From: Heterostelium pallidum
Taxonomy: Eukaryota
NCBI RefSeq assembly: GCF_000004825.1
Contig: NW_008805086.1
Coordinates: 965,410 to 1,029,409 of the forward strand
Length of the DNA stretch: 64,000 nt
Direction of reading: 5' to 3'
Shown: positions 1 through 64,000 of the stretch, in pieces
Position numbering within the stretch: the first letter of the stretch is position 1
Layout of the letters: each line of letters opens with the position of its first letter
Translations under genes and position numbers: made by a program
The notes under the pieces: generated by a model
The model's database searches: none
Told to the model about the DNA's origin: nothing
The model's input: the letters and a program-made list of their open reading frames with translations, nothing else

Positions 1-2879
1 CACGCTTACCGTCGTCAGTGAGATGTGAGAGTAGTGCATGGTCTTCCTCTGGGAAGAGAGTACGTGCAATCTCCTCGAGTCGGGTATTGATGTAACGAGG
101 TGCGGACGAATCCTTACCACCGGCCAATCTACTACCGAAACCACCACCTGGATAGAGAACATTGATGTTGTTGGCACCGACATAGGTCTGCGCCAGACCA
201 ATGATAGCGGACGCCAGTGATTGATCACCATGATGGTAGGCCGACTGCTCAGATACATAACCAATCAACTGAGCAACCTTGATCTCCTTCTTTAGATTTC
301 TCTTGAAACAGGAGAATAGAATCTTACGTTGCGAGGTCTTGAAACCGTCGACGATCGATGGAATCGAACGCTCACAATCGGCAATCGAGAAGAGAATCAA
401 TTCCTTGTCGATGAAATCGGTGATCTTTACTTTCTTGATACCGTATTGATCGAGGTAGGCACCCGGTGTGTACTGATCCATCCAGGTCTTACGATCGTTT
501 GCACGCTTCTTGTTGAATGCCTTGTCGATGGCATCGTCGGCACCATTGTCATACTCAAAGTCAATCTTGTGGTTGACGAGCTGCGAGAAGTACTCTTTGG
601 CTTCCTCTTCAGTCGATGTTCCAAGACCCTTGTAGTATTTGATTTCATAGCCTTTTCCATTGTTGTTTGCTTCTCTCCACGCTAAATACTCTGGAATGGT
701 GTAGAATGCAATGGTTTTGTTTCCTTTGGTTGCCTTGATGATTGGTGTGACAAACTCGACCAGGAATCCCTCGATACGAAGAAGCGATGGCCAGAAATGA
801 TGGATGAAATTGAGGAGTAAACCTTTTATGTGAGAACCGTCGTGATCCTGATCGGTCATAATCATCAGGTGACCGTAACGCAGTGACTTGACATCTTCGT
901 ATTGCTTACCGTGTTGCAATCCCATGATGTTGATGATATTGACAATCTCTTCGTTGGTCATCATTGTACGTGCATCGGATTCACGCACGTTCAGCAGCTT
1001 ACCTCTGAGAGGGAAGCAACCGTAGTGGTCCCAACCGACAACAGAGATACCAGAGACAGCCAACGTCTTGGCTGAGTCACCCTCTGTTAAAATCAATGTA
1101 CAATCCTCCGAGTGTGATGTACCTGCAAGATTTGCATCGTCCAACTTTGGTATATTCAAACGTGAACCCTTCTTGGTTGTAGCAGTTGTATTTCTCAACA
1201 TTGCCATTTCCTCTTTATGTTTTGCATATGAAATGATTTGATCTACAATACCTGATTTACTTTCAACAACTAAATAATTATAAAAAGATAAGATTATTAG
1301 TTTAAAAGTTGCTATTATGATTGTTGTTTTCTTGATTGGACTTACTCTTTTTAAGGAATTTTTCGGATGGATGACATTGTGATCCGAATGATGTAATTTT
1401 AGTTGAGAGATTCTCTTTGGTTTGAGAATCGAATGCAGGATTCTCAATGAGTGAGTTTACAAATACAAAGAGATGATTTTTGATGAATGCAGGTTTGATT
1501 TCGGCCTTGGATTTATGTTTCTTTTGTACGGCTTTTCCAATCTCGGCGAGCACATCGTTAAGTGCGTGGGTGACGTGGGTTCCACCCTTGGGGGTACAGA
1601 TAGAGTTTACGAAACTAACTTGGTTGAATTGTCCTTCGTGTGACAATGCTATGGCGATTTCCCAACGTTCGCTGACACGCTCATAGTAGATCTCCGGTGC
1701 CTTCTCCAGTGACTTGAAGTAGAGTTGAATGTAGCTTTGGAACGACTTGATATTGAGATCCTCGCCATTCAGTGTTACCTTGAGCGATGGATTGCAACCG
1801 GCGATATCATAGACACGCTTGGTAAGCAGTGCGACATTGTCGTCGTCGAGCATCGACAACATTCCAAACTTGGAGAGATCCGGATAGAATGTGATCTGTG
1901 TGTAATCGGTAGCCTTGGAGTAGGTGGTGATCTCTGGCTTCTCTCTGTTCTTGAGGTTGGCTTTGAAGGTCTGTTTAAAGAGTTTACGACGGCCGGAATC
2001 GGCACATTCCACCAGGAACTCGGTGGAGAATGCATTGGCCAGTTTCGCACCGAATCCGTTTCTTCCACCGGCCAGACGCTTCTCAGAGTCGTCGTAGTTG
2101 GACGAGGTCAGCAAGTGACCAAAGATCATCTCTGGCACGTACATCTGCTCCTTCTTGTGCATCTCAACTGGCACACCTGGACCGTCGTTCCACACCATGA
2201 TTCGGTTGTGCTCGGGATCGATCTCCACCTTGATTTGCTTCATCTTTTTCTGACCCTCTTGGAGTGGACGCTGAATGTTGTCGGCGGCATTCACAAGGAT
2301 TTCGTCGAATATCTTGTATAGTCCAGGCACGTAGCTGATCTTTCTACGCACCATTCTCTCGTTCTCCCAGATCCACAGCTCCTCCTCTTGTTTCTCGGTC
2401 GATCCAATGTAGGTATCGGGACGCAACAAGATCTGATCGAGTAACTCCATTCTCTTGTAGGTTTCATCGACCGACTTTACATTCTTTGTAATGTTGGTTG
2501 TTGGTTGTTTTCTCGAGTTGTTGTTGTTGCTTTCATCATCGTCGTCATCATCGTCGTCATCTGGAACAACAAAACTATCGTCCTCCAATTCCGATTCGGA
2601 TTCCGCTTTCTTTTTCTTGGCAGCAGCTTTCTTTCTTGGAGCGGCAGCAGGTTTCTTGGGTGCCTTTGTTGTCTTCTTGGGTTTGGGCTCGTCGTCGTCA
2701 TCGCTGTTGTCCAACTCTACAACCTTTGCTTTCTTGGCAGCAGCTGTTGTTGTCTTCTTTTTTGTTGCCGCAGCAGCTGTAGTTGTCTTTTTAGCAGCTG
2801 TTTTCTTCTTTGGTTCTTCATCCCAATCATCATCTGAATCCTCCTCTACATCAGATTGCCAATCTTCATCGTCTGACAT
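1..2879 (-). CDS. top2: DNA topoisomerase II, 5' part of the gene (about 930 codons); the CDS continues past the left edge of the window
   Basis: ORF 1302-2879 encodes an acidic/lysine-rich N-terminal extension followed by GHKL ATPase motifs (LLRPDTYIGS, EILVNAADN, GRNGFGAKL). A 76-nt intron (1270-1345, GTAAGT..TAG, phase 1) follows. My translation of the minus strand of 1-1269 then continues in frame through the TOPRIM and breakage-reunion regions (LTEGDSAK, PLRGKLLNV, IMTDQDHDGSHIKGL, YKGLGTS, IPSIVDGFK). Exons: 1346-2879 and <1-1269. Confidence 0.95.
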
Positions 2880-3283
2880 TCTTTAAAATAATCTTGTTTA
2901 TATAATAAATAAAAAACAATTATAATAACAAAAATAATAGAATAATAATTAAACTAAAAATGTTATAACAACAAAACTAAAAAAATCAAACAAGTGTGTT
3001 TGTTTGTTTTTTTTAAATATAAATAATATGATTTACTACTTAAAATAATCACAGAATTATTCAATTTAGTTAATTGTTTAATTATATAATAATTTGTTTA
3101 TCTATTAAAGAAAAAGAAAAAATATTGTTTGGATTGCTCTGAATTGTTGTAATTAAAACAAAAAAAAAAAAAAGAGAGCGCCAAAATTTTAAATTTTTGT
3201 CAGAAAAAAATGAAGTTAAACAAAAAAAAAAAAAAAAAACAGAATTCTTAGTAAAAAAAATGTAGTTTATTTGTTATCTCTGT

Positions 3284-3451
3284 TAAGAGAATTGAATTTA
3301 ATACTAATGTAACATTTAAAAGTGATTGACAATTATCGATATCATATCTTGAGATCAACAATTCTTTAGATTCTCAAAGATTTTCTTTTGGGATTCAATA
3401 AAGTCAGGGTTACTCATTAATGACATAATATTTGATATTTCATTGTCTTCA
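3284..3451. repeat. Degenerate direct copy of the last ~30 codons plus 3' flank of the PARP-like gene (partner copy at 3505-3671)
   Basis: Eye alignment of ..aaagtgattgacaat..atcgatat..ttctttaga.tt...a.attttcttttgggattcaa.aaagtcagggttactcattaa.gacataatatttgatatttcattgtcttcat in both copies. They are about 220 bp apart with scattered mismatches. Confidence 0.8.
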
Positions 3452-3576
3452 TAATATTATTATTATTATTATTATTTATTTATGTACATAAAAGAGATCT
3501 ATGAAAGAGAATTAAGATTGTTAATGTAATATGAAAAAGTGATTGACAATGATTCCCAAGTATCGATATGATACAC

Positions 3577-4749
3577 TTATTTCTTTAGACTTTCCAATAT
3601 TTTCTTTTGGGATTCAACAAAGTCAGGGTTACTCATTAAAGACATAATATTTGATATTTCATTGTCTTCATTATTATCATTGTTATTATTATTACTATTA
3701 TTACTATTATTATCGATACCAAAATGTCTAAATTTGTTGGTTCCATTGGCATTTCTGGTTGTTGGAATGGGATAGGATAGAGGAATTGCTGTAGTTGGTG
3801 GTGGTGGTGGGTGTTGACGGTTGGTTCGTGGTGGTGGTGGTGGTGGCGGCGGTGGTTGACGGTAAATACTTGTGGTTGATAGTGTTGATTTTATCGATGT
3901 ATTGGATGTTGGCATACCACGGGTATAAGCGTCTGAATATGTAATCAGATACTCGGGATAGGCACGACCGTTCTCATAGATGGTAAATATATCACCGCCT
4001 TTATAACTGTCGTAGACACCACGACTTGTGAGATCAGCCATCTGATCAAAGGGCACCGATAAAGCCATTGCACAACTACCTAGTAGCACACGACAATAGA
4101 ACATCTGGTAGATATTGCCTTGGCTCAACGTGTGTCGGTATCCATTGCTGTAGCTAGCGTTCATCGCAAAGTAGTGTGCCTTTCCGAAGCTGCCATAATT
4201 GGAAAACGACAGGTCGAAACCGACAGGATGATCATAGATCTCCGAGGGTCTGTGCGTTCTGGTTCCATGGTAGAGTCGTGATTCAACGATGACGGAACTA
4301 CTTGCATTGTAACGCTTCATCAACTCTAGACACTTGCTATGATAGCTACGCCAGAGTGTTTTGCTCTGAACACGCTCCACCTTTGTAATGTTGAAACTTG
4401 GAAGTGTTTCTCGAAAGTGTTGATGTATTTCATAGAATTCGGTGCCGGATCTGTCGATTTCAACCAATCTGACCTGCTCCTTTTGTGGTAACAGCCAGTA
4501 GAATGGAAAATCATGTTTCTCTGCTATTGCTTCCAGACCAAGTGTATCTACTACTTCGGTTTTGATTGTACTTTTTATAGATTTTCGTTGTGTGTCATCT
4601 TTCAATTGTTCAAAACTACTTTCTTTTTCTCTTATTCTCTTTTGACGTGATGATGATGATGAAGATGTTGCTGAATCTGTTGCTCTTGTAGTCGTCGTCG
4701 TTGTAGTTGAATCATTTTCAGATTTTTTTGGGAGTAAAATGAAATCCAT
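3577..4749 (-). CDS. PARP-family mono-ADP-ribosyltransferase (PARP7/11/12-like catalytic domain, H-Y-I triad) with a proline-rich C-terminal tail
   Basis: Single 390-aa ORF. Catalytic-domain hallmarks are FYEIHQHF..ITKVERVQSKTLWRSYHSK, the histidine in LYHGT, the tyrosine in GKAHYFA, and DIFTIYENGRAYPEYLITY. In that last motif the position of the PARP1 catalytic Glu is Ile, as in mono-ART PARPs. A run of 9 Pro and a poly-N tail follow. Confidence 0.8.
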   Translation of the reverse strand: MDFILLPKKSENDSTTTTTTTRATDSATSSSSSSRQKRIREKESSFEQLKDDTQRKSIKSTIKTEVVDTLGLEAIAEKHDFPFYWLLPQKEQVRLVEIDRSGTEFYEIHQHFRETLPSFNITKVERVQSKTLWRSYHSKCLELMKRYNASSSVIVESRLYHGTRTHRPSEIYDHPVGFDLSFSNYGSFGKAHYFAMNASYSNGYRHTLSQGNIYQMFYCRVLLGSCAMALSVPFDQMADLTSRGVYDSYKGGDIFTIYENGRAYPEYLITYSDAYTRGMPTSNTSIKSTLSTTSIYRQPPPPPPPPPRTNRQHPPPPPTTAIPLSYPIPTTRNANGTNKFRHFGIDNNSNNSNNNNNDNNEDNEISNIMSLMSNPDFVESQKKILESLKK

Positions 4750-5784
4750 TTGATCTTGTGATCACTTTATATCATATATTGAAAACATTAATAAGTATAA
4801 TAAGAAATTACTTCCAGTAGATTAAAAAAAAGGATACAAATTCTAAGAATTCATTATCCCTCAACTGAAAAAAAAACAAATAAAATAAATTACAATTTAT
4901 ATTGTTATATTTATAATAAATATTTATATAAATTATTTATTTTATATTTTGATAAGTTTTATTGTTTTTTTTTTTTTTGCTGTCCATATTTCTGATGTAA
5001 AAAAGTAAAAGTAGCATTTTATTTAATCCATTGATTTGCTTAAATGTCGATAAAAAATTTAAAATGTTAAATTTTTTTCAATGATAGTGGTTGTGGCTGT
5101 TTTTCACAATTTTTTTTTCTTCGTTTTTGCAATAGAGATTAATATTAAAAAAATAAAATAAAATATCAAACCTTGTTAGATTTTAATAAAAATTAGATAA
5201 ATAGAAAGTATTTTTATAGTAGATTTAGAATATAAAGTTTGATTTATTCTTTAAAAAAAATTTGAAAGAGTTTGGCCTCTGTTTTTCGATGGGTAAAATG
5301 AGTTTTCCAATCTGCATCGGAGTTCGGAGCAAGCTACAACAAACCCGAGAGATCAAAGAATACAGGGACAGACATATTTATCAATGTTATGAAAAGATCA
5401 ATCAATTTCTCAAAGATCTTCAATCAAAAATTGGTGTTCAAAAAATGGTTATTGTAATATGGGAAATTTATATGAGAAAATCAATGATAGGCAACTAGCG
5501 AAATAGATATTTAACAATGGACCCTACTGATTAAATAAAGCACATATATCAATAGAAATGGTTCAACACACGATATGTGATCTTGAATTTCTATCGATTC
5601 CTTGAATAGTGGATATAAGCTGGTATCTTTCACTTTGCCAATCTTCACTAAATATTAAATTTTGGTTTTTATTTGAATCAAACACAATCAAATCAACAAT
5701 AACCATATAAAATTCAATTGTATAATGTTAGCGATACGAAAAAGCAACTTTGTATTATAGTAGATTGACAAGAAAGTGAGTTAA

Positions 5785-6100
5785 TAAATGAATAAATGAA
5801 TAAATATAATATATATGAATATAAATATATAAATATATAAATATATAAATATATAAATATAAATAAATATAATATTTAAATAAATATAAAAAATATAAAT
5901 AAATATAACACTGAAAATAAATATAAATATTAAGATAGATATAAAGATAAATATAAATAAATAAATATAATACATATAATTGATATATAGAGAAATAAAT
6001 AAATTACTGGATGAATAAATAAATGTATGAAAGGAAGAAAGAAGAATGGGTGGATGAAAGATTGAAAGAAAGAAAGAAAGAAAGAAAGAATGGATGAAAG
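5785..6100. repeat. AT-rich low-complexity tandem repeats (ATAAATAT-type units, then (GAAA)n at about 6058-6095)
   Basis: Visible periodic aaatataaatatat units and gaaagaaagaaagaaagaaagaaagaat. The ORFs listed here (5781-5975, 5930-6193) are poly-I/F/Y translations of these repeats. Confidence 0.7.
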
Positions 6101-8154
6101 GAAGAATGAAAGTGAATTAGGTGCTAATTCACTGCAGTGCAAATAAATAGAAATATAGTGTAAGAATATAAAAATGTAAAGCGTTGAGCACAATGTGCAC
6201 TGGACTAATACAGTACTTATATTGTATTACCTATATCTATTTATTTATAGAATGATACATACCATATAAACAAATTAAAGGCAAAACTAACCTATACTTT
6301 TTTGGAGAAAAAAAAATAAATTTGAATTAGTTATCTTGAATATACTTGATTATTTACCCACTCCCTGCACTGAGTGTGCCCCTGGTAATCCATTCTATTA
6401 TTATTCACGACTATCATATCAAAATGGAGAAAATCTACATGATAACCGGGTGGCTCGTTCGATGCACCTTTATTGTTGTTACTCAACAATATTTTTCTAT
6501 TTAAAACAAAAAAGTTAATAAGTAAGAATGTTTATCCAAATTGATTTTCAATTACATACATTTTATTTTTAAAGATTGTAGCTGAGTCGATATAATAACT
6601 TGACCACCTTAGTTAGAAATATTGACTAGTTGGCCCTTTATATATTCTAAAGTGGTGCATTTTAAAATATATAGTTTTATAGTGTGCCTACCCTATAATG
6701 CCGGATTGGTCTGTATCAAATAAGTTAGTAAAACATTAATTGAATAATGTATACTAGACATTATTGAGTGACAGCCAGATGGGAGTCTTCATCTTTTACA
6801 TTCGGTAATACCAGAATAATTTGTCGTAGGCATACAAAATTATCTGATATGTTGAACATAAAATTAATGACATACGAAATATAATAAAGAAGTAAATAAA
6901 ATTTATATTAATAAAATTATATGCGTATACCTTTATTGGACTATTCTCTTGATTAAAAATACAAATAAAATCTAGAAAGATCACATTCTTTGTATGAATT
7001 GACCTTTGTATAATAGAATGAATTAGTTAAGTACATTCACAACTTGTTATTTTACAATGGTAATAATATCATATTATAATATACATATAAACATATAAAT
7101 ATAATACTTACAACTTTGATATAAGATTAGGAATTACTTTAGGAATAGTTTTGGTACAAGGAATATAGATTTAATGAATGTAATAAAGTTTAGAGATATA
7201 ATTTATAGTATAATATTTAAAGATAATAGTTTATTTATTTTACAGTTTGAAGATAAGAATAATATTTGGTAATGTTGAATAATGTTGAATAATTAATTAA
7301 TTTCTATAATGGATTTTCCAAGGTATTTATACTGTTGGATTTCTTCGACTAGTGCAGTTGCTCAATCTCAGAAATCTGTTCTTGATTAACTAGTTTGGTA
7401 TTCATTGTAGATTAACTTGTTGGTTATTTCTTTATGTTAACTTTGATAGATTGATATTTTGTTGATTCACTGAATGTTGATATTATTCTAATATATTTAA
7501 TTATTGTTAAACAGCTGGATTATTAATTTAAGTTATTTGAAATCGTGTCCATAAACTGTTTGAATTGTGATAGTTGAATTCTTAATAAATTATTGAAGTG
7601 TCAGTTGATTTGGTTATTATAATTCTAAAATGTTAATTTTAGAACACAACTGCTATATAAGGAACTTATACTTACAATGAACTAAAACATAATATAAAAC
7701 AAAATTTACTACTACCAAATCAATATGCTTCAACATTCAAACACTCCAGATAATGAATCAGGTTGAAAGCGTTATTCTAAAATAATATAGCAAAGTGCTC
7801 ACATTTTGAATTGTGTTTTTGTTAATAACCAAAATCACCTTATTCAATGTTGAAATAAATTTGATTTGAAATGTACTAGACCAGACTCCCATCCGAACAT
7901 ATACATAGCTTCATCAAACCCATAACAACAAATGAAAAAATAGGCGAATTGATTGCAAGATTCTTTACACACTACTGCATATACTATTTCAAAACAAGCA
8001 ATCAAAAATTATTGAATAATTATGATCCACTAAAGATATGTCAAAGAAATAAAAATTAGTAATCTGTATTCATTAAAATAAAACAATTATTACTTACACT
8101 ATCTTTTATGCCTAAACATCTCCACATACCAAAAAGATAATAATAAAATTTGAA

Positions 8155-9771
8155 TTATAAAAATGATTTTAAAACATTTCCAATCATATTTTGAATTGGT
8201 CTTATTACCAGGTTTGATAATGGGTTCTTAATGAGTAGAGTGGAGAAGAGCTGTCCATAGTCCGCTATGGCTGTGAGGCATGGAATTCTTATAATAAGTT
8301 CTCGTAGAGATGGCCAATTGGATAAGAAGTCACCGGCATTGTTCATGTTTTCGTCTTCTTCTGCGGTATTCAACTGGTCCTTGATCTTTTCATATGGAAT
8401 ACAGAATCGATCGATCTCCATTGCATCGTCAGTTTCCTCAACTTGTTCCATGATAGGATCTTCATGTGATGTCATTTCTACATCATTTGATGCTGCTGCT
8501 TCTGACTGTGGTGGAGATTGTTGTTGCAGTGTTTGTGAAAGTTGTTGTAAATAGTTGATTTGTTGTTGTTGTCTATAATCTTGAATCTGCGAGTTGTAAT
8601 TGTTATCGATTTCAAAGATTACGACAATTTCTTTTGCTGGTTTTGATTGTTCCGTTGATTGCACTGTAGTGTTGTGTTGAATAGGAGTATGGAGTGGTGT
8701 TTGGGTTGGAGATTGGATTGGTGATTGAGATGGAGTTTGGATTGGTGTTTGGGATTGTGTTGGAATTGGTGTTTGGATTGGTGTTTGGGATGGTGTTTGA
8801 ATTGGTGTTTGGGATGGGGATTGGATTGGTGTTTGACTATTTACATGAGTTGATTTGTGATGTTTTTGATTGTCCATTGATTCTTGATTATTATCTTCTT
8901 CTCTTATTCTTTTTTTTGTTGAATTGTTATTATTATTATTGTTATTGTTATTTATTTGGTTATTTATTTGGTTATTTATTTTTTTATGTTGACTATTATT
9001 GTCACAATCATCCTCTCTTTCTTTTCTTTTACCACTATAAATCAAGCTCGATCCGATATCATGATCATCGTCACCAAAATCAATCGATTCGATATCAAAC
9101 AATGGTTTACTTTGGGTATTTTGTGTATTATTATGTGTATTATTATGTGTATTATGTGTATTATTCTGTGTATTATTCTGTGTATTAATTTGTTTATTAT
9201 TTTGTGTACTATTTTGTATATTATCTTGTGTATTATTCTGTGTATTATTTTGTGAATTAGTCTGTTTTGTTTTCTTTGTTCCTCTGTAGCCTCTTCTTCT
9301 TTTGTTTGTACCAGAGAGTGTTTGGTCTGGTGTAGTTGTGGTAGCTGGTTTTGGTGAAGATTGAGATGAAGTAGAAGCAGCTTGTGAATTTGAAAGTGTT
9401 GGTTGAGATGGTGACTGAGGTGACGAAACAATTTGTTGTGTTCTTGAAGGTGTGGGTTGTGGAGCTAATTTAGATGTTACATTGGCATAAGTATTTATAA
9501 TATCGCTCATCTCTTTTGCCTTTTCCTTATTTGATTCGTCTACATTCTTGGCAATCTCATTCATTTCTATCATGGTGTTTAGATAGGTGGTATGTGCCTT
9601 ATCTCGAGCTGGTTTCCAAGACTGTGCCTCCTCCTTGGTGGTCGATTCGTAGCCTTTGGAAATTGTAGTCTCTTTACCAACTTGACTTTTCATAGCAGAA
9701 TATTTGTAGATAGTCATTTTGTCAACTTCATTTCCACCCATGAATTTAATGTAATGTTTATTGGCACGCAT
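8155..9771 (-). CDS. Low-complexity (NTQ / QTPIQ repeat) protein; either a separate gene or the last exon of the 9831-11487 gene
   Basis: The ORF is 538 aa. Its ATG at 9771 is directly preceded by AG, and a GTAAGT donor sits at 9839. That defines a 68-nt phase-0 intron (9772-9839) that would fuse ..FQFLDNRS to MRANKHYIKFMGG... I recognised no domain. The N- and C-terminal parts are non-repetitive. Confidence 0.5.
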   Translation of the reverse strand: MRANKHYIKFMGGNEVDKMTIYKYSAMKSQVGKETTISKGYESTTKEEAQSWKPARDKAHTTYLNTMIEMNEIAKNVDESNKEKAKEMSDIINTYANVTSKLAPQPTPSRTQQIVSSPQSPSQPTLSNSQAASTSSQSSPKPATTTTPDQTLSGTNKRRRGYRGTKKTKQTNSQNNTQNNTQDNIQNSTQNNKQINTQNNTQNNTHNTHNNTHNNTQNTQSKPLFDIESIDFGDDDHDIGSSLIYSGKRKEREDDCDNNSQHKKINNQINNQINNNNNNNNNNSTKKRIREEDNNQESMDNQKHHKSTHVNSQTPIQSPSQTPIQTPSQTPIQTPIPTQSQTPIQTPSQSPIQSPTQTPLHTPIQHNTTVQSTEQSKPAKEIVVIFEIDNNYNSQIQDYRQQQQINYLQQLSQTLQQQSPPQSEAAASNDVEMTSHEDPIMEQVEETDDAMEIDRFCIPYEKIKDQLNTAEEDENMNNAGDFLSNWPSLRELIIRIPCLTAIADYGQLFSTLLIKNPLSNLVIRPIQNMIGNVLKSFL

Positions 9772-9830
9772 CTTTTTTTTGTAAAAAAATATTGATTAAT
9801 AATTGTTTTGAATTCAAATTATATAATTGA

Positions 9831-11487
9831 TTAACTTACTGATCTATTATCTAAAAACTGGAAACGATGATACTCTGTAAAACCAGGAAAGATCTTTATT
9901 TCTTTCTGTTTCAATTCCTTTGGGTTATGAATTTCGACTGTTACTTTGATGGTAACAGCTTCCTTCTCTGATTCAGAGGTCAATTTGTATGTTCTTTGAT
10001 AGTTGTTGTTGTCAGTGGTACTCTTGATTGCATTGATAACATCTTGATCTGTATAGATTGAATCTTTGAAACTCGACTTGTCTGCTATCGCTCTAGAAAC
10101 CATTGAAAAATGTTGATCGCATTCACTCTTTCCGTGATAAGGTGCAAAAGTATTCAATTCGACGAGATACTTTCTTTTGGTTTTGTTTGGAGTGTTTGGA
10201 TCAGCTACTTGCAACTTTGACAATGTATGCATATATGAAAGTATTTCATTTGACTTGAAGTGTCTAGCATTATCACACCAAAATGTAATTTTGTTGATAT
10301 TTAGACTGGTGAATAATGGATCATTGATTAATTTGTCGAGACATGAAATTGCAAATGTCGAACAGTGATTAAGTACTTGTGAAAGACAGTCATAGTAGTG
10401 AATCTTCAGCTTGTCACCTTGCTTATAGAAGAGGACCATTCCAAAGAAGGTACGAGCAGGTTGTTGGTAAAATTCATGGCTTACTTGCACTTTGGATTTA
10501 CCTAATGATATATTCTCTTTAAAATCACAGAGAATAATACACTCTCCTGCCTTTAACTCATTTTTCTAAATATTAATAAATCATTAACTAAATGTATTAA
10601 TAAAATTATAATTACACATGTCAAATAATCATTCTTTCTTTGCTGAACAAACATCTTGTGAATAGTCAAGATTTCAAACAGTTTATGATCTTGATCTGAA
10701 AGTTGCCCAAACTTAATTCGTTTTGACTCGAGAGCCTGATACTGAACACACATTGGACACATGTCGGTTCGATTCTTCATTTCTCTGACATACTCTGGTA
10801 CGAAACTGTAAAATGCACTTCTACCCATGAGTGGATACTTGACTTGATCAACTTTACTCTTCTTGAGGTAATCTGAAAAGCAGGTATTTATGTTTCCTAA
10901 AGCAAGGTTCTTGATTGGCACCAACTCGAATGCTCGTTTACCATCTGCGTCGAGTTCTTTGCTGTACAACCTCATGTTTTTACTTGATTCTTCAGTTATA
11001 TCTTTCATATTGAAGTAACCTTCGACGGCTGTCCTTAGCATCGTGGTTCTTTGTCTTCTTGTCATTTGTCCATTGTGTGTAAATTTAGATCTCCAATTGC
11101 TGATCTCTTCTGCATTAATCAGTCTACCTGCACCATACTTATGTACGTGTTGAATTGCACGATTCCACGCATTATTATCTATTGTGATTCCAAACTCTCT
11201 GATTTCCTTAGAAGTGTAAAAAGGAACTAAACTTGATAACAATCTAGATTGGGAATATTAGTATCAATGATATACAAAATCGTTATTAAATTTAAAACTT
11301 TACTTTTATTACCAGACCTCTCTGATAATTCACTATAGTCCTTATAACGATTACTCTTGACTGGTTTAGTGTTTGAATCACTAACTGATTTTATTGAATT
11401 CAATACTCCTTGTGTATAATTATTGAAAGAGGGAGCCAATGATGGACTATTATTACTCTTATTTTGTGTAGTTAATCTGCTTGCCAT
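9831..11487 (-). CDS. Transposase-like protein of an unnamed family (motifs DF-x-EN / W-x-DN-x-x-HFK / HGK-x-x-CD); 3 exons, possibly spliced on to 8155-9771
   Basis: Exon 1 is 11313-11487 (an alternative donor gives 11304). Exon 2 is 10616-11226. Exon 3 is 9831-10565, or ends at 9840 if the TCA|GTAAGT donor is used. All junctions are phase-consistent. Joining the exons gives ..NDYLTC|KNELKAGECIILCDFKENISLGKSKVQVSHEF... Other motifs are CPMCVQYQ, ITFWCDNARHFKSNE and YHGKSECDQHF. Confidence 0.6.
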
Positions 11488-12887
11488 TTTAAAATAAAAC
11501 TTAATTAAAATAACGAATCAAAAATCAAATATAAATAATTAAAAAGAATCACTAACTTTAAATTATTTTTTTTTTTTTAAAAAAAAAGCAAAACAACAAA
11601 AAAGCATAGCCACATGATAATAAGTATTAGTTTGATGCACCTCTTTAACAATATTTAATGATTAAATCTATAGATTGTTTTATTTTTTTCTTTATTATTA
11701 AATTTTAAATACATATATTGTGTTTTGTTTTTTAAATAACTCTCTTTTGATCCATGTATAACCACATGACCAACAGTCTACCTGTTTGTAGAATAATACC
11801 AAAGAGGTTACGAGGGGTCATAATGTTCACGAATTGATGAACATTATATTTCCTCGATATATTTTCTTTGACATTCGAAACAATGTTGAATTGCTCTAAG
11901 CATTATTAGTTAGCTAAAATAAAACCATTGGTTTTCACCAAATCTTGACAATAATTAAAAGGTTCACGTTTCTCAGCTGCTCTTCTCCTATAGAATTCTC
12001 TGAATGATGATGATGGTTTAACCAGTCAGTTAATTAAAGTTGTTTAAAAGTGAAAAAATAAAATAAATCTATATCTTTATAAATATTACATCCACTATCC
12101 TTTTTAGCCAATCTATGATTACATGTGCTTGTTTATATGTTTATTTTACTTTTTAGTTGAGCAATAGAACTAATTCTGTTATTGAACTCAAACTTTGTAA
12201 TTGTTTCTGTTATTGAAACGCATGCTAATCGGTCATTGTCCAGTAATTAACCTTTATTTACTAATTTACTACATCTCGTATATCTTGGTGATAAATATTC
12301 AAATAATAATTAAATTATAACTATATTTTAAAAGAATGAATTAAGATGTCTGTTTTCTTTTGTTTTGAATGCAAAAAAAAAAAAAACCAATCCCAAAAAA
12401 TAAATAAAAAAAAAAGTTATTTTCAAATGATCCAAACTAACTTGGATATTAGAAAAAGAATCTTTTTTTTTCTTTATCCTCGATTCTTGGTAAAAAACTT
12501 TTGGAATTAAGTTTTCAACCTCTTTTTTAATATGGAGAGAATTTGACTCATTACAACTAAACTATTCTTTTTTGTTTTGACAAAACCAAATTTTTTCATT
12601 TTAATTTTTTTACTTTACAAACCTTCAAAATAAAACAACAAATACAATCTTCAAATTTATTTAATAGTTACTATTTCTTTTTTTTTAATATTATATCTAT
12701 TCTTTTTTATTCTTTATCTTTTCTTTATATTATTATTTATTATTTATTTTATTTGTTTATATATAGTTTTATTAGTTCAAAGTTATTTATTTATAATTTT
12801 TATTTATTATTATTTATTTATATTTATATTTTTATTTATTTTCTATTTATTTTCTATTTATATATTTTTTTATTTATTTTATCAAAT

Positions 12888-14956
12888 ATGTCAACATATA
12901 AAACTATTAGTGATTTAAAACTAGAGGATTTTATCAATAATGAAACTTTTTCAAGTAAATCAAAACAAGAATCACAAGACGCAACCAATCTTCTTTTCCA
13001 TCTTCATAATATTATTCATAGTTTTTATTTAAAAAATATTAATAATTTAAATAATAGTAATTTTAATAATATATCTATTTATATAGAAAAGAATCTTAAT
13101 AATATAAACTCTAAAGATATCTATAATCAATCAGATTCAATAACAATCAATTATCAAACTTTACAATATATTGTAAATAGATTATGTAATAAAAAAGATA
13201 GAGATGAAACAAAAGGAATAAATAAAATATTGGGAAAGGGAGAAATATCTGTATTGGAAGTATATAAAAAAATATCTCTAGAAAATACAAAGTGAGTATC
13301 ATTAAAGTTTTAAAAATAAATTTTGTTTTAAAATCAAACTAATAATAATTTTATATCCAGGAAACAACTTAAGGTGTTTATTAAGGAATACAGGGAGAGT
13401 AAAGTTTTCCAATTATTACCAGTCGATCAAAACAGCAATTATGATACTACTCAAGTTGCAAAACAACTCACAACCAATATAGTAAATCACCTCTCAGTTC
13501 AACTTTCAAATCATATTAGAGATATAATGAAATTATACAATGCAGCAATTAAAGAGCTCCTTCCAGATCCAGAGATAGATCGTACAGAGACCCTTCGATT
13601 TCTTATTAAATACAACATTGTAAGTTTATTTTTTTATTATTTATCAATAATAGAAATATAATTAATATAGTTTTTTTTTTACAATTATTTTTTAGGCATC
13701 AATCTTACCAAATAAAGAAATTAATAAATTGTTGGCAGACAATAAGTTAGAAAATACAGATCCAACTGAGAATATTATAAGAATTATAAATAACAATTTA
13801 GATTATTCAACTCTCAACCTCAGCAAACTATACTCATTTTTTAATGGATATGATTTTGAAAAGCTTCAACAAATGGAGAAAGGTGTATTCACCAACAGCT
13901 GGAAATTTTTTTCAATTGGATTGGGCAGTGTTTTTTTTAAATTTCAAAAAAACATTGAGGAAATAGGTCATCAAGTGGAATTTGCACAGCTTGTTAATTC
14001 TCTGAACCAACATATCGAACATTCTAATTTATTACAAGGTATGTTTAAATATATTTATAATCATTTCTATTAATGATTAAAATTAACTTTTTTAATTATT
14101 TTTTTTTAATAAATAGTTGTAAAAGATGGTAAACAACTCTTGGATGTATTAGGCAAACAAGAAGAGCCATTGTTGGTAAACACGTCTGCTCCAAGAGATA
14201 TCAAATTTACCAACTCGGAAAGCCATTTGGTTATTTGGGTTCGATCAATCTTTAAGAATATCTCAAAATATGGAGATCAGAATTTGGATAAAATTCAAAA
14301 GAGATTATCGTTCTTTATACCAGCAGCACCAACCTCATCAACAACCACAACTGCAACTACTCCAACAACAACAACAACAAAAGTGAGTTTTTTCAATTGT
14401 AATTCCAAGAATCACGAGGCACTTGGATTGGCGAAGCCAACACCGGTAGTAGACAGATATCGAGATACAAATATTTGCAGTACATGTCAGTATCACACCA
14501 ATAACAGAAGAAAAGAAAATCGAAAAGACATTTTAGCAACAGATATAATTAAATCTTTAGGCGATTTGAAACAAGAAGATAATAGTAAAGTAAATCAACT
14601 TTTAGTTATAGTAAAGGATATAATAGTAGAAGTTTTTAAATCAGAGATAAATGACAATTATAATATAGATACTTTAATAGAGATATTAAAGATAGAAAAG
14701 GAGAAGTATGATCATCGCGATAGTAAAAAGAAAAACAAGAAGAATGAGAAGAAGAAAGAGAAGAAGAAGAAAAGCAAACAAAGTTTAAAAAATCTACAAC
14801 CACAACAACAACAACAACAACAACAACCACAACAACAACAACAACAACAACCAACAGTAATCAACAACCTTCTCTACGATCTATATTTGATGATAATGAT
14901 GATTTCGAATTTAAAAGTGATGATCCAATAGTAGCTACAACAACAACAGATTCAAC

Positions 14957-14992
<36 letters not shown>

Positions 14993-15744
14993 TTTAGAAG
15001 GATCAGACCAATCCTATCACCCAGAAGAAACCACTGCCAATGGTTTTTTTGATATCTTGAATTATTTCTCCCGAATGCCACTTCCATCAGGTAGCTCCAA
15101 AGATACTAGTGCTAGCCGTGCAGATCAATTGCAAGATCTGCAGATGACTGAAAAACCAATCTCTCCGTATTCTCTCAGTGAAGGACCACCGGATCCAGAT
15201 GTAATATTCGTATCAGACCACCTTGATTCAAAGGTTCACCAAAAGAGAAGGTTGAATGAGAATACCATATACTACGATATTAAAAGTTGCTCTTGGCTTT
15301 TTGTAGATCCATCCAACTCAAAGGATTTGTCTGATGAGCAGCTCCTATCAATCAAGGTGAACCGTATAAAGCAAATCCTACAACTTGGTAAAGGTACCTT
15401 CTTTCTTTGTGGTATAGCATTATGGAAACTTCTCCGAGTTCTTATCACGAATGAAGAGGTCAAGATCACCAATAGAGATCATTGGTATACATCAATGAAA
15501 TTGACTTGTAGCTTTGCCGGTCGCTCCATCACATTATTTCTGTTATCAGATCCTTGTCATTCATCAACAATAACAAAACAAGGATTCCAACATTATTCAA
15601 ACTGGAAAAAGGATACAGCTATAAATATCATCGACTCGGAGGCAAAACCAACTACAACCACCACCATCTCCAAATCTCCTCATATCAACAAAAGCAATAG
15701 AAATAGGAGATTGATATTTATCAATAACAAGGTTGTAGAGAGTG

Positions 15745-15780
<36 letters not shown>

Positions 15781-18700
15781 TTTCAACTCAATATTGTAGT
15801 GGTGATGATAAGATGATTCATGAAGATAAAGAAACATTAGGTACCGATCAATGTATGGAGGATGATGTCTCTAACGATACTTCAAATGAATCTATTATTT
15901 CAGCTAATGACCCACCAACACCAACCACTACTACCACTACCACTACTACCACTTCCACTTCCACTACTACTAATAATAATAATGACTATTACAAATTCTT
16001 TAATATTCGTAATAGATCAATGTCATTCACTCTATTTCCTAGTGTAGATTTGTAAGTATACTTTTTAATTATTCAAAGATCTAATATTCACTGACATTAA
16101 TTTTTTTTTATTTTTTTTTTTTTAAATAGATTTAATCCATTCAGTTTGATGTATTCTGCCAAAGACATTAGAAGAATCATCAAAGCCGAGGATGGTATGA
16201 CTGATATCCAAGTTATAAGATCTATTTTAAAAGTAGATTTCCTCAGGAGAATATTTGAAGCCAATCCGATCGATGTACATATCAGAACAAACGGTTATTC
16301 AGGTGGTGTTGTGTTTAAAAGCAAATCAAAAAAAGTTCAAAAACAATACGAATTGAGTAAGTTGATAGATATTTATAATCTAGTTTGTATTTTTTTTTTA
16401 CTAATCAATTTTTTTATTTTATTTTTTTTTAAAGTTGGTTTAAAAGACATAAAAGATAAAGAAGTACTTACTGAAGAACAATTTGAACAACTTGGTGTAG
16501 TAGTATGTGATCCAGCACCAAACCACAATGTTTGGTTAAATAACAAACATCCGTTTGCAAACGGTGATTATTCTTTCCGAAAGAATGTCATTGACGTGAA
16601 GTCTTCAACGCATCACTTTCAATCCGAGTCTGGTCTGAACAAACACAAAAAGAATAAGCTACTCGGTCACGATTTAATGAAATGGCAGTCTGACATACCT
16701 TCAGTCAAAGGTAATATCATTTTTCACAAGATTATCAAATTTTGTTTATCTTACTAACTATAAATACTATTTATTTTGATTTTTTTTTATCATAGGGTCC
16801 AGTACAAACAATATTACAGATCTTGTAATATATGAAAAACGATTGGAATTTATATTCAAATCGGTTTTTTTACCACCAGAACAAAGAAGTTCAGATATCA
16901 AACCATATGGTACTCTAAGGGCAGTCGGAGAAGAGAAAAAGAAAGAGCAACGAGTCTGCCTCTCAAACAACACCACCATTCCATATCACTCAAACCAGCA
17001 TAAATCCGTCTTCCATCAGTATCGACAATGTCATGGTGATGCGTGGCAAAAGGTTGATTTGGATCGATCGCGATCAAAGAAGCACAGTGAATCATTAAAT
17101 TCGAAAAAATTGTTCAACTTTGCATTGCAATCGATTCCTATCAAGCAGTTAACTCATGATCCAATGCAGATCGATTCCACCGATCCCAATGATCCAAAGC
17201 AGATCGACTCCACCGATTCCAATACTCCAAAGCGCGTGCCAAAGTTGGTATTCAAGGGTAACAATGTACCCATCCAATCCGACAGGGAATCATCTCAAGA
17301 GAAAAGTGGTGCCAATAAGATGAAGCTACGACGCGTTGGATCTCCCATCAAAGTGAGAAAAGTATATATTCACTTACTTCGAGAACACCTCGGCAAGCTT
17401 GACGATGGCTCACTGGAGCGATTCATGGATCGATTCAAATTTGTGCTAGATATAACCTATTTGCAAGATGATTTTACGAATCTACAGAAAGAAGCATTGC
17501 TAAAGTTCCTCAAGGATCACAAACTCGAGTTCCTCGAACCAATCGACGAGTCCAATGTACGATTAATTGATATACAGACTGCAATTCACTATTATGGAGT
17601 GGAGCTCATCCAACAAGCAATGGATATATGGAAATTCTTTAAGTTTACCGAACCATTGCCAGGTAATCAAGGTGTGGAAAAAGAAGTAGATTTCAAAGAT
17701 GGCATAAATAGAGTCGAACAAATTACAACAACTTTCAGGAACCAAGCGTTTCAAAAGTTTTGGTTCAGACGTATTCATTTCGAACGGTGCAAATGGCTAA
17801 AGGATCATGGAATTAAGATCATGCCAGATAGTGTCGGAGGTCACTGGATTAGACCAAATCAATCAAAAGTGGACGCCAATGAAGACAGTATTTACCAACT
17901 ATTACCAGTCTTTAACGGCTTGACAATTTTGGTCATGGTATCTAACGGTACAGATGAAGGAAAAAAGGTAGAAAGAACATTAATCGGTCGAATTAAATTG
18001 AATGGTGGAAAGTACACTAGGGATGTAAATGGCACATTCAACTTTATGGTTACTGACAAGAAAGATTGGGACAGCACACCAAACAAAAAGGCGAGAGAGA
18101 TCTGTAAGGTGAAGAATATTCCAGTAGTTTCCAATGCCACTTATATTACAGATTGCCTGAGACAACATGTGTATCTACCTCTACTATCGTATGATCTGTC
18201 GTCAGCTGCCAACACTACCAGTAGTGCTGCGAAGGTTTCACCAAGCAAGAAGAGTGGTTCCAAGACAGCTACCAACACTACCAGTAGTGATGCGAAGGTG
18301 ACACCAACCAACAAGCGTATCGACTCACCCGCTCCCTCCATACCGGATCTTCAAACAAAAAAGAAGTCCAAGAAGACCGACAATACCGACAAGAAGTCTA
18401 TCGATAGCGATGAAGACAAAGACAATCATCCGAAATCCCGAAAGAAATCAAGTAAGTAATTAACTATTTGTTATTTTTCAAATTAAAACAGTTCATTAAT
18501 ACCAATATAAACACTTTCATTCTTTATAGAGAATAAGAAAAGAGGTAGATGGAAGTGTTTATGTTGTGGAAAAACCAACAATTTCAAACGATTTACTGAT
18601 GTACATTACAAAGTTCTCCACTGCAATCACTGTTTATTGGTACACATCCCTTTTAAAGATCGAAAAGCTGCCAAAGAATCAGTTGATAAAACTAGAGTCG

Positions 18701-19431
18701 GTAAGTATCATAGTTGAAAAATAAAAAATAACAACTGTTTTTTGATTAATCTTTTTTTTTTCACACATTTAGTTATTGGTGCTGGTTGTGGTAATTTAAA
18801 TCATATTCAACGAATGAAAGGTGTGAAATATAGTCCTGCCACGGAAAGAATCACCGAATCTCTCCAAAGATACAGTTTCAGTGTTTCGAAAACAAACATG
18901 AAAATATCAATTTCCAACGAGTTCAATACATCACAAGTAGGTTTTAACTGTTTAATATCAATTGTTTTTTTATATTTTTACTAATAAAATAATTATTTTT
19001 TTTTAAATTTTTAGGTGTTTGGTCCAAACATCGATAAACTAGAAAATGACTTTGTTTCAGCAATCAACAAACCAGTTTCAAACGAGTGGACGCAGGCAAA
19101 GAAAGATGAAGAGCTCCATTCGTTATATAACCTAGCCAAGGTCAAACCCCCAGGAGAGAGTAAATCATATAAACCAAAAGATACCAAGAGGGTATATAAC
19201 AAGTCATTCTCTGTTCGGTTGTACACTGGAAACGATGACCAAGGCCAGCCTAAAGATATTTTTATCAATAGAGATATTCTTGCATGTACAAACATGATGG
19301 CAATTGCTAAGGCCTATTTTTGTGGAAAGCAACGTCCACAACTTTTAGCACCATTCACCAGTCAACCTATTATTAATACCCCGGGCAAGGAATGTCCACG
19401 ACAAAATTTGATTTCTGCGTTTACGCAGTAA
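12888..19431 (+). CDS. Giant multi-exon gene (about 1,950 codons) with a C-terminal TnpB/Fanzor-like split RuvC nuclease module and a BRCT-like insert; contains one unresolved frame break
   Basis: Hand-derived exons: 12888-13291, 13361-13619, 13696-14038, 14117-~14850 (frame 1), ~14850-16051 (frame 0), 16130-16356, 16435-16710, 16796-18451, 18530-18700, 18773-18936, 19015-19431. All junctions are GT..AG and phase-consistent except the frame switch inside 14748-14931. RuvC-I is LGVVVCDPAPNHNVW (D codon 16508-16510). RuvC-II is ISISNEFNTSQ (E codon 18919-18921). RuvC-III is DIFINRDILACTNMMAI (D codon 19273-19275). Confidence 0.6.
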
Positions 19432-19827
19432 GTATTGAAATTTTTTTTTTTAAAAAACAAAAAGCACAATTTACTAATTTTTTTCTGTTTTTCAAGAGAA
19501 TAAATCAAATGCTATAAAAAATATTAATTTGTTTTATTTAATTAATTTTCATCTGAGTTTAAATTTAATTAAACTTAAGTGTAATTTTCCAAAAGAATGT
19601 ATTATTATTACTCTCAATATGAAAACCATCTTTATATTTTATATAGAAAGATTTATCTTTATTAACTCAAGATCAATACATTATAATGAAAAAAGACTTG
19701 CTCCAAACCAGAAAAGATTGTAGAGTGGTAATAATAAATAAATACTGTTTTATTACAAAATAAATAAAAGCATCATTAATTGAATTTTTAGAAACCAAGA
19801 ACATAAAAACCTGGTATAGTTTTTTTT

Positions 19828-21269
19828 TTATGGAAGACATGCACATTTGACACCTGTGACATCAAAGATAACTGGGAATTTACCGACGGTAACAGTTGCA
19901 GTGCAGTCAAAACCAACACAGGTCCATTTGAATCCAGAGTTTACCCATTGACCATCCATGTTAGCGTATGGTGTGGTGTACCAGACTTTGACTAGATCGA
20001 GTGGAACCACCGATTGTGTGGTGAGAGTGGTTGTGACGGTGGCAGCATTGTTCGATGACCAGGCAGAAATGACTCTGTGTTGAGCACCACCAGTCAAGTT
20101 ACGGTAGAATGCCAGCTTGTAGAGCGAACCCGATGCCAAGACACTCTTGGTGGCGTCGTAGGTGTAGTTGGAAATGAATGGTGTTATCGACTTCATTGTG
20201 AAGTACGCTGGCTTTGGTGACCAATTGTGATCGAGCAAACCAAAGTTGTGCTCACGATCGTAAAAGTCGACACCGTCATCAAAGATATCGTACCACCACA
20301 TACCCTTGATGTTTGGAATGACACGTGCCAAGAAGTAGACTCTAGCCAAGTAGGCAGCTTGAATCTCAAGGGTGGATCCACAAGTCGATGGATGCGATGA
20401 TGGCCATGTCATTTCGGTGATGTACAATGGAGTGGCTACACCATTTCTGAGACCAGTCCATCTTGTGTTTGTTAGGTTGACCCAACGGAACCAAACCTCC
20501 GGAGTGTTGTCGGTACCACCACAAAAATTGTATGGATGGATCGAGAGACCATCGACCTTTGTAGCTAAACCTTGTTGAATGACACGGTCACCAAATAATT
20601 GGTCCATACCATCAGAGGTAATACAACCACCAAGAATCTTGGCATTTGGATCGTTAGCTCTAATAACTGGAATTGCTGCATTGGCCAATTGCATATAGTG
20701 AGTTGCAGTATTTGGATTTCCTGGATCATCTAAATCCCACTCATTCCCTATATATCAACAATTTTATAAATATTTTAGTAATTACTATTTGTGAATTATT
20801 TTATAATAATAATTTACTTACAAACTTCATAGAATTGAACTTTTCCTTTGTATTTGTTTACAACCCATTGGACATAGTTGGTAAAGGCAACTGTGATATT
20901 GGTACCTTGTGGTTTCTGGCCGTTGTTGTAATGTTGATTTCCATTACCGAGGATGAACAACTTGCTGAGCGATGTTCTTGGTTGGAGAGCAACCATAAAG
21001 TCATTGAACTCGTAGATCTCGGTTAATTGACCCTTTACAAACTCGACAGAACTCCAGTATGGTGTGTCACGCACCGATGCCAATCCAGCTCCGATGGCAG
21101 CATCCAATGGTGGCGTAACAGTGGTAAGCGAGACAGGTGGTGACATCAAGTGGGTGCACACACCAACAATGAAATCGTTATCTCCATTCACAATGAGTGT
21201 TGAACTCAATGAAAGAATAAAGATAACAGATAATACCGATAGCTTAAAGATATTATTATTTTTATTCAT
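19828..21269 (-). CDS. Secreted clan GH-A (TIM-barrel) glycoside hydrolase with a C-terminal beta-sandwich-like domain; family not assignable by eye
   Basis: Two exons, 20822-21269 and 19828-20747, separated by a 74-nt phase-1 intron. There is an N-terminal signal peptide (MNKNNNIFKLSVLSVIFILSLSS). Splicing restores the acid/base motif FYEVW|NEWD, and the nucleophile-type motif is LYITEMTWPS. Confidence 0.85.
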
Positions 21270-22367
21270 ACTTTTTAATTAAATAAAGTAGTTTGAGATT
21301 TAATTCCCATGATCATGATTTTCTACAAATTTATAGCCTATGACTTGGAATGGAATCAATCAAATTGAACCACCCCAAATCGTGTCGGTTTGCATCAATC
21401 CCGTTGCTCATGGTTTGCGTAACAAGATACTTTCCCCTTTCCGAGCTTGAGATAGGGGTTCTGCAAAAATTTGGTGGCGTTTTACAAAAAATCTTCATTC
21501 TAACAAAAATCTTATAGCGTCAAAACAAAACAACTAAATTCATATAAAAACAGGGATTAGTTTTAATCGATATTAATGAATAATATATGATCAAATAAAA
21601 ATAATGATATAGATATTTACAAATAATAAGATTGAACTAAATTTTAGTCTTATTTTGGTAATTTATTTTGCTGAATATAATCATAATTGTTTATGCTTTG
21701 AATGATGTTGACATTATTGACAACTTGACATATTAATTGTTATTTTTCAAAGAATGAATATGATGATCTTTGGATGAGAAGATCGATATTTTTTATTTAT
21801 TTTTTAACAATACCAGTAATTACAAAACATGATTATTTTTTTATTATTATTATTTATTATTTAATTGGTTATAATTTATGTTTTTATTTTACTTATTTTT
21901 TTTTCAATTTTAAAAAGATCACTTAAAAGTCACCTATAGGAACATGTGAAAAATTATTTGTTGGTTGCTAATCACAATTTTGGGGAAACGAATAAAAATA
22001 AAGATATTCCTTTTTTTTTTTTTTTTTTTGAATCTATTATTTTTTATTTGAATAATTCAAACACAATTTGTAGAAAATCCCTCCAAAAATTTGAAAATTT
22101 GAATTTTTTAGAACCGTTTTTATTTTTTTTTATTAAAATTCATTGATAGTGATTGCTCACAAAGTTACCAAAATTTATACAAAAAATTAAATAATTTTAT
22201 ATTATTACATTATTACTTTTTTTTAAAAAAATTAAAGCTAGAAAAAGAATTTCGATAAAATAATAATAATAATAATAGATAAACAACATAACAATTGTAA
22301 AATATAAAAAAAACAAAAACAATAGAATTTAATAGTAGCTACTTGTAATAGGAAGCGGTGAGAAGAA

Positions 22368-23231
22368 ATGTCATTAGCAGTTGTACAACAATTATATAAT
22401 CTATCAGTTGATCCAGATCATAGAGAGATGATCGTCAAGGATCAAGGATGTCTACCGGCTTTGGTGTTGTTCCTCTCGTCTACGGAGGAGGGTGTCGCCA
22501 AGACATCGATTGACACGCTCGAGTTGCTCTCACAGAACCAAGCCAACAAAGATCACATGCTTCGCGAACCAGCTCTACTCTCATCACTGAAATCTCTACA
22601 AGAAAAAATAGAATATAAAGATACAATTTTAAAGATTATAAACAGATTAGAAGTAACAACAAATGATAATATAAATAATAACAGCAAGAGCAATAATATC
22701 AATTTGAATAATAATATAAATAATTTCACAACAACACCATCAAATAAACCTGCCACATCATTTTCAGTTTTGGTGGGTGATAAATTTGGAACTGGTGGTT
22801 CGAAAGTTGCTACCAATAGCAATGCCAATGCCAAAACAATCATTTTGTTCATCAAGGGAATGAACAACGAGTCGTCAAAGAAGCAGGTCGAGGACTGTCT
22901 GTTGCGTACCAAGGGTGTTATCTCGTTCATGATCGACCTCAACACCTACCAGGCCACCATTCGTTGTACTATCACCGCCGATGAGATCAAAGCGGTGCTT
23001 CGTTACCAACTCGGTCTCTCGGCATCGCTGATGATCGATGGTCGCGAAGAAGTAGACAACTCACCCGACTATCTCCCAGAGGACAACCCGGCATTTGCCA
23101 ACCAGCCAAAGAGATCTGCATGGGGATGGAACTCCATTGTCTCATTCGGTATCTCCAACGACACCAACAACAACAAACAACCACAAGGAAACTGGGGTTG
23201 GGGTTCCATTTCCAAAGCACTGTTTGGTTAG
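22368..23231 (+). CDS. armc1: Armadillo repeat-containing protein 1 (ARMC1) homologue with an HMA-like domain
   Basis: The 287-aa ORF matches ARMC1 landmarks as I remember them: IVKDQGCLPALVLF, an HMA-like KTIILFIKGMN..KGVISFMIDL..ATIRC, and the C-terminal SPDYLPED. Confidence 0.8.
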   Translation: MSLAVVQQLYNLSVDPDHREMIVKDQGCLPALVLFLSSTEEGVAKTSIDTLELLSQNQANKDHMLREPALLSSLKSLQEKIEYKDTILKIINRLEVTTNDNINNNSKSNNINLNNNINNFTTTPSNKPATSFSVLVGDKFGTGGSKVATNSNANAKTIILFIKGMNNESSKKQVEDCLLRTKGVISFMIDLNTYQATIRCTITADEIKAVLRYQLGLSASLMIDGREEVDNSPDYLPEDNPAFANQPKRSAWGWNSIVSFGISNDTNNNKQPQGNWGWGSISKALFG

Positions 23232-23295
23232 ATTAAAAATGATAATATTATCAATATTTAATATTAAAACAATCAAAATCAATTAACAACTAAAC

Positions 23296-23296
23296 C

Positions 23297-23360
<64 letters not shown>

Positions 23361-23380
23361 TAATAATAATAATAATAATC
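23296..23380. repeat. (CAA)n microsatellite of about 21 units followed by (TAA)n, in the 3' flank of the ARMC1-like gene
   Basis: A direct read of an uninterrupted caacaacaa.. run followed by taataataa. Confidence 0.95.
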
Positions 23381-23625
23381 ATAATAACAATAATGTATCA
23401 AAGTTTTTTGTTCTTTTGTTGAAAAGAATAAGATCTATTCAACTTCTTCATCTATCTTTCTTTCTTTCTTTCTTTATTTCTTAAATTAAACTATTCATTT
23501 ATCAATACATATTATATAATTTAATAAACTAAAAAATTAACTTTAAATTTAAAATAAATAACTAAATCTGTTTATTATTTTATACGCATTATACTACTAT
23601 ATATTTATTATATTAATTATATTAT

Positions 23626-24285
23626 CTATACAAAGAATGATCTATCGATTCTTTTTTGACCTGGTTCACCAAATGCTGCAACTAAATGAAGAATTAAACT
23701 ATAATAATAAAATAAGTATCAGTGTTAGTTAGAATGATGTTAAAAATACAAAACAAATTAGCTATTGGTGATCTCTGTTGTTGATTGATTTACATACCAA
23801 TATAAATAAATAAAGAATGAAACTATGTAGAATGCAGTTTTCAAAGAGAATCTTCTCTTGTACTGTGGTAACACTCTGTAGATCTCTGTTGCGAATACTT
23901 TGTGTTGACCGTTCACCATCCAATAGATATGTAATCCAAACAAAGGCATGTTCATGAGAACCAAATAGAGATTAAAGTGTAGCAGTAACACCACTGACAA
24001 TAAACAATGAATTACATTCTCCAATCTAATAATCGGGTTCAATCTTCTTGCCAGATCAATTGGATCTACTAAATCAGATTCTAAATCTGTAAGTGCAACT
24101 ACCTTTGAAATTTTGATAATATATATATATATATTTAAGAAGTTAATTTCAAAAAAATATAAAATTGGACATAGATCAATAAAAGATTAAGTTTAACCTG
24201 TACATACACTAAAAACAGCAAAAAATACAAGAATTGATGTAACAACCAATATGAATATCCAAAATAGTAGTCCCAAATCTAACAT
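23626..24285 (-). CDS. Cornichon / Erv14 family ER cargo receptor
   Basis: Three exons (24208-24285, 23798-24102, 23626-23698) with phases 0 and 2. The spliced product is MLDLGLLFWIFILVVTSILVFFAVFS|VVALTDLESDLVDPIDLARRLNPIIRLENVIH..NMPLFGLHIYW..AFYIVSFFIYLY. It parallels the cornichon pattern FDELKTDYKNPID..LNP..PE..H..N.PL..Y. Confidence 0.85.
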
Positions 24286-25035
24286 TTTAATTATTTGTTA
24301 ATTAATTAAACGTAGCAATAAAATTTTTTGTCACCACCCTCTTAAAACATTATTGAAGTTCAAAGTGTAAAAAAACAACCACATTTTTATTTAAAAATTA
24401 AAATAAAATAAAAAATAATTATTTTTACTAATCTCTATTCATTATCATGATTGTAGATTAACTAAACAACAATGTATCATAAAAATAATAATAATATTCA
24501 TAATTAATAAATAAATATAAAGATATATTTAAAAATGTTATTAAATACAATATAAAAATGTAAAGATAAACATAAAAATAAAAAAGTTCTAGAACTTTAG
24601 AATTAAAAATAATTAGCAGCAGTTAATTGATTCCTATCTCTTTTAAAGGTACTATCTTTCAATCTATTCTTAATAAAAAATAAATATGTTGTGAAATCAA
24701 ATTATTATTTAGTAAAGGAAATCGAATCAACACACTTTTTCTTGTGGAATGGGTAAAGTCGGTGGAAGTAAAAAAAAGAACACTTGAATAGATCTTAGAA
24801 TTGAAATTTTTTCGTGACAAATTAACGAAAAGATTTGAATGTGTTGTTCGACATTTTTTGTATTAACGAAATAATCTCAGTGTACATCGACGTTTTCAGA
24901 TCTTCACCAAAGTTTTTCTATAAATTGCAAGAACATGAATTCATTGATTTCATTTAAAAAAACAAAAAACAATTAATTAATTAAAAATTAAATTATACCT
25001 ATTTATTATTGAAAATAAATAAATAAATAAATAAA

Positions 25036-25915
25036 ATGACTTCAAAGATTGCATTGGTAACTGGATCGAATCAAGGTATTGGATTTTGGATTGCAAAGAA
25101 ATTGGCGTTGAACAGTATCAAAGTTATTGTTGCTGCTCGTGACTCGACCAGAGGAGAAGCTGCCGTAAAGGAACTCGAAGCTGAGACCAAACAGAGTTTG
25201 GACTTTGTTCAACTCGATATCTCTGACCATGAATCCGTAAAGAATGCCGCTCACGCCATCCAAACCAAATACGGTCAAATCGATATACTTGTAAATAACG
25301 CTGCAATTGCAATCAATCGTGATTTCAGTCATGAATTATTCAAGTAAGTTAAAGAGATAAAAAGAAAAAAGTAATCTAGATAAAACAAAAAATTAATTTA
25401 TTTCTTTTTTAAATTAAAATAATAGAACTACTTTTGCACCAAATTATTTCGGTACTTTGGATGTAATCGATAACTTCTTGCCATTGATAAAGAAGAATGG
25501 TGTCATTGTAAATGTATCGAGTCAAGCTGGTGCATTGAATATTCTGAGTAGCGAAGATCTGAAGAAGCAATTTAGCAAAGAAGATATTACAGAGCAGGAA
25601 TTGAAGCAATTGCTTTCTGAATACGACGCTGCCATTCTAGATGGTACCTACAAAGAGAAGGGTTGGCCAACTACAGCCTATGGAGCATCGAAATTATTCT
25701 TAACCGCTCATTCCAGAGCATTAGCACACCAAGATCGTTTAAAGAGCAATGGTATCACTATTTTCGCTTGCTGTCCAGGATGGTGTAAAACTAATATGGC
25801 TGGTTTCGAAAAACCACCACGTACCGCTGAACAAGGTAGTGAAAAGGCCGTCGAGCTTGCACTTGGCAAAGTTCCAAACGCAATCAGTGGTCATTTCTAT
25901 ACCTCAACCAATTAA
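25036..25915 (+). CDS. Short-chain dehydrogenase/reductase (carbonyl-reductase-like)
   Basis: Two exons, 25036-25343 and 25426-25915, with a phase-2 intron. Motifs are TGSNQGIG (cofactor binding), VNNAAIA and YGASK (catalytic Y-x-x-x-K). Confidence 0.9.
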
Positions 25916-26188
25916 ACTTATTTAAATAAAAAAAAAAACAAATCTAATACAACTATAATATTGTTCTGATCTAGATTTCCTTTCTTTTATATCTTTAATA
26001 TTAAAATTTTTAAACTAAACTATTTATTGAGTAATGACTATTAATATAATATCTTTTTTTTTGTCGATATTGAGTTCATCAAGAAATTTAGTGAAAAACA
26101 CTCATCAATCAATCAATCCTTCATTTATTTTTTTTGTGTTAGACACACTGTTGAAGCTACTTATAATATTAAAACCCTTTTCTAATAG

Positions 26189-27597
26189 GTAAAACTTAAA
26201 AAGAAAGTAACAACGCAACAACCAAAACAACAACAACAACCAATACAACAACAACCATCAATAAAATGTGTAGTATGTTCTAATGCACCAACAGAAGTTA
26301 ATACATTCGATGTATGTGTTAACTGTGAGAGTCATTATCACTCGAAAACATGTTGTAGAGTGCATGACCATCAAAGATTATGTATAAATTGTTTTGTAAA
26401 TGTATCTAAAGGTGTAAGTAAAATCTTTGTTTAATATTAAAATTAGAATAATTAGAACAACTTTAACTGATAAACTATCTATAAATACTCTAATTAATTA
26501 GTCAAATAGATCACTTAGCTATCAAATTAAACAAATTGCAAAAGGTGAGATAAAGTTAGATAAAGAAAGAGTAACTAGAGGAAAGGTTATACAGGGATTG
26601 TCAGATGATGAATCAGACCCAAAGAATGGATCGAAAGACCAAGACTATGTTCCTCCAAAGCTATCAAGTAGTCACTTTGATAGCTATCAAGATGCATCTG
26701 ATTTTACATTTGCAATGTCAAACGTAAGTAGTTAAATCTTAATAATTTCACACACTCTCTCTCTTTTTGACTAAAACATTTTATATATATCTGTACTTTT
26801 CTAGAAAATAACATTGACATTTCCAAATCAACAAATACCAGTTGGTTTGAATGGAAGTGCAGGTGTTGCGGCAGCAGCAGATCAATATGCCTATATGAAT
26901 GGTGGTGGTGGTGCAGTTGATGATGCATTCATCGATAAGATCTATAGGAATCTCGGCGAGGAGAACAGTATATTGTTTAAGCACGCGCGTTATCAAAACT
27001 TTGTTAGATACAGATCGTCTATGAGCGAGATATTCAATGTGGCTACGCGTCACAATGAGAATCTGCTCGAGCCTATTATCGGGTTCATCACTGATGCCTA
27101 TCCAGAGATGACAGTGGAGACTACACGAAATCTAATAACAAAGCAACATCAACACCGACAGGAACGACACAACAGTATGCTGTTCTACGAGAATCTGCCG
27201 GCGGTAGTACTCTACACAGGAACGACTACACCGGACATTGTCAATCTCTTCCAGAAGATCGGTCACGGTGTATCGTTTAAACTAAGAAAACAAGTGCATT
27301 CGACCAGTCACAATCTATCGCCTGACCTCTTAGTTCCACCCATAGCATCATTATCATACGAGCATTGTCTAACGTTAAATGCTGCCATTCGTGCATTGTG
27401 TCATCAACTTATATCTTATAAGTCTAACAACAATAATAACAATACTAATAATAGTAATGATAATCATAAAGATAGTAATAATAACACACAACAATATCAA
27501 GACTATCAAGATGATGATTCTCAAATGGATATCGATACTGCACCTGATTTCCAACCTACCAACACCACTACTACAACTGCTAATGGTGAGAACAACG

Positions 27598-27649
<52 letters not shown>

Positions 27650-30456
27650 CAGTAGTAATAATAATAGTTCGACGACGACAACAACAACAACAACAAAAAC
27701 TAATTTAAACAGTAGAATACCACCGAATAAAGGTAATACAGGTGGAGGTATACCAAACTTTATTGAGTTGGAGCAATGGTATCTGGAAAACTATCATCTT
27801 CCATTGATACAAAATAGAATCAATGAATTCATAAGAAACAATCCAATCGATGAAAATGACCAAGATAACACTGACTATTATCAAAAGTTAAATACTCTAT
27901 CAATGCCAAGAGTATCACCGATTATCATCATCGAGAATTTTGAATCTTGGGACAGTCAAATCATACAAGATCTTTTATATTTATTAAGGTAACTATATAT
28001 CAAGTTATTAATATTATCATTTTAATTGCAGTAATACTTATTATAATATATCCATATATCTAAATAGTACATATAGACAAAGTATACCATTTGTAGTTAT
28101 TTTCTCAATCTCAACAACAGAAGATACTATATATAATACATTATCCTATGAAACAATATCGATGTTAAATATTAAATCATTCTCACTATCTCCTCAGACT
28201 CAGCTGTTTGAGAGATTCGTTTACGATATCTTTGTAAAGGATCAGCTGATATCATTTGGCCCACAAGTCTACAAGTTCATCTATGAAAGCTTTAAGAGCA
28301 ATCATCTCTCTGTTATCTACACAACAAGACAGCTGCTCTATTCAATTCACGAACATTTCTACTATAATACCTTTAGTTTCCTTTGTTACGACGATGTAAT
28401 CAACCTGAAAAAGCAAAAGACTACCAATGCTCAGATTGGATTCAAAGCATCCGCTAGAAGTGGTACCTATCGTTACAAGTATGGTGATGATGAAGATGAT
28501 GAAGCTGAATCATATCACTTTGATTACAACACCAAGAAAAACAACAATAATAATAATAATAATAATAATAATAAGAGTAGTAATAGTAGTAACCAAAGAC
28601 GTAGTAAAAATAGAGATGAAAGTGAAGAGGATGAGTTGGATGAGCAAAAGCAAATCGATGATGACAACAACGATAACAACACCGAGAAGGAAGAAGAAGA
28701 AGAAAAAGTGGAAGTAGAAGATGAAGAGGAGGATGAAGACGATGCAGATAATAATGATATCGTATTTAGGTTGACCAATTGTCGTTCAGAGTATACCGGC
28801 TCTGATAGTACTGACAACCAGACATCTTATACCGACGATAACTCTGACTCTGACACTCTAGAATACCAAAGACTGATGACTTACAACAGTAACTATTACA
28901 ATCAAAACAATCAGCAATATCGTAGCATTGTTCCACTGTCTCAGCTGAGTAACACCACTCAACAACAACAGCAGCAGCAACTCTACCGTCAATCTGCACT
29001 TCCACTGAAGGATCTCAGTAAGGATCACATCACTCGAATTCTGCAGACAAAGTCGGTGGTCGATGACATGAAGACATGGGATCCTGCACTTAAAAAGAAG
29101 TGTTTGAACCGACCGAATAGCATCCGCTATGTCATTCCAGTGTGGATCGAGAATCTCTTTGCAATTCGATATATTAAACAACATTGTATCGAGTGTTACT
29201 ATATCATACTGCAACTGATGTATCCAAATATTCTCTACAGTGATATACTCTATCATTTCGCAAACAAAGATTACAATACTCTTACACAACTAAAAAGATT
29301 CTTAAAGTTTGTATAATAAGAGATTAACTGAAAAAACTAATTAATTGGTTAATTCTAACATTTATAAATATTGTAGTAAAGAGAAACCAGATAATTTAAT
29401 TATGATTGTTTCAAAGTGGATTGGTATATTGACAAAGTTAATCGATCACACATACTATCCAGAGAGATATCAGATGTTTGCAACTACTATACTTGGTAAA
29501 GAACCAAACTTTAATAACTTTGTTAGAACTCAACGTGCAGTCTCTAAATACATCGAAGATTGTAAATTGGTTATACAATATCTAAAGGAATCGATGAATG
29601 AAGCAATGAGTAGCAAAACAGCAACCACTAAAGAAGATCATAACGACACCACCGATCAATCTAAAACATCTACAAATCAAAAGAAGAGAGTGTAAGTTTA
29701 ACTATCTATCTATTTAAAAAGGATTAATGATCAATCATTCTAACATATTATTATTATTATTATTATTATTATTTTTAAAAAGTGATAGATCAAAACGTTC
29801 TAACCAAAAAAAGAAAGAAGCAACTCACCATGAAATGGCATTAATGAAATTGAATGAATTATTGAATATTTTCATTTAGTAAGTTGTTATTTATTAATAT
29901 AGTTGCAACCTTTTTGAAACAGATAACTAATTAATTGATTTTATTTATTTTTAAAGCGATTATATTGATAGAGATTTAAGTTCGTTGCCGATGAGTGAGA
30001 TATATCATAGTGATCGTATTGATAAGCTGAGCAAAGTATTCAATGTAAATCATACACAAGACATCAAAAAGCAGATAATGAACTCCTCAGAGATATTAGG
30101 TTGCACCAAACCAAGATGTTGTGGAAACAATGATCCAAAGAAAGCTGGTACCACACCTAAAAATACACCAAAGACAGAGGATATCACGATTATGTATTCA
30201 CTCTACACAGAGTTTGGTAGATTTATCAATCTTTATGATTGGCTAACTTCGTTCTGTATGGTTTTCAACAACACCGGTGAACATACTCCAGAACTACAGT
30301 ATTTATCAAAACAATAATTATAATTGTAACTATACTAACTTGATTAATACCATGTATAGAGCTAGATTTTCATCGTCATTAGATATTTTACAATATCTTG
30401 GACTTATACAACGAACAAATAAGAGAACTGACCATGTTATTAAAATCCACTATTGA
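26189..30456 (+). CDS. orc3: Origin recognition complex subunit 3 (ORC3); 8 modelled exons with an unresolved 5' end
   Basis: Exons: 26189-26413, 26502-26723, 26805-27988, 28068-29306, 29377-29691, 29783-29878, 29957-30298, 30360-30456. All are phase-consistent; the 29306/29377 junction uses a weaker GTTTGT donor. ORC3-like blocks are LPAVVLYTG, PIIIIENFESWDSQIIQDLLYLL, IPFVVIFSISTTEDTIYNTL, and the C-terminal ELQ|ARFSSSLDILQYLGLIQRTNKRTDHVIKIHY. The first modelled exon has no ATG. A tentative 19-codon exon at 26034-26090 (ATG..TTA|GTGAAA) would supply one. Confidence 0.85.
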
Positions 30457-30462
30457 ACATAT

Positions 30463-30669
30463 ATAGGATTTGACTTTATCAACATTAACATAATCAAAAC
30501 AGTACACAATGACTCATCAGATATAACAGGAGTTTAACTATACTTTTAGTATAAAATAACTCTTAATGATGACACATTTGTTAATATCATCCCAATGATT
30601 AAACATGGTCTGGAAAGGTAGTTAACTTGAAGGACTTGTCTGATTAAATATCTCATCATAAAATAAATA
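30463..30669. repeat. Left arm of a 207-bp inverted repeat, starting 7 nt after the ORC3 stop codon
   Basis: The reverse complement of 31885-32091 matches this arm with only 3 mismatches by my eye alignment. Confidence 0.95.
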
Positions 30670-31288
30670 CATGTTCTATTTTTATTTATGTTAAACACTC
30701 CATTGAGGTAAATCTTATTTATTAAAAAAATAATTCAATTAGATTCATTGATTCTGTTAACATATCCACAAATCTAGTAATTAAAACATAAAAAAAAAAT
30801 TATCTAAACATGTGTTTTAAAATATAAAAACAACGTAAAAATAAAGATATTAATCACAACTAATATATTTTCAAAAACTTAGTAATAATAACAAATAAAA
30901 TAAGATGTATTAAATAAAACAACCACATAATATAATATTTATTTGTAAAAATTCAATCATTTTTTTGTACAGAAATCATATAAAGATTATTAATAATAAA
31001 TATAACCTTGAATATGATTATAATTTATGTAGTCTAATATATATTTTTAAAACAATGGTAATAATAATAGACTGTAAAAGCAGTCTCATTAGTTTACGTA
31101 TTATTGTACAACCTCTTAAAGAATGAGTCATGCCTATTACCTTTCTATTCTCAGTTTGTAAATATTAGTTCAACTGTTGTTTATATGTGTAGAATCTAAC
31201 TTTATAGAATGTATTTAAACAAGTTATTCTCATTACTTTTAAATCATTCAAAAAATAACTTTATTTAAACAATAGTTTTCTAAACAAA

Positions 31289-31753
31289 ATGAAGATTGCA
31301 TTATTTTCTCTATTATTGGTTGCTTTGACATGTTTGTCAGCAGTAAACTCAACATTTGTTGTTGGTACATGTGATTCAAGCAAGTGTGGTGCCGGTCAAG
31401 TTTGTATCTGTGAAGGTGGTGTCAGTCACTGTGTCTTGTTGGATCAATGCCATGATGTTGCCATCGTCCAAACCATTGAACACAGTTGGGTTGAGAATGG
31501 TCAATCATTCACTTTATACCGTGTCCACGTCTTCAACTATGGTCCAAGAACCTTGAAGAACATTGCCATCCAAACTGATTGCACTTTGGACCCACGTGAT
31601 CAAAACTCTGTCTGGAACATCGAATATCACAATGGATTCTTCTCACTTCCATCATATGGTCAAGGTATTGCCACTGGTAAAGAGTTTGTCTTTGGATACA
31701 TTGATCGTGGTATGCGTTCTCCAAATCTCTTTATCCGTGCTCTCCAATATTAA
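31289..31753 (+). CDS. Small secreted Cys-rich protein with a CBM49-like carbohydrate-binding domain
   Basis: The 154-aa intronless ORF has a signal peptide (MKIALFSLLLVALTCLSAVNS) and a Cys-rich stretch. This is followed by SWVENGQSFTLYRVHVFNYGPRTLKNIAIQTD..VWNIE..GFFSLPSY..IATGKEFVFGYI, which resembles the dictyostelid CBM49 pattern. Confidence 0.7.
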   Translation: MKIALFSLLLVALTCLSAVNSTFVVGTCDSSKCGAGQVCICEGGVSHCVLLDQCHDVAIVQTIEHSWVENGQSFTLYRVHVFNYGPRTLKNIAIQTDCTLDPRDQNSVWNIEYHNGFFSLPSYGQGIATGKEFVFGYIDRGMRSPNLFIRALQY

Positions 31754-31799
31754 ATTTAAATAAATCAATATTTATTTTTTTTCCTTGAATTAAATTGTA

Positions 31800-31864
31800 A
31801 ATTTAATTATGATTGTTTCAAAGTGGATTGGTATATTGACAAAGTTAATCGATCACATACTATC
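31800..31864 (+). repeat. Ectopic direct copy of an internal ORC3 exon fragment (source 29393-29459)
   Basis: The string aatttaattatgattgtttcaaagtggattggtatattgacaaagttaatcgatcaca..catactatc is present at both sites. The only difference is a 2-bp indel (cacaca versus caca). Confidence 0.9.
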
Positions 31865-31884
31865 AATTTGTTTTTTTTATCTTT

Positions 31885-32091
31885 TATTTATTTTATGATG
31901 AGATATTTAATCAGACAAGTCCTTCAAGTTAACTACCTTTCCAGACCATGTTTAATCATTGGGATGATATTAACAAATGTGTCATCATTAAGAGTTATTT
32001 TATACTAAAAGTATAGTTAAACTCCTGTTATATCTGATGAGTCATTGTGCACTGTTTTGATTATGTTATTGTTGATAAAGTCAAATCTTAT
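31885..32091. repeat. Right arm of the 207-bp inverted repeat (partner 30463-30669)
   Basis: See the left arm. The arms enclose a 1,215-bp spacer that carries the CBM49-like gene and the ORC3 exon fragment. Confidence 0.95.
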
Positions 32092-32378
32092 GGGAATAGA
32101 TTGGACGAATACTGAAAAAAAAACTTTTTTTGTAGCGAAAAAAAAATAACGGAAAAAAACGAACGAAACAGAAGTTCGTCTATCCTGTTATAAATAAAAT
32201 TAGAAAATAACTTAAATAATAATAAAAGAATCTAATAATAAATTTAATTGTCTGATTTCATAGTTAATCATTGTGGTTGATTCATTTACATTTTTTCTAA
32301 GCAGTATCTTTCCATTAGTTTTTTTTTAATATTTTTTGATTTGATTTAACTTATAATCAGCAAAGTTAAATATTTAAA

Positions 32379-33682
32379 ATGGAATCAAATAATAATAACA
32401 ACAATAGTAGAGATATTTTATTTAAAGAAAGAAAAGATAAATGTCAATTTGCTAGATGGTATAGCACATTTAGACGATTGACATTTGAGAGTGTTATCAT
32501 TGAATTGCCAAAGATCGTAGTGGATTACTTGAATTCCGATCACTTCTCAACAGAGACAACATCGTTCCCAAAGTACAAGTTGGACGATTATGAAGATGAC
32601 ATTGGTGACGATGATGAACAATGGTCCACTCCTGTAGGAAAGAGTAAAGAATCATCAATGTTTAATAAGAAATATTATCAATCTTATGATTCAGATGATG
32701 ATACTGATGATTCAGATGATGATAAAGTAGAAGATAATAATAACAATAATAGAACCAATGAAGTAAAGATAGATCCACAACAACTAAAGAGTTTTACAGA
32801 CAAAATAGATGAAGCAATCAAGAAACTAGGTGGTGAATGTGTTCCAAAGTTGAATTGGTCATCACCGAAAGACGCTACTTTCATGAACATCCACGCCAGT
32901 CTAAGATGTTCTAGCAGTTCAGATATACTATTACTCCTAAAGAGTTCTGATTTTATTAATCATGATCTCGCTCAATTGTAAGTAGGGTAGAACCATCCAC
33001 AACAACTGACAGCATTATGGAAATTACAAACTAACAATCACAACATTTTAGTGATAATGATATTAAAGATTTACAACCAGATGATATTACACCACTAACA
33101 TTGGTACTGAGAAGATGGGCAAACGTAAATATTGCATTGGAATTTAGATGTTTCATTAAAGACAATCAATTGATTGCAATTAGTCAACGTGATACCTCTG
33201 CATTCTTTGATTTCCTGCCAGCAAAGAAAGAATTAATACAATCAAAGATCAAATCATTCGCAGAACAACATATTATTAACAAATTCAATGATGTTTCATG
33301 TAAGTTGATCAAATAACAATCAATTAGATAGCAATTTAATTAACTTTATTATTATTATTACGTTTGTTTAGATTGTTTCGATGTATGTTTCTTGGATACC
33401 AATTTAAATACGGTTACATTGATGGATTTCAATCCGATTCATCCTTCGACAGACAGTTTACTTTTTGATTGGTACGAGTTGTTCCCAGAGGAATTGGAAC
33501 ATCAAGAGATTGATGAATCTGTGAAACCATTGGAACATTTCGAATTTAGAATAGTGGAGAGCAACGAAGGTATAAGACCTAATCTATCAATGTCAAGTCG
33601 ATTACCAAGTGATCTTGTCAACATGCAATCAACTTCTGAAATCAATGAAATGTTATCGAAATTTAAAGATCACAAAATATAA
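32379..33682 (+). CDS. cdc123: Cell division cycle protein 123 (CDC123/D123 family)
   Basis: Three exons (32379-32977, 33052-33299, 33372-33682) with phases 2 and 1. Motifs are CQFARWY, PKLNWSSPKDATFM, LVLRRWANVNIALEFRCFIKDNQLIAISQRD and CFDVCFLD..VTLMDFNP..TDSLLFDW. Confidence 0.9.
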
Positions 33683-33785
33683 TAATAATAACAATAATAA
33701 ATAATATTAAAGAAATAAAAACAAACAAAACAAAACAAAAATGACTATTGATACATGTCGTTATATATTTTATTTAATATTATTT

Positions 33786-34969
33786 TTATATCTGATCTTC
33801 AGGTGATAACTCTAAGAATGTAGCATAACTTGTTTGTGTTCCGTATCTAGTTACACAGATCGCTGCAACATTGCATGCTCGTTCTATAGACTCTGCCAGT
33901 GGTAACATGCTGGTGGTTAGGTAGTGTGCCAATGCACCGATAAAAGAATCACCAGCACCGGTCGTGTCAACTACAGGTTTACCCATGGTGGCATTATCAC
34001 GATGTTTAATATGCTGATATTTATCTATAGATAGTCTGTTCACCAAAACACATCCTTTTGCACCGAGAGTAACAATTACATCGCTAACCATTATATGTAA
34101 TCTGAGCAACTCACGAGCTCCATGATGTACTGACTCTAGATTCTCGACATCCACTTGATGATCATTCGACAACTTGATCAGTTCAACTTCATTAACAATT
34201 AAAATATCTACGCAACCCAACATATTCATCAACATCTCTGTGTCATTTGTAACTGGTGATACATTTAATATTGTTTTACACTATTATAGATATTAATTTT
34301 TTTAAAGAGAAATGAAATATGAAGGATTTTAGTTTGTTTTTTTTCTTTTAGATATAATATTCTACTGATATAACAATAACATTGTACAATTCAACTAGTT
34401 ACCTTTGATTCTTTTGCAATTGATAATGCTTTCAATGTTGTCTTTAGATTTACTTCAAGTTGACAGAGAAGATAGGATGCATTTTGTATGGTTTTAGTTG
34501 CTTCTATTACATCTTGCTCTCCTAGTAGATCGTTTGATCCACCGACTATAATGATGTTGTTTGATCCCTCTTTGTCGACGGTGATAGATGCACAACCTGA
34601 AGGAACACCAGGTACAATATTTACATGTTCAACAGAGACACCTCTAATCTTAAAGTTATTCAATGTATTATTACCAAATACATCGTCACCCAGCTTTGTA
34701 ATTATATACTATAGTAGTAGTGGTAGTGGTATAATATGTAATACTATATTAATATTCAAATGAATCAATAGCTAAACAACTCTACTACCTACAGATTTTG
34801 TGTTTAATAGAGATGCTTGAACTGCTTGGTTGGCAGCTTTGCCACCAAACGACACTTTGAAATCAGTTCCCTTTATAGTTTCACCAATAACAGGGATTCT
34901 GTCACAATAAGTAAACATATCCCAATTGGATGCACCAATTACACAAATATATCTCTCTTGTCGTTCCAT
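33786..34969 (-). CDS. rbsk: Ribokinase (PfkB family)
   Basis: Three exons (34793-34969, 34403-34708, 33786-34280), all phase 0. Motifs are VIGASNWDM, FGGKAANQAV and DTTGAGDSFIGALAHYL. I took the start at MERQERY (34969) rather than the upstream poly-I Met of the ORF track. Confidence 0.9.
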
Positions 34970-35790
34970 TTTCTTTATTATTATCAAAATATATCTAAAC
35001 AAAAAGTTTTAACTCATTTTTTTGTTATTTTTTTTTCATTGCAACATTTTTTGTTAAAAAAAAATTACAATGATAATGGATAGTGGTGCAACATGTTCAA
35101 CAGCAATCAATAGTTGAATAAGAATATTTAGAGTGTCATCAATTGTTTAATAATGTATTACATTGTTCTAGTTTATTTTGATATTTGATGATGTAATACC
35201 GCGTTTTAGATATTTTTAGTCAACCTGGGTTGTTCCCAAAATCAAAAAAGAATTGTTCAAAAATACGACATGCAACAGAAAAAAAATCTTAAACCTCTAT
35301 CGAAAAGTTTGTCTCCCTTTTTTAATTTCGTTTTTAAAAAAAAAAACGGATCTTTGTTAATTTTATACCTTTTTTTTTTAATTACTTTTGTTTCAACATT
35401 TCAAATCTTATTATCAAAAATATTATATAATGATATATTAATATTTCAAATCGATATTAAATAACAATCTTAAATATTAGTTTGTTTTACTTTTTTTTTT
35501 TTTAAAATCAAAAATAAATAATATCTTTTTTTCTTCTTTTGTTGTTTTTTCCCATTGTATAGACACCATTTCACACCACACATCTCACCTTATTTATACT
35601 ATTTCTTAAGAACGACAAAGTACATACACATCACATACTCTTTTTATAATTTAGAGTAAATATAAAAATATAGTGTATTATTTAGTTATAGATACAGATA
35701 TATATATATATAAATAGTCTCTTTTTTTTTTTTTTTGTTTTTGTTTTTTTTATTTATAGTGTTTATATATTATTTTTTTTGTTTTGATCA

Positions 35791-38700
35791 ATGACAAAAA
35801 AAGTTACCATTTCAGAATAGGGTGATCGTATTCACTTTTATAATCACAATTTTCACTATATTATCATCTATATACTTTATCAATGGAGGTATCGGTTTGA
35901 ATGGAAATGGCGTTGAATCAAACAACAATAATCAAAATGTCGAGGAAACTGCAAAGGATCTAATGGGTAGAAATTTAAATCAATTGCATCCATCGCTGAG
36001 GCTTCAGTTGGATGAGGAGGATCAGACTTTTCAACAGCTAGAGAATTTCAAACTCACTGGAAAAGACGAGCAACTTCAGTGGTCGACCGCTACATTTCAA
36101 AGGAAGCGTCGTGTTCTAATTGTCACCACTGAGATCGAGGGACCTGTACTCGGTGGAGGCATCGGAACTGCCTACACTGCATTGTCGCAACGACTCGCCG
36201 ACGATGGACACATCGTAACAGTGTTGGTAATCAACTACATCAAAAAGATGACTGCCACACACTGGCAGGAGTTGTATGCCACCAAGAAAATCACTATCGA
36301 ATTCCTCTCACCAGAGACTACCGACATCCTTGGATGCACCGGGCCATGCATTCGCAGTTACCACGCCTACAAATGGATTGCCGAGCGTGAGCATCTCTAC
36401 GATGTTCTTCACTTCCACGACAACGGTGGTATCGCCTATTTCTCTGCGTTGGCACGTAGCCAAGGAATTTCATTGCAAAAGTCAATCGTTGTCGTCGGTG
36501 GACATGGACCACATCTCTGGGAGAGAACTGCAAACTCTGCGAATCTCGACGACGGTAAACACTTTGAGGTAGATTACCTCGAGAAGCGTTCAGTGGAACT
36601 CTCCGACTGGCTGATATCGCCATCCAACTACATGCTAAACTGGATGCGTAGATCCGGTTGGGTTCTACCTAAAAACTCATATGTACACCAGAATCTTTTG
36701 CCAGGTACCATCATGTCGCAGCCAAGCGTCGATAAATTGATTGCACATTCATTCGATGAAATCATTTTCTTTGGTCGATTGGAGGCAAGAAAAGGACTCG
36801 ATATCTTCTTGAGAGCGTTGGATACACTACACAAGGAGTTGGACGAAGCCAATATCTTGGTTACATTTCTAGGTGCAAATACAAAGCTACCAGAGGTCAA
36901 TATGCTAGCGGATCAGTATATCGTTTCAAAGTGTCGTTTGTTGAATATGAATTGTCGGGTTTTGATTGGAAGAACTCATACCGAAGCAATCGCGTATCTC
37001 ACCGATCTATCGGATCGTAAGCTCGTCGTTATTCCATCGCCAATCGATAACTCACCCAACACAGTTTTGGAGTGTATGACACATAATCTAGCTTTCATTT
37101 CAACCAAAGTCGGTGGTATTCCAGAGTTGATCGATCCCAAAGATAGAGCACGTACTCTCTTTTCACCTGCACCAAACTCACTGATCCGAAAGATTCGTGA
37201 GTCCATCAGAGATGGTGTCTATCCAGCACGTATGGCCAAAGATGAATGGTTCAGACACAAGATTTGGAGCAATTGGCACTCCGTTGTACCAATACCTACA
37301 CAACAGCCACTCGTTACCAAACCCACCAATCTAGTGACTGTGGTACTCGTTCACAACGGCAACAACGACATTCAAGTGGAAACCAATCTAATGGCACTCG
37401 ACCAAAAGCAGAATCAATATCGTTTGGAGGTTGTAATTGCCACAGTTAGACCACTTCTCCAGATTCAAGAGTATCAATATATTAAAGTTAGTCAAGTCGA
37501 GATATCCGAATATCTCGTTTCACCAATCAATTTCCAGCCATGGAACAGTGAACCGATTGTCTCTTCATTCCATGGCGAATTCATTCTGTTTGTGGATCAA
37601 GAAGATTGGCTCAGCTCAAGGACACTCAATGAAATGTTGAATGTTGCCAAACATACCGGTGCACATATGGTATCGTCTTCGATTGGACATCCTGCCATGG
37701 GTGAAGATATCAGCTCTGTATATATGGGATGCATTGGAATGCCAGGAATGATGTACAACTGCTATGGTAGCAACAATGTACTGATGAACAAACTACTTTT
37801 ACATACAATCACTAAAAACTATACGAATGAAGAGATTGAAGATGAATTTGACTATGGTGGACCATGGGAGCTCTACTCTGAAGCAACCAACCGTGGATTC
37901 TCATTGGAAACCATTCCAAAAGCATTGTTTTTCACTTCAAGAACTGAAATCGATTTATCCAGTACTTATAATCAAGAATTAAGAGTTTTAAAATATTTCC
38001 AAGGTAAAAATTATTATTTAGCAAAACATTTATAAAAGCAATAGTTTATTAACTTTTATTGTTATCAACAGCATTATTACCACCATCTTTAGGTATTTCA
38101 CCACTTGCAACAAGACATTTCCTAATATCAAAGGGTTACTATTTAAATGAAATCAATACACAGACACAAAAAGTTAAACAATTGGAAGGACAAGTGGCGA
38201 AATATCAAATCATTGAAAAGAGAGAGGAACAATTTTTTGATTTGAATGAAACTTCATCTCAAGAGAGTTCCTGTGTCGTTTCAAACTACATGGAATCCAG
38301 AAAGCATATTGGAATGGTTTTCATTCGTGGTCACGAGAAATCAGGTACCTCATGGTTGAAAAAAGTAGTTGGTCTTCATCCAAGAATCCAGTTGCACCAA
38401 CAGGAATTCCACTTCCATATCGTCGAGGATGCCATTGAAAAATTTACAGATCATCCATGGGCTGCAAGTAACGAGCCTTATGTTTCTTACACCCGTAAGT
38501 GGTACAAATCATTCGTACGTAATCTTTTATTGGCTGGAGTATCACCACCATCGGCATCGATCATCAACTATGTCGGTGAGAAGACACCATCACCATTGGC
38601 ACCGATTATCTCTGGTTCCAAATATATTCTAATCATTAGAGATGGTAGAGATGTTGTTGTATCACTCTTTTGGCATTATGTCAGACTCGGTGGATTCGAG

Positions 38701-39222
38701 AACTGGTGTGGTGGCTTCTCAAAGCAACTGGTTGAGCCAGGCTATGTGAGATCCTACAACCAGGATACCAGTTATTTCAAGAAGAATCCAGAACATTTGT
38801 TGGAAAAAGAAGTCTGCTTCCGACATGTCGTTAGAAGCTGGGCAAAGAGAATCAGAGAGGATCTCCAAACCATCGATGACCTCAAGAAAAACCCAGCTGC
38901 TGAAGTCTATGTTTTGCGTTACGAAGAGCTACACCGTGATACTGATGCCATAAGAACAGAGATGTATCAATTCCTCGGACTAGATCCAGCAGAAGCACAA
39001 GAGCTATCGGTCGAAGGCAAAACAATTGCTGGTGGCTTCCAGGAGGAGGGCGAAAAGAAAAACAAATTCTTTAGAAAAGGAGAGATTGGTGATTGGCAGA
39101 ATTACTTTAGTTATGCAAACAAAGTTTGGTTCAAAGAAGAGGCTGGACATGAACTCATCCAACTTGGTTATGAACTAGATCATCTTTGGGTAAAGAATAC
39201 CAAACTATCTCCTATTAAATAA
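35791..39222 (+). CDS. Type II membrane protein fusing GT4 glycosyltransferase, GT2-like glycosyltransferase and PAPS-dependent sulfotransferase domains
   Basis: Two exons, ~35791/35822-38003 and 38072-39222, with a 68-nt phase-1 intron (CAA G|GTAAAA..ACAG). There is a TM anchor, IVFTFIITIFTILSSIYFI. GT4 motifs are RVLIVTTEIEGPVLGGGIGTA, GRLEARKGLD and STKVGGIPELI. GT2-like motifs are VTVVLVHNG and FILFVDQEDWL. Sulfotransferase motifs are GHEKSGTSWL (5'-PSB), IIRDGRDVVVS (3'-PB) and FRKGEIGDWQNYF. The ATG at 35791 is one base out of frame with the ORF (see findings). Confidence 0.8.
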
Positions 39223-39790
39223 AATTAAAAATAAATAGATTAAAAGTTTTAACCTATCATAGAGATAATAACATTACAATGAATAGATTAGTTTACAATT
39301 TTATTTCAAATTACTCAAATCTAGAGGTTTTCTTTGTAAATGAAGCCAATTCAGGAGACAACTTCTCAATAACCGGTGTTCCGTATGGATCTTCAATATT
39401 TGATTTTCAATTTATAGTAAGCTATCACTACAATTTTTTTTTATTCAAACGTATTGATGTGTTGTTAATCAAAGATAAACAATTTACTTTGTTATCTTCA
39501 AAGATGATAAGTTGTGGGCTCAATCCACCATTTATTTCCTTTTAAGAATTTCTACAAACAAAATTAATTGTGCATGAAGAAATTTCAAAAAAAAAAAAGC
39601 ATTCAACCAGATATTTTTGTAAACGAAAAGTATCAAGATTTTGTGCATAAGATGAAAAAATTAAAAAAATAAAAATTTAACAAAAATAAAAAAATAAAAT
39701 TAAAACTAAAGTTTTTGTAATTGTTCAACAACAAATCAATTGACTGATTGATTGATTTAATCAAAACCTTAAATAACTAAATACATAATA

Positions 39791-41050
39791 ATGGTAAATT
39801 TTATTGATAACACTAACGACTATCTAAAGAGTAATGAATGCTAACATTTCGAGAATAATTAAATCAAATAGGAAACAACTACAGTTGAAACTACAAAGGA
39901 TGGTGTTGTCGTTTTACAATATGAAGATCTTTTGAAAATGAAGGATTTGGGACAGTCAATCGAAACTGCCTTTGGATATAACGGTATTGGACTTTTAGTG
40001 GTTCGTGGCATTCCAAACATCACAGAGTTGCGTGACAAACTCTTGAACTTGGCACCACAATATACTGCATTGCCAGACGACATCAAAGAGAAAACCGTAC
40101 ACAAAAAGAGTAATTACTCATTCGGTTGGTCACACGGTAAAGAAATTCTTAAACCAGGTGTTTTTGGTAAGTTAAAAATCATCATTCCTTAATATTAAAA
40201 TAATCAATTATTTACTAATTGTTTGATTGATTGATTGATTATCATAATAATTTATTATATATGTATAGACGAATATAAAGGATCATATTATAATAATCCA
40301 CAATATGATACACCATTCTCTGATGCAAAGATGATTGAAGAGTTTCCAGAAAGTTGTCATCCAAATATTTGGCCAGTCCAAGATTTCCCACAGTTGCGTG
40401 ATGCTTTTATGGAGTTGGGACAAACCATCGTCAATGTTGGATCGCTCGTTGCTCAGCAATGCGATCTCTACGTACAATCAAAGAAACCAAACTACCAACC
40501 AAACACATTGAAGCGTATCATCGACGAGTCACTCACTTGCAAGGCACGTCTTCTCTATTATTTCCCAATCAATGAGGACCAGACCGAGCGCTCAAGAGAC
40601 AGTTGGTGCGGATGGCACAACGACCACTCCAGTTTGACTGGTTTGTGTCCAGCCATGTACTTCAAGGTCGACGAGAAGGGTAATGTCGTACTTGACAAGG
40701 ATATTCCATGCCCAGACGCAGCAGCTGGATTGTATGCACGTTCCAGAAACGACGAGGAGGTAAAGGTTATCATCCCAAAGGATTGCATCGCCTACCAAAT
40801 TGGAGAGTGCTCACAAGTTCAAACCGGTGGATTGCTCCGTGCCACTCCACACGCTGTCCAAGCCATCAAGTATCCAGAGAGTCAGCAAGTAGGTCGTTCG
40901 ACATTCGCTGTTTTCATGCAACCAAATGTGGATGTCGTATTAAACACTCCAGATGCCACCGATCAATGTTCGGTTGGACAATATCAACCTGGTATGACAT
41001 TCGCTGAATTCAGTAAAGTTACAATTGAGAATTATTATTCTGAAAAATAA
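39791..41050 (+). CDS. 2-oxoglutarate/Fe(II)-dependent oxygenase superfamily protein (isopenicillin-N-synthase-like)
   Basis: Three exons. Exon 1 is 39791-39793 (the ATG alone, followed at once by GTAAAT). Exon 2 is 39872-40166 and exon 3 is 40269-41050. The junctions are phase-consistent. The N-terminal block is VVVLQYEDLL..AFGYNGIGLLVVRGIP. The H-x-D motif lies in WCGWHNDHSSLTGL and the distal His in LLRATPHAV. Confidence 0.75.
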
Positions 41051-41456
41051 AATGAACTAAACATAAAGTTGATTCCATTTTATAATATATCTGTTTAATT
41101 GGGGTTAATTAATTTTTTAACAGTTTACATTTGCATTGTGTGAAAATTTATGAATTGCAAAAAAATTGATTAACACACACCAATATTGTGTTAATCCAAC
41201 TTTTTTTGGAGAATGATCTTTAACAAATTGTAGTATAATCCAATAGATTTTTGAAGAAATTAATAAATTAATCATATATTAAAAATTTATACAAAACAAA
41301 ATATAATTCATTTTTTTTAAGTACTTAAAAAAAAAAATATTATTTAGTTATATAGTTATATTACTTTTTATCTTTATAACTATCACAAATATATTATTAT
41401 AAATAATACTTACTTTATTATTTTATTTATATATAATAGTAAAAAAATTAAAAAAT

Positions 41457-42875
41457 ATGGAAGATGTATACAATATTGAGAAGAGAAAACAAATATTTGA
41501 AGTTTTATCAAATAATTTAGAAATAAGATATTTAAAGTATATATGGGTGGATCTATCAAATTTTATTCATGTAAAAGTTATTAGAACCAAGTATTTATTG
41601 GAGCACCAATGCAAATATTTTTCGTTTGGTACCAACTTTCTGTTTTTGAGATGCTTTGACAATCTTTCCAATGTTATAATTCCACCAGAGGACAAAGAAA
41701 CTTACTTTGTTCCAGATTGGAATACATTCCATGTGAATTCTTATCAAAAGGGAATTGCAAGTGTGTTTGGTTCGATCTATAGAATGAAGAAAGTAGTTTT
41801 AGGAAATGGAAATTCGTTCATACAGTGTGAACCATATGAACACTGTCCAAGAAATATTTTAAAAAAAGCAGAGAATACACTGTCGGAAATTCATATTGAT
41901 GGTGAAACTGGTATCAGCTTGAAAGGTTCATTTGAAGAAGAGTTCTATTTATTACCATTGGATACACCAATACCTGAAGAGGCTAATTCCGAATTAATAC
42001 CTGGATACAGTTTATACCATGTGGATGATCACATAGAGATCCTAATTGATATGGCCAAACACTTGGAGGATCAAGGTGTGCCGAATGAACAGATTCTGCA
42101 TGAGGGTGCACCAAACCAATTTGAAATAACAGTGCCTTACACATCGATCATGGAAGCATGTGATCGTCATATCATTGTGAGAAGTACAGTTCATGCTATT
42201 GCCAAGAAACATGGATATCAAGCCACTTTTATTCCTAAACCATTTAAAAACGACCTTGGAACTGGTTGCCATGTTCATCTTTCTCTGTGGAACAAAGACA
42301 AGAATTTAGTACCAAATCTAACTCATTCAACTAATTTATCAAACATTGCAAGACGTGCGATCAGTGGTATATTGCATCATGCTAGAGGTCTAACTGCTAT
42401 TTTCAATGCGTCTGTAAACTCATATCAACGTTTGAAGCCTATGACCTGGTCTGGAGGTGCCATTTGCTGGGGTGTCAATAATAAGGAATCGATGATTCGT
42501 GTTCCACACAGTGCATACACATTCAGTAACTTTGAATTGAAATCATTGGATCATAGTGCCAATGTGTATGTGGCAATGGCAGCCACTATATATGCAATGG
42601 TTGATGGAATGATTAGTGATAGTATAAAGATGCTTCCTCCAATTACCAAATACCCGTGCCAATATACTGACAGTGAAAGAGATAACCTAGGAATAAGACA
42701 GTTTCCTAAAACTCTTGGAGAAGCAATCAAAGAACTTGGCTCAGATACCTTTTTGATCAAAATGATGGGTTCCGAATTTATAGAGACCTTTTGTGCTATC
42801 AGACAATTCGAACAAGATTTTCTTAAAGGCAAGAGTGATTATGAAATTATTAAACTCTATTACAAACTGTATTAA
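41457..42875 (+). CDS. Type-I glutamine synthetase-like ATP-dependent amide ligase, tandem copy 1
   Basis: An intronless 472-aa ORF. Motifs are GSFEEEFYLL, EGAPNQFEITVPY, ATFIPKPF..GTGCHVHLSLW, NSYQRLKP and WG..NKESMIRVP. Confidence 0.9.
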   Translation: MEDVYNIEKRKQIFEVLSNNLEIRYLKYIWVDLSNFIHVKVIRTKYLLEHQCKYFSFGTNFLFLRCFDNLSNVIIPPEDKETYFVPDWNTFHVNSYQKGIASVFGSIYRMKKVVLGNGNSFIQCEPYEHCPRNILKKAENTLSEIHIDGETGISLKGSFEEEFYLLPLDTPIPEEANSELIPGYSLYHVDDHIEILIDMAKHLEDQGVPNEQILHEGAPNQFEITVPYTSIMEACDRHIIVRSTVHAIAKKHGYQATFIPKPFKNDLGTGCHVHLSLWNKDKNLVPNLTHSTNLSNIARRAISGILHHARGLTAIFNASVNSYQRLKPMTWSGGAICWGVNNKESMIRVPHSAYTFSNFELKSLDHSANVYVAMAATIYAMVDGMISDSIKMLPPITKYPCQYTDSERDNLGIRQFPKTLGEAIKELGSDTFLIKMMGSEFIETFCAIRQFEQDFLKGKSDYEIIKLYYKLY

Positions 42876-43302
42876 TAATAATAAAGGTAGATTTCTTGGT
42901 TCTAGAAAGAAAAAATAATTTTAAAAAAAAAATTTTTCATCAACAATTTTTTAAAAAAAAAAGGAATCATTATTTGAAAAGATGTTACTTTGTGTATTCA
43001 TAAATCTGAGACAAAAAAATTGGTGAAAAAGATCACTTTTCAGTTTTTTTTTTCTTGAACCAATCATAAATTAAATGGGCAGTTGAACAAAAATGAAAAT
43101 ATTTGTTTGTGTTTAGTTGTAAATTGGCATTGGTTGAAAAGATCCGGGAACCATGTTTTATTATTATAATCTATCTATTCGAGGTTTCTGCTTATTGTTC
43201 GTAAAGTTGAACAAAAGGTGTACCACAGACATATAAATAAGAAAATCAATCTACAACAATTTTAAATTACATAACTTTTTTAAATCAGTGTTTATTCAAC
43301 AA

Positions 43303-44724
43303 ATGGAAGAATTGAATAATGAAAAAAGAAAACAAATATTTGAATATTTATCAATACACACAGAAATTAGATATCTAAAATATATTTGGATTGATCTTTC
43401 CAATGTTATACACTCGAGAATCATCAGAACAAAATATTTGCTAGAAGAACGATGCCAGCACTTCCCTATTCTCATTACCTTCCTTTATTGGCGATGCTTC
43501 GACGGAAGAATAAGTCCAGCGGTTGATTATAAACTCGAAGAATCTGAAGCTTACTTTTTGCCAGATTGGGGAACATTCCAATTGGTTTCATATCAAGCAG
43601 AGACTGCACAGGTTTTTGGGTACATTTATCAAATTAAGAGAGTGGCTCAGCCTGATGGTGCTTTCAAGACTCACTATGATGCCGTGGATTGTTGTCCTAG
43701 AACCATGCTGAAGAATGCAGAGAAAATACTTTCGGAGATCCATATCGATGGTGCAACTGGTATCAGCTTGAAAGGTTCCTTCGAAGAAGAATTCTATCTA
43801 CTTCCTTTTGGTACGTCATTGCCTGAAGATTCTAGTTATGAATACAGACCATGCTTTAGCCTTTATCATACAGATGAATACTTTGAGATTCTAACTGACA
43901 TTGAGAAACACTTGGAGGCTCAGGGTGTGCCAAATGAACAGATTATGACCGAAGGTGGACCAAACCAATTTGAAATAACAGTGCCTTACACATCGATCAT
44001 GGAAGCATGTGATCGTCATATTATCATCAGAAGTACAGTTCATGCAATTTCCAAGAAACATGGATATCAAGCCACTTTTATTCCCAAACCTTACAAGAGT
44101 TACCCTGGAACTGGTTGTCATGTTCACCTTTCTCTGTGGAACAGAACCAATAATTTAGTTCCAAATCTCAGTCATCCAAATGGTCTGTCAAACATTGCAA
44201 GACGTGCGATCAGTGGTATATTGCATCATGCCAGTGGTCTGGCTGCTATTTTCAATCCAAATGTAAACTCATATCAACGTTTGAAACCATTGACTATTTC
44301 AGGTAATTTTATATGCTGGGGTATCGGTAATAAGGAAGCGATGATTCGAGTTCCACCATGTTCTTATACATTCAGTAACTTTGAATTGAAATCAATGGAT
44401 CATAGTGCCAACCCGTATTTGGCATTAGCTGCAACTATCTATGCAATGGTCGATGGAATGATTAGTGATAATATTAGGATACTTCCCAACATTCCAACAT
44501 TTCCAACACTCTACACCGAAATAGAAAAAGAGGAACTGGGCATTAGAGAAAATCCTAGATCTCTTGACGAAGCAATCAAAGAACTTAGATCAGATACCTT
44601 TTTGATCAACATGATGGGTTCTGAATTTATCAAGAACTTTTGTGCTATTAGACAGTTCGAACAAGATTTTCTTAGTGGCAAAACTAATCATGAAACCGCC
44701 AAACTCTATTACAAATTGTATTAA
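43303..44724 (+). CDS. Type-I glutamine synthetase-like ligase, tandem copy 2
   Basis: Intronless and collinear with copy 1, with the same motif set. I took the start at the first ATG (MEELNNEKRKQIF); the ORF track begins at an upstream GTG. Confidence 0.9.
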   Translation: MEELNNEKRKQIFEYLSIHTEIRYLKYIWIDLSNVIHSRIIRTKYLLEERCQHFPILITFLYWRCFDGRISPAVDYKLEESEAYFLPDWGTFQLVSYQAETAQVFGYIYQIKRVAQPDGAFKTHYDAVDCCPRTMLKNAEKILSEIHIDGATGISLKGSFEEEFYLLPFGTSLPEDSSYEYRPCFSLYHTDEYFEILTDIEKHLEAQGVPNEQIMTEGGPNQFEITVPYTSIMEACDRHIIIRSTVHAISKKHGYQATFIPKPYKSYPGTGCHVHLSLWNRTNNLVPNLSHPNGLSNIARRAISGILHHASGLAAIFNPNVNSYQRLKPLTISGNFICWGIGNKEAMIRVPPCSYTFSNFELKSMDHSANPYLALAATIYAMVDGMISDNIRILPNIPTFPTLYTEIEKEELGIRENPRSLDEAIKELRSDTFLINMMGSEFIKNFCAIRQFEQDFLSGKTNHETAKLYYKLY

Positions 44725-45523
44725 TAATGATATGTATGATAGATTTTTCTCTTCACAAATTTATTAATGATTCGGTTTTACAAACATTAGTGATCGAAAT
44801 AAACGAGTGATGATTTCAATTTTATAAAATCAAACACCACCCACACGATATTTATTTTTAGTATAATGCAGACGTCTCTTAATCTCATATTCTTTAAACT
44901 ATTAAAAAAGTATCGAAAAATAATAAATCACTTGCAAAACTAGCGATTAATTGAATCGTGAATCAAATAAAATTTAATTTTGATTGAATTTGTCTATTTT
45001 TGTCAAAAAAAAAAACATTTTGAAAGTAGAACAAAACCATTAACATCCAACAAAGCCTAAAATCAGAAAATTATTGGGTTAAATATAATTAAAATGTGTA
45101 TTTAATCATTGTTTTTGTTACTAATATTTAAACACACAAAAAATTAATTAAATTCTTTTTTTTATGATTAAATTTTAAAATTACATTAAATTTGGGGGGG
45201 GGCTGTATCAACAAATCACAAAATAGACCTCCCCTGTTCTTTCAAATCTTCGATAAATCTAACTACCATTCATTATATATATATCACAACTTTTTAAGAT
45301 CAATATTAATAATTAATTAAAATTAAAAAAAAATTGGTACTTCTTTTGTTAAATAAAATTACTTTAATTAATATTATCATATAAAGGTATTAGATATAAC
45401 AGTTATTTGTTAAATTATTACTTTTTTATTTGTACTTAAATCAAAACAAACTTTCTTTACATTCAATCAAAATCAAAGAATCAACCAATTGTTTTTCTAG
45501 ATTTTTTTTAAAAATAAATAATT

Positions 45524-47008
45524 ATGGATGAAATTCGAAACGAAGAAAAAAAGAAACAAGTTTTTAGCTTTCTTTCAAAACATAGTGAAATTAGATTTCT
45601 TCGTGTTTTGTGGGTGGACCTGTGCAATTTAATCAGATGTAAATCAGTTCGTACCAAATGGCTTCTTGAGAATGACTTTAACTATGTATGTGTTACCAAT
45701 GCTTGTATGTCGGTGCGAGTATTCGATGATGTCATCATTGAAGAAGCTGCACCATCCACTCAGTTTGGAGAAGTCTTTTTGGTGCCAGATTGGAGCACAT
45801 TCCATGTCAACTCTTATTCAGGTGGTACAGCCTCTGTGTTTGGTGCTTTCTATACCTCTGCTCAGGATTCCACTTTGCCAACAACCAAAACTCAAGGATC
45901 ATCTTCACAAGCAACCGAGCATGCTAACAGCTCAATGATCACAAAGAATAAATTGAGTCCATGGCCATACTGTCCTAGACAAACACTATACAGAGTTCAA
46001 AAGATGTTGGCGGATATCAATGTCGGTGGGATCCAGGGACTTGAAGTTAAAGGTTCGTTCGAAGAGGAGTTCTATTTGTTATCGAAAAGCAATCCCCTCG
46101 AGCCTTTTGATCCATATTCATTTGCAAGTGTGATATCACTAAATCAATACCAAACAATACTTGACGAAATTGCACAGAACCTCGAACTACAGGGTGTTCC
46201 CGTAGAACAAATGCTTGCCGAGTCTGGACCAGCCCAATTTGAAATGACCATTCCTTACACCTCTATCATGGAGGCATGCGATCGTCACATCATCTTCCGT
46301 CAAACCGTACACGCCATCGCCGATAAGTTTGGACTGCAAGCATCATTCCTCCCCAAAGTCCATCTGAATCGTGCTGGTAGTGGTTGTCACGTGCATCTCT
46401 CACTCTGGCAAGCCGGAAACAATCTTGTTCCCGATGCATCCGACATTGACACTGGAATTTCAGTGCTAGCCAAGCGCGCCATTGCAGGTATTCTCACTCA
46501 TGCCAAGGCAATGACGCCCATACTCAATGCTAATTTGAACTCATATCATCGTCTCCAACCAAATTGTTGGTCTGGAAACACAATTACCTGGGGACTGGAC
46601 AACAAAGAGGCAATGGTTCGTATTCCTTCGTCTGCTAGCAAGTCGACCAAGGGAATCACCAACTTTGAAGTGAAAACACTCGATCACACTGCCAATCCAT
46701 ATATGGCGATCGCAGCGATCATCTGTGCTATGGCAGATGGATTAATCAGTGAGACTATTACAATGACACCACCTACCTCTGTCAACCCATCGTCTCTAAC
46801 ACAGGAACAACGTGAAGCACTCAGAATCGATCAGTTGCCAACATCACTTGAAAATGCATTAAAAGCACTCAAATCAGATGATTATCTTCTCAATATGATT
46901 GGTAGCAAGATATGCACTTCATACATTGCACACCGTCAACACGAAATAACACTTTTAAAAGATTGCTCTCATAGAGATATAATTGAAAGATATTATAAAC
47001 TATTTTAA
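45524..47008 (+). CDS. Type-I glutamine synthetase-like ligase, tandem copy 3 (more divergent, with an S/T-rich insertion)
   Basis: An intronless 494-aa ORF. Motifs are GSFEEEFYLL, SGPAQFEMTIPY, GSGCHVHLSLW, NSYHRLQP and WGLDNKEAMVRIP. There is an extra AQDSTLPTTKTQGSSSQATEHANSS segment in the N-terminal domain. Confidence 0.9.
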   Translation: MDEIRNEEKKKQVFSFLSKHSEIRFLRVLWVDLCNLIRCKSVRTKWLLENDFNYVCVTNACMSVRVFDDVIIEEAAPSTQFGEVFLVPDWSTFHVNSYSGGTASVFGAFYTSAQDSTLPTTKTQGSSSQATEHANSSMITKNKLSPWPYCPRQTLYRVQKMLADINVGGIQGLEVKGSFEEEFYLLSKSNPLEPFDPYSFASVISLNQYQTILDEIAQNLELQGVPVEQMLAESGPAQFEMTIPYTSIMEACDRHIIFRQTVHAIADKFGLQASFLPKVHLNRAGSGCHVHLSLWQAGNNLVPDASDIDTGISVLAKRAIAGILTHAKAMTPILNANLNSYHRLQPNCWSGNTITWGLDNKEAMVRIPSSASKSTKGITNFEVKTLDHTANPYMAIAAIICAMADGLISETITMTPPTSVNPSSLTQEQREALRIDQLPTSLENALKALKSDDYLLNMIGSKICTSYIAHRQHEITLLKDCSHRDIIERYYKLF

Positions 47009-47642
47009 AATTAAATAATATTATTAAATAAACAAATCACAGCACATTTATACTAATTGTTGGTGTATTAAAATTTAGAAGTTCGAATTTTTGCAAAAAA
47101 AAAAACTTTTTAAAAAAAAATAGAAAAAATCATTTCGAGCCTGATGAATGATTTCATAGTGATCATTTTAATATTCTTTTTTATTTTTTTTTAAATTATT
47201 TAATAATATAATATTCTAAAGTAGGTCATCAAAGATTATTATTCAGGGTTAAAACAGTAGATAGATATGATATTACTACGATATATAGAATACATTTATC
47301 GATATGTCATTTAAATAAATAGATATATAAAAACAATATATAATTATTTTTAAATCAAGAAAAAGAAATAGTTTAATATATCTGGAGAAAAGAATTAAAT
47401 TGTTGAAATTCAACAGAGAGAGAGAGAATTATTAAGAAAACAGAGTCTAAATAATAATACTCTGATCGCTTTTGAAAAAAAAAAAAAAAACAATCGACAA
47501 ACAATAACAATCAAACGAATAGATATTAAAATCGATCTATCTATCTATCAATCTATCTACAGATTGTTTTTAATTATAAATTAAATCATATATTATTTAT
47601 AAATAATGATGTATATCTTTAGTACTAACTAAATTTATTAAT

Positions 47643-47876
47643 ATGAGTATAGAAATGACTATTACAAACGATACCAAGTTTTCAGAGTTCCTCACATACA
47701 CCAAGAACAACTTCAACAAGAAGGGATTGTGCGGTGTCTATGATTGGTATCACTCAAAGTACATCAAGACCGGTAGATTCGCTCCAATCATTCACTGTAT
47801 GGTTGGTGTTACCCTTTTTTCATATGTTATTAGACATCAAAGAATCGAACACCACAAGACTGCCCCATATCACTAA
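47643..47876 (+). CDS. Probable mitochondrial F1Fo ATP synthase subunit f
   Basis: A 77-aa ORF. Its C-terminal half, YDWYHSKYIKTGRFAPIIHCMVGVTLFSYVIRHQRIEHHKTAPYH, parallels animal subunit f (..YYNKYINVKKGS..LFSY..YKHLKHERLRKYH) as I remember it. Confidence 0.65.
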   Translation: MSIEMTITNDTKFSEFLTYTKNNFNKKGLCGVYDWYHSKYIKTGRFAPIIHCMVGVTLFSYVIRHQRIEHHKTAPYH

Positions 47877-47973
47877 ACAACTATATTATTATTACTATTT
47901 AATATATTTACTTTGTTATTATAACACTTAGCTTTAGCACAACAGCAACAGCAACAACATCATTAAACACCTG

Positions 47974-48005
<32 letters not shown>

Positions 48006-48249
48006 AAATAAATCAATTTATAAAAACAAAAAAAACTAGAATGTTGTAACCATTTGATAGATGTAAATGCATCATTTTTTGATAAATGTTTATTTGGTAT
48101 TGTTCAGACAAGTTGATCGATAAATAAACAAACATCAATGTTAATGTTTTTTTTTTTTTTTTTTTTTTTGATGAAGAATGTAAATACATAAGGATGACTT
48201 CTTTATTGTTTTCATTATCAAGTGCTACTAATAATAGTTATTAATATTA

Positions 48250-48849
48250 ATGGATACAGATACTAATCATTTAAATGTTAAAAGAGATATTCTAGAAAGA
48301 GATAGAGTACTTAGAAATTATTTTGTATTGGTGGATTGGAAATCGGATGACGCTTTATTTCGTTTGAAAAGAAGATTGGTTACTGGCGAGCCAATTCACC
48401 CCCATGAATACTATCAATATTTGTATGAAGATAGTTGGTCTGGTTCAATCAACAACGGATTAAATGATAGTCTTGTATTCACAGATGGCCAGGAGAGATT
48501 CCTTATCCTGTTGGTTCACACAAACGATTCAAAGAAAATCATTGGTTCTCAGAAATACAAGATGATTGATAGAATCGGTAAATGGGTAGACAAAACACCT
48601 TCTAAATTAATCGATGTTGGTGTTATTACATCATCTTCCAACCAATACAAGGCAATAGGCCATTTAAAATTAGAAAGTACCAACATTAATGATGTCGACA
48701 TGTCCAATATCGAAGTAGATATTGACATTGAAAGACAAACCATCAACAATTATGTTTGGTACGGTAATGCCCCATCTGACTATCTACTTTATTGCGATGA
48801 TCACAAAGTGGAAGAGGTTACAGAGATTATTTCAGATTTGGAAATTTGA
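48250..48849 (+). CDS. Hypothetical protein (199 aa), no domain recognised
   Basis: An uninterrupted ORF with coding-like composition, flanked by AT-rich DNA and starting at an ATG in an A-rich context. I recognised no motif. Confidence 0.5.
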   Translation: MDTDTNHLNVKRDILERDRVLRNYFVLVDWKSDDALFRLKRRLVTGEPIHPHEYYQYLYEDSWSGSINNGLNDSLVFTDGQERFLILLVHTNDSKKIIGSQKYKMIDRIGKWVDKTPSKLIDVGVITSSSNQYKAIGHLKLESTNINDVDMSNIEVDIDIERQTINNYVWYGNAPSDYLLYCDDHKVEEVTEIISDLEI

Positions 48850-48973
48850 ATATTTTTGCATATTAAAGGTTAGAATAAAAGTTTTATTATATATATTTAC
48901 AATTGATATTATTCAATTGAATTTTAAAAAGTACTGTTTAGTTGTACATGTGTGTATTACTTATTTAATTAAT

Positions 48974-50297
48974 TTAGTTTTGTGATTTATAATTCTTTAA
49001 GAAATAAAATCCATTTTTATCTTGTTCGAAATAAACTGGTTTCCAAACTTCACCTTTTTGTTTTCTTTCTGCGGTAATCTTACGTTGTGCTTCCTCTACT
49101 TTGGTCTTCTCTTTGGTGATTGTCTTGGCAGATGTTCCACTGTCCAACTTGTCTGCCTCGAACACACCTTTCCATACGATGCTAGAGTCGGTTGGAAGGA
49201 GTACCTCTGGACCTCTCATTGCACCTTGTTTCATGGTTCGTCTGTCCCAGAGTATCTTGTAGTCGTCCTTCTTGTATTCTGAGATCTTGGCAATCTCATC
49301 CCATTGTCCTTTGATCTTGAAGATTTTGTCTTTTCCATTGTATATGGTTGTATCAAATGTATTGTATGATCCATACAGCAATGGCTTTGGATGGAATACT
49401 GATTTGCATTTGAGTGATGAGGTGTTTACTGTAAGCTTTGACTTTCCAACGTACTCACTGAAACTTCTAAAGATTCGAACAGCCATGCTCGGACAGGTAC
49501 CAGTGTAGACTTCGTTGTACTTATCGAAACGAATTCGAACGGTTCCTTCGAAGGACAGCTTGGCGTATGTACCCATGAAGGTTGATTTAACTTGGTCGTG
49601 GTAGCTAACATAGATTCCAGCCTCCTTGTTGTAGACAGTGGAACAAGAGATGGGTGGGTGATGGGAAATCTGCTCACAGAAGAACGTACAAGAGTTACTT
49701 GCTCCTTTGCTGTCTGGTGAGTCATCGTCAATATCATCCTCTCCACTCGTCTTGTTGTTATTGTCCGACTGTTGTTCATGTTCAAAAATGATGTCACCTT
49801 CGTAAGTCTCTGAAAGCACTGGATTTAATGGTTTACGCATATTGTCTTCAGGTAACCGACATGCTGTAAATAAATATTTTACAACTTGAATGAATCTTTC
49901 TTGTTTATCTTCTATTTCATTTGCCCTATTGTTAGTGTGTTCAAATAAAATATTGTGATTAGGAATTGGATGATTAGGCAAATAAACATGTGTTTTTCTC
50001 AACATACTTTAAAAGGATATCGAAATAAGATGAATAATATTCGGCGAAATAACTTAGAGCTGATTTAGGTAGGATGAAAGCACCTGGTACTGTCATAGAG
50101 GTAAGGTCAGCTCCAAAACCAATTTTTTTGATGACACTGGTCAACACTGTAAATCTGGATTGATTTTCCATTTGGTCATCAATCTCATCTATATTCAAAG
50201 CATTCTCGGTCTTTGGTGTTGTCAATTCTTTTTTCAATTCCTCTGGTATATCCTCTCCGACATCCTCGACTTCAACTTTTTTACTTTTTTTCCCCAT
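48974..50297 (-). CDS. Oxysterol-binding protein (short OSBP/ORP type)
   Basis: Two exons, 50008-50297 and 48974-49925, with an 82-nt phase-2 intron (GTATGT..ATAG). The OSBP fingerprint is EQISHHPPIS, together with KPLNPVLSETYEG. Confidence 0.9.
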
Positions 50298-51508
50298 GTT
50301 TTCTTTCTTTATTTATTATTGATTCTCTCTCTCTCTCTAAAAAAAAAACTATTCTATAAATAAATTTATTAATATTATGTTTTTGCAGATAGTTAAATTG
50401 ATTTGAATAATTAGTGTCATTTAATTTTTAAAAGTGCTTAATTTTTTTTATTTTTTTATTTTTTGGGGTGGTTATTAAATCTTTTGTGTTGGTGGTATTA
50501 TGATGATGTTATTACCAATTTAGTGAACTGTTTGTTGTGTTTATATCATCAAGTATTTGTTTATCACAAATTAGTGAAGATTGTTATTATTAAAAAAATA
50601 ACAAGAATTGAATTCGTACGAGGTCTCACCTGTTTGTTGTTTAAATATTTACCTATTATATAAATTTGTTTAATTAAGCCTTAAAGGGTCAAAGTTGCTA
50701 ATGAAAAATAATTAAAAAAAAAGATTTTTGTTGTAGTTATCTACCTTTTGATGAACTAAAAGTAAATTATTAATTGAAGTAATGCTTTTATATTAAGAGA
50801 AGTTTCTTTAAAGTTGCCAACAACAGCAAAAAAAACGGTAAACATTTTATAATCAAATTAATTACGTGTAATATATGAAAATTTTTTTTTTTTTCGGAAT
50901 TTACTGTTTCAAAATTAGATATTTGCAATTTTTTTTTTTAGTCGCACTATCATGATGGCATTTATAAATTTATCATCAAAAATATTATCTTTGTTATAAT
51001 GTCTTGAATATTAAATATTAATTAATTAAATAAAAACTTTTTTTTCACTTTATTTATAGTTTTTATTTTTAGTTAGAATGAATTTTTCAATGCATTGACA
51101 AATAATAATTTAATGATACATATCTTCTTTTTGATGATTTAAATTTAAATCGATTCAAAGATTGAAAAAAAAAAAAATAGAAAAAATTGTGAAAAAAAAA
51201 ATCTTTCTTTATTTTTTCTATGATTTTTAAAGAAAGTGAAAACAATGAAATGCACCCCCTCTTTATATGGTGCAAGGTGGCTTTTTGGTCAGCCTGACAT
51301 TTCAAATTAACTTTAAGATTTTTGAAATTATTGATGAATTTACTATACTTTAAAATTTTTTTAATTTAATTTATAGTAGTTATTGTTATTTTGAAGTTTG
51401 TGAATTATTTATATAGATAAAAATATTTATAATAAGTTTATTTAAAGATTAAGTGATTTTAGTTTATAACAACTAAAATCAGATTTGTAAAGTTTTTTTT
51501 TTTTTAAA

Positions 51509-58655
<7,147 letters not shown>

Positions 58656-58711
58656 AATCAATAAACATCGTAGACAAATTTGATTAAACAAAAACAAAAA
58701 TTAGAACTTTC

Positions 58712-61700
58712 TCATTTCTTTTTATTAAACTTTTTCTTTTCGTTGTTATTCTTTGAATTATTCTTTCCAATGCTGAAATTTTGAGATGAATTTGTCGTCG
58801 ACTTTGAAGATTTACTCTTTGAGTTAAAAATCATGTCAATATCATCCATATCTGCATCTTGATTTGATTGATCATTCATATCATCGCTACCAATCTTTTC
58901 TTTTTTAACTTTAACTGGTACCTTATCTTCATCTTCATCTTCATTTTCATCTTTGTTAGAATGTTGATAAATATTCTTTTGTTTCTTTAGTGGTTGTTGT
59001 TGTTGTTGTTTGGTGCTGGTAGTACTGGCACCATCATCCTCTAAGATATCTTGGAAGAGTTTTCTCTTTTTATCGGTGGTTGCTTGCGAACTTGCCCATT
59101 GATCCTTCTTTTTCTTAAAGACGTTGATGTGACAGATCAAGAGAACATAACGACCAGCGGGTGTGCTGAACAGACGTGGCTCTTCTTTGGCCAACTCCTC
59201 ACAGATCATCTCCCTAAGACTGAGATCGGATAACTTGTAGATTCTCTCCATTACAAAGGATCCGCATTTATCAACACCTATATCTGGGAATCTACCCTTT
59301 AACTTTTTGATGAACTGGTGCTTTCTCTCTACTGTGATACCGCAATCCAAGAATGCATCCAATACTTTGCTACCGACTGGATCGACTGCCATCACCACCA
59401 ACTGATCGCTTTCCAATTTCATAAAACTATCGATAATATATTGAGTGTAATCAACATTAAAGAATAACAATTTTTGTAAGATAATCGCACCACACATTGA
59501 ATACTAAAATGATTATTTAAAAAATATTAATATTAATGTTTTGCCAGTCACCTGGTAAATAATAGAAAAGAAGATAATACCTTTTTGTTCTCTGTAATAT
59601 TATGTTCAAGATATAATAACTTGTTTACAATATCTTTGATATCAGTTTGAACGTTTGGTAATACTGCTGCATTCAATATCTTTATCAACTCTCTTTGTTG
59701 TGCATTCATTCTTAAACAACATTCAACCAATTTTTGAACGATTTGACCTCTTCCCATATCTAGATATCATCAGCAGCAGTAGTAATAGATTCAATTGTAT
59801 TAATAGACAGAATCAAATACAACATATCTAAATATAAATACCTATTAGTTTTTTAAAATTGTCTTTAAGCTCTTGGATCAATGTTGCCAATTGTGCATTA
59901 TCTCTAACGTTTTCAATCAATGATTTAACAACATGATTCGATACTAAATCCTCAGAGAACTTTACCAACTGCAATCTCATCAATGAGAATATTCTTGAAT
60001 AACTTGTGTTTGGACATGACTATTTGATAACAATAAGTTAGTTAAACTATAATTATGGAATATTTATAAATATTCGTACCTTTAAAATAGATTCAAAAAT
60101 AAGAGAACCAAACTTATTATAGATAACCTCTAAGAATCTATCTTTTTCAGTTTGACCTTCATTCTGTGGTGTTAAAATGGTATCGAGAATACTGTTGAAT
60201 AGTTCGGTGTTACTGCAAGATAGCTCAATGATTGTCTTTATAGTCTCTCTTGTCTTATTGTTGAAAATCAATAAAGGTAGTTTCTCTTTCAACGTTTCAT
60301 GAATAGTAGTCAAAGCAGCTTGGATCTTCTCTTTATATGCAGTAGGTGCTTCATATGATTGAACTATTATCTCTCTTTGTTTTTCTTCTTCTGATTGCTA
60401 TAAAATTGTGTGATTTGTTTATAACTATATAAATAAAACTTCTATTGGTATCACGATATTGTTGATTACCTACATTATGTTTACTTCCTTTCGATGTTGA
60501 AAACTTCTCGGTAACGGTACCACTCATAATATTGAATAACTTTGATAATACAAATGGTGCACTTCTATCTTCAATTACACTACTGATATTTTCAACAAGA
60601 ATCTAAAAAAAAAGAAAAAAAAAAAAATATTTATTAGATAAAATAAACATAAATATTATATATTATTAATACTTACATCAACAAGTTTAAATAAGATCTC
60701 TTGGAATTTGATAAGATCAGATTTCTTGGCTTTGGCAATGATTACAGGGATTTGAACAATGATAGACTCCAACACTCTGGAACCATTGACGTGAGTGGCA
60801 ACTACCATAAAGTCGTATTGTAGCATCGAAGCAATCATGATAATCTGTGATGGCAATGCACGCTTCAAAATACCTTCTAGGATGAAACTACAGATACGAT
60901 CTGTAGCAACCAATGTTGCTTTGCTCTCGATCTCTTTCAGTGCATTCTCAATGATGATATTATGATCTAACTCGTCGGTATCGTCATCGTAATCCTTTGG
61001 TTTATCGGTGATAACCTCATTGATCTTCTCTAAATAGTTTCTGGTTTGTGTATCGACCTCTGTTACTTTGAAACTCTTCTTTTCTGTTGTAGTATCGGTA
61101 TTATCTTCATTGTCATCCTGTTGTTGTTTTTCATTGTAGAATGGGTTATCACCGCCGCCGCCTCTTTTGTTTCCACCTTCTCTTTTGGTTTGTGATTGCT
61201 GCTGTCCACCAGAGTAGAATTGATTATCGGCTGCATCCTTTCTTCTATTGTTTCCGCTGTTGTTGTTGTTTCCATCTACGCCTGGACAATCTCTTGAAAT
61301 ATGACCTGGTTGATTACATTTGAAACAATTACGATCGTTTCCACCAGCTCTACTTGAGATAGAGGACGATGACTCTGGACAATCTCTCGAAATATGACCG
61401 GTTTGATTACATTTGTAACAACTACGATCGTTTCCACCAGCTCTACTTGAGATAGAGGACGATGCCTCTGGACAATCTCTCGAAATATGGCCAGTTTGAT
61501 TACATTTGAAACAAGCACGATCATGACCAGTACTACCACCCTTTTGATTTCCTCTATTACCTCCATTATATTGGTTATTATTGTTATTATTATTTTTATA
61601 ACCACCTGACGATGCCTCAGGGCAATCTCTAGATATATGACCTGTCTGATTACATTTGAAACAAGCACGATCATTTCCTGCTCCTCCACCCGAACTACGA

Positions 61701-61885
61701 TCGTTTCCACCAGCTCTACTTGAGGAAGATGACGATGCCTCAGGGCAATCTCTCGAAATATGACCTGTCTGATTACATTTGAAACAAGCACGATCATGAC
61801 CTGTTCCTCCACCTTTTTGATTACCTCTAGGTCCTCTATTACCTTTCTTATCTATTCTAAAAAAATCATCATTATTATCTGACAT
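58712..61885 (-). CDS. Nop9-like Pumilio-repeat RNA-binding protein with an N-terminal array of five CCHC zinc knuckles
   Basis: Six exons: 60677-61885, 60474-60602, 60080-60397, 59842-60019, 59581-59759, 58712-59503. All junctions are GT..AG and phase-consistent. The knuckle is C[FY]KCNQ[TP]GHISRDC, five times. Pumilio/Nop9-like helices include DRICSFILEGILK, THVNGSRVLESII, NHVVKSLIEN, VDPVGSKVLDAFL, DKCGSFVMERIY and a C-terminal NVFKKKKDQW. Confidence 0.65.
61283..61795 (-). repeat. Tandem coding repeats of about 100-130 bp encoding the CCHC-knuckle units
   Basis: Near-identical stretches such as ggacaatctctcgaaatatgacc.gt.tgattacatttg.aaca..cacgatc recur five times on the plus-strand read. 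Confidence 0.9.
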
Positions 61886-62155
61886 TCTGAAAAATATATA
61901 TTTATTATTAAATAAAAATAAAATAAATACAATATTTTAACCAACATTTAATTTATTCTTTGTCGTTCGTTTTTTTTTTTTTTTTTCTAAATTTTTCAAT
62001 AATTTTAATAGACCATTATTCGAACGTTACTCAAAATTTTGACTTTTGGTAATTTGGTGTGTGATCAAAAATATGAATTGAACTCTAAATTTTATTTAAT
62101 TTTTTTTAATATTTAATCATCTTTATATTATTTATTATTTTAAGTGTATAAAGAA

Positions 62156-62782
62156 ATGAGTACAACTACAACTACAACTAATACACCAGCAAACAATGCA
62201 CCGAAACCAGTAAATACAGCAAATATACCAAATTTTAAGAAATGGACAATCATATACCCACATTACATTAATTCAGAGTTGACCAAGGACGAAGGAAGAA
62301 GAACTGCTAAAGATAAATCCGTTAAGAATCCAGGTATAGAAGAGATTGCTAGATGTTGTGGTGCAGCTGGTCTGTCTGCTGTTATTGAAGTACGTTACCC
62401 CAATCCAAACTGAATAATCTATTTATCAATGAACTAATATGAAATTAAATAATACAATCAAATATAGAGTACAAAAGGTTATCCATCTGATTTCTTCCAA
62501 AGAGGTAGAGTTAGAGTTCAAATGTTAAATGACCAAGGTGCACCAATAATCCCAACTATTAAGAATAGTATGTTTTAACTACAACAATTGATAGATTTTT
62601 TATTATACTTATATTATTTCTATAAAATAGAAACTGAATTGATGTTATTTATTGCTGAAAAGATTAAATTAGTCAATCCAAATCGTCCAGAAAACTTTAA
62701 TCCAATATCATTACTAAATCTTCCCCAACCAGCAGTCAAGAAAGACAAAGAAGAAAAGAAAAAGAAGAAAGGAAAAAATTAA
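62156..62782 (+). CDS. srp19: Signal recognition particle 19 kDa protein (SRP19)
   Basis: Three exons (62156-62389, 62468-62567, 62631-62782) with phases 0 and 1. The product is KKWTIIYPHYINSELTKDEGRR..NPGIEEIARCCGAAGLSAVIE|STKGYPSDFFQRGRVRVQM..|KTELMLFIAEKI, with a lysine-rich tail. This matches the SRP19 pattern W..IYP.Y....EGRR...GL...E..K.YPRD..RGRVRV. Confidence 0.85.
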
Positions 62783-64000
62783 ATGTAAAAATAAATTAAA
62801 CAAGCAATCACGATAAATCAATTCATAAAAGACAGATTCAGTTTGGAAAAGAAATAATATTTGAAAATTGTTTAAATTTAGTTTCACGAAGTGATCTTTA
62901 ACTTTGCATCTGCAATGGTTGTGGTAGTTAATCCAAGTGGAATACATAAGTAATTCATTTCAAACAGCAATAGATAATAAATTTTAATTATTTTTTTGAT
63001 AATTGTGGACGTTCCAACTGAAATAGTATGATATAAGAGTTTTATTTTAATCTCTCATCTTATTCGATTTCAAAGGATGTTGTTGTTGTCTATTGTTTGC
63101 ATTCCTTTGTCTAATTGCAAATTTATTATTATTATCCTAAATTAAATTTGCATTCCTTTGTCTAATTTAATTTGCTCTATATAGATGATATTATCAAAGA
63201 AAAAAAAAGATAAGTCGATATAGTTCTTTTTATCGACAATCTCTATCTAAACAACATACATGTTGACGATAATGATCGAGACAAACACACAGCAGATTCA
63301 TCTTTTTTTTACCATCCCATATTAATTTTCGACTTCCACCACACTAATTTTTCAATTTCAAAATTTTTTTCAAAGTTAACTTGCTTCCACTCATATAAAA
63401 ATTTCAAAACATTGTGTGACAAAGTTCACAAAACATGCATTTTTTAGCTTTTTTTTGACTTAAAAAAAAATTTTAAACTGCATCATAATTTTATGTATAT
63501 AAAAAAAAAAAAAATAAGATTTTAAATAAATAACTTCATATTATCTTATTTGAAGTCATAAATCTATTTTTTTTAATTTATTTTAAATTTTAATTCAATT
63601 ATTTCTTGTATTTTTAAATTTATTTTATTTTATTTTATTTTTTTTTTCGAAAAAATTCGAAAATTCAATTGAAATTTTTTTTATTTCATTCTTTTTTTTA
63701 AAATTAAATTAAGTTAAAAAGATATAGATGAAATAACAGGGTATAGAATGATACAGCAAACAACAAAGACACATGATATACTTTTTTTTTTACTGCGATT
63801 CAACAAAATTTAGTCAAAAAAATAAAAAAAAATAAAGTATTTTACTGGCGATATTAAATTAATATGATGGAAAAAGGGTAAAATCAAGATTTTTATGTGG
63901 ATGGGAGGTGGTATTACTCCAACCCACCTTCATATTATCATTTAACCATTCCAAAATTTTGAGTTGAAATTTTTTATTTTTATTTTTGGGGTTGTGGGGA

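Follow-up and report, generated by a model that had tools for sequence, protein, structure and literature searches.

A Sola2 transposase gene and a divergent Fanzor1 gene of Heterostelium pallidum very probably belong to one insertion of the transposon PPa-4

The Sola2 transposases are reportedly defined by a DDD triad within an RNase H-like fold, a definition that goes back to Bao, Jurka and Kapitonov in 2009. We know of no Sola2 transposase that has been characterised biochemically. RNA-guided nuclease activity of Fanzor proteins has been reported in the literature since 2013. As reference Sola2 transposases, the enzyme of Sola2-1_HM from Hydra and the sea-urchin protein LOC100887903 are available, which fall into the RNase H-like clade E.12 (Majorek et al. 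2014). A combination of the two protein families has been described for Polysphondylium pallidum PN500, where PPa-1, PPa-4 and PPa-5 are Sola2-Fanzor chimeras with short imperfect terminal inverted repeats (TIRs) and AT-rich target-site duplications (TSDs) of 4 bp, the latter being a Sola2 feature (Bao and Jurka 2013, PMC3627910). For the three families together, 12 5' ends were listed, and PPa-4 itself was described as 14,423 bp long, with a TIR of 16 bp and 3 copies (Bao and Jurka 2013). The families have the 5' part of about 7 kb in common while their 3' parts are entirely different (PMC3627910), which indicates that the Fanzor module is exchangeable. In contrast, no Fanzor cargo has been reported for the metazoan reference Sola2 elements, and their pairwise identity to PPa-4 is very low. 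A similar two-gene arrangement is known from IS605 and IS607, which combine an unrelated transposase, there TnpA, with a RuvC protein of the TnpB family; the gene of this protein also ends near the right end of the element. However, the transposase of PPa-4 has a DDD RNase H fold and makes TSDs, whereas the enzymes of IS605 and IS607 are HUH and serine recombinases, respectively, and the genes of PPa-4 are divergent, intron-containing and eukaryotic.

The window analysed here comprises 64,000 nucleotides of H. pallidum (assembly GCF_000004825.1, contig NW_008805086.1, positions 965,410 to 1,029,409 of the forward strand). The PPa-4 consensus of 14,423 bp (Additional file 2 of PMC3627910) was aligned to it by blastn. 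The alignment consists of five collinear blocks with 99.0-99.6% identity, which extend from the first to the last consensus base (1 to 14,423) and delimit a complete PPa-4, a chimeric Sola2-Fanzor1 DNA transposon, at 5066-19506, on the plus strand in the orientation of the Fanzor gene. The 5' terminus with the left imperfect TIR (5066-5087, plus strand, GTTAAATTTTTTTCAATGATAG) is identical to the beginning of the consensus of both PPa-4 and PPa-5, and the 3' terminus with the right imperfect TIR (19485-19506, plus strand, ...CTGTTTTTCAAGAGAATAAATC) is the same as the PPa-4 consensus end. Directly outside, the sequence AAAT can be read at 5062-5065 and again at 19507-19510, giving a perfect duplication of the 4-bp length typical of Sola2; the boundary between TSD and element is ambiguous by 1 nt because the G at 5066 recurs at 19511. 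Moreover, the flanks resemble those of the copy 'GL291006_1' listed in PMC3627910. In its termini, the type of TSD and both proteins, the window copy is the same element as PPa-4, and it is very probable that 5066-19506 represents one PPa-4 insertion whose minus-strand gene is the Sola2 transposase gene. PPa-4, its superfamily, ends, TSD and both proteins have been known since their publication in 2013 (PMC3627910), and as a discovery the locus carries little weight.

A sequence-only reading of the window had proposed that a transposase-like gene and the neighbouring RuvC gene form, or once formed, one mobile element, and both genes are indeed enclosed by the PPa-4 termini and the AAAT duplication. 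The span discussed there, 8155-12887, corresponds to the transposase gene plus an intergenic region, and the enclosing unit is bigger. No TIRs had been visible by eye, and a repeat search of the window reported none either: in an ungapped comparison of the left end with the reverse complement of the right end, 13 of 22 positions match in AT-rich DNA. Thus, the TIRs were missed because they are short and imperfect. Taken alone they are weak evidence, and they would lack significance without the published consensus.

The same reading had also considered domestication, by which a gene derived from a transposase would have become fixed, together with a TnpB-like gene that is dead, as a syntenic, immobile host locus. 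In favour of this, both genes have introns and long low-complexity tracts, as host genes do; the 90% cluster of the transposase holds one protein only, and the negative repeat search would fit as well. However, the locus is 99.0-99.6% identical to a consensus that was built from other copies, its ends coincide exactly with the consensus ends and it is flanked on both sides by a perfect AAAT duplication. Moreover, several family copies with differing flanks have been published (PMC3627910), and two copies that are about 99% identical to each other lie on separate scaffolds of Cavenderia fasciculata. With termini and TSD intact, the idea of a domesticated host locus is largely refuted, and it is very unlikely to be correct.

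The transposase gene of the PPa-4 copy, PPL_04538, occupies 8155-11487 on the minus strand. Its predicted model has four exons (11487-11313, 11226-10616, 10565-9840 and 9771-8155), which are separated by predicted GT-AG introns of 86, 50 and 68 nt and yield a single open frame of 1042 aa after splicing. The spliced product is 100% identical to the PPL_04538 protein XP_020434960.1 of Heterostelium album (Polysphondylium pallidum) PN500; the product is annotated by NCBI with 1060 aa. The four motifs that had been quoted from the sequence were all located in this product, namely CPMCVQYQ (10759-10736), ILCDFKENISLG (10535-10500), ITFWCDNARHFKSNE (10289-10245) and YHGKSECDQHF (10139-10107), all on the minus strand. 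The long low-complexity tracts noted earlier are also present and consist of N/Q/T-rich stretches and PIQT repeats at 8700-9300. The start codons of PPL_04538 (11487, minus strand) and of the RuvC gene (12888, plus strand) are 1400 bp apart, in agreement with the divergent arrangement and the distance of 1.4 kb described before. The AT-rich intergenic region between them (11488-12887) is also part of the PPa-4 consensus. The shared 5' module of 'about 7 kb' (PMC3627910) would end within this region.

Homology searches with the PPL_04538 product revealed 687 representatives at E<=1e-3 and, among them, 302 at E<=1e-10, consistent with the earlier impression of a large, multi-copy family of 'uncharacterised' eukaryotic proteins. 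From residue 59 onward, only 3 residues and one X distinguish the transposase from the published Sola2_PPa-1 protein (about 99.7% identity). In an alignment of 30 sequences, comprising PPL_04538 and relatives, the motif residues are invariant (D213, C215, C218, H248, D276, K278, N280, W358, D360, H406, G407, K408 and D412). Together, the identity to the annotated protein, the 687 relatives and the invariant motif residues show that the gene is not a chance ORF. The AlphaFold (AF2) model of the product (pLDDT 76.7, pTM 0.69) has RNase H topology of the retroviral-integrase/mariner type. Its catalytic core comprises residues 265-430 (10062-10559, minus strand), and the DDD triad, D276 (10526-10524), D360 (10274-10272) and D412 (10118-10116), is placed at the canonical catalytic positions. 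As in retroviral integrases and Tc1-mariner transposases, the first acidic residue is located on b1, the second after b4 and the third on the helix that follows. However, sequence identity to these cores is only 10-14%, the third acidic residue is D and not E, and the core is preceded by an invariant T-D-x-C-x-x-C motif (D213, C215 and C218; 10748-10765, minus strand, from the alignment columns). Together with the invariant H248, this motif may form a zinc-binding element ahead of the core. The predicted structure thereby provides residue-level candidates for a Sola2 transposase, namely D276, D360, D412 and the T-D-x-C-x-x-C motif.

A comparison of the product with Pfam detected neither an integrase nor a mariner domain; Pfam contains no Sola2 model, and its DUF7869 matches the Sola1 core. 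A family profile built from the window protein and 29 relatives was compared with the reference Sola cores from the supplement of Majorek et al. (2014). The profile matched the Repbase Sola2-1_HM core over its whole length with 51 bits (E=1.6e-17), whereas the scores against the Sola1-1_AP and Sola3-1_HM cores were below 0. Pairwise BLASTP between the PPL_04538 product and the Hydra Sola2 core was not significant (E=0.18), and Sola2 membership therefore rests on the profile match. The reference Sola2 transposases and the window protein also have a common series of motifs, DF-x-EN, S/T-x-x-x-HD/C, [FW]-x-D-[GN]-x-x-x-[YF]-K and HGK. Judged by sequence and predicted fold, the minus-strand gene is thus a gene for a Sola2-superfamily transposase, and Bao and Jurka (2013) also class the PPa transposase as Sola2 (PMC3627910). 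The sequence-only reading had suspected an RNase H-like (DDE-type) transposase of a superfamily that it could not name; the fold, the invariant triad and the profile match bear out this suspicion and supply the name.

The second gene of the element, the multi-exon Fanzor1 gene for a TnpB-like RuvC protein, was located by tblastn at 12888-19431 on the plus strand. The published PPa-4 Fanzor protein is collinear with the window over its full length (12888-19428), both begin with MSTYKTISDLKLEDF, and the window gene encodes the RuvC motifs VVVCDPAPN, ISNEFNTSQ and INRDILACTN. The coding region ends with a stop codon 75 bp before the right terminus of the element. A search with Rfam identified no omega-RNA. 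In the PPa-4 Fanzor, the TSQ motif is not followed by the usual C4 zinc finger, and the protein might therefore be inactive as a nuclease.

The linkage of the two genes recurs in a second species. In C. fasciculata, a transposase homologue with 33-36% identity is arranged head-to-head with the Fanzor1 of DFa-2 on two scaffolds, which are about 99% identical over about 7.9 kb; the C-terminus of this Fanzor1 reads ...CTGCGKSFNRDVNAARNMLLLG. One of the copies has the published termini at its ends and is flanked by an AAAT duplication. DFa-2, which was described along with DFa-1 and DFa-3 from Cavenderia (Dictyostelium) fasciculata, thus resembles PPa-4 in the homologous transposase, the short G...C-type termini, the 4-bp AAAT TSD and the presence of multiple, about 99% identical copies. 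However, it comes from another species, carries another Fanzor1, is shorter in the copy examined (9.5 kb) and has its transposase gene only about 0.6 kb away from the 5' terminus, compared to about 3 kb in PPa-4. These observations also bear on the idea that two independent elements with separate ends, one Sola2 and one Fanzor, were inserted side by side or nested into each other by accident. The shared 5' 7 kb and the entirely different 3' parts of PPa-1, -4 and -5 (PMC3627910) could be understood in this way. However, there are no internal termini or duplications between the two genes, a single AAAT duplication encloses both, the consensus carries the whole 14.4 kb as one unit, and the head-to-head pair is again bounded as one unit in C. 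fasciculata. Accidental neighbourhood is therefore highly improbable, and Fanzor1 is carried within the TSD-bounded unit of the transposase.

If PPa-4 moves as its composition suggests, the Sola2 transposase would bind the terminal repeats, which are short and imperfect (5'-GTTAAATTTT... and ...AGAATAAATC-3'), and its core of the retroviral-integrase type would use D276, D360 and D412 as the catalytic site. The enzyme would excise the entire 14.4-kb unit, which would be reinserted by 4-bp staggered cuts at AT-rich sites, giving rise to the AAAT duplication. The divergently transcribed Fanzor1, by homology a putative RNA-guided RuvC nuclease, would ride within the same termini as a passenger or partner and may aid the persistence of the element, as has been proposed for TnpB in IS605/IS607. 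It is conceivable, though we regard it as doubtful, that the transposase and Fanzor1 are a functionally coupled pair rather than a driver and a hitch-hiker. In favour of coupling, a near-identical Sola2 module is found in three PPa families with different Fanzor1 modules, and C. fasciculata has retained the architecture with a transposase that is only about 35% identical. If coupling were true, selection for permanent carriage of Fanzor would fit; for instance, empty donor or target sites, which are AT-rich (AWWT), might be cleaved under RNA guidance so that the element is restored or spread, and PPa-4 would represent a eukaryotic equivalent of TnpA-TnpB with a DDD transposase. In any case, PPa-4-type elements are natural material for studying why Fanzor genes travel in DDE-type transposons.

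The window copy differs from the PPa-4 consensus in three respects. First, 392 bp (consensus 5641-6032) have been deleted, with the junction at 11282/11283 as judged from the blastn blocks and translations. With the deletion, the last part of the ancestral first coding exon was lost together with an intron and an exon of about 60 codons (VLEELKKDGSITTTEEFRKGYKEIYEEIPGATTHAVALSYVISSLQSGQYTDRDGYEKTR), and the deletion is bridged by the predicted intron 1 of the window copy (11312-11227). Second, a gap between blastn blocks reveals an extra stretch of 602 bp at 7045-7646 in place of consensus bases 1982-1984. Third, there are differences in micro- and minisatellite lengths. In the consensus itself, exon 1 can be spliced cleanly to the next coding stretch only if a run of A7 is read as A6. 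Because of this splice problem and the 392-bp loss, an intact active transposase is only putative for any copy. The loss from the 5' coding region of the transposase and the 602-bp addition lead us to suspect that the window copy is non-autonomous; it is probably slightly damaged and would depend on intact copies in trans. The earlier doubt about an active element thus has some basis in the deletion, whereas its argument from missing TIRs is explained by TIRs that are short and imperfect.

Alternatively, the window copy might be fully autonomous if exon 1 is joined to the VPFY exon and an active enzyme is made. Indeed, an in-frame GT-AG model is available and corresponds to a product that NCBI annotates, every invariant family residue including the DDD triad is intact, and so are both PPa-4 termini. 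Moreover, a comparison of the deleted stretch with the N-terminal portion of the family profile gave nothing significant (best E=0.22), and this stretch may therefore be dispensable. However, the 'intron' spans a deletion relative to the consensus by which about 97 codons are gone, homologues keep a conserved stretch of about 100-150 aa upstream of where the window protein begins to align, and the splice model is a prediction. We thus consider full autonomy unlikely and favour a copy that relies on others.

The assignment is of value for annotation, as PPL_04538 and the C. fasciculata proteins DFA_08389 and DFA_06085 are still labelled 'hypothetical protein' and hundreds of metagenomic relatives carry no annotation. 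A diverged fragment, PPL_01051, is found on another H. album scaffold. The PPa-4 copy in the window is inserted in an intergenic site about 310 bp upstream of a host gene encoding a PARP-domain protein.

The transposase gene (PPL_04538) and the RuvC gene, which encodes a Fanzor1 protein, are the two genes of PPa-4, an already known Sola2-Fanzor1 transposon. The 'Sola2-Fanzor chimeric elements' have been described in two species, where Dictyostelium fasciculatum has the families DFa-1, -2 and -3 and P. pallidum PN500 has PPa-1, -4 and -5 (Bao and Jurka, Mobile DNA 2013; PMC3627910). PPa-1, -4 and -5 share a 5'-terminal 7 kb containing the Sola2 transposase, which is ~98% identical across the three families, while their Fanzor1-encoding 3' parts are wholly unlike each other (PMC3627910). 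The PPa termini are short imperfect terminal inverted repeats (TIRs), and the target-site duplications (TSDs) are AT-rich and comprise 4 bp, the length that is also stated there for Sola2 (PMC3627910). For PPa-4, the published table lists a length of 14,423 bp, three copies, a 16-bp TIR, a 4-bp TSD, a Sola2 transposase and a Fanzor protein of 1827 aa encoded by 14 exons (PMC3627910).

The PPa-4 consensus was rebuilt from Additional file 2 of Bao and Jurka, which gave the published length of 14,423 bp, and was compared with the window by blastn. Five collinear blocks were obtained: consensus 1-1981 matches window 5066-7044 (99.6% identity), 1985-5640 matches 7647-11282 (99.3%), 6033-10738 matches 11282-15983 (99.6%), 10759-13108 matches 15965-18315 (99.0%) and 13122-14423 matches 18203-19506 (99.0%). 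Since the blocks run from consensus position 1 to 14,423, the element spans 5066-19506 and thus extends far beyond the region delimited in the sequence-only reading. Moreover, the published PPa-4 Fanzor protein starts with MSTYKTISDLKLEDFINNETF, as does the window gene at 12888, and maps collinearly over 12888-19428. From residue 59 onward, the published 'Sola2_PPa-1' protein deviates from the window transposase model by three differing residues and one X, and its extra segments are read-through introns.

The element is directly flanked by the TSD AAAT (5062-5065 and 19507-19510), with a one-base ambiguity of the boundary caused by the G residues at 5066 and 19511. The suspicion that both genes form one mobile element was therefore correct, as they lie in a TSD-bounded, consensus-identical unit. 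A domesticated host locus is contradicted by the intact ends, by the TSD and by the ~99% identity to a multi-copy consensus. The ends GTTAAATTTTTTTCAATGATAG and, as reverse complement, GATTTATTCTCTTGAAAAACAG agree at 13 of 22 positions only, which is why TIRs had been missed by eye and were also missed by a repeat search over the window, which found only low-complexity repeats around the element.

Two elements lying next to each other by accident would be another explanation for the gene pair. This idea is contradicted by the single TSD enclosing both genes and by a second species in which the pair recurs as a bounded unit. The notion that the two genes are never linked elsewhere does not hold, since the pair is present on GL883007 and GL883021 of Cavenderia fasciculata. 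On GL883007, the homologous transposase gene (10001-13703) is arranged head-to-head with a gene whose product has the C-terminus of the DFa-2 Fanzor1 (...CTGCGKSFNRDVNAARNMLLLG...). The unit at this locus (4793-14333) starts with GAATATTTATTTTC, ends with ATAAAGGCTC and carries AAAT on both flanks. The second copy on GL883021 contains the same gene pair and is ~99% identical over ~7.9 kb. The transposases of the two species are 33-36% identical, and the two-gene architecture has been kept in both, inside one TSD-bounded unit.

In the AT-rich eukaryotic DNA of the window, the transposase gene occupies 8155-11487 on the minus strand. Splicing of four ORF pieces (11487-11313, 11226-10616, 10565-9840 and 9771-8155) yields a single open frame of 1042 aa, and the three introns of 86, 50 and 68 nt have GT-AG borders. 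All four peptides by which the gene had been recognised were located on the minus strand within these limits, namely CPMCVQYQ (10759-10736), ILCDFKENISLG (10535-10500), ITFWCDNARHFKSNE (10289-10245) and YHGKSECDQHF (10139-10107). The proposed head-to-head arrangement at a distance of about 1.4 kb was likewise found, with 1400 bp between the divergent start codons at 11487 and 12888 (plus strand). The long low-complexity tracts that had been noted are present as well and make up the C-terminal half of the transposase.

Searches with the full transposase protein yielded only a chance HSA match in Pfam (E=0.55) and no match among PDB sequences. A word-index homologue search returned zero matches and even missed the protein's own database entry, which was found by an exhaustive HMMER search; negative results of word-index searches should thus be viewed with caution for eukaryotic proteins rich in low-complexity sequence. 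The HMMER search uncovered 687 representative relatives at E<=1e-3, 302 of them at E<=1e-10. The top match was the protein itself (PPL_04538 / XP_020434960.1), which is annotated in Heterostelium album (Polysphondylium pallidum) PN500 as a 'hypothetical protein', and the best foreign match was DFA_08389 from C. fasciculata, with DFA_06085 in the same 90% cluster. The remaining relatives are mostly encoded on short metagenome contigs. In an alignment of 30 sequences, the residues D213, C215, C218, H248, D276, K278, N280, W358, D360, H406, G407, K408 and D412 (full-protein numbering) are invariant. An AlphaFold model based on this alignment (mean pLDDT 76.7, pTM 0.69) shows the element order b1-b2-b3-a-b4-a-b5-a of an RNase H-like core, beside which the transposases SETMAR, TnsB, IstA, Sleeping Beauty, Hermes and the P-element transposase were listed. 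In the model, D276 is located on b1, D360 follows directly after b4 and D412 starts the helix after b5. As these three invariant residues are placed in the RNase H-like core, the model bears out the suspected DDE-type fold; the predicted fold is integrase-like, and its DDD triad is invariant. Such a triad is reportedly what Bao, Jurka and Kapitonov used to define Sola in 2009.

The affiliation with Sola2 was assessed against three Repbase references, Sola1-1_AP, Sola2-1_HM and Sola3-1_HM, whose RNase H cores are given in the supplementary data of Majorek et al. 2014 (PMC3985635). The HMM built from the 30-sequence alignment matched the whole Sola2-1_HM core with 51 bits (E=1.6e-17), and the same HMM scored below zero against the Sola1-1_AP and Sola3-1_HM cores. 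The aligned motif pairs between the family and Sola2-1_HM are DFAENY/DFKENI, ISDDITHD/LSQVLNHC, FTDGCAGQYKN/FWCDNARHFKS and FFATSHG/TFAPYHG. Pairwise BLASTP of the transposase against the Sola2-1_HM core was not significant (E=0.18), and Sola2 membership therefore rests on the profile. Judged by this alignment, the motif constellation remembered in the sequence-only reading is the Sola2 signature. A Sola2 model is missing from Pfam, and the lack of Pfam models for Sola domains has also been stated in a paper on fungal transposons (PMC5751038). DUF7869 was considered as an alternative family because four of the 30 relatives match it weakly. It was rejected because DUF7869 matches the Sola1-1_AP core (E=1.1e-5) and neither the Sola2-1_HM and Sola3-1_HM cores nor the window transposase, and the weak matches reflect a distant Sola1 relationship. 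These results are of value for annotating 'hypothetical' proteins and provide hypotheses on single residues for a transposase superfamily that is not known to have been characterised.

Sola2 profile membership and repeated linkage to Fanzor1 were both observed. By analogy with RNase H-fold transposases, the transposase would bind the short terminal repeats, then excise the element and reinsert it at AT-rich sites by means of cuts staggered by 4 bp. Fanzor1 is presumably an RNA-guided RuvC nuclease, as judged by homology from the Fanzor/TnpB literature, and may aid persistence of the element. An Rfam search of window 4500-20500 gave three chance-level matches and no omega-RNA-like family. The PPa-4 Fanzor1 contains the motifs VVVCDPAPN, NEFNTSQ and INRDILACTN (motif region 16500-16530, 18530-18700 and 18770-19300), and a C4 zinc finger is absent between TSQ and INRD. 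The RuvC-I motif VVVCDPAPN lies ~700 codons upstream of NEFNTSQ. In place of the C4 zinc finger, a separate CxxC...CxxC exon (RGRWKCLCCGK...HCNHC) is located upstream. The Fanzor1 proteins of PPa-5 and PPa-6 are of this variant as well, whereas the canonical CxxC before RD is found in that of PPa-1.

The window copy has an intact catalytic core and intact termini. However, full autonomy of this copy, although possible, is disfavoured by the loss of 392 bp of the consensus (5641-6032; junction 11282/11283). The deletion takes away the last part of the ancestral first coding exon together with an intron and an exon of ~60 codons (VLEELKKDGS...DGYEKTR). 'Intron 1' of the window gene model bridges this deletion, as presumably does that of the NCBI gene model. 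Upstream of the point at which the window protein begins to align, 100-150 aa are conserved among homologues, and the best match of the deleted peptide to the N-terminal portion of the family profile was not significant (E=0.22). The window copy probably depends on other copies, albeit with moderate uncertainty. In the consensus itself, the first transposase exon runs into a stop, and a clean splice from the first ATG to the following coding part is obtained only when an A7 run is taken as A6. This suggests either a frameshift that is shared or an error in the sequencing or the consensus. The A7 homopolymer (consensus ~5990-6010) is deleted in the window and would fall near 11283. Furthermore, the window copy carries 602 extra AT-rich bp (7045-7646) that are absent from the published consensus and that may be a nested insertion or may have been lost from the copies behind the consensus. 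The sequence CACAACT occurs at both junctions of this segment.

No gene could be recognised in the ~3 kb that separate the transposase stop codon from the 5' terminus (5066-8154), and the ORFs 5262-5498 and 6336-6518 have no Pfam match. This region falls into the 5' module reported to be common to PPa-1, -4 and -5 (PMC3627910); for the PPa-5 consensus, the first ~2 kb were compared by eye. In the C. fasciculata copy that was examined, the equivalent stretch is only ~0.6 kb long.

The insertion is intergenic and lies upstream of an adjoining host gene on the minus strand (3577-4749), ~310 bp from its start codon. The product of this gene has a PARP catalytic domain (Pfam PF00644, E=6e-14). The flanks resemble those of copy 'GL291006_1' in Additional file 11 of Bao and Jurka, allowing for text-extraction noise, and the empty site is predicted to read AAAATTTAAAAT directly followed by GCTATAAAAA. 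Targeting of tRNA genes, as in other dictyostelid elements, was ruled out because the window contains no tRNA gene.

Several other repeats were observed in the window. An inverted repeat with arms of 207 nt (30463-30669 and 31885-32091; 99% complementary, 1215 nt apart) could stem from a recent inverted duplication or could represent a foldback/MITE-like element, and it encloses an ORF (31289-31753) for a small, Cys-rich, signal-peptide-like protein of 154 aa. Seven tandem 21-nt repeats at 57591-57787 resemble SPSYSPT-type heptads by eye and could encode the C-terminal domain of the RNA polymerase II large subunit. Tandem repeats of ~93 nt at 61271-61851 (73-94% identical) may encode a putative series of CCHC zinc knuckles on the minus strand. 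Finally, a direct repeat of 300 nt with 78% identity is present at 41844-42143 and 43693-43992, 1849 nt apart.

Follow-up and report, generated by a model that had tools for sequence, protein, structure and literature searches.

The window examined here, 64,000 nucleotides of the genome of Heterostelium album PN500 (synonymous with Polysphondylium pallidum PN500), contains two ORFs identical to the H. album PN500 proteins PPL_04536 and PPL_04541. Within it, a 14,441 bp element carries two divergently arranged genes, a Sola2 transposase gene on the minus strand and a giant spliced gene encoding a Fanzor1 protein on the plus strand. We consider it very likely that the element is a full-length copy of the Sola2-Fanzor chimeric DNA transposon PPa-4, inserted recently, and that the spliced gene is its Fanzor1 gene. 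The features, in coordinates of the window, are as follows.

5062..5065, no strand: left target-site duplication AAAT (read directly; same as 19507-19510)
5066..19506, plus strand: PPa-4 Sola2-Fanzor1 chimeric DNA transposon, complete, 14,441 bp (matches to the published ends)
5066..5081, plus strand: 5' terminal inverted repeat, imperfect, about 16 bp, GTTAAATTTTTTTCAA (sequence comparison)
8155..11655, minus strand: Sola2 DDE transposase gene, several exons (tblastn and ORF list)
12888..19431, plus strand: Fanzor1 gene 'PPa-4', 11 exons, product of 1,899 aa (ORFs, splice signals and tblastn)
12888-13291, 13361-13619, 13696-14038, 14117-14705, 14858-16051, 16130-16356, plus strand: PPa-4 Fanzor1 exons 1-6
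16435-16710, 16796-18451, 18530-18700, 18773-18936, 19015-19431, plus strand: PPa-4 Fanzor1 exons 7-11
14706..14857, plus strand: doubtful fourth intron, 152 nt, GC 33%, GTATGA..CAACAG (reading frame)
16435..16710, plus strand: RuvC-I exon (VVVCDPAPNHN) and start of the conserved S..PS.K segment
16796..18451, plus strand: 552-codon exon, bulk of the insertion between RuvC-I and RuvC-II
17908..18192, plus strand: probable BRCT domain inside the insertion (Pfam)
18530..18700, plus strand: CxxC-x18-CxxC zinc-ribbon exon (KCLCCGK...HCNHC), directly upstream of the VIGAGCGN/RuvC-II strand
18773..18936, plus strand: rearranged RuvC-II exon, VIGAGCGN and NEFNTSQ (family alignments)
19015..19431, plus strand: last exon, with an 85-aa linker, RuvC-III FINRDILACTNMMAI...GKQRP and the stop codon
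19432..19506, plus strand: 3' untranslated tail, 75 nt, closing with the 3' terminal inverted repeat (...CAAGAGAATAAATC)
19507..19510, no strand: right target-site duplication AAAT (read directly)

The ends of the element agree closely with those of PPa-4, whose published consensus is 14,423 bp (Bao & Jurka 2013, Mob DNA 4:12): 208 of the first 210 published bases equal positions 5066-5275, and the last 143 equal positions 19364-19506 throughout (143/143). About 10 of the 16 positions of the 5' terminal inverted repeat (TIR) match, by eye, the reverse complement of the element's 3' end. Bao & Jurka (2013) tabulated PPa-4 with 3 copies, a 16-bp TIR, a 4-bp target-site duplication (TSD) and a Sola2 transposase; they described 4-bp AT-rich TSDs for PPa-1/4/5. 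The three PPa-4 copies are near-identical and located at separate loci with differing flanks. The 3' flank of the window element, GCTATAAAAA, is the flank of copy GL291006_1 in their Additional file 11, and the element is apparently this copy listed in the 2013 supplementary files. By tblastn, residues 132-1159 of the published Sola2_PPa-1 transposase match positions 11263-8158 at 98.3-99.6% identity, and residues 22-41 match 11655-11596 at 100%. Because the ORF and the TSD are intact and identity to the consensus is about 98%, the window copy appears to have been recently active.

Once ten GT-AG introns are removed, the exons total 5,700 nt and read through 1,899 codons uninterrupted by a stop. 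The giant spliced gene that the first-pass annotation had proposed at 12888-19431 is therefore real, being a single open frame after splicing; its count of ten introns stands, and its figure of about 1,950 codons is replaced by 1,899. Nine of the introns are textbook dictyostelid introns (69-85 nt, GT[AG]AGT...AG, GC 9-19%). The fourth, 14706-14857, has a coding-like composition, rich in lysine and glutamate and with CAA repeats; it is required for passage from frame 0 to frame 2, and without it frame 0 terminates at the stop at 14929-14931.

Compared by sequence, the product is the Fanzor1 protein of PPa-4 already published by Bao & Jurka (2013). Four signature strings of the window protein each occur once in their Additional file 3, under entry >PPa-4, and the published protein is collinear with the window over 12888-19428 (tblastn). 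In a blastp alignment of the spliced model with PPa-4, aligned residues are about 98% identical, with 32 mismatches, and the remaining differences are gaps arising from differing splice choices. The gene model alone differs: 14 exons and a product of 1,827 aa in the 2013 table (1,795 aa in the supplementary file) versus 11 exons and 1,899 aa here. A contiguous BRCT-like segment and poly-N and poly-T tracts, all retained in our model, are spliced out in the published one, which also lacks the zinc-ribbon exon 18530-18700 that we have added. Use of intron 18937-19014 yields NTSQVFGPN, whereas published PPa-4 gives NTSQVGFNCLISIVFGPN; the former is closer to PPa-5 (NTSQIFAPK) and PPa-6 (NTSQMFSPK). 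An S/T/K-rich repeat has two units in the window copy and four in published PPa-4. The earlier description of the protein as 3-5 times larger than known Fanzor proteins leaves out of account the Fanzor1 proteins of dictyostelids, PPa-4 included, which had already been tabulated at 945-1,827 aa (Bao & Jurka 2013).

All motifs quoted in the first-pass annotation are found in the exons to which it assigned them, and its TnpB/Fanzor-type RuvC module is borne out in the C-terminal part of the protein, where D, E and D follow one another in the canonical order. RuvC-I (LGVVVCDPAPNHNVW) lies in exon 16435-16710, where codon 16509-16511 encodes D1031, and the conserved segment that follows, SSTHHFQSESGLNKHKKNK..WQSDIPSVKGSS, runs across intron 16711-16795. 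RuvC-III (DIFINRDILACTNMMAIAKAYFCGKQRP) lies in exon 19015-19431, with D1848 encoded by codon 19273-19275. At RuvC-II, VIGAGCGN has Gly at the canonical Glu position, and an alternative Glu, E1756 (codon 18919-18921), lies in NEFNTSQ, about 725 aa from D1031. In Fanzor proteins RuvC-II is rearranged: Gly or Pro takes the place of the canonical Glu, and an alternative Glu is found about 45 residues further downstream, a site essential in ApmFNuc (Jiang 2023). Read from sequence, the pattern of VIGAG, 45-47 aa and NEFNTSQ is this rearranged site. All three predicted metal-binding positions, D1031, E1756 (at the rearranged Fanzor position) and D1848, are intact. Across paralogous dictyostelid Fanzor1 proteins, aligned with the window protein in one set of six and another of five, the columns D, G, G, E, T, S, R, D, N, R and P are invariant, RuvC-I D1031 included. 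The RuvC-I motif reads DPAP rather than DPGR/DPN, and the protein departs from the 2013 family signature in two items, a D-to-TS spacing of about 727 aa that falls outside 125-275, and the lack of a C4 zinc finger in the interval from TS to RD.

The C-terminal regions of six dictyostelid Fanzor1 proteins, one of them the window protein with most of its insertion (exon 16796-18451) removed, were built into a profile and searched against 177,635 PDB sequences. Only three matched at E<=10, namely SpuFz1 (8GKH, E 3.8e-4) and two LaTranC chains, and a profile of RuvC-II/III only returned the identical three (E 9.5e-4). The Pfam families that the first-pass annotation had named for comparison, OrfB_IS605 and OrfB_Zn_ribbon, gave no match to the window protein at E<=1. 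The alignment with SpuFz1 runs collinearly over the pre-RuvC strands, IDP, S.IPS.K, E..TS and NRD..N...RP, and is significant only as the sum of these weak pieces; it pairs D1031, E1756 and D1848 with D383, E541 and D606 (chain offset 394), the Mg ligands in the cryo-EM structure (Saito 2023). Neither a single-sequence phmmer search with the window protein nor the RuvC-I profile alone had PDB matches, and structure prediction of one single exon gave a pLDDT of 36. No conserved orthologue was detected, as searches of 1.84 billion representative proteins and of a 5.8-billion-cluster collection found no homologue. The paralogue PPa-5 is collinear with residues 6 to 1877 of the window protein, on both sides of intron 14706-14857. 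No guide RNA was apparent: in the 3' region of the element, we found no significant RNA structure and no match to Rfam.

About 550 extra residues lie within the RuvC domain between RuvC-I and RuvC-II, among them a BRCT-like domain, a Lys/Ser/Thr-rich low-complexity stretch and a displaced zinc ribbon. The insert of about 560 aa noted at first pass includes a part common to PPa-5 (residues 1162-1428 of the model, about 270 aa) and a PPa-4-specific part (about residue 1429 to 1706, about 280 aa) that holds the BRCT-like domain, the low-complexity stretch and the zinc ribbon and continues into exon 18530-18700. The insertion probably carries a BRCT domain, matched by Pfam BRCT_2 (E 3.1e-4, 21.4 bits, profile positions 2-85 of 86) and BRCT (E 6.1e-4, 20.4 bits versus a cut-off of 21.3, profile positions 4-77 of 78), both slightly below the Pfam gathering score. 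Exon 18530-18700 is an open frame with a GC content of 35%, versus 19% in the flanking GTAAGT..TAG introns of 78 and 72 nt, and has weak Pfam zinc-ribbon matches (Lar_restr_allev, E 0.013). The zinc ribbon thought to be missing is absent only from its usual place: no Cys occurs in the 85-residue stretch that separates NTSQ from INRD, the normal site of the TNB zinc finger, but a ribbon is encoded by exon 18530-18700.

SpuFz1 of Spizellomyces punctatus (PDB 8GKH; Saito et al. 2023 Nature), the best and almost sole PDB match of the family profile, is transposon-borne like the window gene and shares with its product IDP, S.IPS.K, G at canonical RuvC-II, E..TS and NRD..CNM....G..RP. Its 633 aa come from one exon of a 2.1-kb TIR element; the window protein is 3x larger, is encoded with ten introns, and has about 550 more residues from RuvC-I to RuvC-II and about 1,000 residues preceding RuvC-I. 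The NUC/TNB domain of SpuFz1 has a CCCC zinc finger where the window protein has none, and its Asn385 ligand is Ala here. The split RuvC D...E...D with its TS and RD signature is also that of IS200/IS605-IS607 TnpB (e.g. ISDra2 TnpB) and Cas12. TnpB is likewise carried on a transposon, but it has about 400 aa, a canonical RuvC-II Glu and the zinc finger, and is partnered by TnpA Y1 or a serine recombinase rather than by a eukaryotic DDE (Sola2) transposase. Between RuvC-I and RuvC-II, where the window protein has its insertion, Cas12b-type enzymes carry a second REC domain. A precedent among Fanzors is the FRI domain (Fanzor RuvC Insertion) of PpFz1 from Parasitella parasitica, which recruits the host protein cyclophilin (Xu et al. 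2024 Cell). The BRCT-like insertion could by analogy act in a similar mode, although the FRI domain, of about 100 aa, bears no relation to BRCT and the window insertion is about five times larger.

Several features could also be expected of a Fanzor1 descendant that has lost DNA cleavage and serves as an RNA-guided or plain DNA-binding Sola2 accessory, or persists as a decaying passenger: the Cys-free 85 aa where SpuFz1 and ISDra2 TnpB keep a CCCC zinc finger, DPAP in place of DPG/DPN, Ala at the Asn385-equivalent ligand, the enlargement within RuvC, a genome copy number of only 3, and the failure to detect a structured 3' RNA (z = -1.47). We regard this as possible but doubtful. The three acidic ligands are present in this protein and do not vary among the aligned dictyostelid paralogues, several of which (PPa-2, -3, -5 and -6) likewise lack the zinc finger; this pattern points to selection on the active site in a lineage without the finger. 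Moreover, an ORF of 1,899 codons remains open, a substitute zinc ribbon adjoins RuvC-II, and active PpFz1 tolerates a RuvC insertion domain (Xu et al. 2024). Fusion by prediction of two neighbouring genes, an N-terminal protein ending at 14929-14931 and a downstream Fanzor gene, is suggested by intron 14706-14857, which is twice as long as the other nine, has a GC content of 33% versus 9-19%, a GTATGA donor, and a coding-like K/E and poly-Q composition. It is nonetheless unlikely: PPa-5, at 25-35% identity, shows the same succession of N-terminal, middle and RuvC segments, the Bao & Jurka protein implies the identical junction (KIEKE joined to NNQQPS), no ATG-initiated frame-2 ORF starts near it (the first Met, in QDLQMTEKPIS, lies roughly 100 codons past the acceptor), and Fanzor N-terminal halves are long and variable in the literature.

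A domesticated single-copy host gene of Fanzor origin, the second option of the first-pass annotation, would fit the large size, the ten host-like introns, and the BRCT-like and low-complexity tracts typical of dictyostelid cellular proteins. We find it highly improbable, as the gene is enclosed by the TIRs of a complete Sola2 transposon, which has an intact AAAT TSD and its own 98-99.6% conserved transposase next to the gene; it also exists in three near-identical copies at separate loci with differing flanks, and the searches of both protein collections yielded no homologue. Least credible of all is a chance resemblance to RuvC motifs in a low-complexity protein; Pfam and single-sequence searches were indeed empty, but the motif columns are invariant in aligned paralogues, the two profiles with any PDB match picked out, at E<=10, only a Fanzor1 and a TnpB/Cas12-like protein, in correct order and catalytic register, and the gene is associated with a transposon.

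The gene and the element have been known since 2013, and the residual interest is modest; what appears to be new is the CxxC..CxxC exon before RuvC-II and the BRCT-like domain in the insertion. For the Fanzor1 gene of PPa-4, a role can be proposed by analogy with the Fanzor1 and TnpB enzymes already characterised. The protein would bind a non-coding RNA whose template is the 3' end of its own gene together with the transposon's right end, the tail at 19432-19506 being where a Fanzor guide-RNA scaffold would end, and a flank-derived guide would direct cutting of matching DNA by the RuvC site. The element would be moved by the Sola2 transposase and not by Fanzor; the likely benefit to this cut-and-paste element would be that the emptied donor site is cleaved and homologous repair restores the transposon.

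The gene at 12888-19431 on the plus strand is a known object, the Fanzor1 gene of PPa-4, apparently in the listed copy GL291006_1. [quoted passage not shown] Their table gives PPa-4 as a 14,423-bp element in 3 copies, with 16-bp terminal inverted repeats (TIRs), a 4-bp target-site duplication (TSD), a Sola2 transposase and a Fanzor protein of 1,827 aa encoded in 14 exons. The motifs NEFNTSQ, INRDILAC, CDPAPNH and GAGCGN of the predicted protein each occur once in the protein file of that paper, all under the PPa-4 entry, and the published PPa-4 protein aligned by tblastn collinearly on 12888-19428 (+), the two proteins being about 98% identical over aligned residues. Two neighbouring ORFs were exact matches to PPL_04536 and PPL_04541 of Heterostelium album (Polysphondylium pallidum) PN500; exact look-ups of the neighbouring genes for genomic context returned no records.

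The element and its flanks are laid out as follows:

5062-5065 and 19507-19510, flanking the element: TSD, sequence AAAT
5066-19506: complete PPa-4 Sola2-Fanzor element, 14,441 bp, with TIRs and the AAAT TSD
5066-8155: left 3 kb of the element, AT-rich simple-repeat DNA with no ORF longer than 87 aa

Of the published PPa-4 consensus, the leading 210 nt agreed with 5066-5275 at 208 positions and the final 143 nt with 19364-19506 throughout (143/143). The TIRs are about 16 bp long and imperfect; the 3' end also has an apparent inverted match at 5239-5252, which lies within the element and was rejected as a TIR. AAAT is among the TSDs named by Bao and Jurka (2013), and the 3' flank, GCTATAAAAA, is the flank of GL291006_1; the three genomic copies are on GL291006, GL291002 and GL290995. 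The published Sola2_PPa-1 transposase aligned by tblastn to 8158-11263 on the minus strand, where identity is 98.3-99.6%; another of its exons lies at 11596-11655. The element has the marks of Sola2 transposons: a transposase of Sola2 type (DDE by its identity to the published one), short TIRs, and a TSD that is AT-rich, AWWT-like and 4 bp long. [quoted passage not shown] Since the element ends, the TSD, the Fanzor protein, the transposase and the flank all agree, we identify the gene as the Fanzor1 of a complete PPa-4 Sola2-Fanzor element. Domestication, one of two options offered by the first-pass annotation, is contradicted by this position inside a complete Sola2 element with TIRs and an AAAT TSD: the gene is a transposon passenger. 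All of this, from the element and its Fanzor1 class to the number of copies and the link with Sola2, was published in 2013, and little is added here as discovery.

The DNA of the window is AT-rich and eukaryotic, with short introns. Three-frame translation of the plus strand across 12700-19600 showed a chain of long open segments, and nine of the junctions between them contained one convincing dictyostelid-type intron each (69-85 nt, GT[AG]AGT...AG, GC 9-19%). The tenth junction, within 14748-14928, requires a change from frame 0 to frame 2 and is bridged by a different kind of intron:

14706-14857, plus strand: atypical longer intron, GTATGA...CAACAG, 152 nt, GC 33%

A frameshift or pseudogene at 14748-14928 was considered and dropped, since this intron bridges the frames and is also used by the published model. 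The first-pass annotation likewise counted ten introns, and every motif it named was found in the exons to which it had assigned them. The spliced model joins 11 exons into 5,700 nt (1,899 codons) that are free of internal stops. Compared with the published PPa-4 protein it carries 32 substitutions, the remaining differences being gaps from differing splice choices. In the published gene model, half of a BRCT-like segment is treated as intron and a zinc-ribbon exon is left out. Removal of intron 18937-19014 yields NTSQVFGPN, which is closer to the paralogues than the published NTSQVGFNCLISIVFGPN. We propose this exon model as an improvement on the published one and a modest new point. The protein of the paralogous family PPa-5 shows collinear similarity to residues 6-1877 of the window protein, which supports a single-gene architecture with the long N-terminal half included. 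We also observed a possible extra terminal intron at 19428-19496 (+), in which GTAAGT overlaps the last codon, TTTACTAAT is branch-like and the acceptor TTTTTCAAG falls within the 3' TIR. With this intron removed, ...FTQ* would become ...FTQE*, the stop then lying in the TIR.

The candidate catalytic residues are three acidic ones, D1031 (codon 16509-16511), E1756 (18919-18921) and D1848 (19273-19275). RuvC-I reads VVVCDPAP, with its aspartate in a hydrophobic strand of the pattern v-v-x-D-P-G/N; D1031 occupies an invariant column of the family, and the residue two positions on is Ala, not Gly/Asn. In the hallmark given for Fanzors by Jiang et al. (2023), Gly or Pro takes the place of the canonical RuvC-II Glu, and an alternative Glu, which is essential, lies some 45 residues further on. 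The window protein has this rearranged RuvC-II, as IG1709AG1711 ... E1756-F-N-T1759-S1760, with 45-47 residues from G1709/G1711 to E1756 and the [TS][TS] pair after it. RuvC-III, INR1847D1848ILACTN, fits the RD motif NRD..A/C..N near the C-terminus, its R, D and N being invariant.

For profile searches we used the C-terminal regions of the window protein, of the paralogous families PPa-1, -2, -3, -5 and -6, and of the Dictyostelium fasciculatum Fanzor1, taken from the file of Bao and Jurka. The invariant columns are the RuvC-I D, the two RuvC-II strand glycines, the E, T and S, the R, D and N, and the C-terminal R-P. Searched against 177,635 PDB sequences, the RuvC-II/III profile gave three matches at E<=10: SpuFz1, the Spizellomyces punctatus Fanzor1 (8GKH, E 9.5e-4), and two LaTranC chains. 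When the profile was extended back through RuvC-I, with most of the insertion in the window protein (exon 16796-18451) removed, SpuFz1 was matched at E 3.8e-4. In the family-profile searches of PDB, LaTranC scored E 0.0037-0.047 and nothing beyond SpuFz1 and LaTranC appeared at E<=10; a family profile of RuvC-I by itself gave no PDB matches. The similarity to experimentally solved Fanzor/TnpB proteins is significant, marginal but specific. In the alignment to SpuFz1, collinearity extends from the pre-RuvC strands over IDP, S.IPS.K and E..TS to NRD..N...RP. The alignment pairs the family D, E and D (D1031, E1756, D1848) with SpuFz1 D383, E541 and D606 (MBP-fusion offset 394), the residues reported to bind magnesium in the active site seen by cryo-EM (Saito et al., 2023).

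Single-sequence searches were negative. Pfam searches of the N- and C-terminal halves returned no OrfB_IS605 or OrfB_Zn_ribbon match, the families against which the first-pass annotation had suggested checking the protein, and only weak hits to BRCT_2, DUF4277 and DUF3439; phmmer with the spliced C-terminal part found nothing in PDB at E<=10. Comparison with Fanzors succeeded through the dictyostelid family profile. Judged from these sequence comparisons, the family-profile match, the register of D/E/D on the SpuFz1 ligands and the 45-47-residue spacing indicate that the first-pass annotation recognized the TnpB/Fanzor RuvC module correctly, and in the correct register.

The protein departs from the signature of Bao and Jurka (2013), D-X(125,275)-[TS][TS]-xx-[C4 finger]-X(5,50)-RD, in spacing and in zinc finger. 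D1031 and T1759 are separated by 727 residues, the excess being an insertion of which about 270 residues are common to PPa-5 and about 280 (approximately 1429-1706) are specific to PPa-4. The C4 finger (OrfB_Zn_ribbon/TNB) between [TS][TS] and RD is absent, with no Cys in the 85 residues from NTSQ to INRD. PPa-2, -3, -5 and -6 likewise have no finger, so its absence is a lineage trait and not the decay of one copy. The PPa-4-specific part of the insertion holds a BRCT-like segment, a Lys/Ser/Thr-rich repetitive stretch and a zinc-ribbon exon, two of which can be delimited as follows:

17908-18192, plus strand: probable BRCT domain (Pfam BRCT_2 E 3.1e-4, BRCT E 6.1e-4), near full-length coverage
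18530-18700, plus strand: zinc-ribbon exon, CxxC-x18-CxxC, 171 nt, in frame, with canonical splice sites, directly 5' of VIGAGCGN

The first-pass annotation was right that the 85 residues lack Cys, but it overlooked the CxxC-x18-CxxC ribbon in exon 18530-18700. This exon has a length divisible by three and a GC content of 35%, versus 19% in the flanking introns. The putative displaced zinc ribbon before RuvC-II, missing from the published protein, is a modest new point.

The RuvC insertion's probable BRCT domain is likewise a modest new point. Both Pfam scores lie below gathering (BRCT_2, 21.4 bits versus 27.3; BRCT, 20.4 versus 21.3), and PPa-5 lacks the segment. A phmmer search of the BRCT-like segment against PDB gave no matches, and an AF2 single-sequence model of 17353-18204 had a pLDDT of 36, too low for use. 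The Lys/Ser/Thr-rich stretch may be a nuclear localisation region. At 18200-18300 (+), an S/T/K-rich repeat (TATNTTSSxAKVxPxKKSGSK) has 2 units in the window copy and 4 in the published consensus protein, so repeat number differs among copies. Functional RuvC insertion has a precedent in PpFz1, the Parasitella parasitica Fanzor1, whose FRI domain of roughly 100 aa binds cyclophilin.

Several other genes were observed in the window. Three tandem paralogous glutamine-synthetase genes occupy 41457-47008 (+) (Gln-synt_C, E 1e-79 to 1e-84). Two genes encode PARP catalytic domains, one in the region 51849-58655 (+) and one, PPL_04536, at 3577-4749 (-); the former PARP gene, at 51849-53291, adjoins a 1,769-aa ORF combining VIT, VWA and 14-3-3 domains. 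A 409-aa ORF at 60656-61885 (-) contains CCHC zinc knuckles, five in all, and weakly resembles PUF/NOP9; it may encode either a CNBP-like protein of the cell or what is left of a retroelement Gag.

Searches of large protein collections did not recover the Fanzor gene itself. Spliced queries of 1,369 aa and 904 aa against a word-indexed collection of 5.8 billion clusters drew 8,000 candidates each, of which none scored, self included, and with the last exon as query, exhaustive HMMER searching gave no matches among 1.84 billion representatives, again self included. Both collections therefore lack the gene and its paralogues, although they contain neighbouring genes of H. album. This transposon gene evidently has no annotation in the public proteome, as appears to be true of the genome's transposon genes in general. 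The absence of the gene from the public protein collections searched is a modest new point, and protein-database homology searches will consequently not reveal the PPa-4 gene.

Fanzor1 enzymes have been shown since 2013 to be RNA-guided nucleases. By analogy with the characterized Fanzor1 and TnpB enzymes (Jiang et al., 2023; Saito et al., 2023), the PPa-4 protein would bind RNA from the 3' end of its own gene and the right transposon end. The adjoining flank would be read as guide. Matching DNA, most plausibly the donor site emptied by Sola2 excision, would be cut and the element then restored by homologous repair, a donor-site step modelled on TnpB homing. The sequence gave no evidence of such an RNA: only 75 nt separate the Fanzor stop codon from the element end, and the RNA fold of 19250-19506 was indistinguishable from shuffles (z -1.47). 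Rfam gave no match at gathering score across the whole window, and with relaxed thresholds 18700-19800 yielded nothing beyond a SNORD46 hit, below threshold and on the opposite strand.

The main rival explanation, less likely but with some weight, is that an enzyme without the finger, and interrupted by so large an insertion, is inactive or has another role. The copy in the window is intact as a transposon with a TSD, a transposase and a Fanzor ORF with all three metal ligands, and the loss of the finger is shared by PPa-2, -3, -5 and -6. One further reading, which we consider unlikely as a whole, is that PPa-4 is an active giant Fanzor1 working without the TNB finger, for which the relocated ribbon may substitute, and that the BRCT domain acquired in its RuvC insertion tethers the RNA-guided cut to host double-strand-break repair, favouring homology-directed re-copying of Sola2 into the emptied site. 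If true, no Fanzor before PPa-4 would have had its own adaptor to a repair pathway, and PPa-4 would illustrate in nature how RuvC insertions gain function, as in Cas12 REC2 and the PpFz1 FRI domain.

PPa-4 is an unstudied extreme of its family: the largest tabulated Fanzor1, intron-rich, with a large RuvC insertion containing a probable BRCT domain and without the otherwise 'strictly conserved' zinc finger. If it is active, the TNB finger would be dispensable and Fanzors could fuse domains that recruit host factors, and both points would bear on the growth of TnpB into Cas12-sized effectors and on engineering.

What the first reader, a model, noticed from the sequence alone, without database searches (positions are those of the whole stretch)
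30463..32091. Near-perfect 207-bp inverted repeat enclosing a complete secreted-protein gene, abutting the ORC3 stop codon
The arms are 30463-30669 and 31885-32091. They differ at only 3 positions by my alignment and are separated by 1,215 bp. The spacer holds a promoter-like AT-rich region, the 154-codon CBM49-like gene and a pasted ORC3 exon fragment.

The left arm starts 7 nt after the ORC3 TGA, so it is presumably the ORC3 3' UTR. The right arm lies in what would be the 3' UTR of the CBM49-like gene, which is on the same strand. That mRNA would therefore carry about 207 nt that is perfectly antisense to the ORC3 3' UTR, and any ORC3 read-through transcript could fold into a long hairpin.

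Possible interpretations are a foldback/TIR-bounded gene-carrying element, a recent inverted duplication by template switching, or a built-in dsRNA/siRNA source coupling a replication gene to a secreted-protein gene. The very high arm identity implies a recent origin or ongoing homogenisation.
Basis: partly seen in the sequence, partly recalled or inferred. Interest (0 to 1): 0.6.

Follow-up and report, generated by a model that had tools for sequence, protein, structure and literature searches.

The report
Young inverted copy of ORC3 tail
In the social amoeba Heterostelium album, a 292-base patch stitched from two pieces of the neighbouring ORC3 gene sits just downstream of a small secreted-protein gene, which creates a real but probably accidental 207-base inverted repeat around that gene.

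Summary
Arms 30463-30669 and 31885-32091 are 207 nt long, differ at 3 positions and lie 1,215 nt apart. This is the only long, high-identity inverted repeat in the 64-kb window.

The window comes from Heterostelium album PN500 (formerly Polysphondylium pallidum). The enclosed gene is PPL_04545, a CBM49 protein. ORC3 lies upstream and CDC123/D123 downstream.

The right arm is not a free-standing element end. It is the last piece of a 292-nt composite patch (31800-32091):
- a 65-nt direct copy of an ORC3 coding exon
- a 20-nt T-rich filler
- the 207-nt inverted copy of the ORC3 3' flank

Both templates lie within 2.5 kb upstream. No target-site duplication flanks any candidate unit, and there is no transposase. 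The exon copy is bracketed by an exact 5-nt microhomology (AATTT). All three arm mismatches sit in the outermost 42 nt.

The best reading is a single, young, local template-switching or break-repair scar. A gene-carrying transposon is not supported. A cDNA-templated origin is a live rival.

A dsRNA or antisense role is physically possible but unsupported. The CBM49 gene has an AATAAA 5 nt after its stop codon, so its mRNA may end before the arm. Whole-genome copy number, the paralogue locus and RNA data could not be examined. Interest is modest.

The parts
29393..29459 (+). Source segment 1: part of an ORC3 coding exon (encodes ..NLIMIVSKWIGILTKLIDHTYY..).
   Evidence: It lies in ORF 29345-29695, within the ORC3 reading frames. 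It is the coding original of the copy at 31800-31864.
30364..30456 (+). Last ORC3 coding exon, ending in TGA at 30454-30456.
   Evidence: The spliced C-terminus aligns to within 2 residues of the end of the Drosophila ORC3 PDB chains and also matches human ORC3. Pfam ORC_WH_C matches at 1.3e-11.
30463..30669 (+). Left arm. Presumed ORC3 3' UTR and inferred source of the inverted copy. Carries ATTAAA at 30643-30648 and AATAAA at 30662-30667.
   Evidence: ATTAAA was read. GC is 27%, like the ORC3 coding sequence (28%) and unlike the spacer that follows (19%).
30670..31288 (.). AT-rich spacer (19% GC), presumed upstream or promoter region of the CBM49 gene.
   Evidence: There is no similarity to anything else in the window. 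The only Pfam hit among its ORFs is sub-threshold (E = 0.037, 14.5 bits against a cutoff of 27).
31289..31753 (+). CBM49-domain gene PPL_04545: 154 codons, no intron, N-terminal signal-peptide-like segment.
   Evidence: Pfam CBM49 at 2.1e-16. It is 100% identical to H. album PPL_04545, with paralogues PPL_03280 (91%) and PPL_08917 (65%).
31754..31799 (+). Native 3' flank of the CBM49 gene (11% GC), with AATAAA at 31759-31764.
31788..31808 (.). Small perfect palindrome AATTAAATT-gta-AATTTAATT spanning the left junction of the patch.
   Evidence: It is one of only 15 palindromes with a stem of at least 9 nt and a loop of at most 4 nt in the 64 kb. Its right half is the first 9 nt of the exon copy.
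31800..31864 (+). Patch piece 1: direct copy of ORC3 exon 29393-29459, with a CA deletion. Begins with AATTT, and AATTT follows it immediately (31865-31869).
   Evidence: An exact 5-nt junction repeat in that register has P = 0.0043.
31865..31884 (+). 20-nt T-rich filler or residual resident sequence, AATTTGTTTTTTTTATCTTT.
   Evidence: No template was found in the window at up to 2 mismatches. It has 15 T in 20 nt, a composition reached at 2.5% of low-GC positions.
31885..32091 (-). Right arm, also patch piece 2: inverted copy of 30463-30669.
   Evidence: It forms a 27% GC island between flanks of 11% and 22%.
32379..32981 (+). First coding exon of the downstream CDC123/D123 gene, which bounds the locus. 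287 nt separate it from the right arm.
   Evidence: Pfam D123 at 3.7e-37; eIF2-assembly/CDC123 homologues were found.

Best explanation
The inverted repeat is a by-product of one young, local DNA repair or replication accident. It is neither a mobile element nor an evolved device.

A break or a stalled nascent strand arose in the short intergenic stretch just downstream of the CBM49 gene. It was healed by copying two nearby stretches of the upstream ORC3 gene. One is 65 nt of a coding exon, copied in direct orientation. The other is the 207 nt that follow the ORC3 stop codon, copied in inverted orientation. About 20 nt of T-rich sequence lies between them. This is microhomology-mediated template switching of the FoSTeS/MMBIR or polymerase-theta 'templated insertion' kind.

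Because the second template was copied backwards, the patch now forms a 207-nt inverted repeat with its own source, and the CBM49 gene happens to lie between the two.

What is shown: the composite anatomy, the direction exon to copy, the locality of the templates, the missing target-site duplication, and the 5-nt junction microhomology.

What is inferred: that the left arm is the source, that both pieces arrived in a single event, and the enzymology.

Expected consequences, none tested: read-through RNA would fold into a long hairpin; recombination between the arms could flip the 1.2-kb segment; otherwise the patch is probably neutral.
For: 1. The right arm is physically joined to a second ORC3-derived piece. 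31800-31864 copies exon 29393-29459, and only 20 nt separate it from the arm. The exon piece is coding in ORC3, so the direction of copying is ORC3 to patch.
2. Both templates lie 1.2-2.4 kb upstream of the patch, in mixed orientation. The arm and the exon piece have no other copy in the 64 kb.
3. No flanking duplication exists for any candidate inserted unit: P = 0.15, 0.35, 0.94 and 1.0.
4. An exact 5-nt AATTT starts the exon copy and immediately follows it. Chance in that register is 0.0043.
5. A 9-nt palindrome straddles the same junction, one of 15 in 64 kb.
6. At the outer end of the right arm, source and resident sequence read ATCCTAT against ATCTTAT, an imperfect 7-nt microhomology. 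The outermost 'mismatch' may therefore be the junction itself.
7. All 3 mismatches fall in the first 42 of 207 nt (P = 0.008 one-sided, 0.017 for either end). This is expected if synthesis is error-prone just after a switch, and not expected from uniform decay.
8. Both patch pieces are islands of 26-27% GC within 11-22% GC intergenic DNA, whereas the left arm continues the ORC3 composition.
9. Divergence is 3 substitutions plus one 2-nt slip in 272 nt. That is much less than the 14 amino-acid differences in 154 residues between the CBM49 paralogues. The patch therefore looks younger than the gene duplication and need not have arrived with the gene.
Against: - No pre-insertion allele or related genome could be examined, so the event is reconstructed and not observed.
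- Junction microhomology is exact at only one junction. The junction between the filler and the arm shows none.
- The copied 3' flank runs from 6 nt after the stop codon to a plausible poly(A) site and is followed, in its sense orientation, by an A-rich 20-mer. That fits an RNA or cDNA template better than a random DNA template.
- Polymerase-theta insertions are usually tens of nucleotides long, not 207.
- Whole-genome copy number of the arm is unknown.
- Whether dictyostelids have polymerase theta was not established here. The one paper read (PMC6635534) states only that classical NHEJ is retained in Dictyostelium.
Confidence: 0.55

Rival explanations
1. RNA or cDNA-templated patch. The right arm is a reverse-transcribed copy of the ORC3 mRNA 3' UTR, primed from a T-rich genomic 3' end on the poly(A) tail (target-primed or break-captured cDNA). 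A second ORC3 cDNA fragment was joined to it.
For: - The copied interval is essentially the whole predicted 3' UTR. It starts 6 nt after the stop codon.
- It ends 21 nt after ATTAAA (30643, read) and 2 nt after AATAAA (30662), where GC drops from 27% to 19%.
- The adjoining 20-mer is 15/20 T on the + strand, so it is A-rich in the sense of the copy. Only 2.5% of low-GC positions reach that composition.
- Both pieces lie within exons.
- H. album carries apparently active retrotransposons (DGLT-A, Skipper, NLTR-B; PMC5006619).
Against: - There is no target-site duplication.
- The A-tract is impure (AAAGATAAAAAAAACAAATT) although the copy is about 99% intact.
- The exon piece lies beyond the A-rich tract and in the opposite orientation, which is not the twin-priming arrangement.
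- A free cDNA would have to land by chance within 1.2 kb of its own gene.
- Neither piece spans an intron, so no splice-junction proof is possible.
Confidence: 0.17
2. A foldback or long-TIR DNA transposon (Pack-MULE-like) with 207-bp terminal inverted repeats, carrying the CBM49 gene and a captured ORC3 fragment, inserted 6 nt after the ORC3 stop codon.
For: - The long, near-identical inverted repeats bound a complete gene with its upstream region.
- The gene has a 91% identical paralogue on another contig.
- Removing 30463-32091 would leave a compact 293-nt ORC3-CDC123 intergenic region with an AATAAA at 32193.
- A 'TA' is present at both ends, but TA is its own reverse complement and so carries no information.
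Against: - No target-site duplication of 3 bp or more is present (best local score P = 0.35), although 98.5% arm identity predicts an intact one.
- There is no transposase ORF or Pfam hit in the ORFs of the arms or the spacer.
- No second copy exists in 64 kb, and the metagenome scan gave no match.
- The internal 'captured' fragment comes from the gene immediately next door and abuts the arm. The local-copy model predicts this, whereas under transposition it would be a coincidence.
- The arms differ far less than the paralogues do.
Confidence: 0.1
3. Whatever its origin, the repeat now works as an RNA device. Either CBM49 transcripts that run through the right arm pair with the ORC3 3' UTR, or ORC3 read-through forms a hairpin. 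Either route would feed Dicer and couple the two genes by RNAi.
For: - Predicted duplex energy is -329.5 kcal/mol, and 205 of 207 arm positions pair in the folded read-through RNA.
- Both genes are on the same strand.
- No AATAAA occurs on the + strand between 31759 and 32193, so any read-through would cover the whole arm.
- Dictyostelids have Dicer-like and Argonaute proteins and produce siRNAs (PMC11014262).
- Fused neighbouring transcripts were a specific assembly problem for P. pallidum RNA-seq (PMC5282741).
Against: - An AATAAA lies 5 nt after the CBM49 stop codon, so the normal mRNA probably ends before 31800.
- There is no sign of selection or conservation, and the structure looks like a fresh repair scar.
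- Silencing an essential replication gene would be costly.
- The arm sequence is absent from the miRNA supplements of PMC11014262, although siRNA loci would not be listed there.
- The arms have no structure of their own (z = -0.2 and -0.8).
Confidence: 0.08
4. Assembly or cloning artefact: a chimeric read or clone created the inverted segment.
For: Inverted chimeras are a known artefact class. Only one assembly of this strain is available, and it could not be checked against reads here.
Against: - The copies are not identical: 3 substitutions and a 2-nt deletion.
- The patch lies inside a contig of about 1 Mb, between two intact genes.
- The patch has specific junction microhomology. A chimera would normally be an exact copy at a contig or read end.
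Confidence: 0.05

Closest known systems
Microhomology-mediated template switching (FoSTeS/MMBIR complex rearrangements) and polymerase-theta 'templated insertions' or filler DNA at repaired breaks
   Same: The insert is a patchwork of segments copied from nearby sequence in both orientations. Microhomology is short (5 nt exact at one junction, 6 of 7 nt at another). A small hairpin-forming palindrome sits at one junction. There is no target-site duplication. Substitutions cluster next to a switch point.
   Different: The 207-nt segment is long for polymerase-theta filler and short for typical FoSTeS/MMBIR segments. No microhomology is visible at the junction between the filler and the arm. The enzymes are unknown in this organism. 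The pre-event allele has not been seen.
Pack-MULE, foldback or other long-TIR DNA transposons that carry host gene fragments
   Same: Inverted repeats of about 200 bp bound a host gene plus a fragment of another host gene.
   Different: There is no target-site duplication and no transposase, and there is only one copy in the sequence available. One 'TIR' is the 3' flank of the adjacent gene, and the captured fragment comes from that same gene.
Processed retrocopies and templated-sequence insertions derived from mRNA (LINE-type target-primed reverse transcription, cDNA capture at breaks)
   Same: The copied interval matches a predicted 3' UTR up to a likely poly(A) site and abuts an A-rich tract in the sense of the copy. 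Both pieces are exonic.
   Different: The tail is not pure and there is no target-site duplication. The source gene is only 1.2 kb away. The arrangement of the second piece does not fit twin priming.
Hairpin-RNA (hpRNA) endo-siRNA loci and inverted duplicates as young small-RNA genes (for example the Drosophila inverted duplicates of PMC3176832, and the young long-hairpin miRNAs of amoebae in PMC11014262)
   Same: A long, near-perfect inverted duplicate of part of a gene, which is the proposed starting material for new small-RNA loci.
   Different: The loop is 1.2 kb and contains a whole gene. Co-transcription of the two arms has not been shown. No small RNAs are known from the locus.

Membership tests
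TIR/foldback DNA transposon (incl. Pack-MULE-like) | Terminal inverted repeats | tested here: met
   The arms are 207 nt long and 98.5% identical.
TIR/foldback DNA transposon (incl. Pack-MULE-like) | Target-site duplication flanking the element | tested here: not met
   The 15-nt flanks of 30463-32091 give a best local score of 5, P = 0.35 against random low-GC pairs. Only a self-complementary TA/ATA is present, which carries no information.
TIR/foldback DNA transposon (incl. Pack-MULE-like) | Multiple dispersed copies in the genome | not testable with these tools
   There is no other copy in the 64-kb window and none in the metagenome contigs. The H. album genome itself is in none of the searchable DNA collections.
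TIR/foldback DNA transposon (incl. Pack-MULE-like) | Transposase, or relation to an autonomous element | tested here: not met
   The only sizeable ORF between the arms is the CBM49 gene. The ORFs in the arms and the spacer have no Pfam match above threshold.
Microhomology-mediated template-switch / templated-insertion scar | Inserted segments copied from nearby sequence, in either orientation | tested here: met
   A 65-nt direct copy comes from 2.4 kb upstream and a 207-nt inverted copy from 1.2 kb upstream. They are adjacent in one 292-nt patch.
Microhomology-mediated template-switch / templated-insertion scar | Microhomology at the switch junctions | tested here: inconclusive
   An exact 5-nt AATTT brackets the exon copy (P = 0.0043). 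The outer arm junction reads ATCyTAT, 6 of 7 nt. No microhomology is seen between the filler and the arm. The pre-insertion allele is unavailable.
Microhomology-mediated template-switch / templated-insertion scar | Absence of target-site duplication and of element-encoded functions | tested here: met
Microhomology-mediated template-switch / templated-insertion scar | An empty (pre-insertion) allele in relatives | not testable with these tools
   No related dictyostelid genomic DNA could be retrieved. The predicted empty site is ...TTGTAAATTTGTTTTTTTTATCTTATGGGAATAG....
Processed retrocopy (target-primed reverse transcription) | Poly(A) tail at the 3' end of the copy | tested here: inconclusive
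   In the sense of the copy, an A-rich but impure 20-mer (15/20 A) follows the 3' UTR copy. Its chance frequency is 2.5%.
Processed retrocopy (target-primed reverse transcription) | Target-site duplication | tested here: not met
   P = 0.15-1.0 for all candidate units.
Processed retrocopy (target-primed reverse transcription) | Loss of introns in the copy | not testable with these tools
   Neither copied piece spans an intron.
hpRNA / endo-siRNA locus | Long inverted repeat able to form dsRNA | tested here: met
   205 of 207 arm positions pair in the folded read-through RNA, and the duplex energy is -329.5 kcal/mol.
hpRNA / endo-siRNA locus | Both arms transcribed on one RNA (or as a sense/antisense pair), with about 21-nt small RNAs mapping to them | not testable with these tools
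   No read data are available. An AATAAA 5 nt after the CBM49 stop codon argues against routine transcription of the right arm. The arm sequence is absent from the miRNA supplement of PMC11014262.

The most novel reading that the evidence does not exclude
The accident has created a working module. One possibility is a natural hairpin or antisense source, in which read-through CBM49 or ORC3 transcripts yield siRNAs against the 3' UTR of an essential replication gene. That would be a newborn small-RNA locus caught at its birth. The other possibility is a flip-flop cassette, in which homologous recombination between the 207-bp arms inverts the CBM49 gene with its upstream region and so switches its transcriptional context.
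Probability: 0.07. Interest if true: 0.6.

Novelty: new member of a known kind. Interest (0 to 1): 0.27.

Why it matters
The main value is as a clean, datable natural example of how local template switching creates inverted duplicates in a compact, AT-rich protist genome. It shows how a repeat that looks like a gene-carrying element can be a repair scar.

If transcripts do cross the right arm, the locus would show the first step by which a new hairpin or antisense small-RNA source is born from a gene's own 3' UTR.

It also predicts a testable structural polymorphism: the empty site, and possibly an inverted isomer, in other Heterostelium isolates. No biological function is indicated by the evidence in hand.

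Tried and rejected
- Exact-protein look-ups for PPL_04545 (both the 154-aa ORF and the annotated 170-aa form) and for the paralogue PPL_03280 returned no contig. The paralogue locus and the rest of the genome could therefore not be compared.
- A homologue search with the CDC123/D123 exon was meant to find dictyostelid loci and test ORC3-CDC123 synteny. It returned no usable dictyostelid genomic record; the best hit was an EukProt protein with no contig.
- A metagenome scan with a 23-nt arm probe gave 0 hits.
- Rfam found nothing in the whole window, and no tRNA genes were found. There is thus no tRNA-targeted retroelement context and no known RNA family.
- Each arm region, folded with its flanks, shows no structure beyond shuffles.
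- No template for the 20-nt filler was found in the window: no hit at up to 2 mismatches, and the hits at 3-4 mismatches are only low-complexity T- or A-rich stretches.
- Target-site duplications were tested for four alternative inserted units, and none was significant.
- ORFs inside the arms and the spacer have no significant Pfam match.
- A literature search for the PPL gene identifiers gave no paper. The arm sequence is not in the miRNA supplements of PMC11014262. The H. album genome paper, under my guessed id PMC3205572, is not held.
- I considered and rejected a twin-priming inversion, because the order of the pieces is wrong.
- I considered the idea that the cassette has flipped since its origin. 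That would separate the two ORC3-derived pieces by 1.1 kb, which is less parsimonious.
Full report
**1.

The repeat finder and a direct base-by-base comparison give arms at 30463-30669 and 31885-32091. They are 207 nt long, 1,215 nt apart, and have three mismatches at 30466/32088, 30485/32069 and 30504/32050. BLASTN of 29301-32400 against the whole window scores the pair at E = 7.5e-101 and finds no further copy. A whole-window scan finds no other inverted repeat above 80% complementarity; the rest are low-complexity AT or trinucleotide matches.

All three mismatches lie in the outermost 42 nt, and the inner 165 nt are identical. If mismatches fell uniformly, that pattern would have P = 0.008, or 0.017 allowing either end.

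**2. Where we are**

The enclosed 154-codon ORF (31289-31753) is 100% identical to PPL_04545 of Heterostelium album PN500 (formerly Polysphondylium pallidum). It carries a CBM49 domain at E = 2.1e-16. Its paralogues PPL_03280 (91% identity, 14 differences in 154 residues) and PPL_08917 (65%) lie on other contigs.

The annotated 170-aa model adds a spliced 5' exon that would bury the signal-peptide-like N-terminus. The paralogues are annotated at 154 and 153 aa, and the P. pallidum gene models were automatic Augustus predictions (PMC5282741). The 154-aa form is therefore the more credible one.

Upstream reading frames match ORC3_N and ORC_WH_C. After hand-splicing the last intron, the C-terminus (..ELQARFSSSLDILQYLGLIQRTNKRTDHVIKIHY*) aligns to within two residues of the C-terminal end of the Drosophila ORC3 chains, and it also matches human ORC3. 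The TGA at 30454-30456 is therefore the true stop codon, and the left arm begins at the seventh base after it. Downstream, from 32379, lies CDC123/D123.

**3. The key anatomical point: the right arm is one piece of a composite patch**

Twenty nucleotides to the left of the right arm sits a direct copy (31800-31864) of ORC3 coding sequence 29393-29459. It is 58 nt exact, then a CA unit is lost from CACACA, then 7 nt are exact. That stretch encodes NLIMIVSKWIGILTKLIDH in ORC3, so the ORC3 copy is the original.

The interval 31800-32091 is thus made of three parts:
- 65 nt of an ORC3 exon, in direct orientation
- 20 nt, AATTTGTTTTTTTTATCTTT
- 207 nt of the ORC3 3' flank, inverted

Both templates lie within 2.5 kb upstream. 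The two copied pieces are islands of 26-27% GC in DNA of 11% GC on the left (31754-31799) and 22% GC on the right (32092-32378). The left arm, by contrast, continues the composition of the ORC3 coding sequence (28%) and is followed by 19% GC spacer.

By parsimony the left arm is the source and the right arm the copy. The gene 'enclosed' by the repeat is then simply what lay between template and insertion site.

**4. Junctions**

No flanking direct repeat was found for the whole cassette, the 292-nt patch, the arm plus filler, or the arm alone. P = 0.35, 0.15, 0.94 and 1.0 against random low-GC 15-mer pairs.

The exon copy begins with AATTT and is followed immediately by AATTT. An exact 5-mer match in that register has probability 0.0043 in this sequence. 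This pattern is expected when a nascent end switches template on 5 nt of microhomology.

The same junction lies inside a perfect 9-nt palindrome, AATTAAATT-gta-AATTTAATT at 31788-31808. It is one of only 15 such palindromes in 64 kb.

At the outer end of the right arm, the source reads ATCCTAT where the patch reads ATCTTAT, and ATCTT also precedes the arm at 31879-31883. The outermost 'mismatch' may therefore mark the junction and not a later substitution.

A plausible pre-insertion sequence is ...TTGTAAATTTGTTTTTTTTATCTTATGGGAATAG.... This is a reconstruction, not an observation.

**5. Most likely mechanism**

The best-supported origin is a single local template-switching or break-repair event of the FoSTeS/MMBIR or templated-insertion class. 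I put this at about 0.55. The supporting points are:
- nearby templates
- mixed orientation
- a patchwork of pieces
- microhomology at the junctions
- no target-site duplication
- differences clustered next to a switch point

The patch shows 3 substitutions and one 2-nt slip in 272 nt. It looks much younger than the split between the CBM49 paralogues, so it need not have arrived with the gene. The enzymology is inferred. I could not establish whether this organism has polymerase theta. The one paper I read says only that Dictyostelium retains classical NHEJ (PMC6635534).

**6. Rivals**

(a) *cDNA template.*
- For: the copied flank runs from 6 nt after the stop codon to a position 21 nt past ATTAAA (30643, read) and 2 nt past AATAAA (30662). 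That is a textbook place for a poly(A) site, and GC drops there.
- For: in the sense of the copy, the next 20 nt are 75% A, a composition reached at only 2.5% of low-GC positions.
- For: the genome carries apparently active retroelements (PMC5006619).
- Against: there is no target-site duplication, and the tract is impure in an otherwise roughly 99% intact copy.
- Against: the order of the two pieces is wrong for twin priming, and a free cDNA would have to land 1.2 kb from its own gene.
- I give this rival about 0.17.

(b) *Gene-carrying long-TIR transposon.* The arms and the existence of a recent paralogue fit. Removing the cassette would also leave a tidy 293-nt intergenic region. However, the target-site duplication test fails, no transposase is present, no other copy was seen, and the internal fragment comes from the adjacent gene. 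I give this about 0.10. It is decidable only with the whole genome.

(c) *Functional dsRNA source.* A read-through RNA pairs 205 of 207 arm positions, with a duplex energy of -329.5 kcal/mol. The organism's group has the RNAi machinery (PMC11014262). However, an AATAAA lies 5 nt after the CBM49 stop codon, so the right arm is probably outside the normal mRNA. Nothing indicates selection. I give this about 0.08.

(d) *Assembly artefact.* This is unlikely because the copies differ and the patch lies deep inside a contig of about 1 Mb. I give it about 0.05.

**7. Consequences worth testing**

The 207-bp arms are substrates for homologous recombination that would invert the 1.2-kb spacer, so isolates may carry either orientation. 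From general knowledge of inverted-repeat fragility in yeast, not tested here, a spacer this long should make the repeat fairly stable.

**8. What could not be done**

The H. album genome is in none of the searchable DNA collections. No dictyostelid synteny could be retrieved. No transcript or small-RNA reads are available. The arm is absent from the miRNA supplements of PMC11014262. The gene identifiers appear in no held paper.

**9. Verdict**

The feature is real and well described. It is a new instance of a known kind of structural mutation with no demonstrated function, so interest is modest (0.27). A small residual chance, about 7%, remains that it acts as a newborn hairpin or antisense locus or as an invertible cassette.

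Noticed in passing
window 31126-31288: The public gene model PPL_04545 (170 aa) adds a spliced 5' exon (MSHAYYLSILSF...) in front of the signal-peptide-like MKIALFSLLLVALTCLSAVNS. The paralogues are annotated at 154 and 153 aa and start at that Met, so the extra exon is probably a prediction artefact (PMC5282741).
   Followed up: partly
window 32092-32190: Directly right of the right arm, upstream of CDC123, lies an A-run-rich stretch bracketed by an imperfect inverted pair (ATAGATTGGACGAA ... TTCGTCTATCC). It has no Rfam match, and the fold is not better than shuffles. It may be a promoter element.
   Followed up: partly
window 57591-57787: Seven 21-nt tandem units encode YSPTSPS heptads. This is the C-terminal domain of the RNA polymerase II largest subunit, so the window contains the end of RPB1.
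   Followed up: partly
window 61271-61851 (minus strand): There are five repeated units spaced 93-150 nt apart. Each encodes a CCHC zinc knuckle (C-[FY]-KCNQ-[TP]-GHISRDCP) separated by G/S/N-rich linkers, giving a CNBP-like zinc-knuckle protein.
   Followed up: partly
window 41844-42143 and 43693-43992: A 300-nt direct repeat at 78% identity lies 1.85 kb apart, probably tandem paralogous genes. I did not examine it.
   Followed up: no
window 8667-8859 and 9093-9291: Two long arrays of 12-nt tandem repeats (G/T-rich TTGGxxTGGTGT-type and TATTxTGTGTAT-type) sit next to each other. They are probably a repetitive coding or low-complexity region. I did not examine them.
   Followed up: no
window 3362-3455 and 3581-3674: A 94-nt direct repeat at 93% identity lies 219 nt apart. 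It is another young local duplication in the window, this one in direct orientation. I did not examine it further.
   Followed up: no

Follow-up and report, generated by a model that had tools for sequence, protein, structure and literature searches.

Positions 35,791 to 39,222 of the 64,000-nucleotide window (the whole stretch of DNA that was analysed) hold a forward-strand gene of Heterostelium album PN500, the region encoding GenBank EFA82853.1 (P0001), a "putative glycosyltransferase", with 100% identity. Other genes in the window encode a PfkB kinase, a CBM49 protein, D123 and three glutamine-synthetase-like proteins, for which no functional link is suggested, and no tRNA genes were found in the window. 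Alignments identify the gene as the ortholog of Dictyostelium discoideum gtr1 (DDB_G0274373). Full-length gtr1 orthologs are present in nine further dictyostelid entries (47-57% identity), and D. purpureum P0007 (DICPUDRAFT_42846) aligns collinearly with the H. album query at 51% identity and 91% query coverage; D. purpureum protein 42846 is the gtr1 (DDB_G0274373) ortholog in Table S17 of PMC3188802. An mpheS-type neighbour at the D. discoideum gtr1 locus matches the synteny table of the same paper. The D. discoideum and H. album proteins (47% identity) align over their full length and share domain order, intron position and phase and an N-terminal anchor, whereas the D. discoideum protein is longer through low-complexity inserts.

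The architecture of this gene had been put forward as undescribed by the original prediction. However, it is already catalogued, not only in the H. album GenBank entry but also in Table S17 of PMC3188802 (2011), where gtr1 is labelled a 'candidate bifunctional GT/sulfotransferase' with CAZy GT4 only, and in PMC3534706, where gtr1 is named a putative sulfotransferase and Kil1 is the sole characterised Dictyostelium sulfotransferase. The GT/sulfotransferase fusion gene is thus already known via gtr1 annotation, which gives GT4 and sulfotransferase only and leaves the degenerate GT2 domain described below unmentioned. A literature search found no functional study of GT-sulfotransferase fusions or, in main texts, of DDB_G0274373. 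The features of the locus are as follows.

35791..35802, + strand: candidate start ATG (35791-35793) and A7 run (35796-35802), with the ATG off the main frame
35795..38003, + strand: exon for anchor, stem, GT4 and GT2-like domain; its last base opens a split Ala codon
35822..35881, + strand: single hydrophobic signal-anchor VIVFTFIITIFTILSSIYFI, the only 19-residue window with a Kyte-Doolittle value >1.6
35882..36106, + strand: Asn/Gln-rich, poorly conserved stem (mean dictyostelid identity 0.29)
36107..37285, + strand: GT4 (GT-B) glycosyltransferase domain, above Pfam gathering scores (dictyostelid identity 0.65)
36155-36175, 36410-36430 and 36773-36796, + strand: GT4 motifs GGIGTAY, HFHDNGG and GRLEARKG
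37046-37072 and 37112-37132, + strand: GT4 motifs D-x7-E and GGIPELI
37331..37942, + strand: GT2-derived GT-A domain, probably catalytically inactive, from the bacterial PF00535 position, the GT-A fold and motif loss
37331-37360, 37424-37453 and 37589-37606, + strand: GT2-like strand 1 LVTVVLVHNG, lost DDGS site and FVDQED
37754-37777 and 37853-37876, + strand: YNCYGSNN and lost catalytic-base site YGGPWELY of the GT2-like domain
38004..38071, + strand: GT...AG intron (68 nt, 18% GC, phase 1)
38072..38304, + strand: poorly conserved linker after the intron (dictyostelid identity 0.43), with a conserved LATRHFLxSK segment and a variable charged helix-like stretch of 24 residues (38161-38232), the putative coiled coil of the original prediction
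38305..39189, + strand: predicted PAPS sulfotransferase domain, from PF00685 match, motifs and fold
38332-38355 and 38398-38415, + strand: 5'-PSB loop HEKSGTSW and QQEFHF (candidate catalytic Glu)
38575-38595, 38638-38664 and 39073-39108, + strand: GEKTPSP, 3'-PB RDGRDVVVS and RKGEIGDWQNYF
39190..39222, + strand: species-specific ten-residue tail VKNTKLSPIK and stop; nearly all relatives stop at a conserved Trp just upstream

Removal of the intron at 38004-38071 joins two ORFs in frame via the split Ala codon. The resulting single polypeptide, running from anchor through GT4, GT2-derived domain and linker to PAPS sulfotransferase as had been predicted, contains all the strings quoted for it (VTVVLVHNG, FVDQED, QTQKVKQLEGQVAKYQIIEKREEQ, KSGTSW, RDGRDVVVS and RKGEIGDWQNYF). 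Within the putative intron there is a stop codon in frame, and an in-frame Met (NYMESRK) is found 10 residues upstream of the sulfotransferase core, so that the locus could be read as two genes, a GT ending with TAA at 38033-38035 and a separate sulfotransferase; alternatively, the off-frame ATG at 35791 could mark a pseudogene arising from a 5' frame break. Against separate genes, the Tieghemostelium lacteum gene is intronless, with an uninterrupted 3456-nt ORF, and D. discoideum and P. violaceum have one intron apiece, which falls at the homologous codon and in the phase found in H. album (phase 1). Furthermore, conserved sequence is continuous across the 38003/38072 junction in all orthologs, and Physarum and Ceratiomyxa transcripts are contiguous. 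Against a pseudogene, the 3.3-kb frame is otherwise intact and the catalytic motifs are invariant. Use of the intron, part of the original prediction, is therefore strongly supported by ortholog comparison, and we regard both the two-gene and the pseudogene readings as highly improbable. Bacterial proteins were dropped as support for the splice junction because their similarity across it is weak (23% identity and E 0.006 in one pair, none in another); HMMER envelopes of bacterial homologs reach query residues 750-772.

The 5' end is less straightforward. The stretch 35791-39222 had been described as one spliced ORF, but as written it is not, because the ATG at 35791 belongs to another frame, which ends at 35818 (ATG ACA AAA AAA GTT ACC ATT TCA GAA TAG), and the main ORF frame is open from 35795 only. 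An A6 (or A9) in place of the A7 at 35796-35802 would join this ATG to the main frame, and the A6 version would yield an N-terminus MTKKLPFQNRVIVFTF... / MTKKLPFQNRVIV..., resembling the short-tail-plus-anchor N-termini of orthologs. The GenBank model uses a start ATG at 35070 and a mini-exon near 35655-35677, a solution that looks contrived, and the H. album gene model is likely in error at its 5' end. A 13-nt 5' intron (GTTACCATTTCAG) linking ATG 35791 to the main frame was rejected as far too short. Given the frame problem at 35791-35821, the ATG at 35791 is listed as a candidate start codon.

The predicted N-terminal membrane anchor was recovered as the single hydrophobic segment at 35822..35881, which is flanked N-terminally by basic residues, and the same layout is seen in dictyostelid orthologs with complete N-termini. 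A type II topology is suggested for the gtr1 protein. The predicted layout is that of a type II protein in secretory-pathway membranes, whose short cytosolic tail and signal-anchor would put the long catalytic region in the lumen.

Both halves of the GT4 domain score above Pfam gathering cut-offs, residues 121-288 matching Glyco_transf_4 (E 2e-7) and residues 321-482 matching Glycos_transf_1 (E 3e-12); bits against cut-off are 31.5/28.5 for PF13439, 46.7/26.4 for PF00534 and 50.2/27 for PF13692. EX7E and the phosphate-binding GR-x4-RKG are established motifs of GT4 enzymes. Among orthologs GGIGTAY, GR-x4-RKG, D-x7-E and GGIPE are invariant, in agreement with the retaining GT4 glycosyltransferase proposed originally. 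GRLEARKG occupies residues 336-343, while D427-x7-E435 carries Asp in place of the first EX7E Glu, a variant also present in some bacterial homologs such as P0014 and P0017. The GT4 domain is predicted to be active, the Asp at EX7E being a point against this reading.

The domain following GT4 is harder to recognise from its sequence. Bacterial homologs carry PF00535 at this position (E ~1e-27), and against its cut-off of 23.3 bits ortholog P0003 scores above (28.0 bits) and P0002 just below (22.8), whereas the H. album domain alone gave no Pfam matches up to E 10. Its AF2 model (pLDDT 82.7) adopts a GT-A fold, consistent with the GT2-like assignment that had been made, and Foldseek matched the model to SpsA (E 1e-9), TarP, WrtF (TM 0.58) and RmlT in the PDB. 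The eumycetozoan family profile of the domain matches TarP as well (E 7e-8). An unused intron or a middle domain with no GT fold would have overturned the original prediction, and the evidence speaks against both.

The relatives of this module in bacteria are two-domain GT4-GT2 proteins (~700-800 aa, 'O-antigen biosynthesis protein'; P0013, P0015 and P0045) that are homologous to residues ~110-760 of the H. album protein at 28-33% identity (E 1e-74 to 1e-92) and likewise place GT4 before GT2. Their GT2 halves mostly keep DDGS, DDD and EDWEF. They have no signal-anchor, no stem and no sulfotransferase at the C-terminus, and their genes map to flagellar or ABC-transporter polysaccharide loci. 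GT2 and GT4 modules also occur on one polypeptide in Dictyostelium pgtB, pgtC and pgtD (Table S17, PMC3188802), where both are CAZy-recognised ('GT Family 2; GT Family 4') and a sulfotransferase is absent.

Two glycosyl transfers had been attributed to the protein. If both GT domains were active, an alpha transfer by GT4 and a beta transfer by GT2 would combine with sulfation into a complete 'sulfated glycan synthase', as might be expected from bacterial ancestors with motifs intact in both halves, from the confidently kept GT-A fold, and from a DxD site that reads D-Q-E in H. album (D610, E612) and D-V-D in Synstelium. The motif comparison argues otherwise. The first position of DDGS, the nucleotide-binding Asp, is acidic in none of ten eumycetozoan sequences, whereas 88 of the 93 other homologs have D or E there; TarP 'IIDDHS' aligns to eumycetozoan 'ialstl'. 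Likewise, the catalytic-base position is acidic in 0/10 eumycetozoan sequences (P, V, T, A, N, N, S, T, A, L), compared with Asp in 90 of the 93 others; the TarP catalytic base D181 ('EDWEF' in bacterial homologs) aligns with the Gly of eumycetozoan 'yGGaWe'. Roughly 90 of the 93 thus keep both positions that all ten eumycetozoan sequences have lost. The first Asp of DxD is kept in all ten, while the second position is acidic in two and K, Q, Y or L in the remaining eight. In addition to its failure to match Pfam in H. album, the domain (dictyostelid identity 0.38) evolves about twice as fast as the neighbouring GT4 and sulfotransferase domains, and gtr1 was assigned GT4 alone in Table S17 of PMC3188802. 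The GT2-like domain therefore looks catalytically dead, although D-Q-E in H. album and D-V-D in Synstelium count against full inactivity and some residual or unconventional activity may persist. Since the domain is without its nucleotide-binding and catalytic-base Asp, one transfer (by GT4) plus sulfation is likelier than two, and a two-transfer synthase appears decidedly unlikely.

The C-terminal domain matches Pfam Sulfotransfer_1 (PF00685) at residues 819-1085 (E 3e-16; 59.9 bits, cut-off 22) and PF13469 (30.9 bits, cut-off 27). KSGTSW, RDGRDVVVS and RKGEIGDWQNYF are all present, so the PAPS sulfotransferase predicted from the sequence is complete in its motifs; over 60 family members RDGR never varies, and conservation of S, G and T in the PSB loop reaches 90% or more. 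In its AF2 model (pLDDT 90.7) the top PDB matches are all sulfotransferases, the best being TPST1/2 (PDB 5wrj, 3ap1) and a tick TPST (TM ~0.58, E 2e-8 to ~2e-6), compared with TM ~0.4 for SULT structures. The family profile matches TPST1/2 with E ~1e-17 at 15-17% identity, aligning the PSB loop, 'gEfhf' with 'GEETRV', 'Gdrtp' with 'CNKDP' and 'ivRDGRDvlVS' with 'MVRDGRASVHS' (RDGR-x4-S). The Glu of CGEET and the Lys of NKDP have catalytic roles in TPSTs.

SULTs, by contrast, match only the C-terminal ~80 residues of the family profile (positions ~209-290, E 1e-13 to 1e-17), where the gtr1 domain has the SULT RKGxxGDWxNYF motif and RKGEIGDWQNYF aligns with RKGxxGDWKxxF of SULT1B1. The conserved catalytic His of SULTs is absent, the matching segment being GEKTPSP (GDRTP in bacteria). 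By these alignments the domain belongs to a bacterial-type family whose N-terminal half aligns with TPSTs and whose C-terminal half aligns with cytosolic SULTs, and its active site is probably of the Glu/Lys kind arranged as in TPSTs. The label 'SULT-type' given originally thus holds for the C-terminal RKGxxGDWKxxF motif but not for the N-terminal half and the fold, which are nearer to TPSTs and lack the SULT His. Kinship to HS 3-O-sulfotransferases, prompted by the resemblance of 'GEKTP' to 'EKTP', was rejected with a profile E of ~6e-4 against ~1e-17 for TPSTs. A known type II Golgi protein likewise places two steps on one chain, a PAPS sulfotransferase and a deacetylase; its partner domain is not a glycosyltransferase, and no homology was seen beyond the sulfotransferase fold (HS sulfotransferases match the family profile at E ~6e-4 only).

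Because the best structural matches are protein-tyrosine sulfotransferases, the acceptor may be something other than a glycan. The sulfotransferase would then act on protein tyrosines or an unrelated acceptor and the fusion would merely co-localise two independent activities, a reading in keeping with the TM of ~0.58 to TPST1/2 and tick TPST and with the profile alignment, in which the PSB loop, the RDGR motif and the catalytic Glu and Lys fall in register with TPST1/2. However, a TM of 0.58 indicates a common fold rather than a common specificity, the C-terminal half resembles small-molecule SULTs rather than TPSTs, and nothing pointing to a peptide acceptor was found. The nearest sequence relatives, moreover, are stand-alone bacterial sulfotransferases, one of which (P0140) is encoded in a polysaccharide cluster, flanked by wzt and wzm. 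Sulfotransferase-GT4-GT2 fusions have also arisen repeatedly in bacteria, arguing for a common glycan substrate: metagenomic, uncharacterised Sulfotransfer_3-GT4-GT2 proteins P0046 (1957 aa) and P0351 (1007 aa) likewise join a sulfotransferase to the same GT4-GT2 module, but with the sulfotransferase N-terminal and of another subfamily and with GT2 motifs intact, apparently through a fusion event independent of the eumycetozoan one. A non-glycan acceptor is accordingly considered unlikely. Another protein matching the sulfotransferase region, P0371 (651 aa), proved to be a bacterial tandem double sulfotransferase and not a GT fusion.

When 1.84 billion representatives were searched exhaustively, the only clusters to cover all three domains were eumycetozoan. 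The sequence comparisons indicate that the GT-sulfotransferase fusion is real and conserved; it is common to Dictyostelia, Physarum and Ceratiomyxa, and must on that account be old. The GT4-GT2 module and the sulfotransferase alike have their closest relatives among bacterial polysaccharide-pathway proteins, and a bacterial origin of both modules is suggested. Homologs also occur in other eukaryotes, for example Amorphochlora P0060.

The best explanation overall, which we consider reasonably probable, is that the gene is a gtr1 ortholog whose GT4, non-catalytic GT2 and sulfotransferase domains make a sulfated glycan epitope. The intact GT4 module (GT-B, retaining) would transfer a single sugar in alpha linkage from a nucleotide-sugar donor. 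The GT2-derived GT-A module, with its fold kept, would most likely have no catalytic role and instead act as a scaffold or bind the acceptor, and the PAPS-dependent sulfotransferase, with all cofactor-binding motifs, would sulfate the same or a neighbouring glycan. One polypeptide would thus make the sulfated epitope. In kil1-null D. discoideum the Man-6-sulfate epitope is undetected (PMC3534706), so the gtr1 product would not be the major Man-6-sulfate antigen and may be a minor one.

The present analysis adds to the existing annotation the cryptic degenerate GT2 domain, the TPST-like layout of the sulfotransferase active site, the bacterial affinities of both modules and the likely 5'-end error in the H. 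album gene model. These four additions help annotation and knockout design and do not overturn current understanding. As a conserved putative enzyme that couples a glycosyltransferase to a sulfotransferase, gtr1 offers a direct handle on sulfated glycans beyond the Kil1-dependent antigen. A more speculative proposal, which we hold to be less likely than not, is that the eumycetozoan gtr1 family arose long ago when two modules of bacterial polysaccharide pathways fused, one a GT4-GT2 glycan synthase and the other a sulfotransferase associated with wzm/wzt. The GT2 half would have turned into a non-catalytic acceptor-binding domain, and the product would be an as-yet-undetected sulfated glycan other than the Man-6-sulfate antigen that depends on Kil1. 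If true, slime moulds would have a second, self-contained sulfation pathway.

The spliced translation of the gene at 35791-39222 (+), the ortholog of Dictyostelium discoideum gtr1, had as its top match in the protein database, at 100% identity, the H. album protein P0001 (GenBank EFA82853.1 / XP_020434970.1 / UniProt D3B7W0; "putative glycosyltransferase" of Heterostelium album PN500, formerly Polysphondylium pallidum), indicating that the window is dictyostelid nuclear DNA and that the gene had been annotated before. Its D. purpureum counterpart (P0007 in our protein set) is protein 42846, which Sucgang et al. 2011 (PMC3188802, Table S17) gave as the ortholog of gtr1 (DDB_G0274373), a "candidate bifunctional GT/sulfotransferase" assigned to CAZy GT4. 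In the synteny table of that paper gtr1 adjoins mpheS; the tRNA-synt_2d/FDX-ACB neighbour that we found at the D. discoideum gtr1 locus is consistent with this. Le Coadic et al. 2013 (PMC3534706) named gtr1 as a further putative sulfotransferase, with Kil1 being the sole characterised one, and the Man-6-sulfate epitope was not detected in kil1-null cells. No functional work on gtr1 was found in the literature. The three-module gene of H. album is real, conserved and catalogued before; the domain order in the original prediction was correct, whereas its novelty did not hold in view of these two reports (PMC3188802, PMC3534706) and one of its three proposed activities is probably lost.

The coding region consists of two long ORFs (35822-38035 and 38059-39222), whose translation contains every motif quoted in the original prediction. 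A 68-nt segment at their junction, from GT at 38004 to AG at 38071, has 18% GC, and splicing it out leaves the reading frame intact, with an Ala codon divided between the exons (...RVLKYFQ-A-LLPPSL...). Reading the glycosyltransferase and sulfotransferase as two separate genes instead of a fusion is effectively excluded, because the Tieghemostelium lacteum ortholog is a single uninterrupted 3456-nt ORF (identical to P0004), and D. discoideum and P. violaceum each possess one intron that matches that of H. album in both homologous codon and phase (...RVLKNFD|N|ILPP and ...RVLKHID|N|VLP). Furthermore, the protein alignment across the junction is continuous and conserved in all orthologs, while a Trinity transcript of Ceratiomyxa fruticulosa (P0010) covers all three regions and a single, 5'-truncated Physarum mRNA (P0121) encodes the sulfotransferase together with the linker and the C-terminal half of the GT2-like domain. 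The predicted 38004-38071 intron is thus borne out by ortholog gene structures, junction alignment and transcripts.

The neighbouring genes in the window are as follows.

Genes flanking the gtr1 ortholog
31289-31753, + strand: small ORF encoding a CBM49 cellulose-binding domain (E 2e-16) and an N-terminus resembling a signal peptide
32379-32981, after the CBM49 ORF: D123-family ORF
33786-35002, - strand: PfkB-family carbohydrate kinase gene with at least one intron, divergent from the gtr1 ortholog
41457-42875, 43288-44724 and 45524-47008, + strand: three tandem paralogous glutamine synthetase ORFs of 472-494 aa (Gln-synt_C, E 1e-79 to 1e-84)

CBM49 typically occurs in the sheath and spore-coat proteins of dictyostelids, and the Gln-synt_C ORFs are a local triplication.

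The 5' end differs from the proposed start at 35791, since the ATG there does not share the frame of the main ORF and reaches a TAG at 35818, while the main frame is open from 35795 only. Orthologs whose N-termini are complete begin with Met and about 8-15 residues before the hydrophobic anchor, and an A6 in place of the A7 run at 35796-35802 would yield such an ortholog-like N-terminus, MTKKLPFQNRVIVFTFIITIF... The GenBank model (P0001) starts at ATG 35070, which is separated by about 70 nt from the start of the divergently transcribed PfkB gene, uses a mini-exon of about 22 nt near 35655-35677 and joins the main frame at 35821. We infer that a homopolymer-length error at the A7 run is a simpler account than this mini-exon model; the region 35070-35821 suggests either such an assembly error or a mis-modelled 5' end.

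As predicted, the GT4 domain is well supported, with Pfam Glyco_transf_4 (residues 121-288) and Glycos_transf_1 (321-482) both exceeding gathering thresholds and the motifs GGIGTAY, HFHD, GR-x4-RKG, D-x7-E and GGIPE invariant among orthologs. Asp at the first "EX7E" position also occurs in some bacterial homologs of otherwise canonical sequence. The domain gives no sign of inactivity and is predicted to be active.

The middle domain had no Pfam match, either as residues ~500-760 of the full H. album protein or by itself. About 1,300 proteins, mostly bacterial, can be aligned to residues ~110-760, and they have Pfam Glycos_transf_2 at the matching position (e.g. P0013, E 4e-27). Its AlphaFold model (pLDDT 82.7) resembles the GT-A structures SpsA, TarP, TarS, WrtF and RmlT (E about 1e-9, TM 0.5-0.58), and a profile built from eumycetozoan proteins alone found TarP at E 7e-8. 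"GT2-like" was therefore right as to ancestry. By contrast, in an alignment of 10 eumycetozoan proteins and 93 further homologs, the leading acidic position of "DDGS" (D/E in 88 of the 93) was acidic in none of the 10, and the "EDWEF" Asp (90 of 93) was likewise replaced by a non-acidic residue in all 10. The first Asp of the DxD was present in 10/10, with the second position acidic in two species only. In the HMMER alignment, TarP "IIDDHS" lies opposite "ialstl", and D181, which we take to be the TarP catalytic base, lies opposite a Gly of "yGGaWe". No other part of the protein evolves as fast, with an identity of 0.38 for this domain versus means of 0.65 for the GT4 domain (seven dictyostelids) and 0.69 for the sulfotransferase (dictyostelids). 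Judged by these motifs, the catalytic signature is gone, and a fold that is conserved although active-site residues have been lost suggests a pseudo-glycosyltransferase, for which scaffolding or acceptor binding is our guess. The second glycosyl transfer originally proposed is accordingly probably lost, given the missing DDGS and EDWEF acidic residues.

Pfam Sulfotransfer_1 matched residues 819-1085 above its gathering threshold, and the 5'-PSB loop HEKSGTSW, the 3'-PB RDGRDVVVS and RKGEIGDWQNYF are intact and conserved across a 60-sequence family alignment. The model (pLDDT 90.7) best matched tyrosylprotein sulfotransferases (TM about 0.58; cytosolic SULTs about 0.4). TPST1/2 aligned to the N-terminal half of the family profile (about E 1e-17), with the PSB loop, the "GEF" Glu (TPST "GEET"), the "GEKTP/GDRTP" Lys/Arg (TPST "NKDP") and RDGR in register, whereas cytosolic SULTs aligned to its C-terminal half. 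The predicted completeness thus stood, but "SULT-type" did not simply apply, because the fold and N-terminal half are nearer TPST and the C-terminal half SULT; it is a complete PAPS sulfotransferase, predicted to be active, of which the sequence does not reveal the acceptor. Besides Physarum, its nearest relatives are stand-alone bacterial proteins (280-400 aa, 33-40% identity), from Phycisphaerales or Planctomycetes where source names are given. One of them, P0140, is flanked by wzt and wzm ABC-transporter genes with methyltransferases and a WsaF-like glycosyltransferase around, which is a polysaccharide-modification context. Another bacterial protein, P0371 (651 aa), has tandem sulfotransferase domains, the second with the full motif set of this family and the first without the PSB-loop signature. 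In the distant Ceratiomyxa ortholog (P0010, 1059 aa), GT4 motifs are kept, while the GT2-like and sulfotransferase-like regions are degenerate (in the sulfotransferase, AYEETGLD as PSB loop, GHISNS, and RTPLAND with RTP in place of RKG); GT4 may be the sole surviving activity in that lineage.

When 1.84 billion cluster representatives were searched exhaustively with HMMER, all three regions were covered in eumycetozoan clusters only (P0006, P0009 and P0010), and the remaining strong matches ended at about residue 720-770. The GT4-GT2 homolog P0060 (825 aa) of the chlorarachniophyte alga Amorphochlora amoebiformis has an N-terminal hydrophobic segment and intact DDGS, DDDD and EDWEF motifs without a sulfotransferase; eukaryotes have therefore acquired the module on more than one occasion, or it predates Eumycetozoa. 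Of the bacterial GT4-GT2 homologs, P0015 lies in a flagellar locus (contig L004, 1-22448) among FlgH, FlgI, FlgK-like and two flagellin genes, close to which are TPR proteins, a further GT2 and a sugar epimerase/dehydratase, suggesting a role in flagellin glycosylation, and P0045 adjoins an epimerase and ABC transporters. Some bacterial or metagenomic proteins (P0046, 1957 aa; P0351, 1007 aa; P0260, 1141 aa) have this module fused to another kind of sulfotransferase domain, of Sulfotransfer_3 type and N-terminal, in the reverse of the eumycetozoan order; the Sulfotransfer_3-type match was 27.3 bits in P0046 (cut-off 27) and weaker in P0351. The module is thus linked to sulfation repeatedly, in favour of a functional coupling.

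The significance is modest, with the gene catalogued, one activity probably lost and the function a prediction. Given its single N-terminal hydrophobic segment and preceding basic residues, the protein would be type II with a luminal catalytic region, in which GT4 would transfer a single alpha-linked sugar, the sulfotransferase would use PAPS to sulfate the same glycan or an adjacent one, and the GT-A remnant may hold the two together or aid acceptor binding.

Follow-up and report, generated by a model that had tools for sequence, protein, structure and literature searches.

The analysed window, a 64,000-nucleotide stretch of a Heterostelium contig, contains at positions 39791-47008 of its + strand a 2OG/Fe(II) oxygenase gene followed by three glutamine synthetase (GS)-like genes, GS1, GS2 and GS3, all co-oriented (Table 1). 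This four-gene arrangement, described in an earlier note on this DNA, is confirmed by the open reading frames (ORFs) and their Pfam matches, and corresponds in Heterostelium album/Polysphondylium pallidum PN500 to PPL_04549 (oxygenase) and PPL_04550-52 (GS-like). A search for expression records of PPL_04549-04552 returned none. The intronless structure applies to the three GS-like genes, each an uninterrupted + strand ORF, and does not extend to the oxygenase, which has two introns between exons at 39791-39793 (the ATG alone), 39872-40166 and 40269-41050. The mechanical ORF of GS2 begins at a GTG at 43288, giving 478 aa (43288-44724). Upstream, glycosyltransferase and sulfotransferase ORFs can be joined in frame through a 68-nt GT..AG intron (38004-38071), in agreement with the fusion proposed in the note. 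The remaining flanking genes are of housekeeping types unrelated to the oxygenase/GS-like set.

Table 1. Genes of the oxygenase/GS-like locus, with positions in the window.
Feature	Position	Strand	Remarks
2OG/Fe(II) oxygenase gene (PPL_04549)	39791..41050	+	splice model from sequence, checked in frame
GS1, fast-evolving GS-like gamma-glutamyl ligase paralogue (putative)	41457..42875	+	472 aa, intronless
GS2, fast-evolving paralogue	43303..44724	+	473 aa from ATG 43303, intronless
GS3, conservative copy	45524..47008	+	494 aa, intronless
Gene X, small conserved neighbour	47643..47876	+	77 aa, one predicted TM helix

The oxygenase product (359 aa) is 100% identical, over the full query, to P0121/PPL_04549 of H. 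album PN500. The iron triad H216-x-D218...H294 and the 2OG anchor R309-x-T311 are invariant among 12 oxygenase homologues, and PDB entry 9hdl, a 'clavaminate synthase-like protein', matches it with E = 1.6e-54. These features identify a predicted isopenicillin-N-synthase-like 2OG/Fe(II) oxygenase, with a DIOX_N score (26.7 bits) marginally under the 27.3 cut-off. The oxygenase is much better conserved than the GS-like ligase and much more widely distributed, with 75-79% identity across Dictyostelia vs 40-51%, relatives in many eukaryotes and a Myxococcus homologue that is 59% identical. No GS-like gene was found beside the bacterial oxygenase homologues, the Myxococcus locus being checked within 8 kb.

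GS1-3 belong to the glutamine synthetase superfamily and share its type I (GSI) fold. The Pfam Gln-synt_C domain (PF00120) is matched with E = 2.7e-83, 7.2e-79 and 2.3e-84 in GS1, GS2 and GS3, respectively, and the AlphaFold2 model of GS3 (pLDDT 90.3) predicts the full two-domain GSI fold, superimposing on GSI and GmaS structures with TM 0.76-0.91 over ~490 aligned columns. With residues numbered as in S. typhimurium GS, the metal, ATP and glutamate ligands are identical in all three proteins (E129, E131, E212, E220, H269 and E357; H271, S273 and R344; G265 and R321), so that the intact ATP/glutamate motifs seen in the earlier reading are present in 3/3 copies. R339 and R359 have each given way to K, a conservative change.

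The site that binds and deprotonates ammonium in true GS comprises D50, S53, Y179 and the flap residue E327 (PMC5403932), and none of GS1-3 carries this D50/S53/Y179/E327 set of bona fide GlnA. The flap E327 is W in GS1 and GS3 and I in GS2; Y179 is G, C and F, and S53 is I, Y and P, in GS1, GS2 and GS3, respectively; N264 is A/L/P among the three copies. At the D50 column, where alignment of the N-terminal loop is uncertain, GS1 has N, GS2 has A and GS3 has E, an acidic residue (E or D) being found there in most orthologues as well. The flap W of GS1 and GS3 recurs in 12/12 dictyostelid orthologues and in four bacterial relatives, and the GS3 pocket is the clade consensus E/F/W; flap-W, 179-F and R359K together form the signature of a dictyostelid and cyanobacterial clade. 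The adenylylation tyrosine (Tyr397) is absent from GS1-3, and the NCBIfam GlnA model (TIGR00653) scores them at 212-226 bits, below its cut-off of 429.15.

By their residues, GS1-3 resemble PauA7 (PA5508) of P. aeruginosa and GlnA3 of S. coelicolor, verified gamma-glutamyl-mono/polyamine synthetases with a flap Trp for E327, D50 -> G and Y179 -> A (PMC5403932). The GSI fold, the metal/ATP/Glu ligands, the flap Trp (in GS1 and GS3) and the loss of the Tyr179 hydroxyl are common to both groups, as would be the predicted reaction of glutamate, ATP and an organic amine. The two differ at D50 (G vs E/D in GS3 and most orthologues), at position 179 (A vs F in GS3 and G/C in GS1/GS2) and, for GS2, at the flap (Trp vs Ile), and the host here is a eukaryote in which the genes have no polyamine-catabolic context. 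A lost D50 combined with a small residue at 179 fits GS1 (N, G) and GS2 (A, C), whereas GS3 has E and F, with the uncertainty of the D50-loop alignment applying to all.

The top NCBIfam model for GS1-3 is GGputSyn (NF045547), that of PuuA, the E. coli gamma-glutamylputrescine synthetase, in which the flap Glu is Y and Tyr179 is Q. Their 240-286 bits fall short of its cut-off of 650, however, and they differ from PuuA in overall sequence (24-29% identity), in K for R359 and in having no puuB/C/D-like partners nearby. Among the 18 ORFs surveyed at 26.8-61.9 kb, which take in the cluster and the flanks to either side, none encodes a Puu-type gamma-glutamyl hydrolase, oxidase or aldehyde dehydrogenase. 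With classical GSI (GlnA of E. coli, Salmonella and B. subtilis) they share the fold and catalytic core, but at 26-27% identity and with replacements in the ammonium pocket (E327, Y179, N264, S53) and at the adenylylation site. Prokaryote-type GSI domains also occur in the eukaryotic proteins FluG (Aspergillus), NodGS (Arabidopsis) and CsTSI (tea theanine synthetase), for which non-glutamine gamma-glutamyl products acting in development or signalling have been proposed (PMC9909507). Compared by described architecture, these carry an N-terminal nodulin/amidohydrolase domain (PMC9909507), whereas GS1-3 are stand-alone proteins of 472-494 aa with GS domains only. In Bremerella, a bacterial relative of the dictyostelid clade, an overlapping Amidohydro_2 gene reproduces the domain combination of FluG as a split pair.

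Neighbour-joining (distance) analysis recovered the dictyostelid clade with 97% bootstrap support and GS1+GS2 with 100%; monophyly of all three copies received only 77%, in a distance tree containing a long branch. That branch leads to GS1/GS2, while GS3 sits on a short one. GS3 is the conservative orthologue, 50-51% identical to those of Acytostelium and Cavenderia, and GS1 and GS2 (68-70% identical to each other) are lineage-specific duplicates; a search of 5.8 billion proteins returned no GS1 homologue above 41% identity. A GS3 orthologue is present in every dictyostelid examined, including the cAMP-using group 4, and nearly always as a single copy. Outside dictyostelids, 'GS family' proteins of cyanobacteria and planctomycetes are the nearest relatives. 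GS1/GS2 are under purifying selection (dN/dS 0.26 at an unsaturated dS of 0.81) despite fast evolution of the acceptor pocket: 22/96 clade-conserved columns are altered in GS1 and 21/96 in GS2, against 3-13 in other orthologues; among the altered sites are position 179, the flap position and N-terminal-domain loops. Their GC3 is also below that of GS3.

Linkage between the oxygenase and a GS-like gene is seen by DNA evidence in three genomes, directly upstream in H. album and within 2-5 kb in T. lacteum and P. violaceum; gene numbering adds two further EukProt species (6576/6577 and 7971/7973). Orientation and spacing are different in each linked species, and the linkage is lost, with both genes kept, in A. 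subglobosum, C. fasciculata, D. discoideum and probably D. purpureum. Gene X, weakly ATP-synthase-subunit-f-like (weak Pfam matches to F1F0-ATPsyn_F and WRW, E ~0.005), served as a synteny control outside any pathway. Matches by tblastx/tblastn place it immediately 3' of the GS gene in T. lacteum (L003 13234-13452) and D. discoideum (L005 12126-12332), and it adjoins the GS gene about as often as the oxygenase does; neutral microsynteny therefore suffices to account for the oxygenase-GS linkage. What appears as a C-terminal 'extension' in the EukProt model P0002 is itself gene X sequence.

Taken together, we consider it probable that the locus represents a lineage-specific expansion of a GSI-fold gamma-glutamyl-amine ligase, rather than of an ammonia-assimilating glutamine synthetase. 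Since the ammonia-binding residues have been lost, the acceptor is most likely another amine, to which the GS-like enzyme would attach glutamate. By analogy with the family, two metal ions and ATP would convert the gamma-carboxylate of L-glutamate to an acyl-phosphate, which an organic amine, in place of ammonia, would then attack. This amine would sit in a remodelled pocket, more hydrophobic or roomier than that of true GS, with polyamines or other small mono-/diamines as the default guess. A GS3-type gene was probably inherited vertically from the dictyostelid ancestor, and tandem duplication within the Heterostelium lineage probably gave rise to GS1 and GS2. In this pair the acceptor-pocket residues appear to have shifted fast while purifying selection held the catalytic core, a combination that would indicate new or narrowed amine specificities. 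The upstream oxygenase is probably an ancestral chromosomal neighbour, possibly with a functional tie to the ligases. The placement of these paralogues outside primary nitrogen assimilation, suggested in the earlier note, accords with the replaced ammonium site, the sub-cut-off GlnA scores and the likeness to PauA7/GlnA3.

That same note had cautioned that the genes might simply be glutamine synthetases, joining glutamate to ammonia. In dictyostelids ammonia acts as a developmental signal, and an expansion of such enzymes for its detoxification during development would agree with the database name of the orthologues ('glutamate-ammonia ligase'), with the complete GSI fold and every catalytic metal, ATP and Glu ligand, and with the acidic residue at the uncertainly aligned D50 position of GS3. 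The replacement of E327 by W or I, the changes at Y179, N264 and S53 and GlnA scores so far under 429 bits nonetheless make an ammonia-assimilating role, judged from the sequences, very unlikely, and equal substitutions mark non-GS ligases (PMC5403932). The long branches of GS1/GS2, their numerous changes at otherwise conserved positions and their lower GC3 could instead reflect redundant duplicates drifting to loss, or a lengsin-like non-catalytic role, but intact ORFs, the retention of all catalytic ligands and a dN/dS of 0.26 at unsaturated dS leave this most improbable. The oxygenase might further be a tailoring enzyme, as first proposed, and act in a conserved two-step pathway: the ligase would add a gamma-glutamyl group to an amine, and the oxygenase would hydroxylate or desaturate the substrate or product, yielding a dictyostelid-wide metabolite. 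Both are small-molecule enzymes, PuuA-PuuB and IpuC-IpuD are precedents for a 'glutamylate, then oxidise' logic, and in T. lacteum, P. violaceum and H. album the oxygenase stays near the GS-like gene while all other neighbours differ, the EukProt gene numbers agreeing. Such a pathway is doubtful, given the separation of the two genes in three, probably four, species that retain both, the species-specific orientation and spacing, the unequal conservation and wide distribution of the oxygenase, which in Myxococcus has no GS-like gene within 8 kb, and the about equal retention of the unrelated gene X.

A link to glorin had also been raised, with one or more copies forming its gamma-glutamyl-ornithine (or ornithine-delta-lactam) bond. 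GS-like enzymes activate the glutamate gamma-carboxylate, so the chemistry fits, and since they require free alpha-groups, ligation to ornithine or its lactam could come first. The host species is glorin-responsive, and its candidate non-ammonia acceptor pocket would be larger at position 179 in GS1/GS2 (G/C). Glorin biosynthesis is still unknown (PMC5331329), and the GSI-like fungal FluG, required for an extracellular developmental signal, provides a precedent (PMC9909507). Against this, the conserved orthologue is retained by group 4 species, which do not respond to glorin, and GS1/GS2 are limited to one lineage while glorin is used across groups 1-3 and in P. violaceum. Copy number does not track glorin use: the only other tandem duplication is in the neopterin user T. 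lacteum (two copies), whereas the glorin users P. violaceum and C. fasciculata have one each, and the group 2 species A. subglobosum also has one. The glorin structure calls for no oxygenation and so leaves the oxygenase without a role, and no propionyl acyltransferase, esterifying or lactam-forming gene was found nearby among the same 18 ORFs (26.8-61.9 kb). A gamma-glutamyl dipeptide could just as plausibly come from gamma-glutamyl transpeptidase or from enzymes of the glutamate-cysteine-ligase type. Nothing in these comparisons supports the glorin link, which we regard as highly improbable. There is a slim chance, only slightly greater, that the GS3-type enzyme or GS1/GS2 make secreted gamma-glutamyl signals in the broader sense, be it the glorin bond or another acrasin-like compound comparable to that of fungal FluG. 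If true, the ancestral aggregation signal of dictyostelids would gain its first biosynthetic enzyme.

Non-ammonia GS-like amine ligases are well known in bacteria. The products of eukaryotic GS-like ligases are almost all unidentified, with theanine as the sole assigned product (PMC9909507). Our analysis suggests that every dictyostelid examined carries a stand-alone, candidate non-ammonia GS-like ligase, for which 'glutamate-ammonia ligase' would on this reading be a mislabel, and that one lineage has tripled the gene and remodelled its acceptor pocket. As CRISPR works in the host species (PMC12929561) and synthetic glorin is available (PMC5331329), even the speculative glorin link would be cheap to test, though the evidence disfavours it. 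GS1, GS2 and GS3 thus offer a three-gene shortlist, and a sound experimental candidate, for a new gamma-glutamyl metabolite in social amoebae.

The run of four co-oriented plus-strand genes that the earlier note described at 39791-47008 stands, except that the first of them, encoding a 2OG/Fe(II) oxygenase, carries two introns. The three glutamine synthetase (GS)-like genes that follow, GS1, GS2 and GS3, each match Pfam Gln-synt_C (E about 1e-80), and the spacers between the four genes are AT-rich and 0.4-0.8 kb long. The spliced oxygenase product is 100% identical to PPL_04549 of Heterostelium album (Polysphondylium pallidum) PN500, and the OSBP gene further downstream is PPL_04553, so PPL_04550-04552 are evidently GS1, GS2 and GS3. 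Because this numbering leaves no number for gene X, a small ORF downstream of GS3, that ORF is probably unannotated in the PPL set. The GS1, GS2 and GS3 proteins were absent from a collection of 5.8 billion proteins and from a gene-position index, where the adjacent PPL_04549 of the same genome is present, and an exact-sequence look-up of GS3 in a protein database returned no record; their absence from the collection could be an annotation or database gap. Annotated PPL_04549 is 404 aa long, with an upstream exon (MNRLVYNF...) taken from an ORF at 39279 (39279-39545). The N-terminus probably reaches too far upstream in this model, since the oxygenase orthologues are all 357-363 aa, which fits a start at ATG 39791 with an intron directly after it.

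Features of the GS-like locus and its surroundings (positions in the window)
Feature	Position	Strand	Description
GT-sulfotransferase	35822-39222	+	GT4/GT1 ORF and sulfotransferase ORF, joinable in frame
2OG/Fe(II) oxygenase	exons 39791-39793, 39872-40166, 40269-41050	+	359 aa
GS1	41457-42875	+	uninterrupted ORF
GS2	43303-44724	+	uninterrupted ORF
GS3	45524-47008	+	uninterrupted ORF
Gene X	47643-47876	+	77-aa ORF, one hydrophobic helix, weakly like mitochondrial ATP synthase subunit f
ORF without Pfam match	48250-48849	+	199 aa, between gene X and OSBP gene; possibly coding
OSBP gene	48974-50005		osbA orthologue
PARP ORF, then VIT/VWA ORF	51849-58655	+	PARP catalytic/regulatory; second ORF 1769 aa

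The wider neighbourhood, scanned from 26.8 to 61.9 kb, also holds ORC3, a CBM49 protein, D123, a PfkB kinase, NOP9 and a zinc-knuckle protein, besides the GT-sulfotransferase fusion, OSBP and PARP/VIT/VWA genes. The fusion, already proposed to lie directly upstream of the cluster, gains from a 68-nt GT..AG intron at 38004-38071 that joins its two ORFs in frame, which supports a single predicted gene of roughly 1100 aa. The second ORF of the PARP pair contains VIT, VWA and an internal 14-3-3-like domain and directly follows the PARP catalytic/regulatory ORF; the pair recalls the architecture of a vault-PARP (PARP4), with the 14-3-3 insertion as an unusual addition.

To characterize the ligases, GS1-3 were aligned with E. 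coli GlnA, PuuA, twelve dictyostelid homologues and four bacterial relatives (S. typhimurium GS numbering). The intact ATP and glutamate motifs reported earlier are borne out: all three copies keep the ligands of the two-metal centre (E129, E131, E212, E220, H269, E357), the ATP site (H271, S273, R344) and the glutamate site (G265, R321), with R339 and R359 replaced by Lys. The ammonium pocket is replaced in all of them. In the order GS1, GS2, GS3, the catalytic flap residue Glu327 is replaced by Trp, Ile and Trp, Tyr179 by Gly, Cys and Phe, and Asn264 by Leu, Pro and Ala. Ser53 is lost throughout, and the adenylylation residue Tyr397 is also absent. The best NCBIfam model for the three proteins is gamma-glutamylputrescine synthetase, at 240-286 bits against an equivalog cut-off of 650, and their GlnA scores of 212-226 bits also lie below the cut-off of 429. 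An AlphaFold2 model of GS3 (pLDDT 90.3, pTM 0.91) shows a complete two-domain GSI fold, and Foldseek aligned it with GSI structures and gamma-glutamylmethylamide synthetase (GmaS) in the PDB at TM 0.76-0.91, a comparison that supports the fold only, as GSI-alpha and GmaS score alike and true GS and GS-like ligases are inseparable by it.

In function, GS1-3 come closest to PauA7, GlnA3 and PuuA, which are GS-like gamma-glutamyl-amine ligases of bacteria. In PauA7 and GlnA3, biochemically verified gamma-glutamyl-mono/polyamine synthetases, the changes E327 to Trp, D50 to Gly and Y179 to Ala open room for bulky amines (PMC5403932), and GS1-3 match this signature in part. GS1-3 have the GSI fold and catalytic core, but given their replaced ammonium pocket and sub-threshold GlnA scores, the suggestion that these genes may simply be glutamine synthetases is unlikely to hold; our literature search on D. 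discoideum glnA1/glnA2 found no relevant report. From their residues we infer that GS1-3 are ATP-dependent gamma-glutamyl-amine ligases. The closest eukaryotic systems are the GSI-like proteins FluG, NodGS and CsTSI, which are tied to development and whose products are mostly unidentified (PMC9909507), although this group is defined by an N-terminal amidohydrolase domain, which is missing from the dictyostelid proteins. In Bremerella volcania (L010, 8001-10459), the gene of a GS-like relative shares 64 nt with an Amidohydro_2 gene downstream of it. FluG and NodGS carry this domain pair as a fusion, a hint at a possible relationship between the dictyostelid/bacterial GS-like clade and the FluG-type GSI domain.

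The closest relatives of GS3 in database searches are dictyostelid proteins (40-51% identity), one each in A. subglobosum, C. fasciculata, P. violaceum, D. purpureum, D. discoideum and two EukProt dictyostelids, with a pair in T. lacteum. Cyanobacterial and planctomycete 'glutamine synthetase family' proteins come next (36-40%), and the flap-Trp/179-Phe signature is common to GS3 and both sets of relatives. A bootstrapped neighbour-joining tree of 433 columns supports the dictyostelid clade at 97%, GS1+GS2 at 100% and GS1+GS2+GS3 at 77%, the latter nested among group 1/2 species; GS3 has a short branch, GS1/GS2 a long one, and the T. lacteum pair is a separate tandem duplication (100%). Searching with GS1 gave nothing above 41% identity, the matches being the GS3 orthologues again. 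Because of this placement, these branch lengths and the lack of a closer GS1 match, GS3 is taken as the conservative orthologue, and GS1 and GS2 as duplicates specific to the Heterostelium lineage. No similarity was detectable among the three upstream regions, which thus give no sign of a duplicated promoter or recent gene conversion.

At 96 nearly invariant columns, GS1 deviates from the clade consensus in 22, GS2 in 21 and GS3 in 7, compared with 3-13 in the other dictyostelid orthologues. The changes in GS1 and GS2 fall at position 179 and its neighbour, in the flap (GS2), beside the E212/E220 strand and in N-terminal-domain loops, which in GSI enzymes close the active site of the neighbouring subunit. 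This is the pattern expected of acceptor-pocket remodelling around a preserved catalytic core. Pseudogenisation of GS1 and GS2 was rejected in view of intact ORFs, intact ligands and a dN/dS of 0.26 between them, at dS 0.81.

The oxygenase has the invariant triad H216-x-D218...H294 and R309-x-T311, and one clear solved homologue, the 'clavaminate synthase-like protein' 9hdl/9hdm (E = 1.6e-54), for which a literature search on function yielded unrelated papers only. An initial reading that no oxygenase lies beside the GS orthologues was rejected, as it reflected missing Pfam labels; tblastn and gene numbering show linkage. In T. lacteum the oxygenase orthologue is downstream of the GS pair, at a distance of 2 kb and on the opposite strand; in P. 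violaceum it is again downstream, here 4.7 kb from the GS gene, on the same strand and separated from it by one gene. For two EukProt species, the gene numbers 6576/6577 and 7971/7973 imply that the pair is linked as well. By tblastx, these T. lacteum and P. violaceum loci otherwise share only gene X with the window. Since the oxygenase-GS linkage is kept across species while all else but gene X differs, it is ancestral and has outlasted extensive rearrangement. A soluble guanylate-cyclase-like gene (Guanylate_cyc + AAA_16), absent from the window, lies about 1-9 kb from the GS-like gene in C. fasciculata (L002, 639-8945) and P. violaceum (L004, 20778-21515), and is a second fragment of ancestral synteny.

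That the oxygenase and the ligases form a real pathway, as proposed in the earlier note, we consider unlikely. A. subglobosum, C. fasciculata and D. discoideum have lost the linkage, and in D. purpureum the two genes are on different contigs, yet all four species keep both. The oxygenase is far more conserved and far more widely distributed than the ligase: its identity is 75-79% across Dictyostelia, 59% with Myxococcus and 45-58% with many other eukaryotes. The two families are not neighbours in Myxococcus, Fischerella or Bremerella. Gene X serves as an internal control: in T. lacteum and D. discoideum it still directly follows the GS-like gene (and EukProt model P0002 mistakenly joins it to the GS-like protein), so neutral microsynteny persists at this locus. 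A full-text literature search found no record of PPL_04549-04552 expression, and two comparative transcriptome papers listed only PPL_04553 of this stretch. There is no current evidence for the locus as a true gene cluster. The Myxococcus stipitatus oxygenase homologue (L008, 8001-9092) matches over its full length and ranks above most eukaryotic homologues in identity, which suggests that the gene either is under very strong constraint or has been transferred between myxobacteria and Amoebozoa.

No biosynthetic route to glorin is known (PMC5331329), and its gamma-glutamyl-ornithine bond is in principle within reach of GS-type chemistry. That one of these enzymes makes it is nevertheless highly improbable, as the proposed comparison of GS copy number with signal does not support the link. 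Group 4 species, none of them glorin-responsive, have a GS orthologue; T. lacteum, which is attracted by neopterin, shows the sole other expansion; and a single copy is present in each of the glorin users P. violaceum and C. fasciculata (D. fasciculatum), and also in A. subglobosum, a group 2 species not counted here among the glorin users. Moreover, GS1 and GS2 occur in a single lineage, whereas glorin use is regarded as ancestral, glorin has no oxygenated position needing a 2OG oxygenase, and no acyl-transfer or esterification gene was found among the scanned ORFs. A glorin pathway at this locus has no current evidence, and the idea is attractive only because genome editing in P. pallidum makes it cheap to test (PMC12929561). 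The tandem expansion at this locus is real and lineage-specific, and the enzymes belong to a kind that is recognisable though uncharacterised; metabolite discovery in social amoebae could reasonably start from them.
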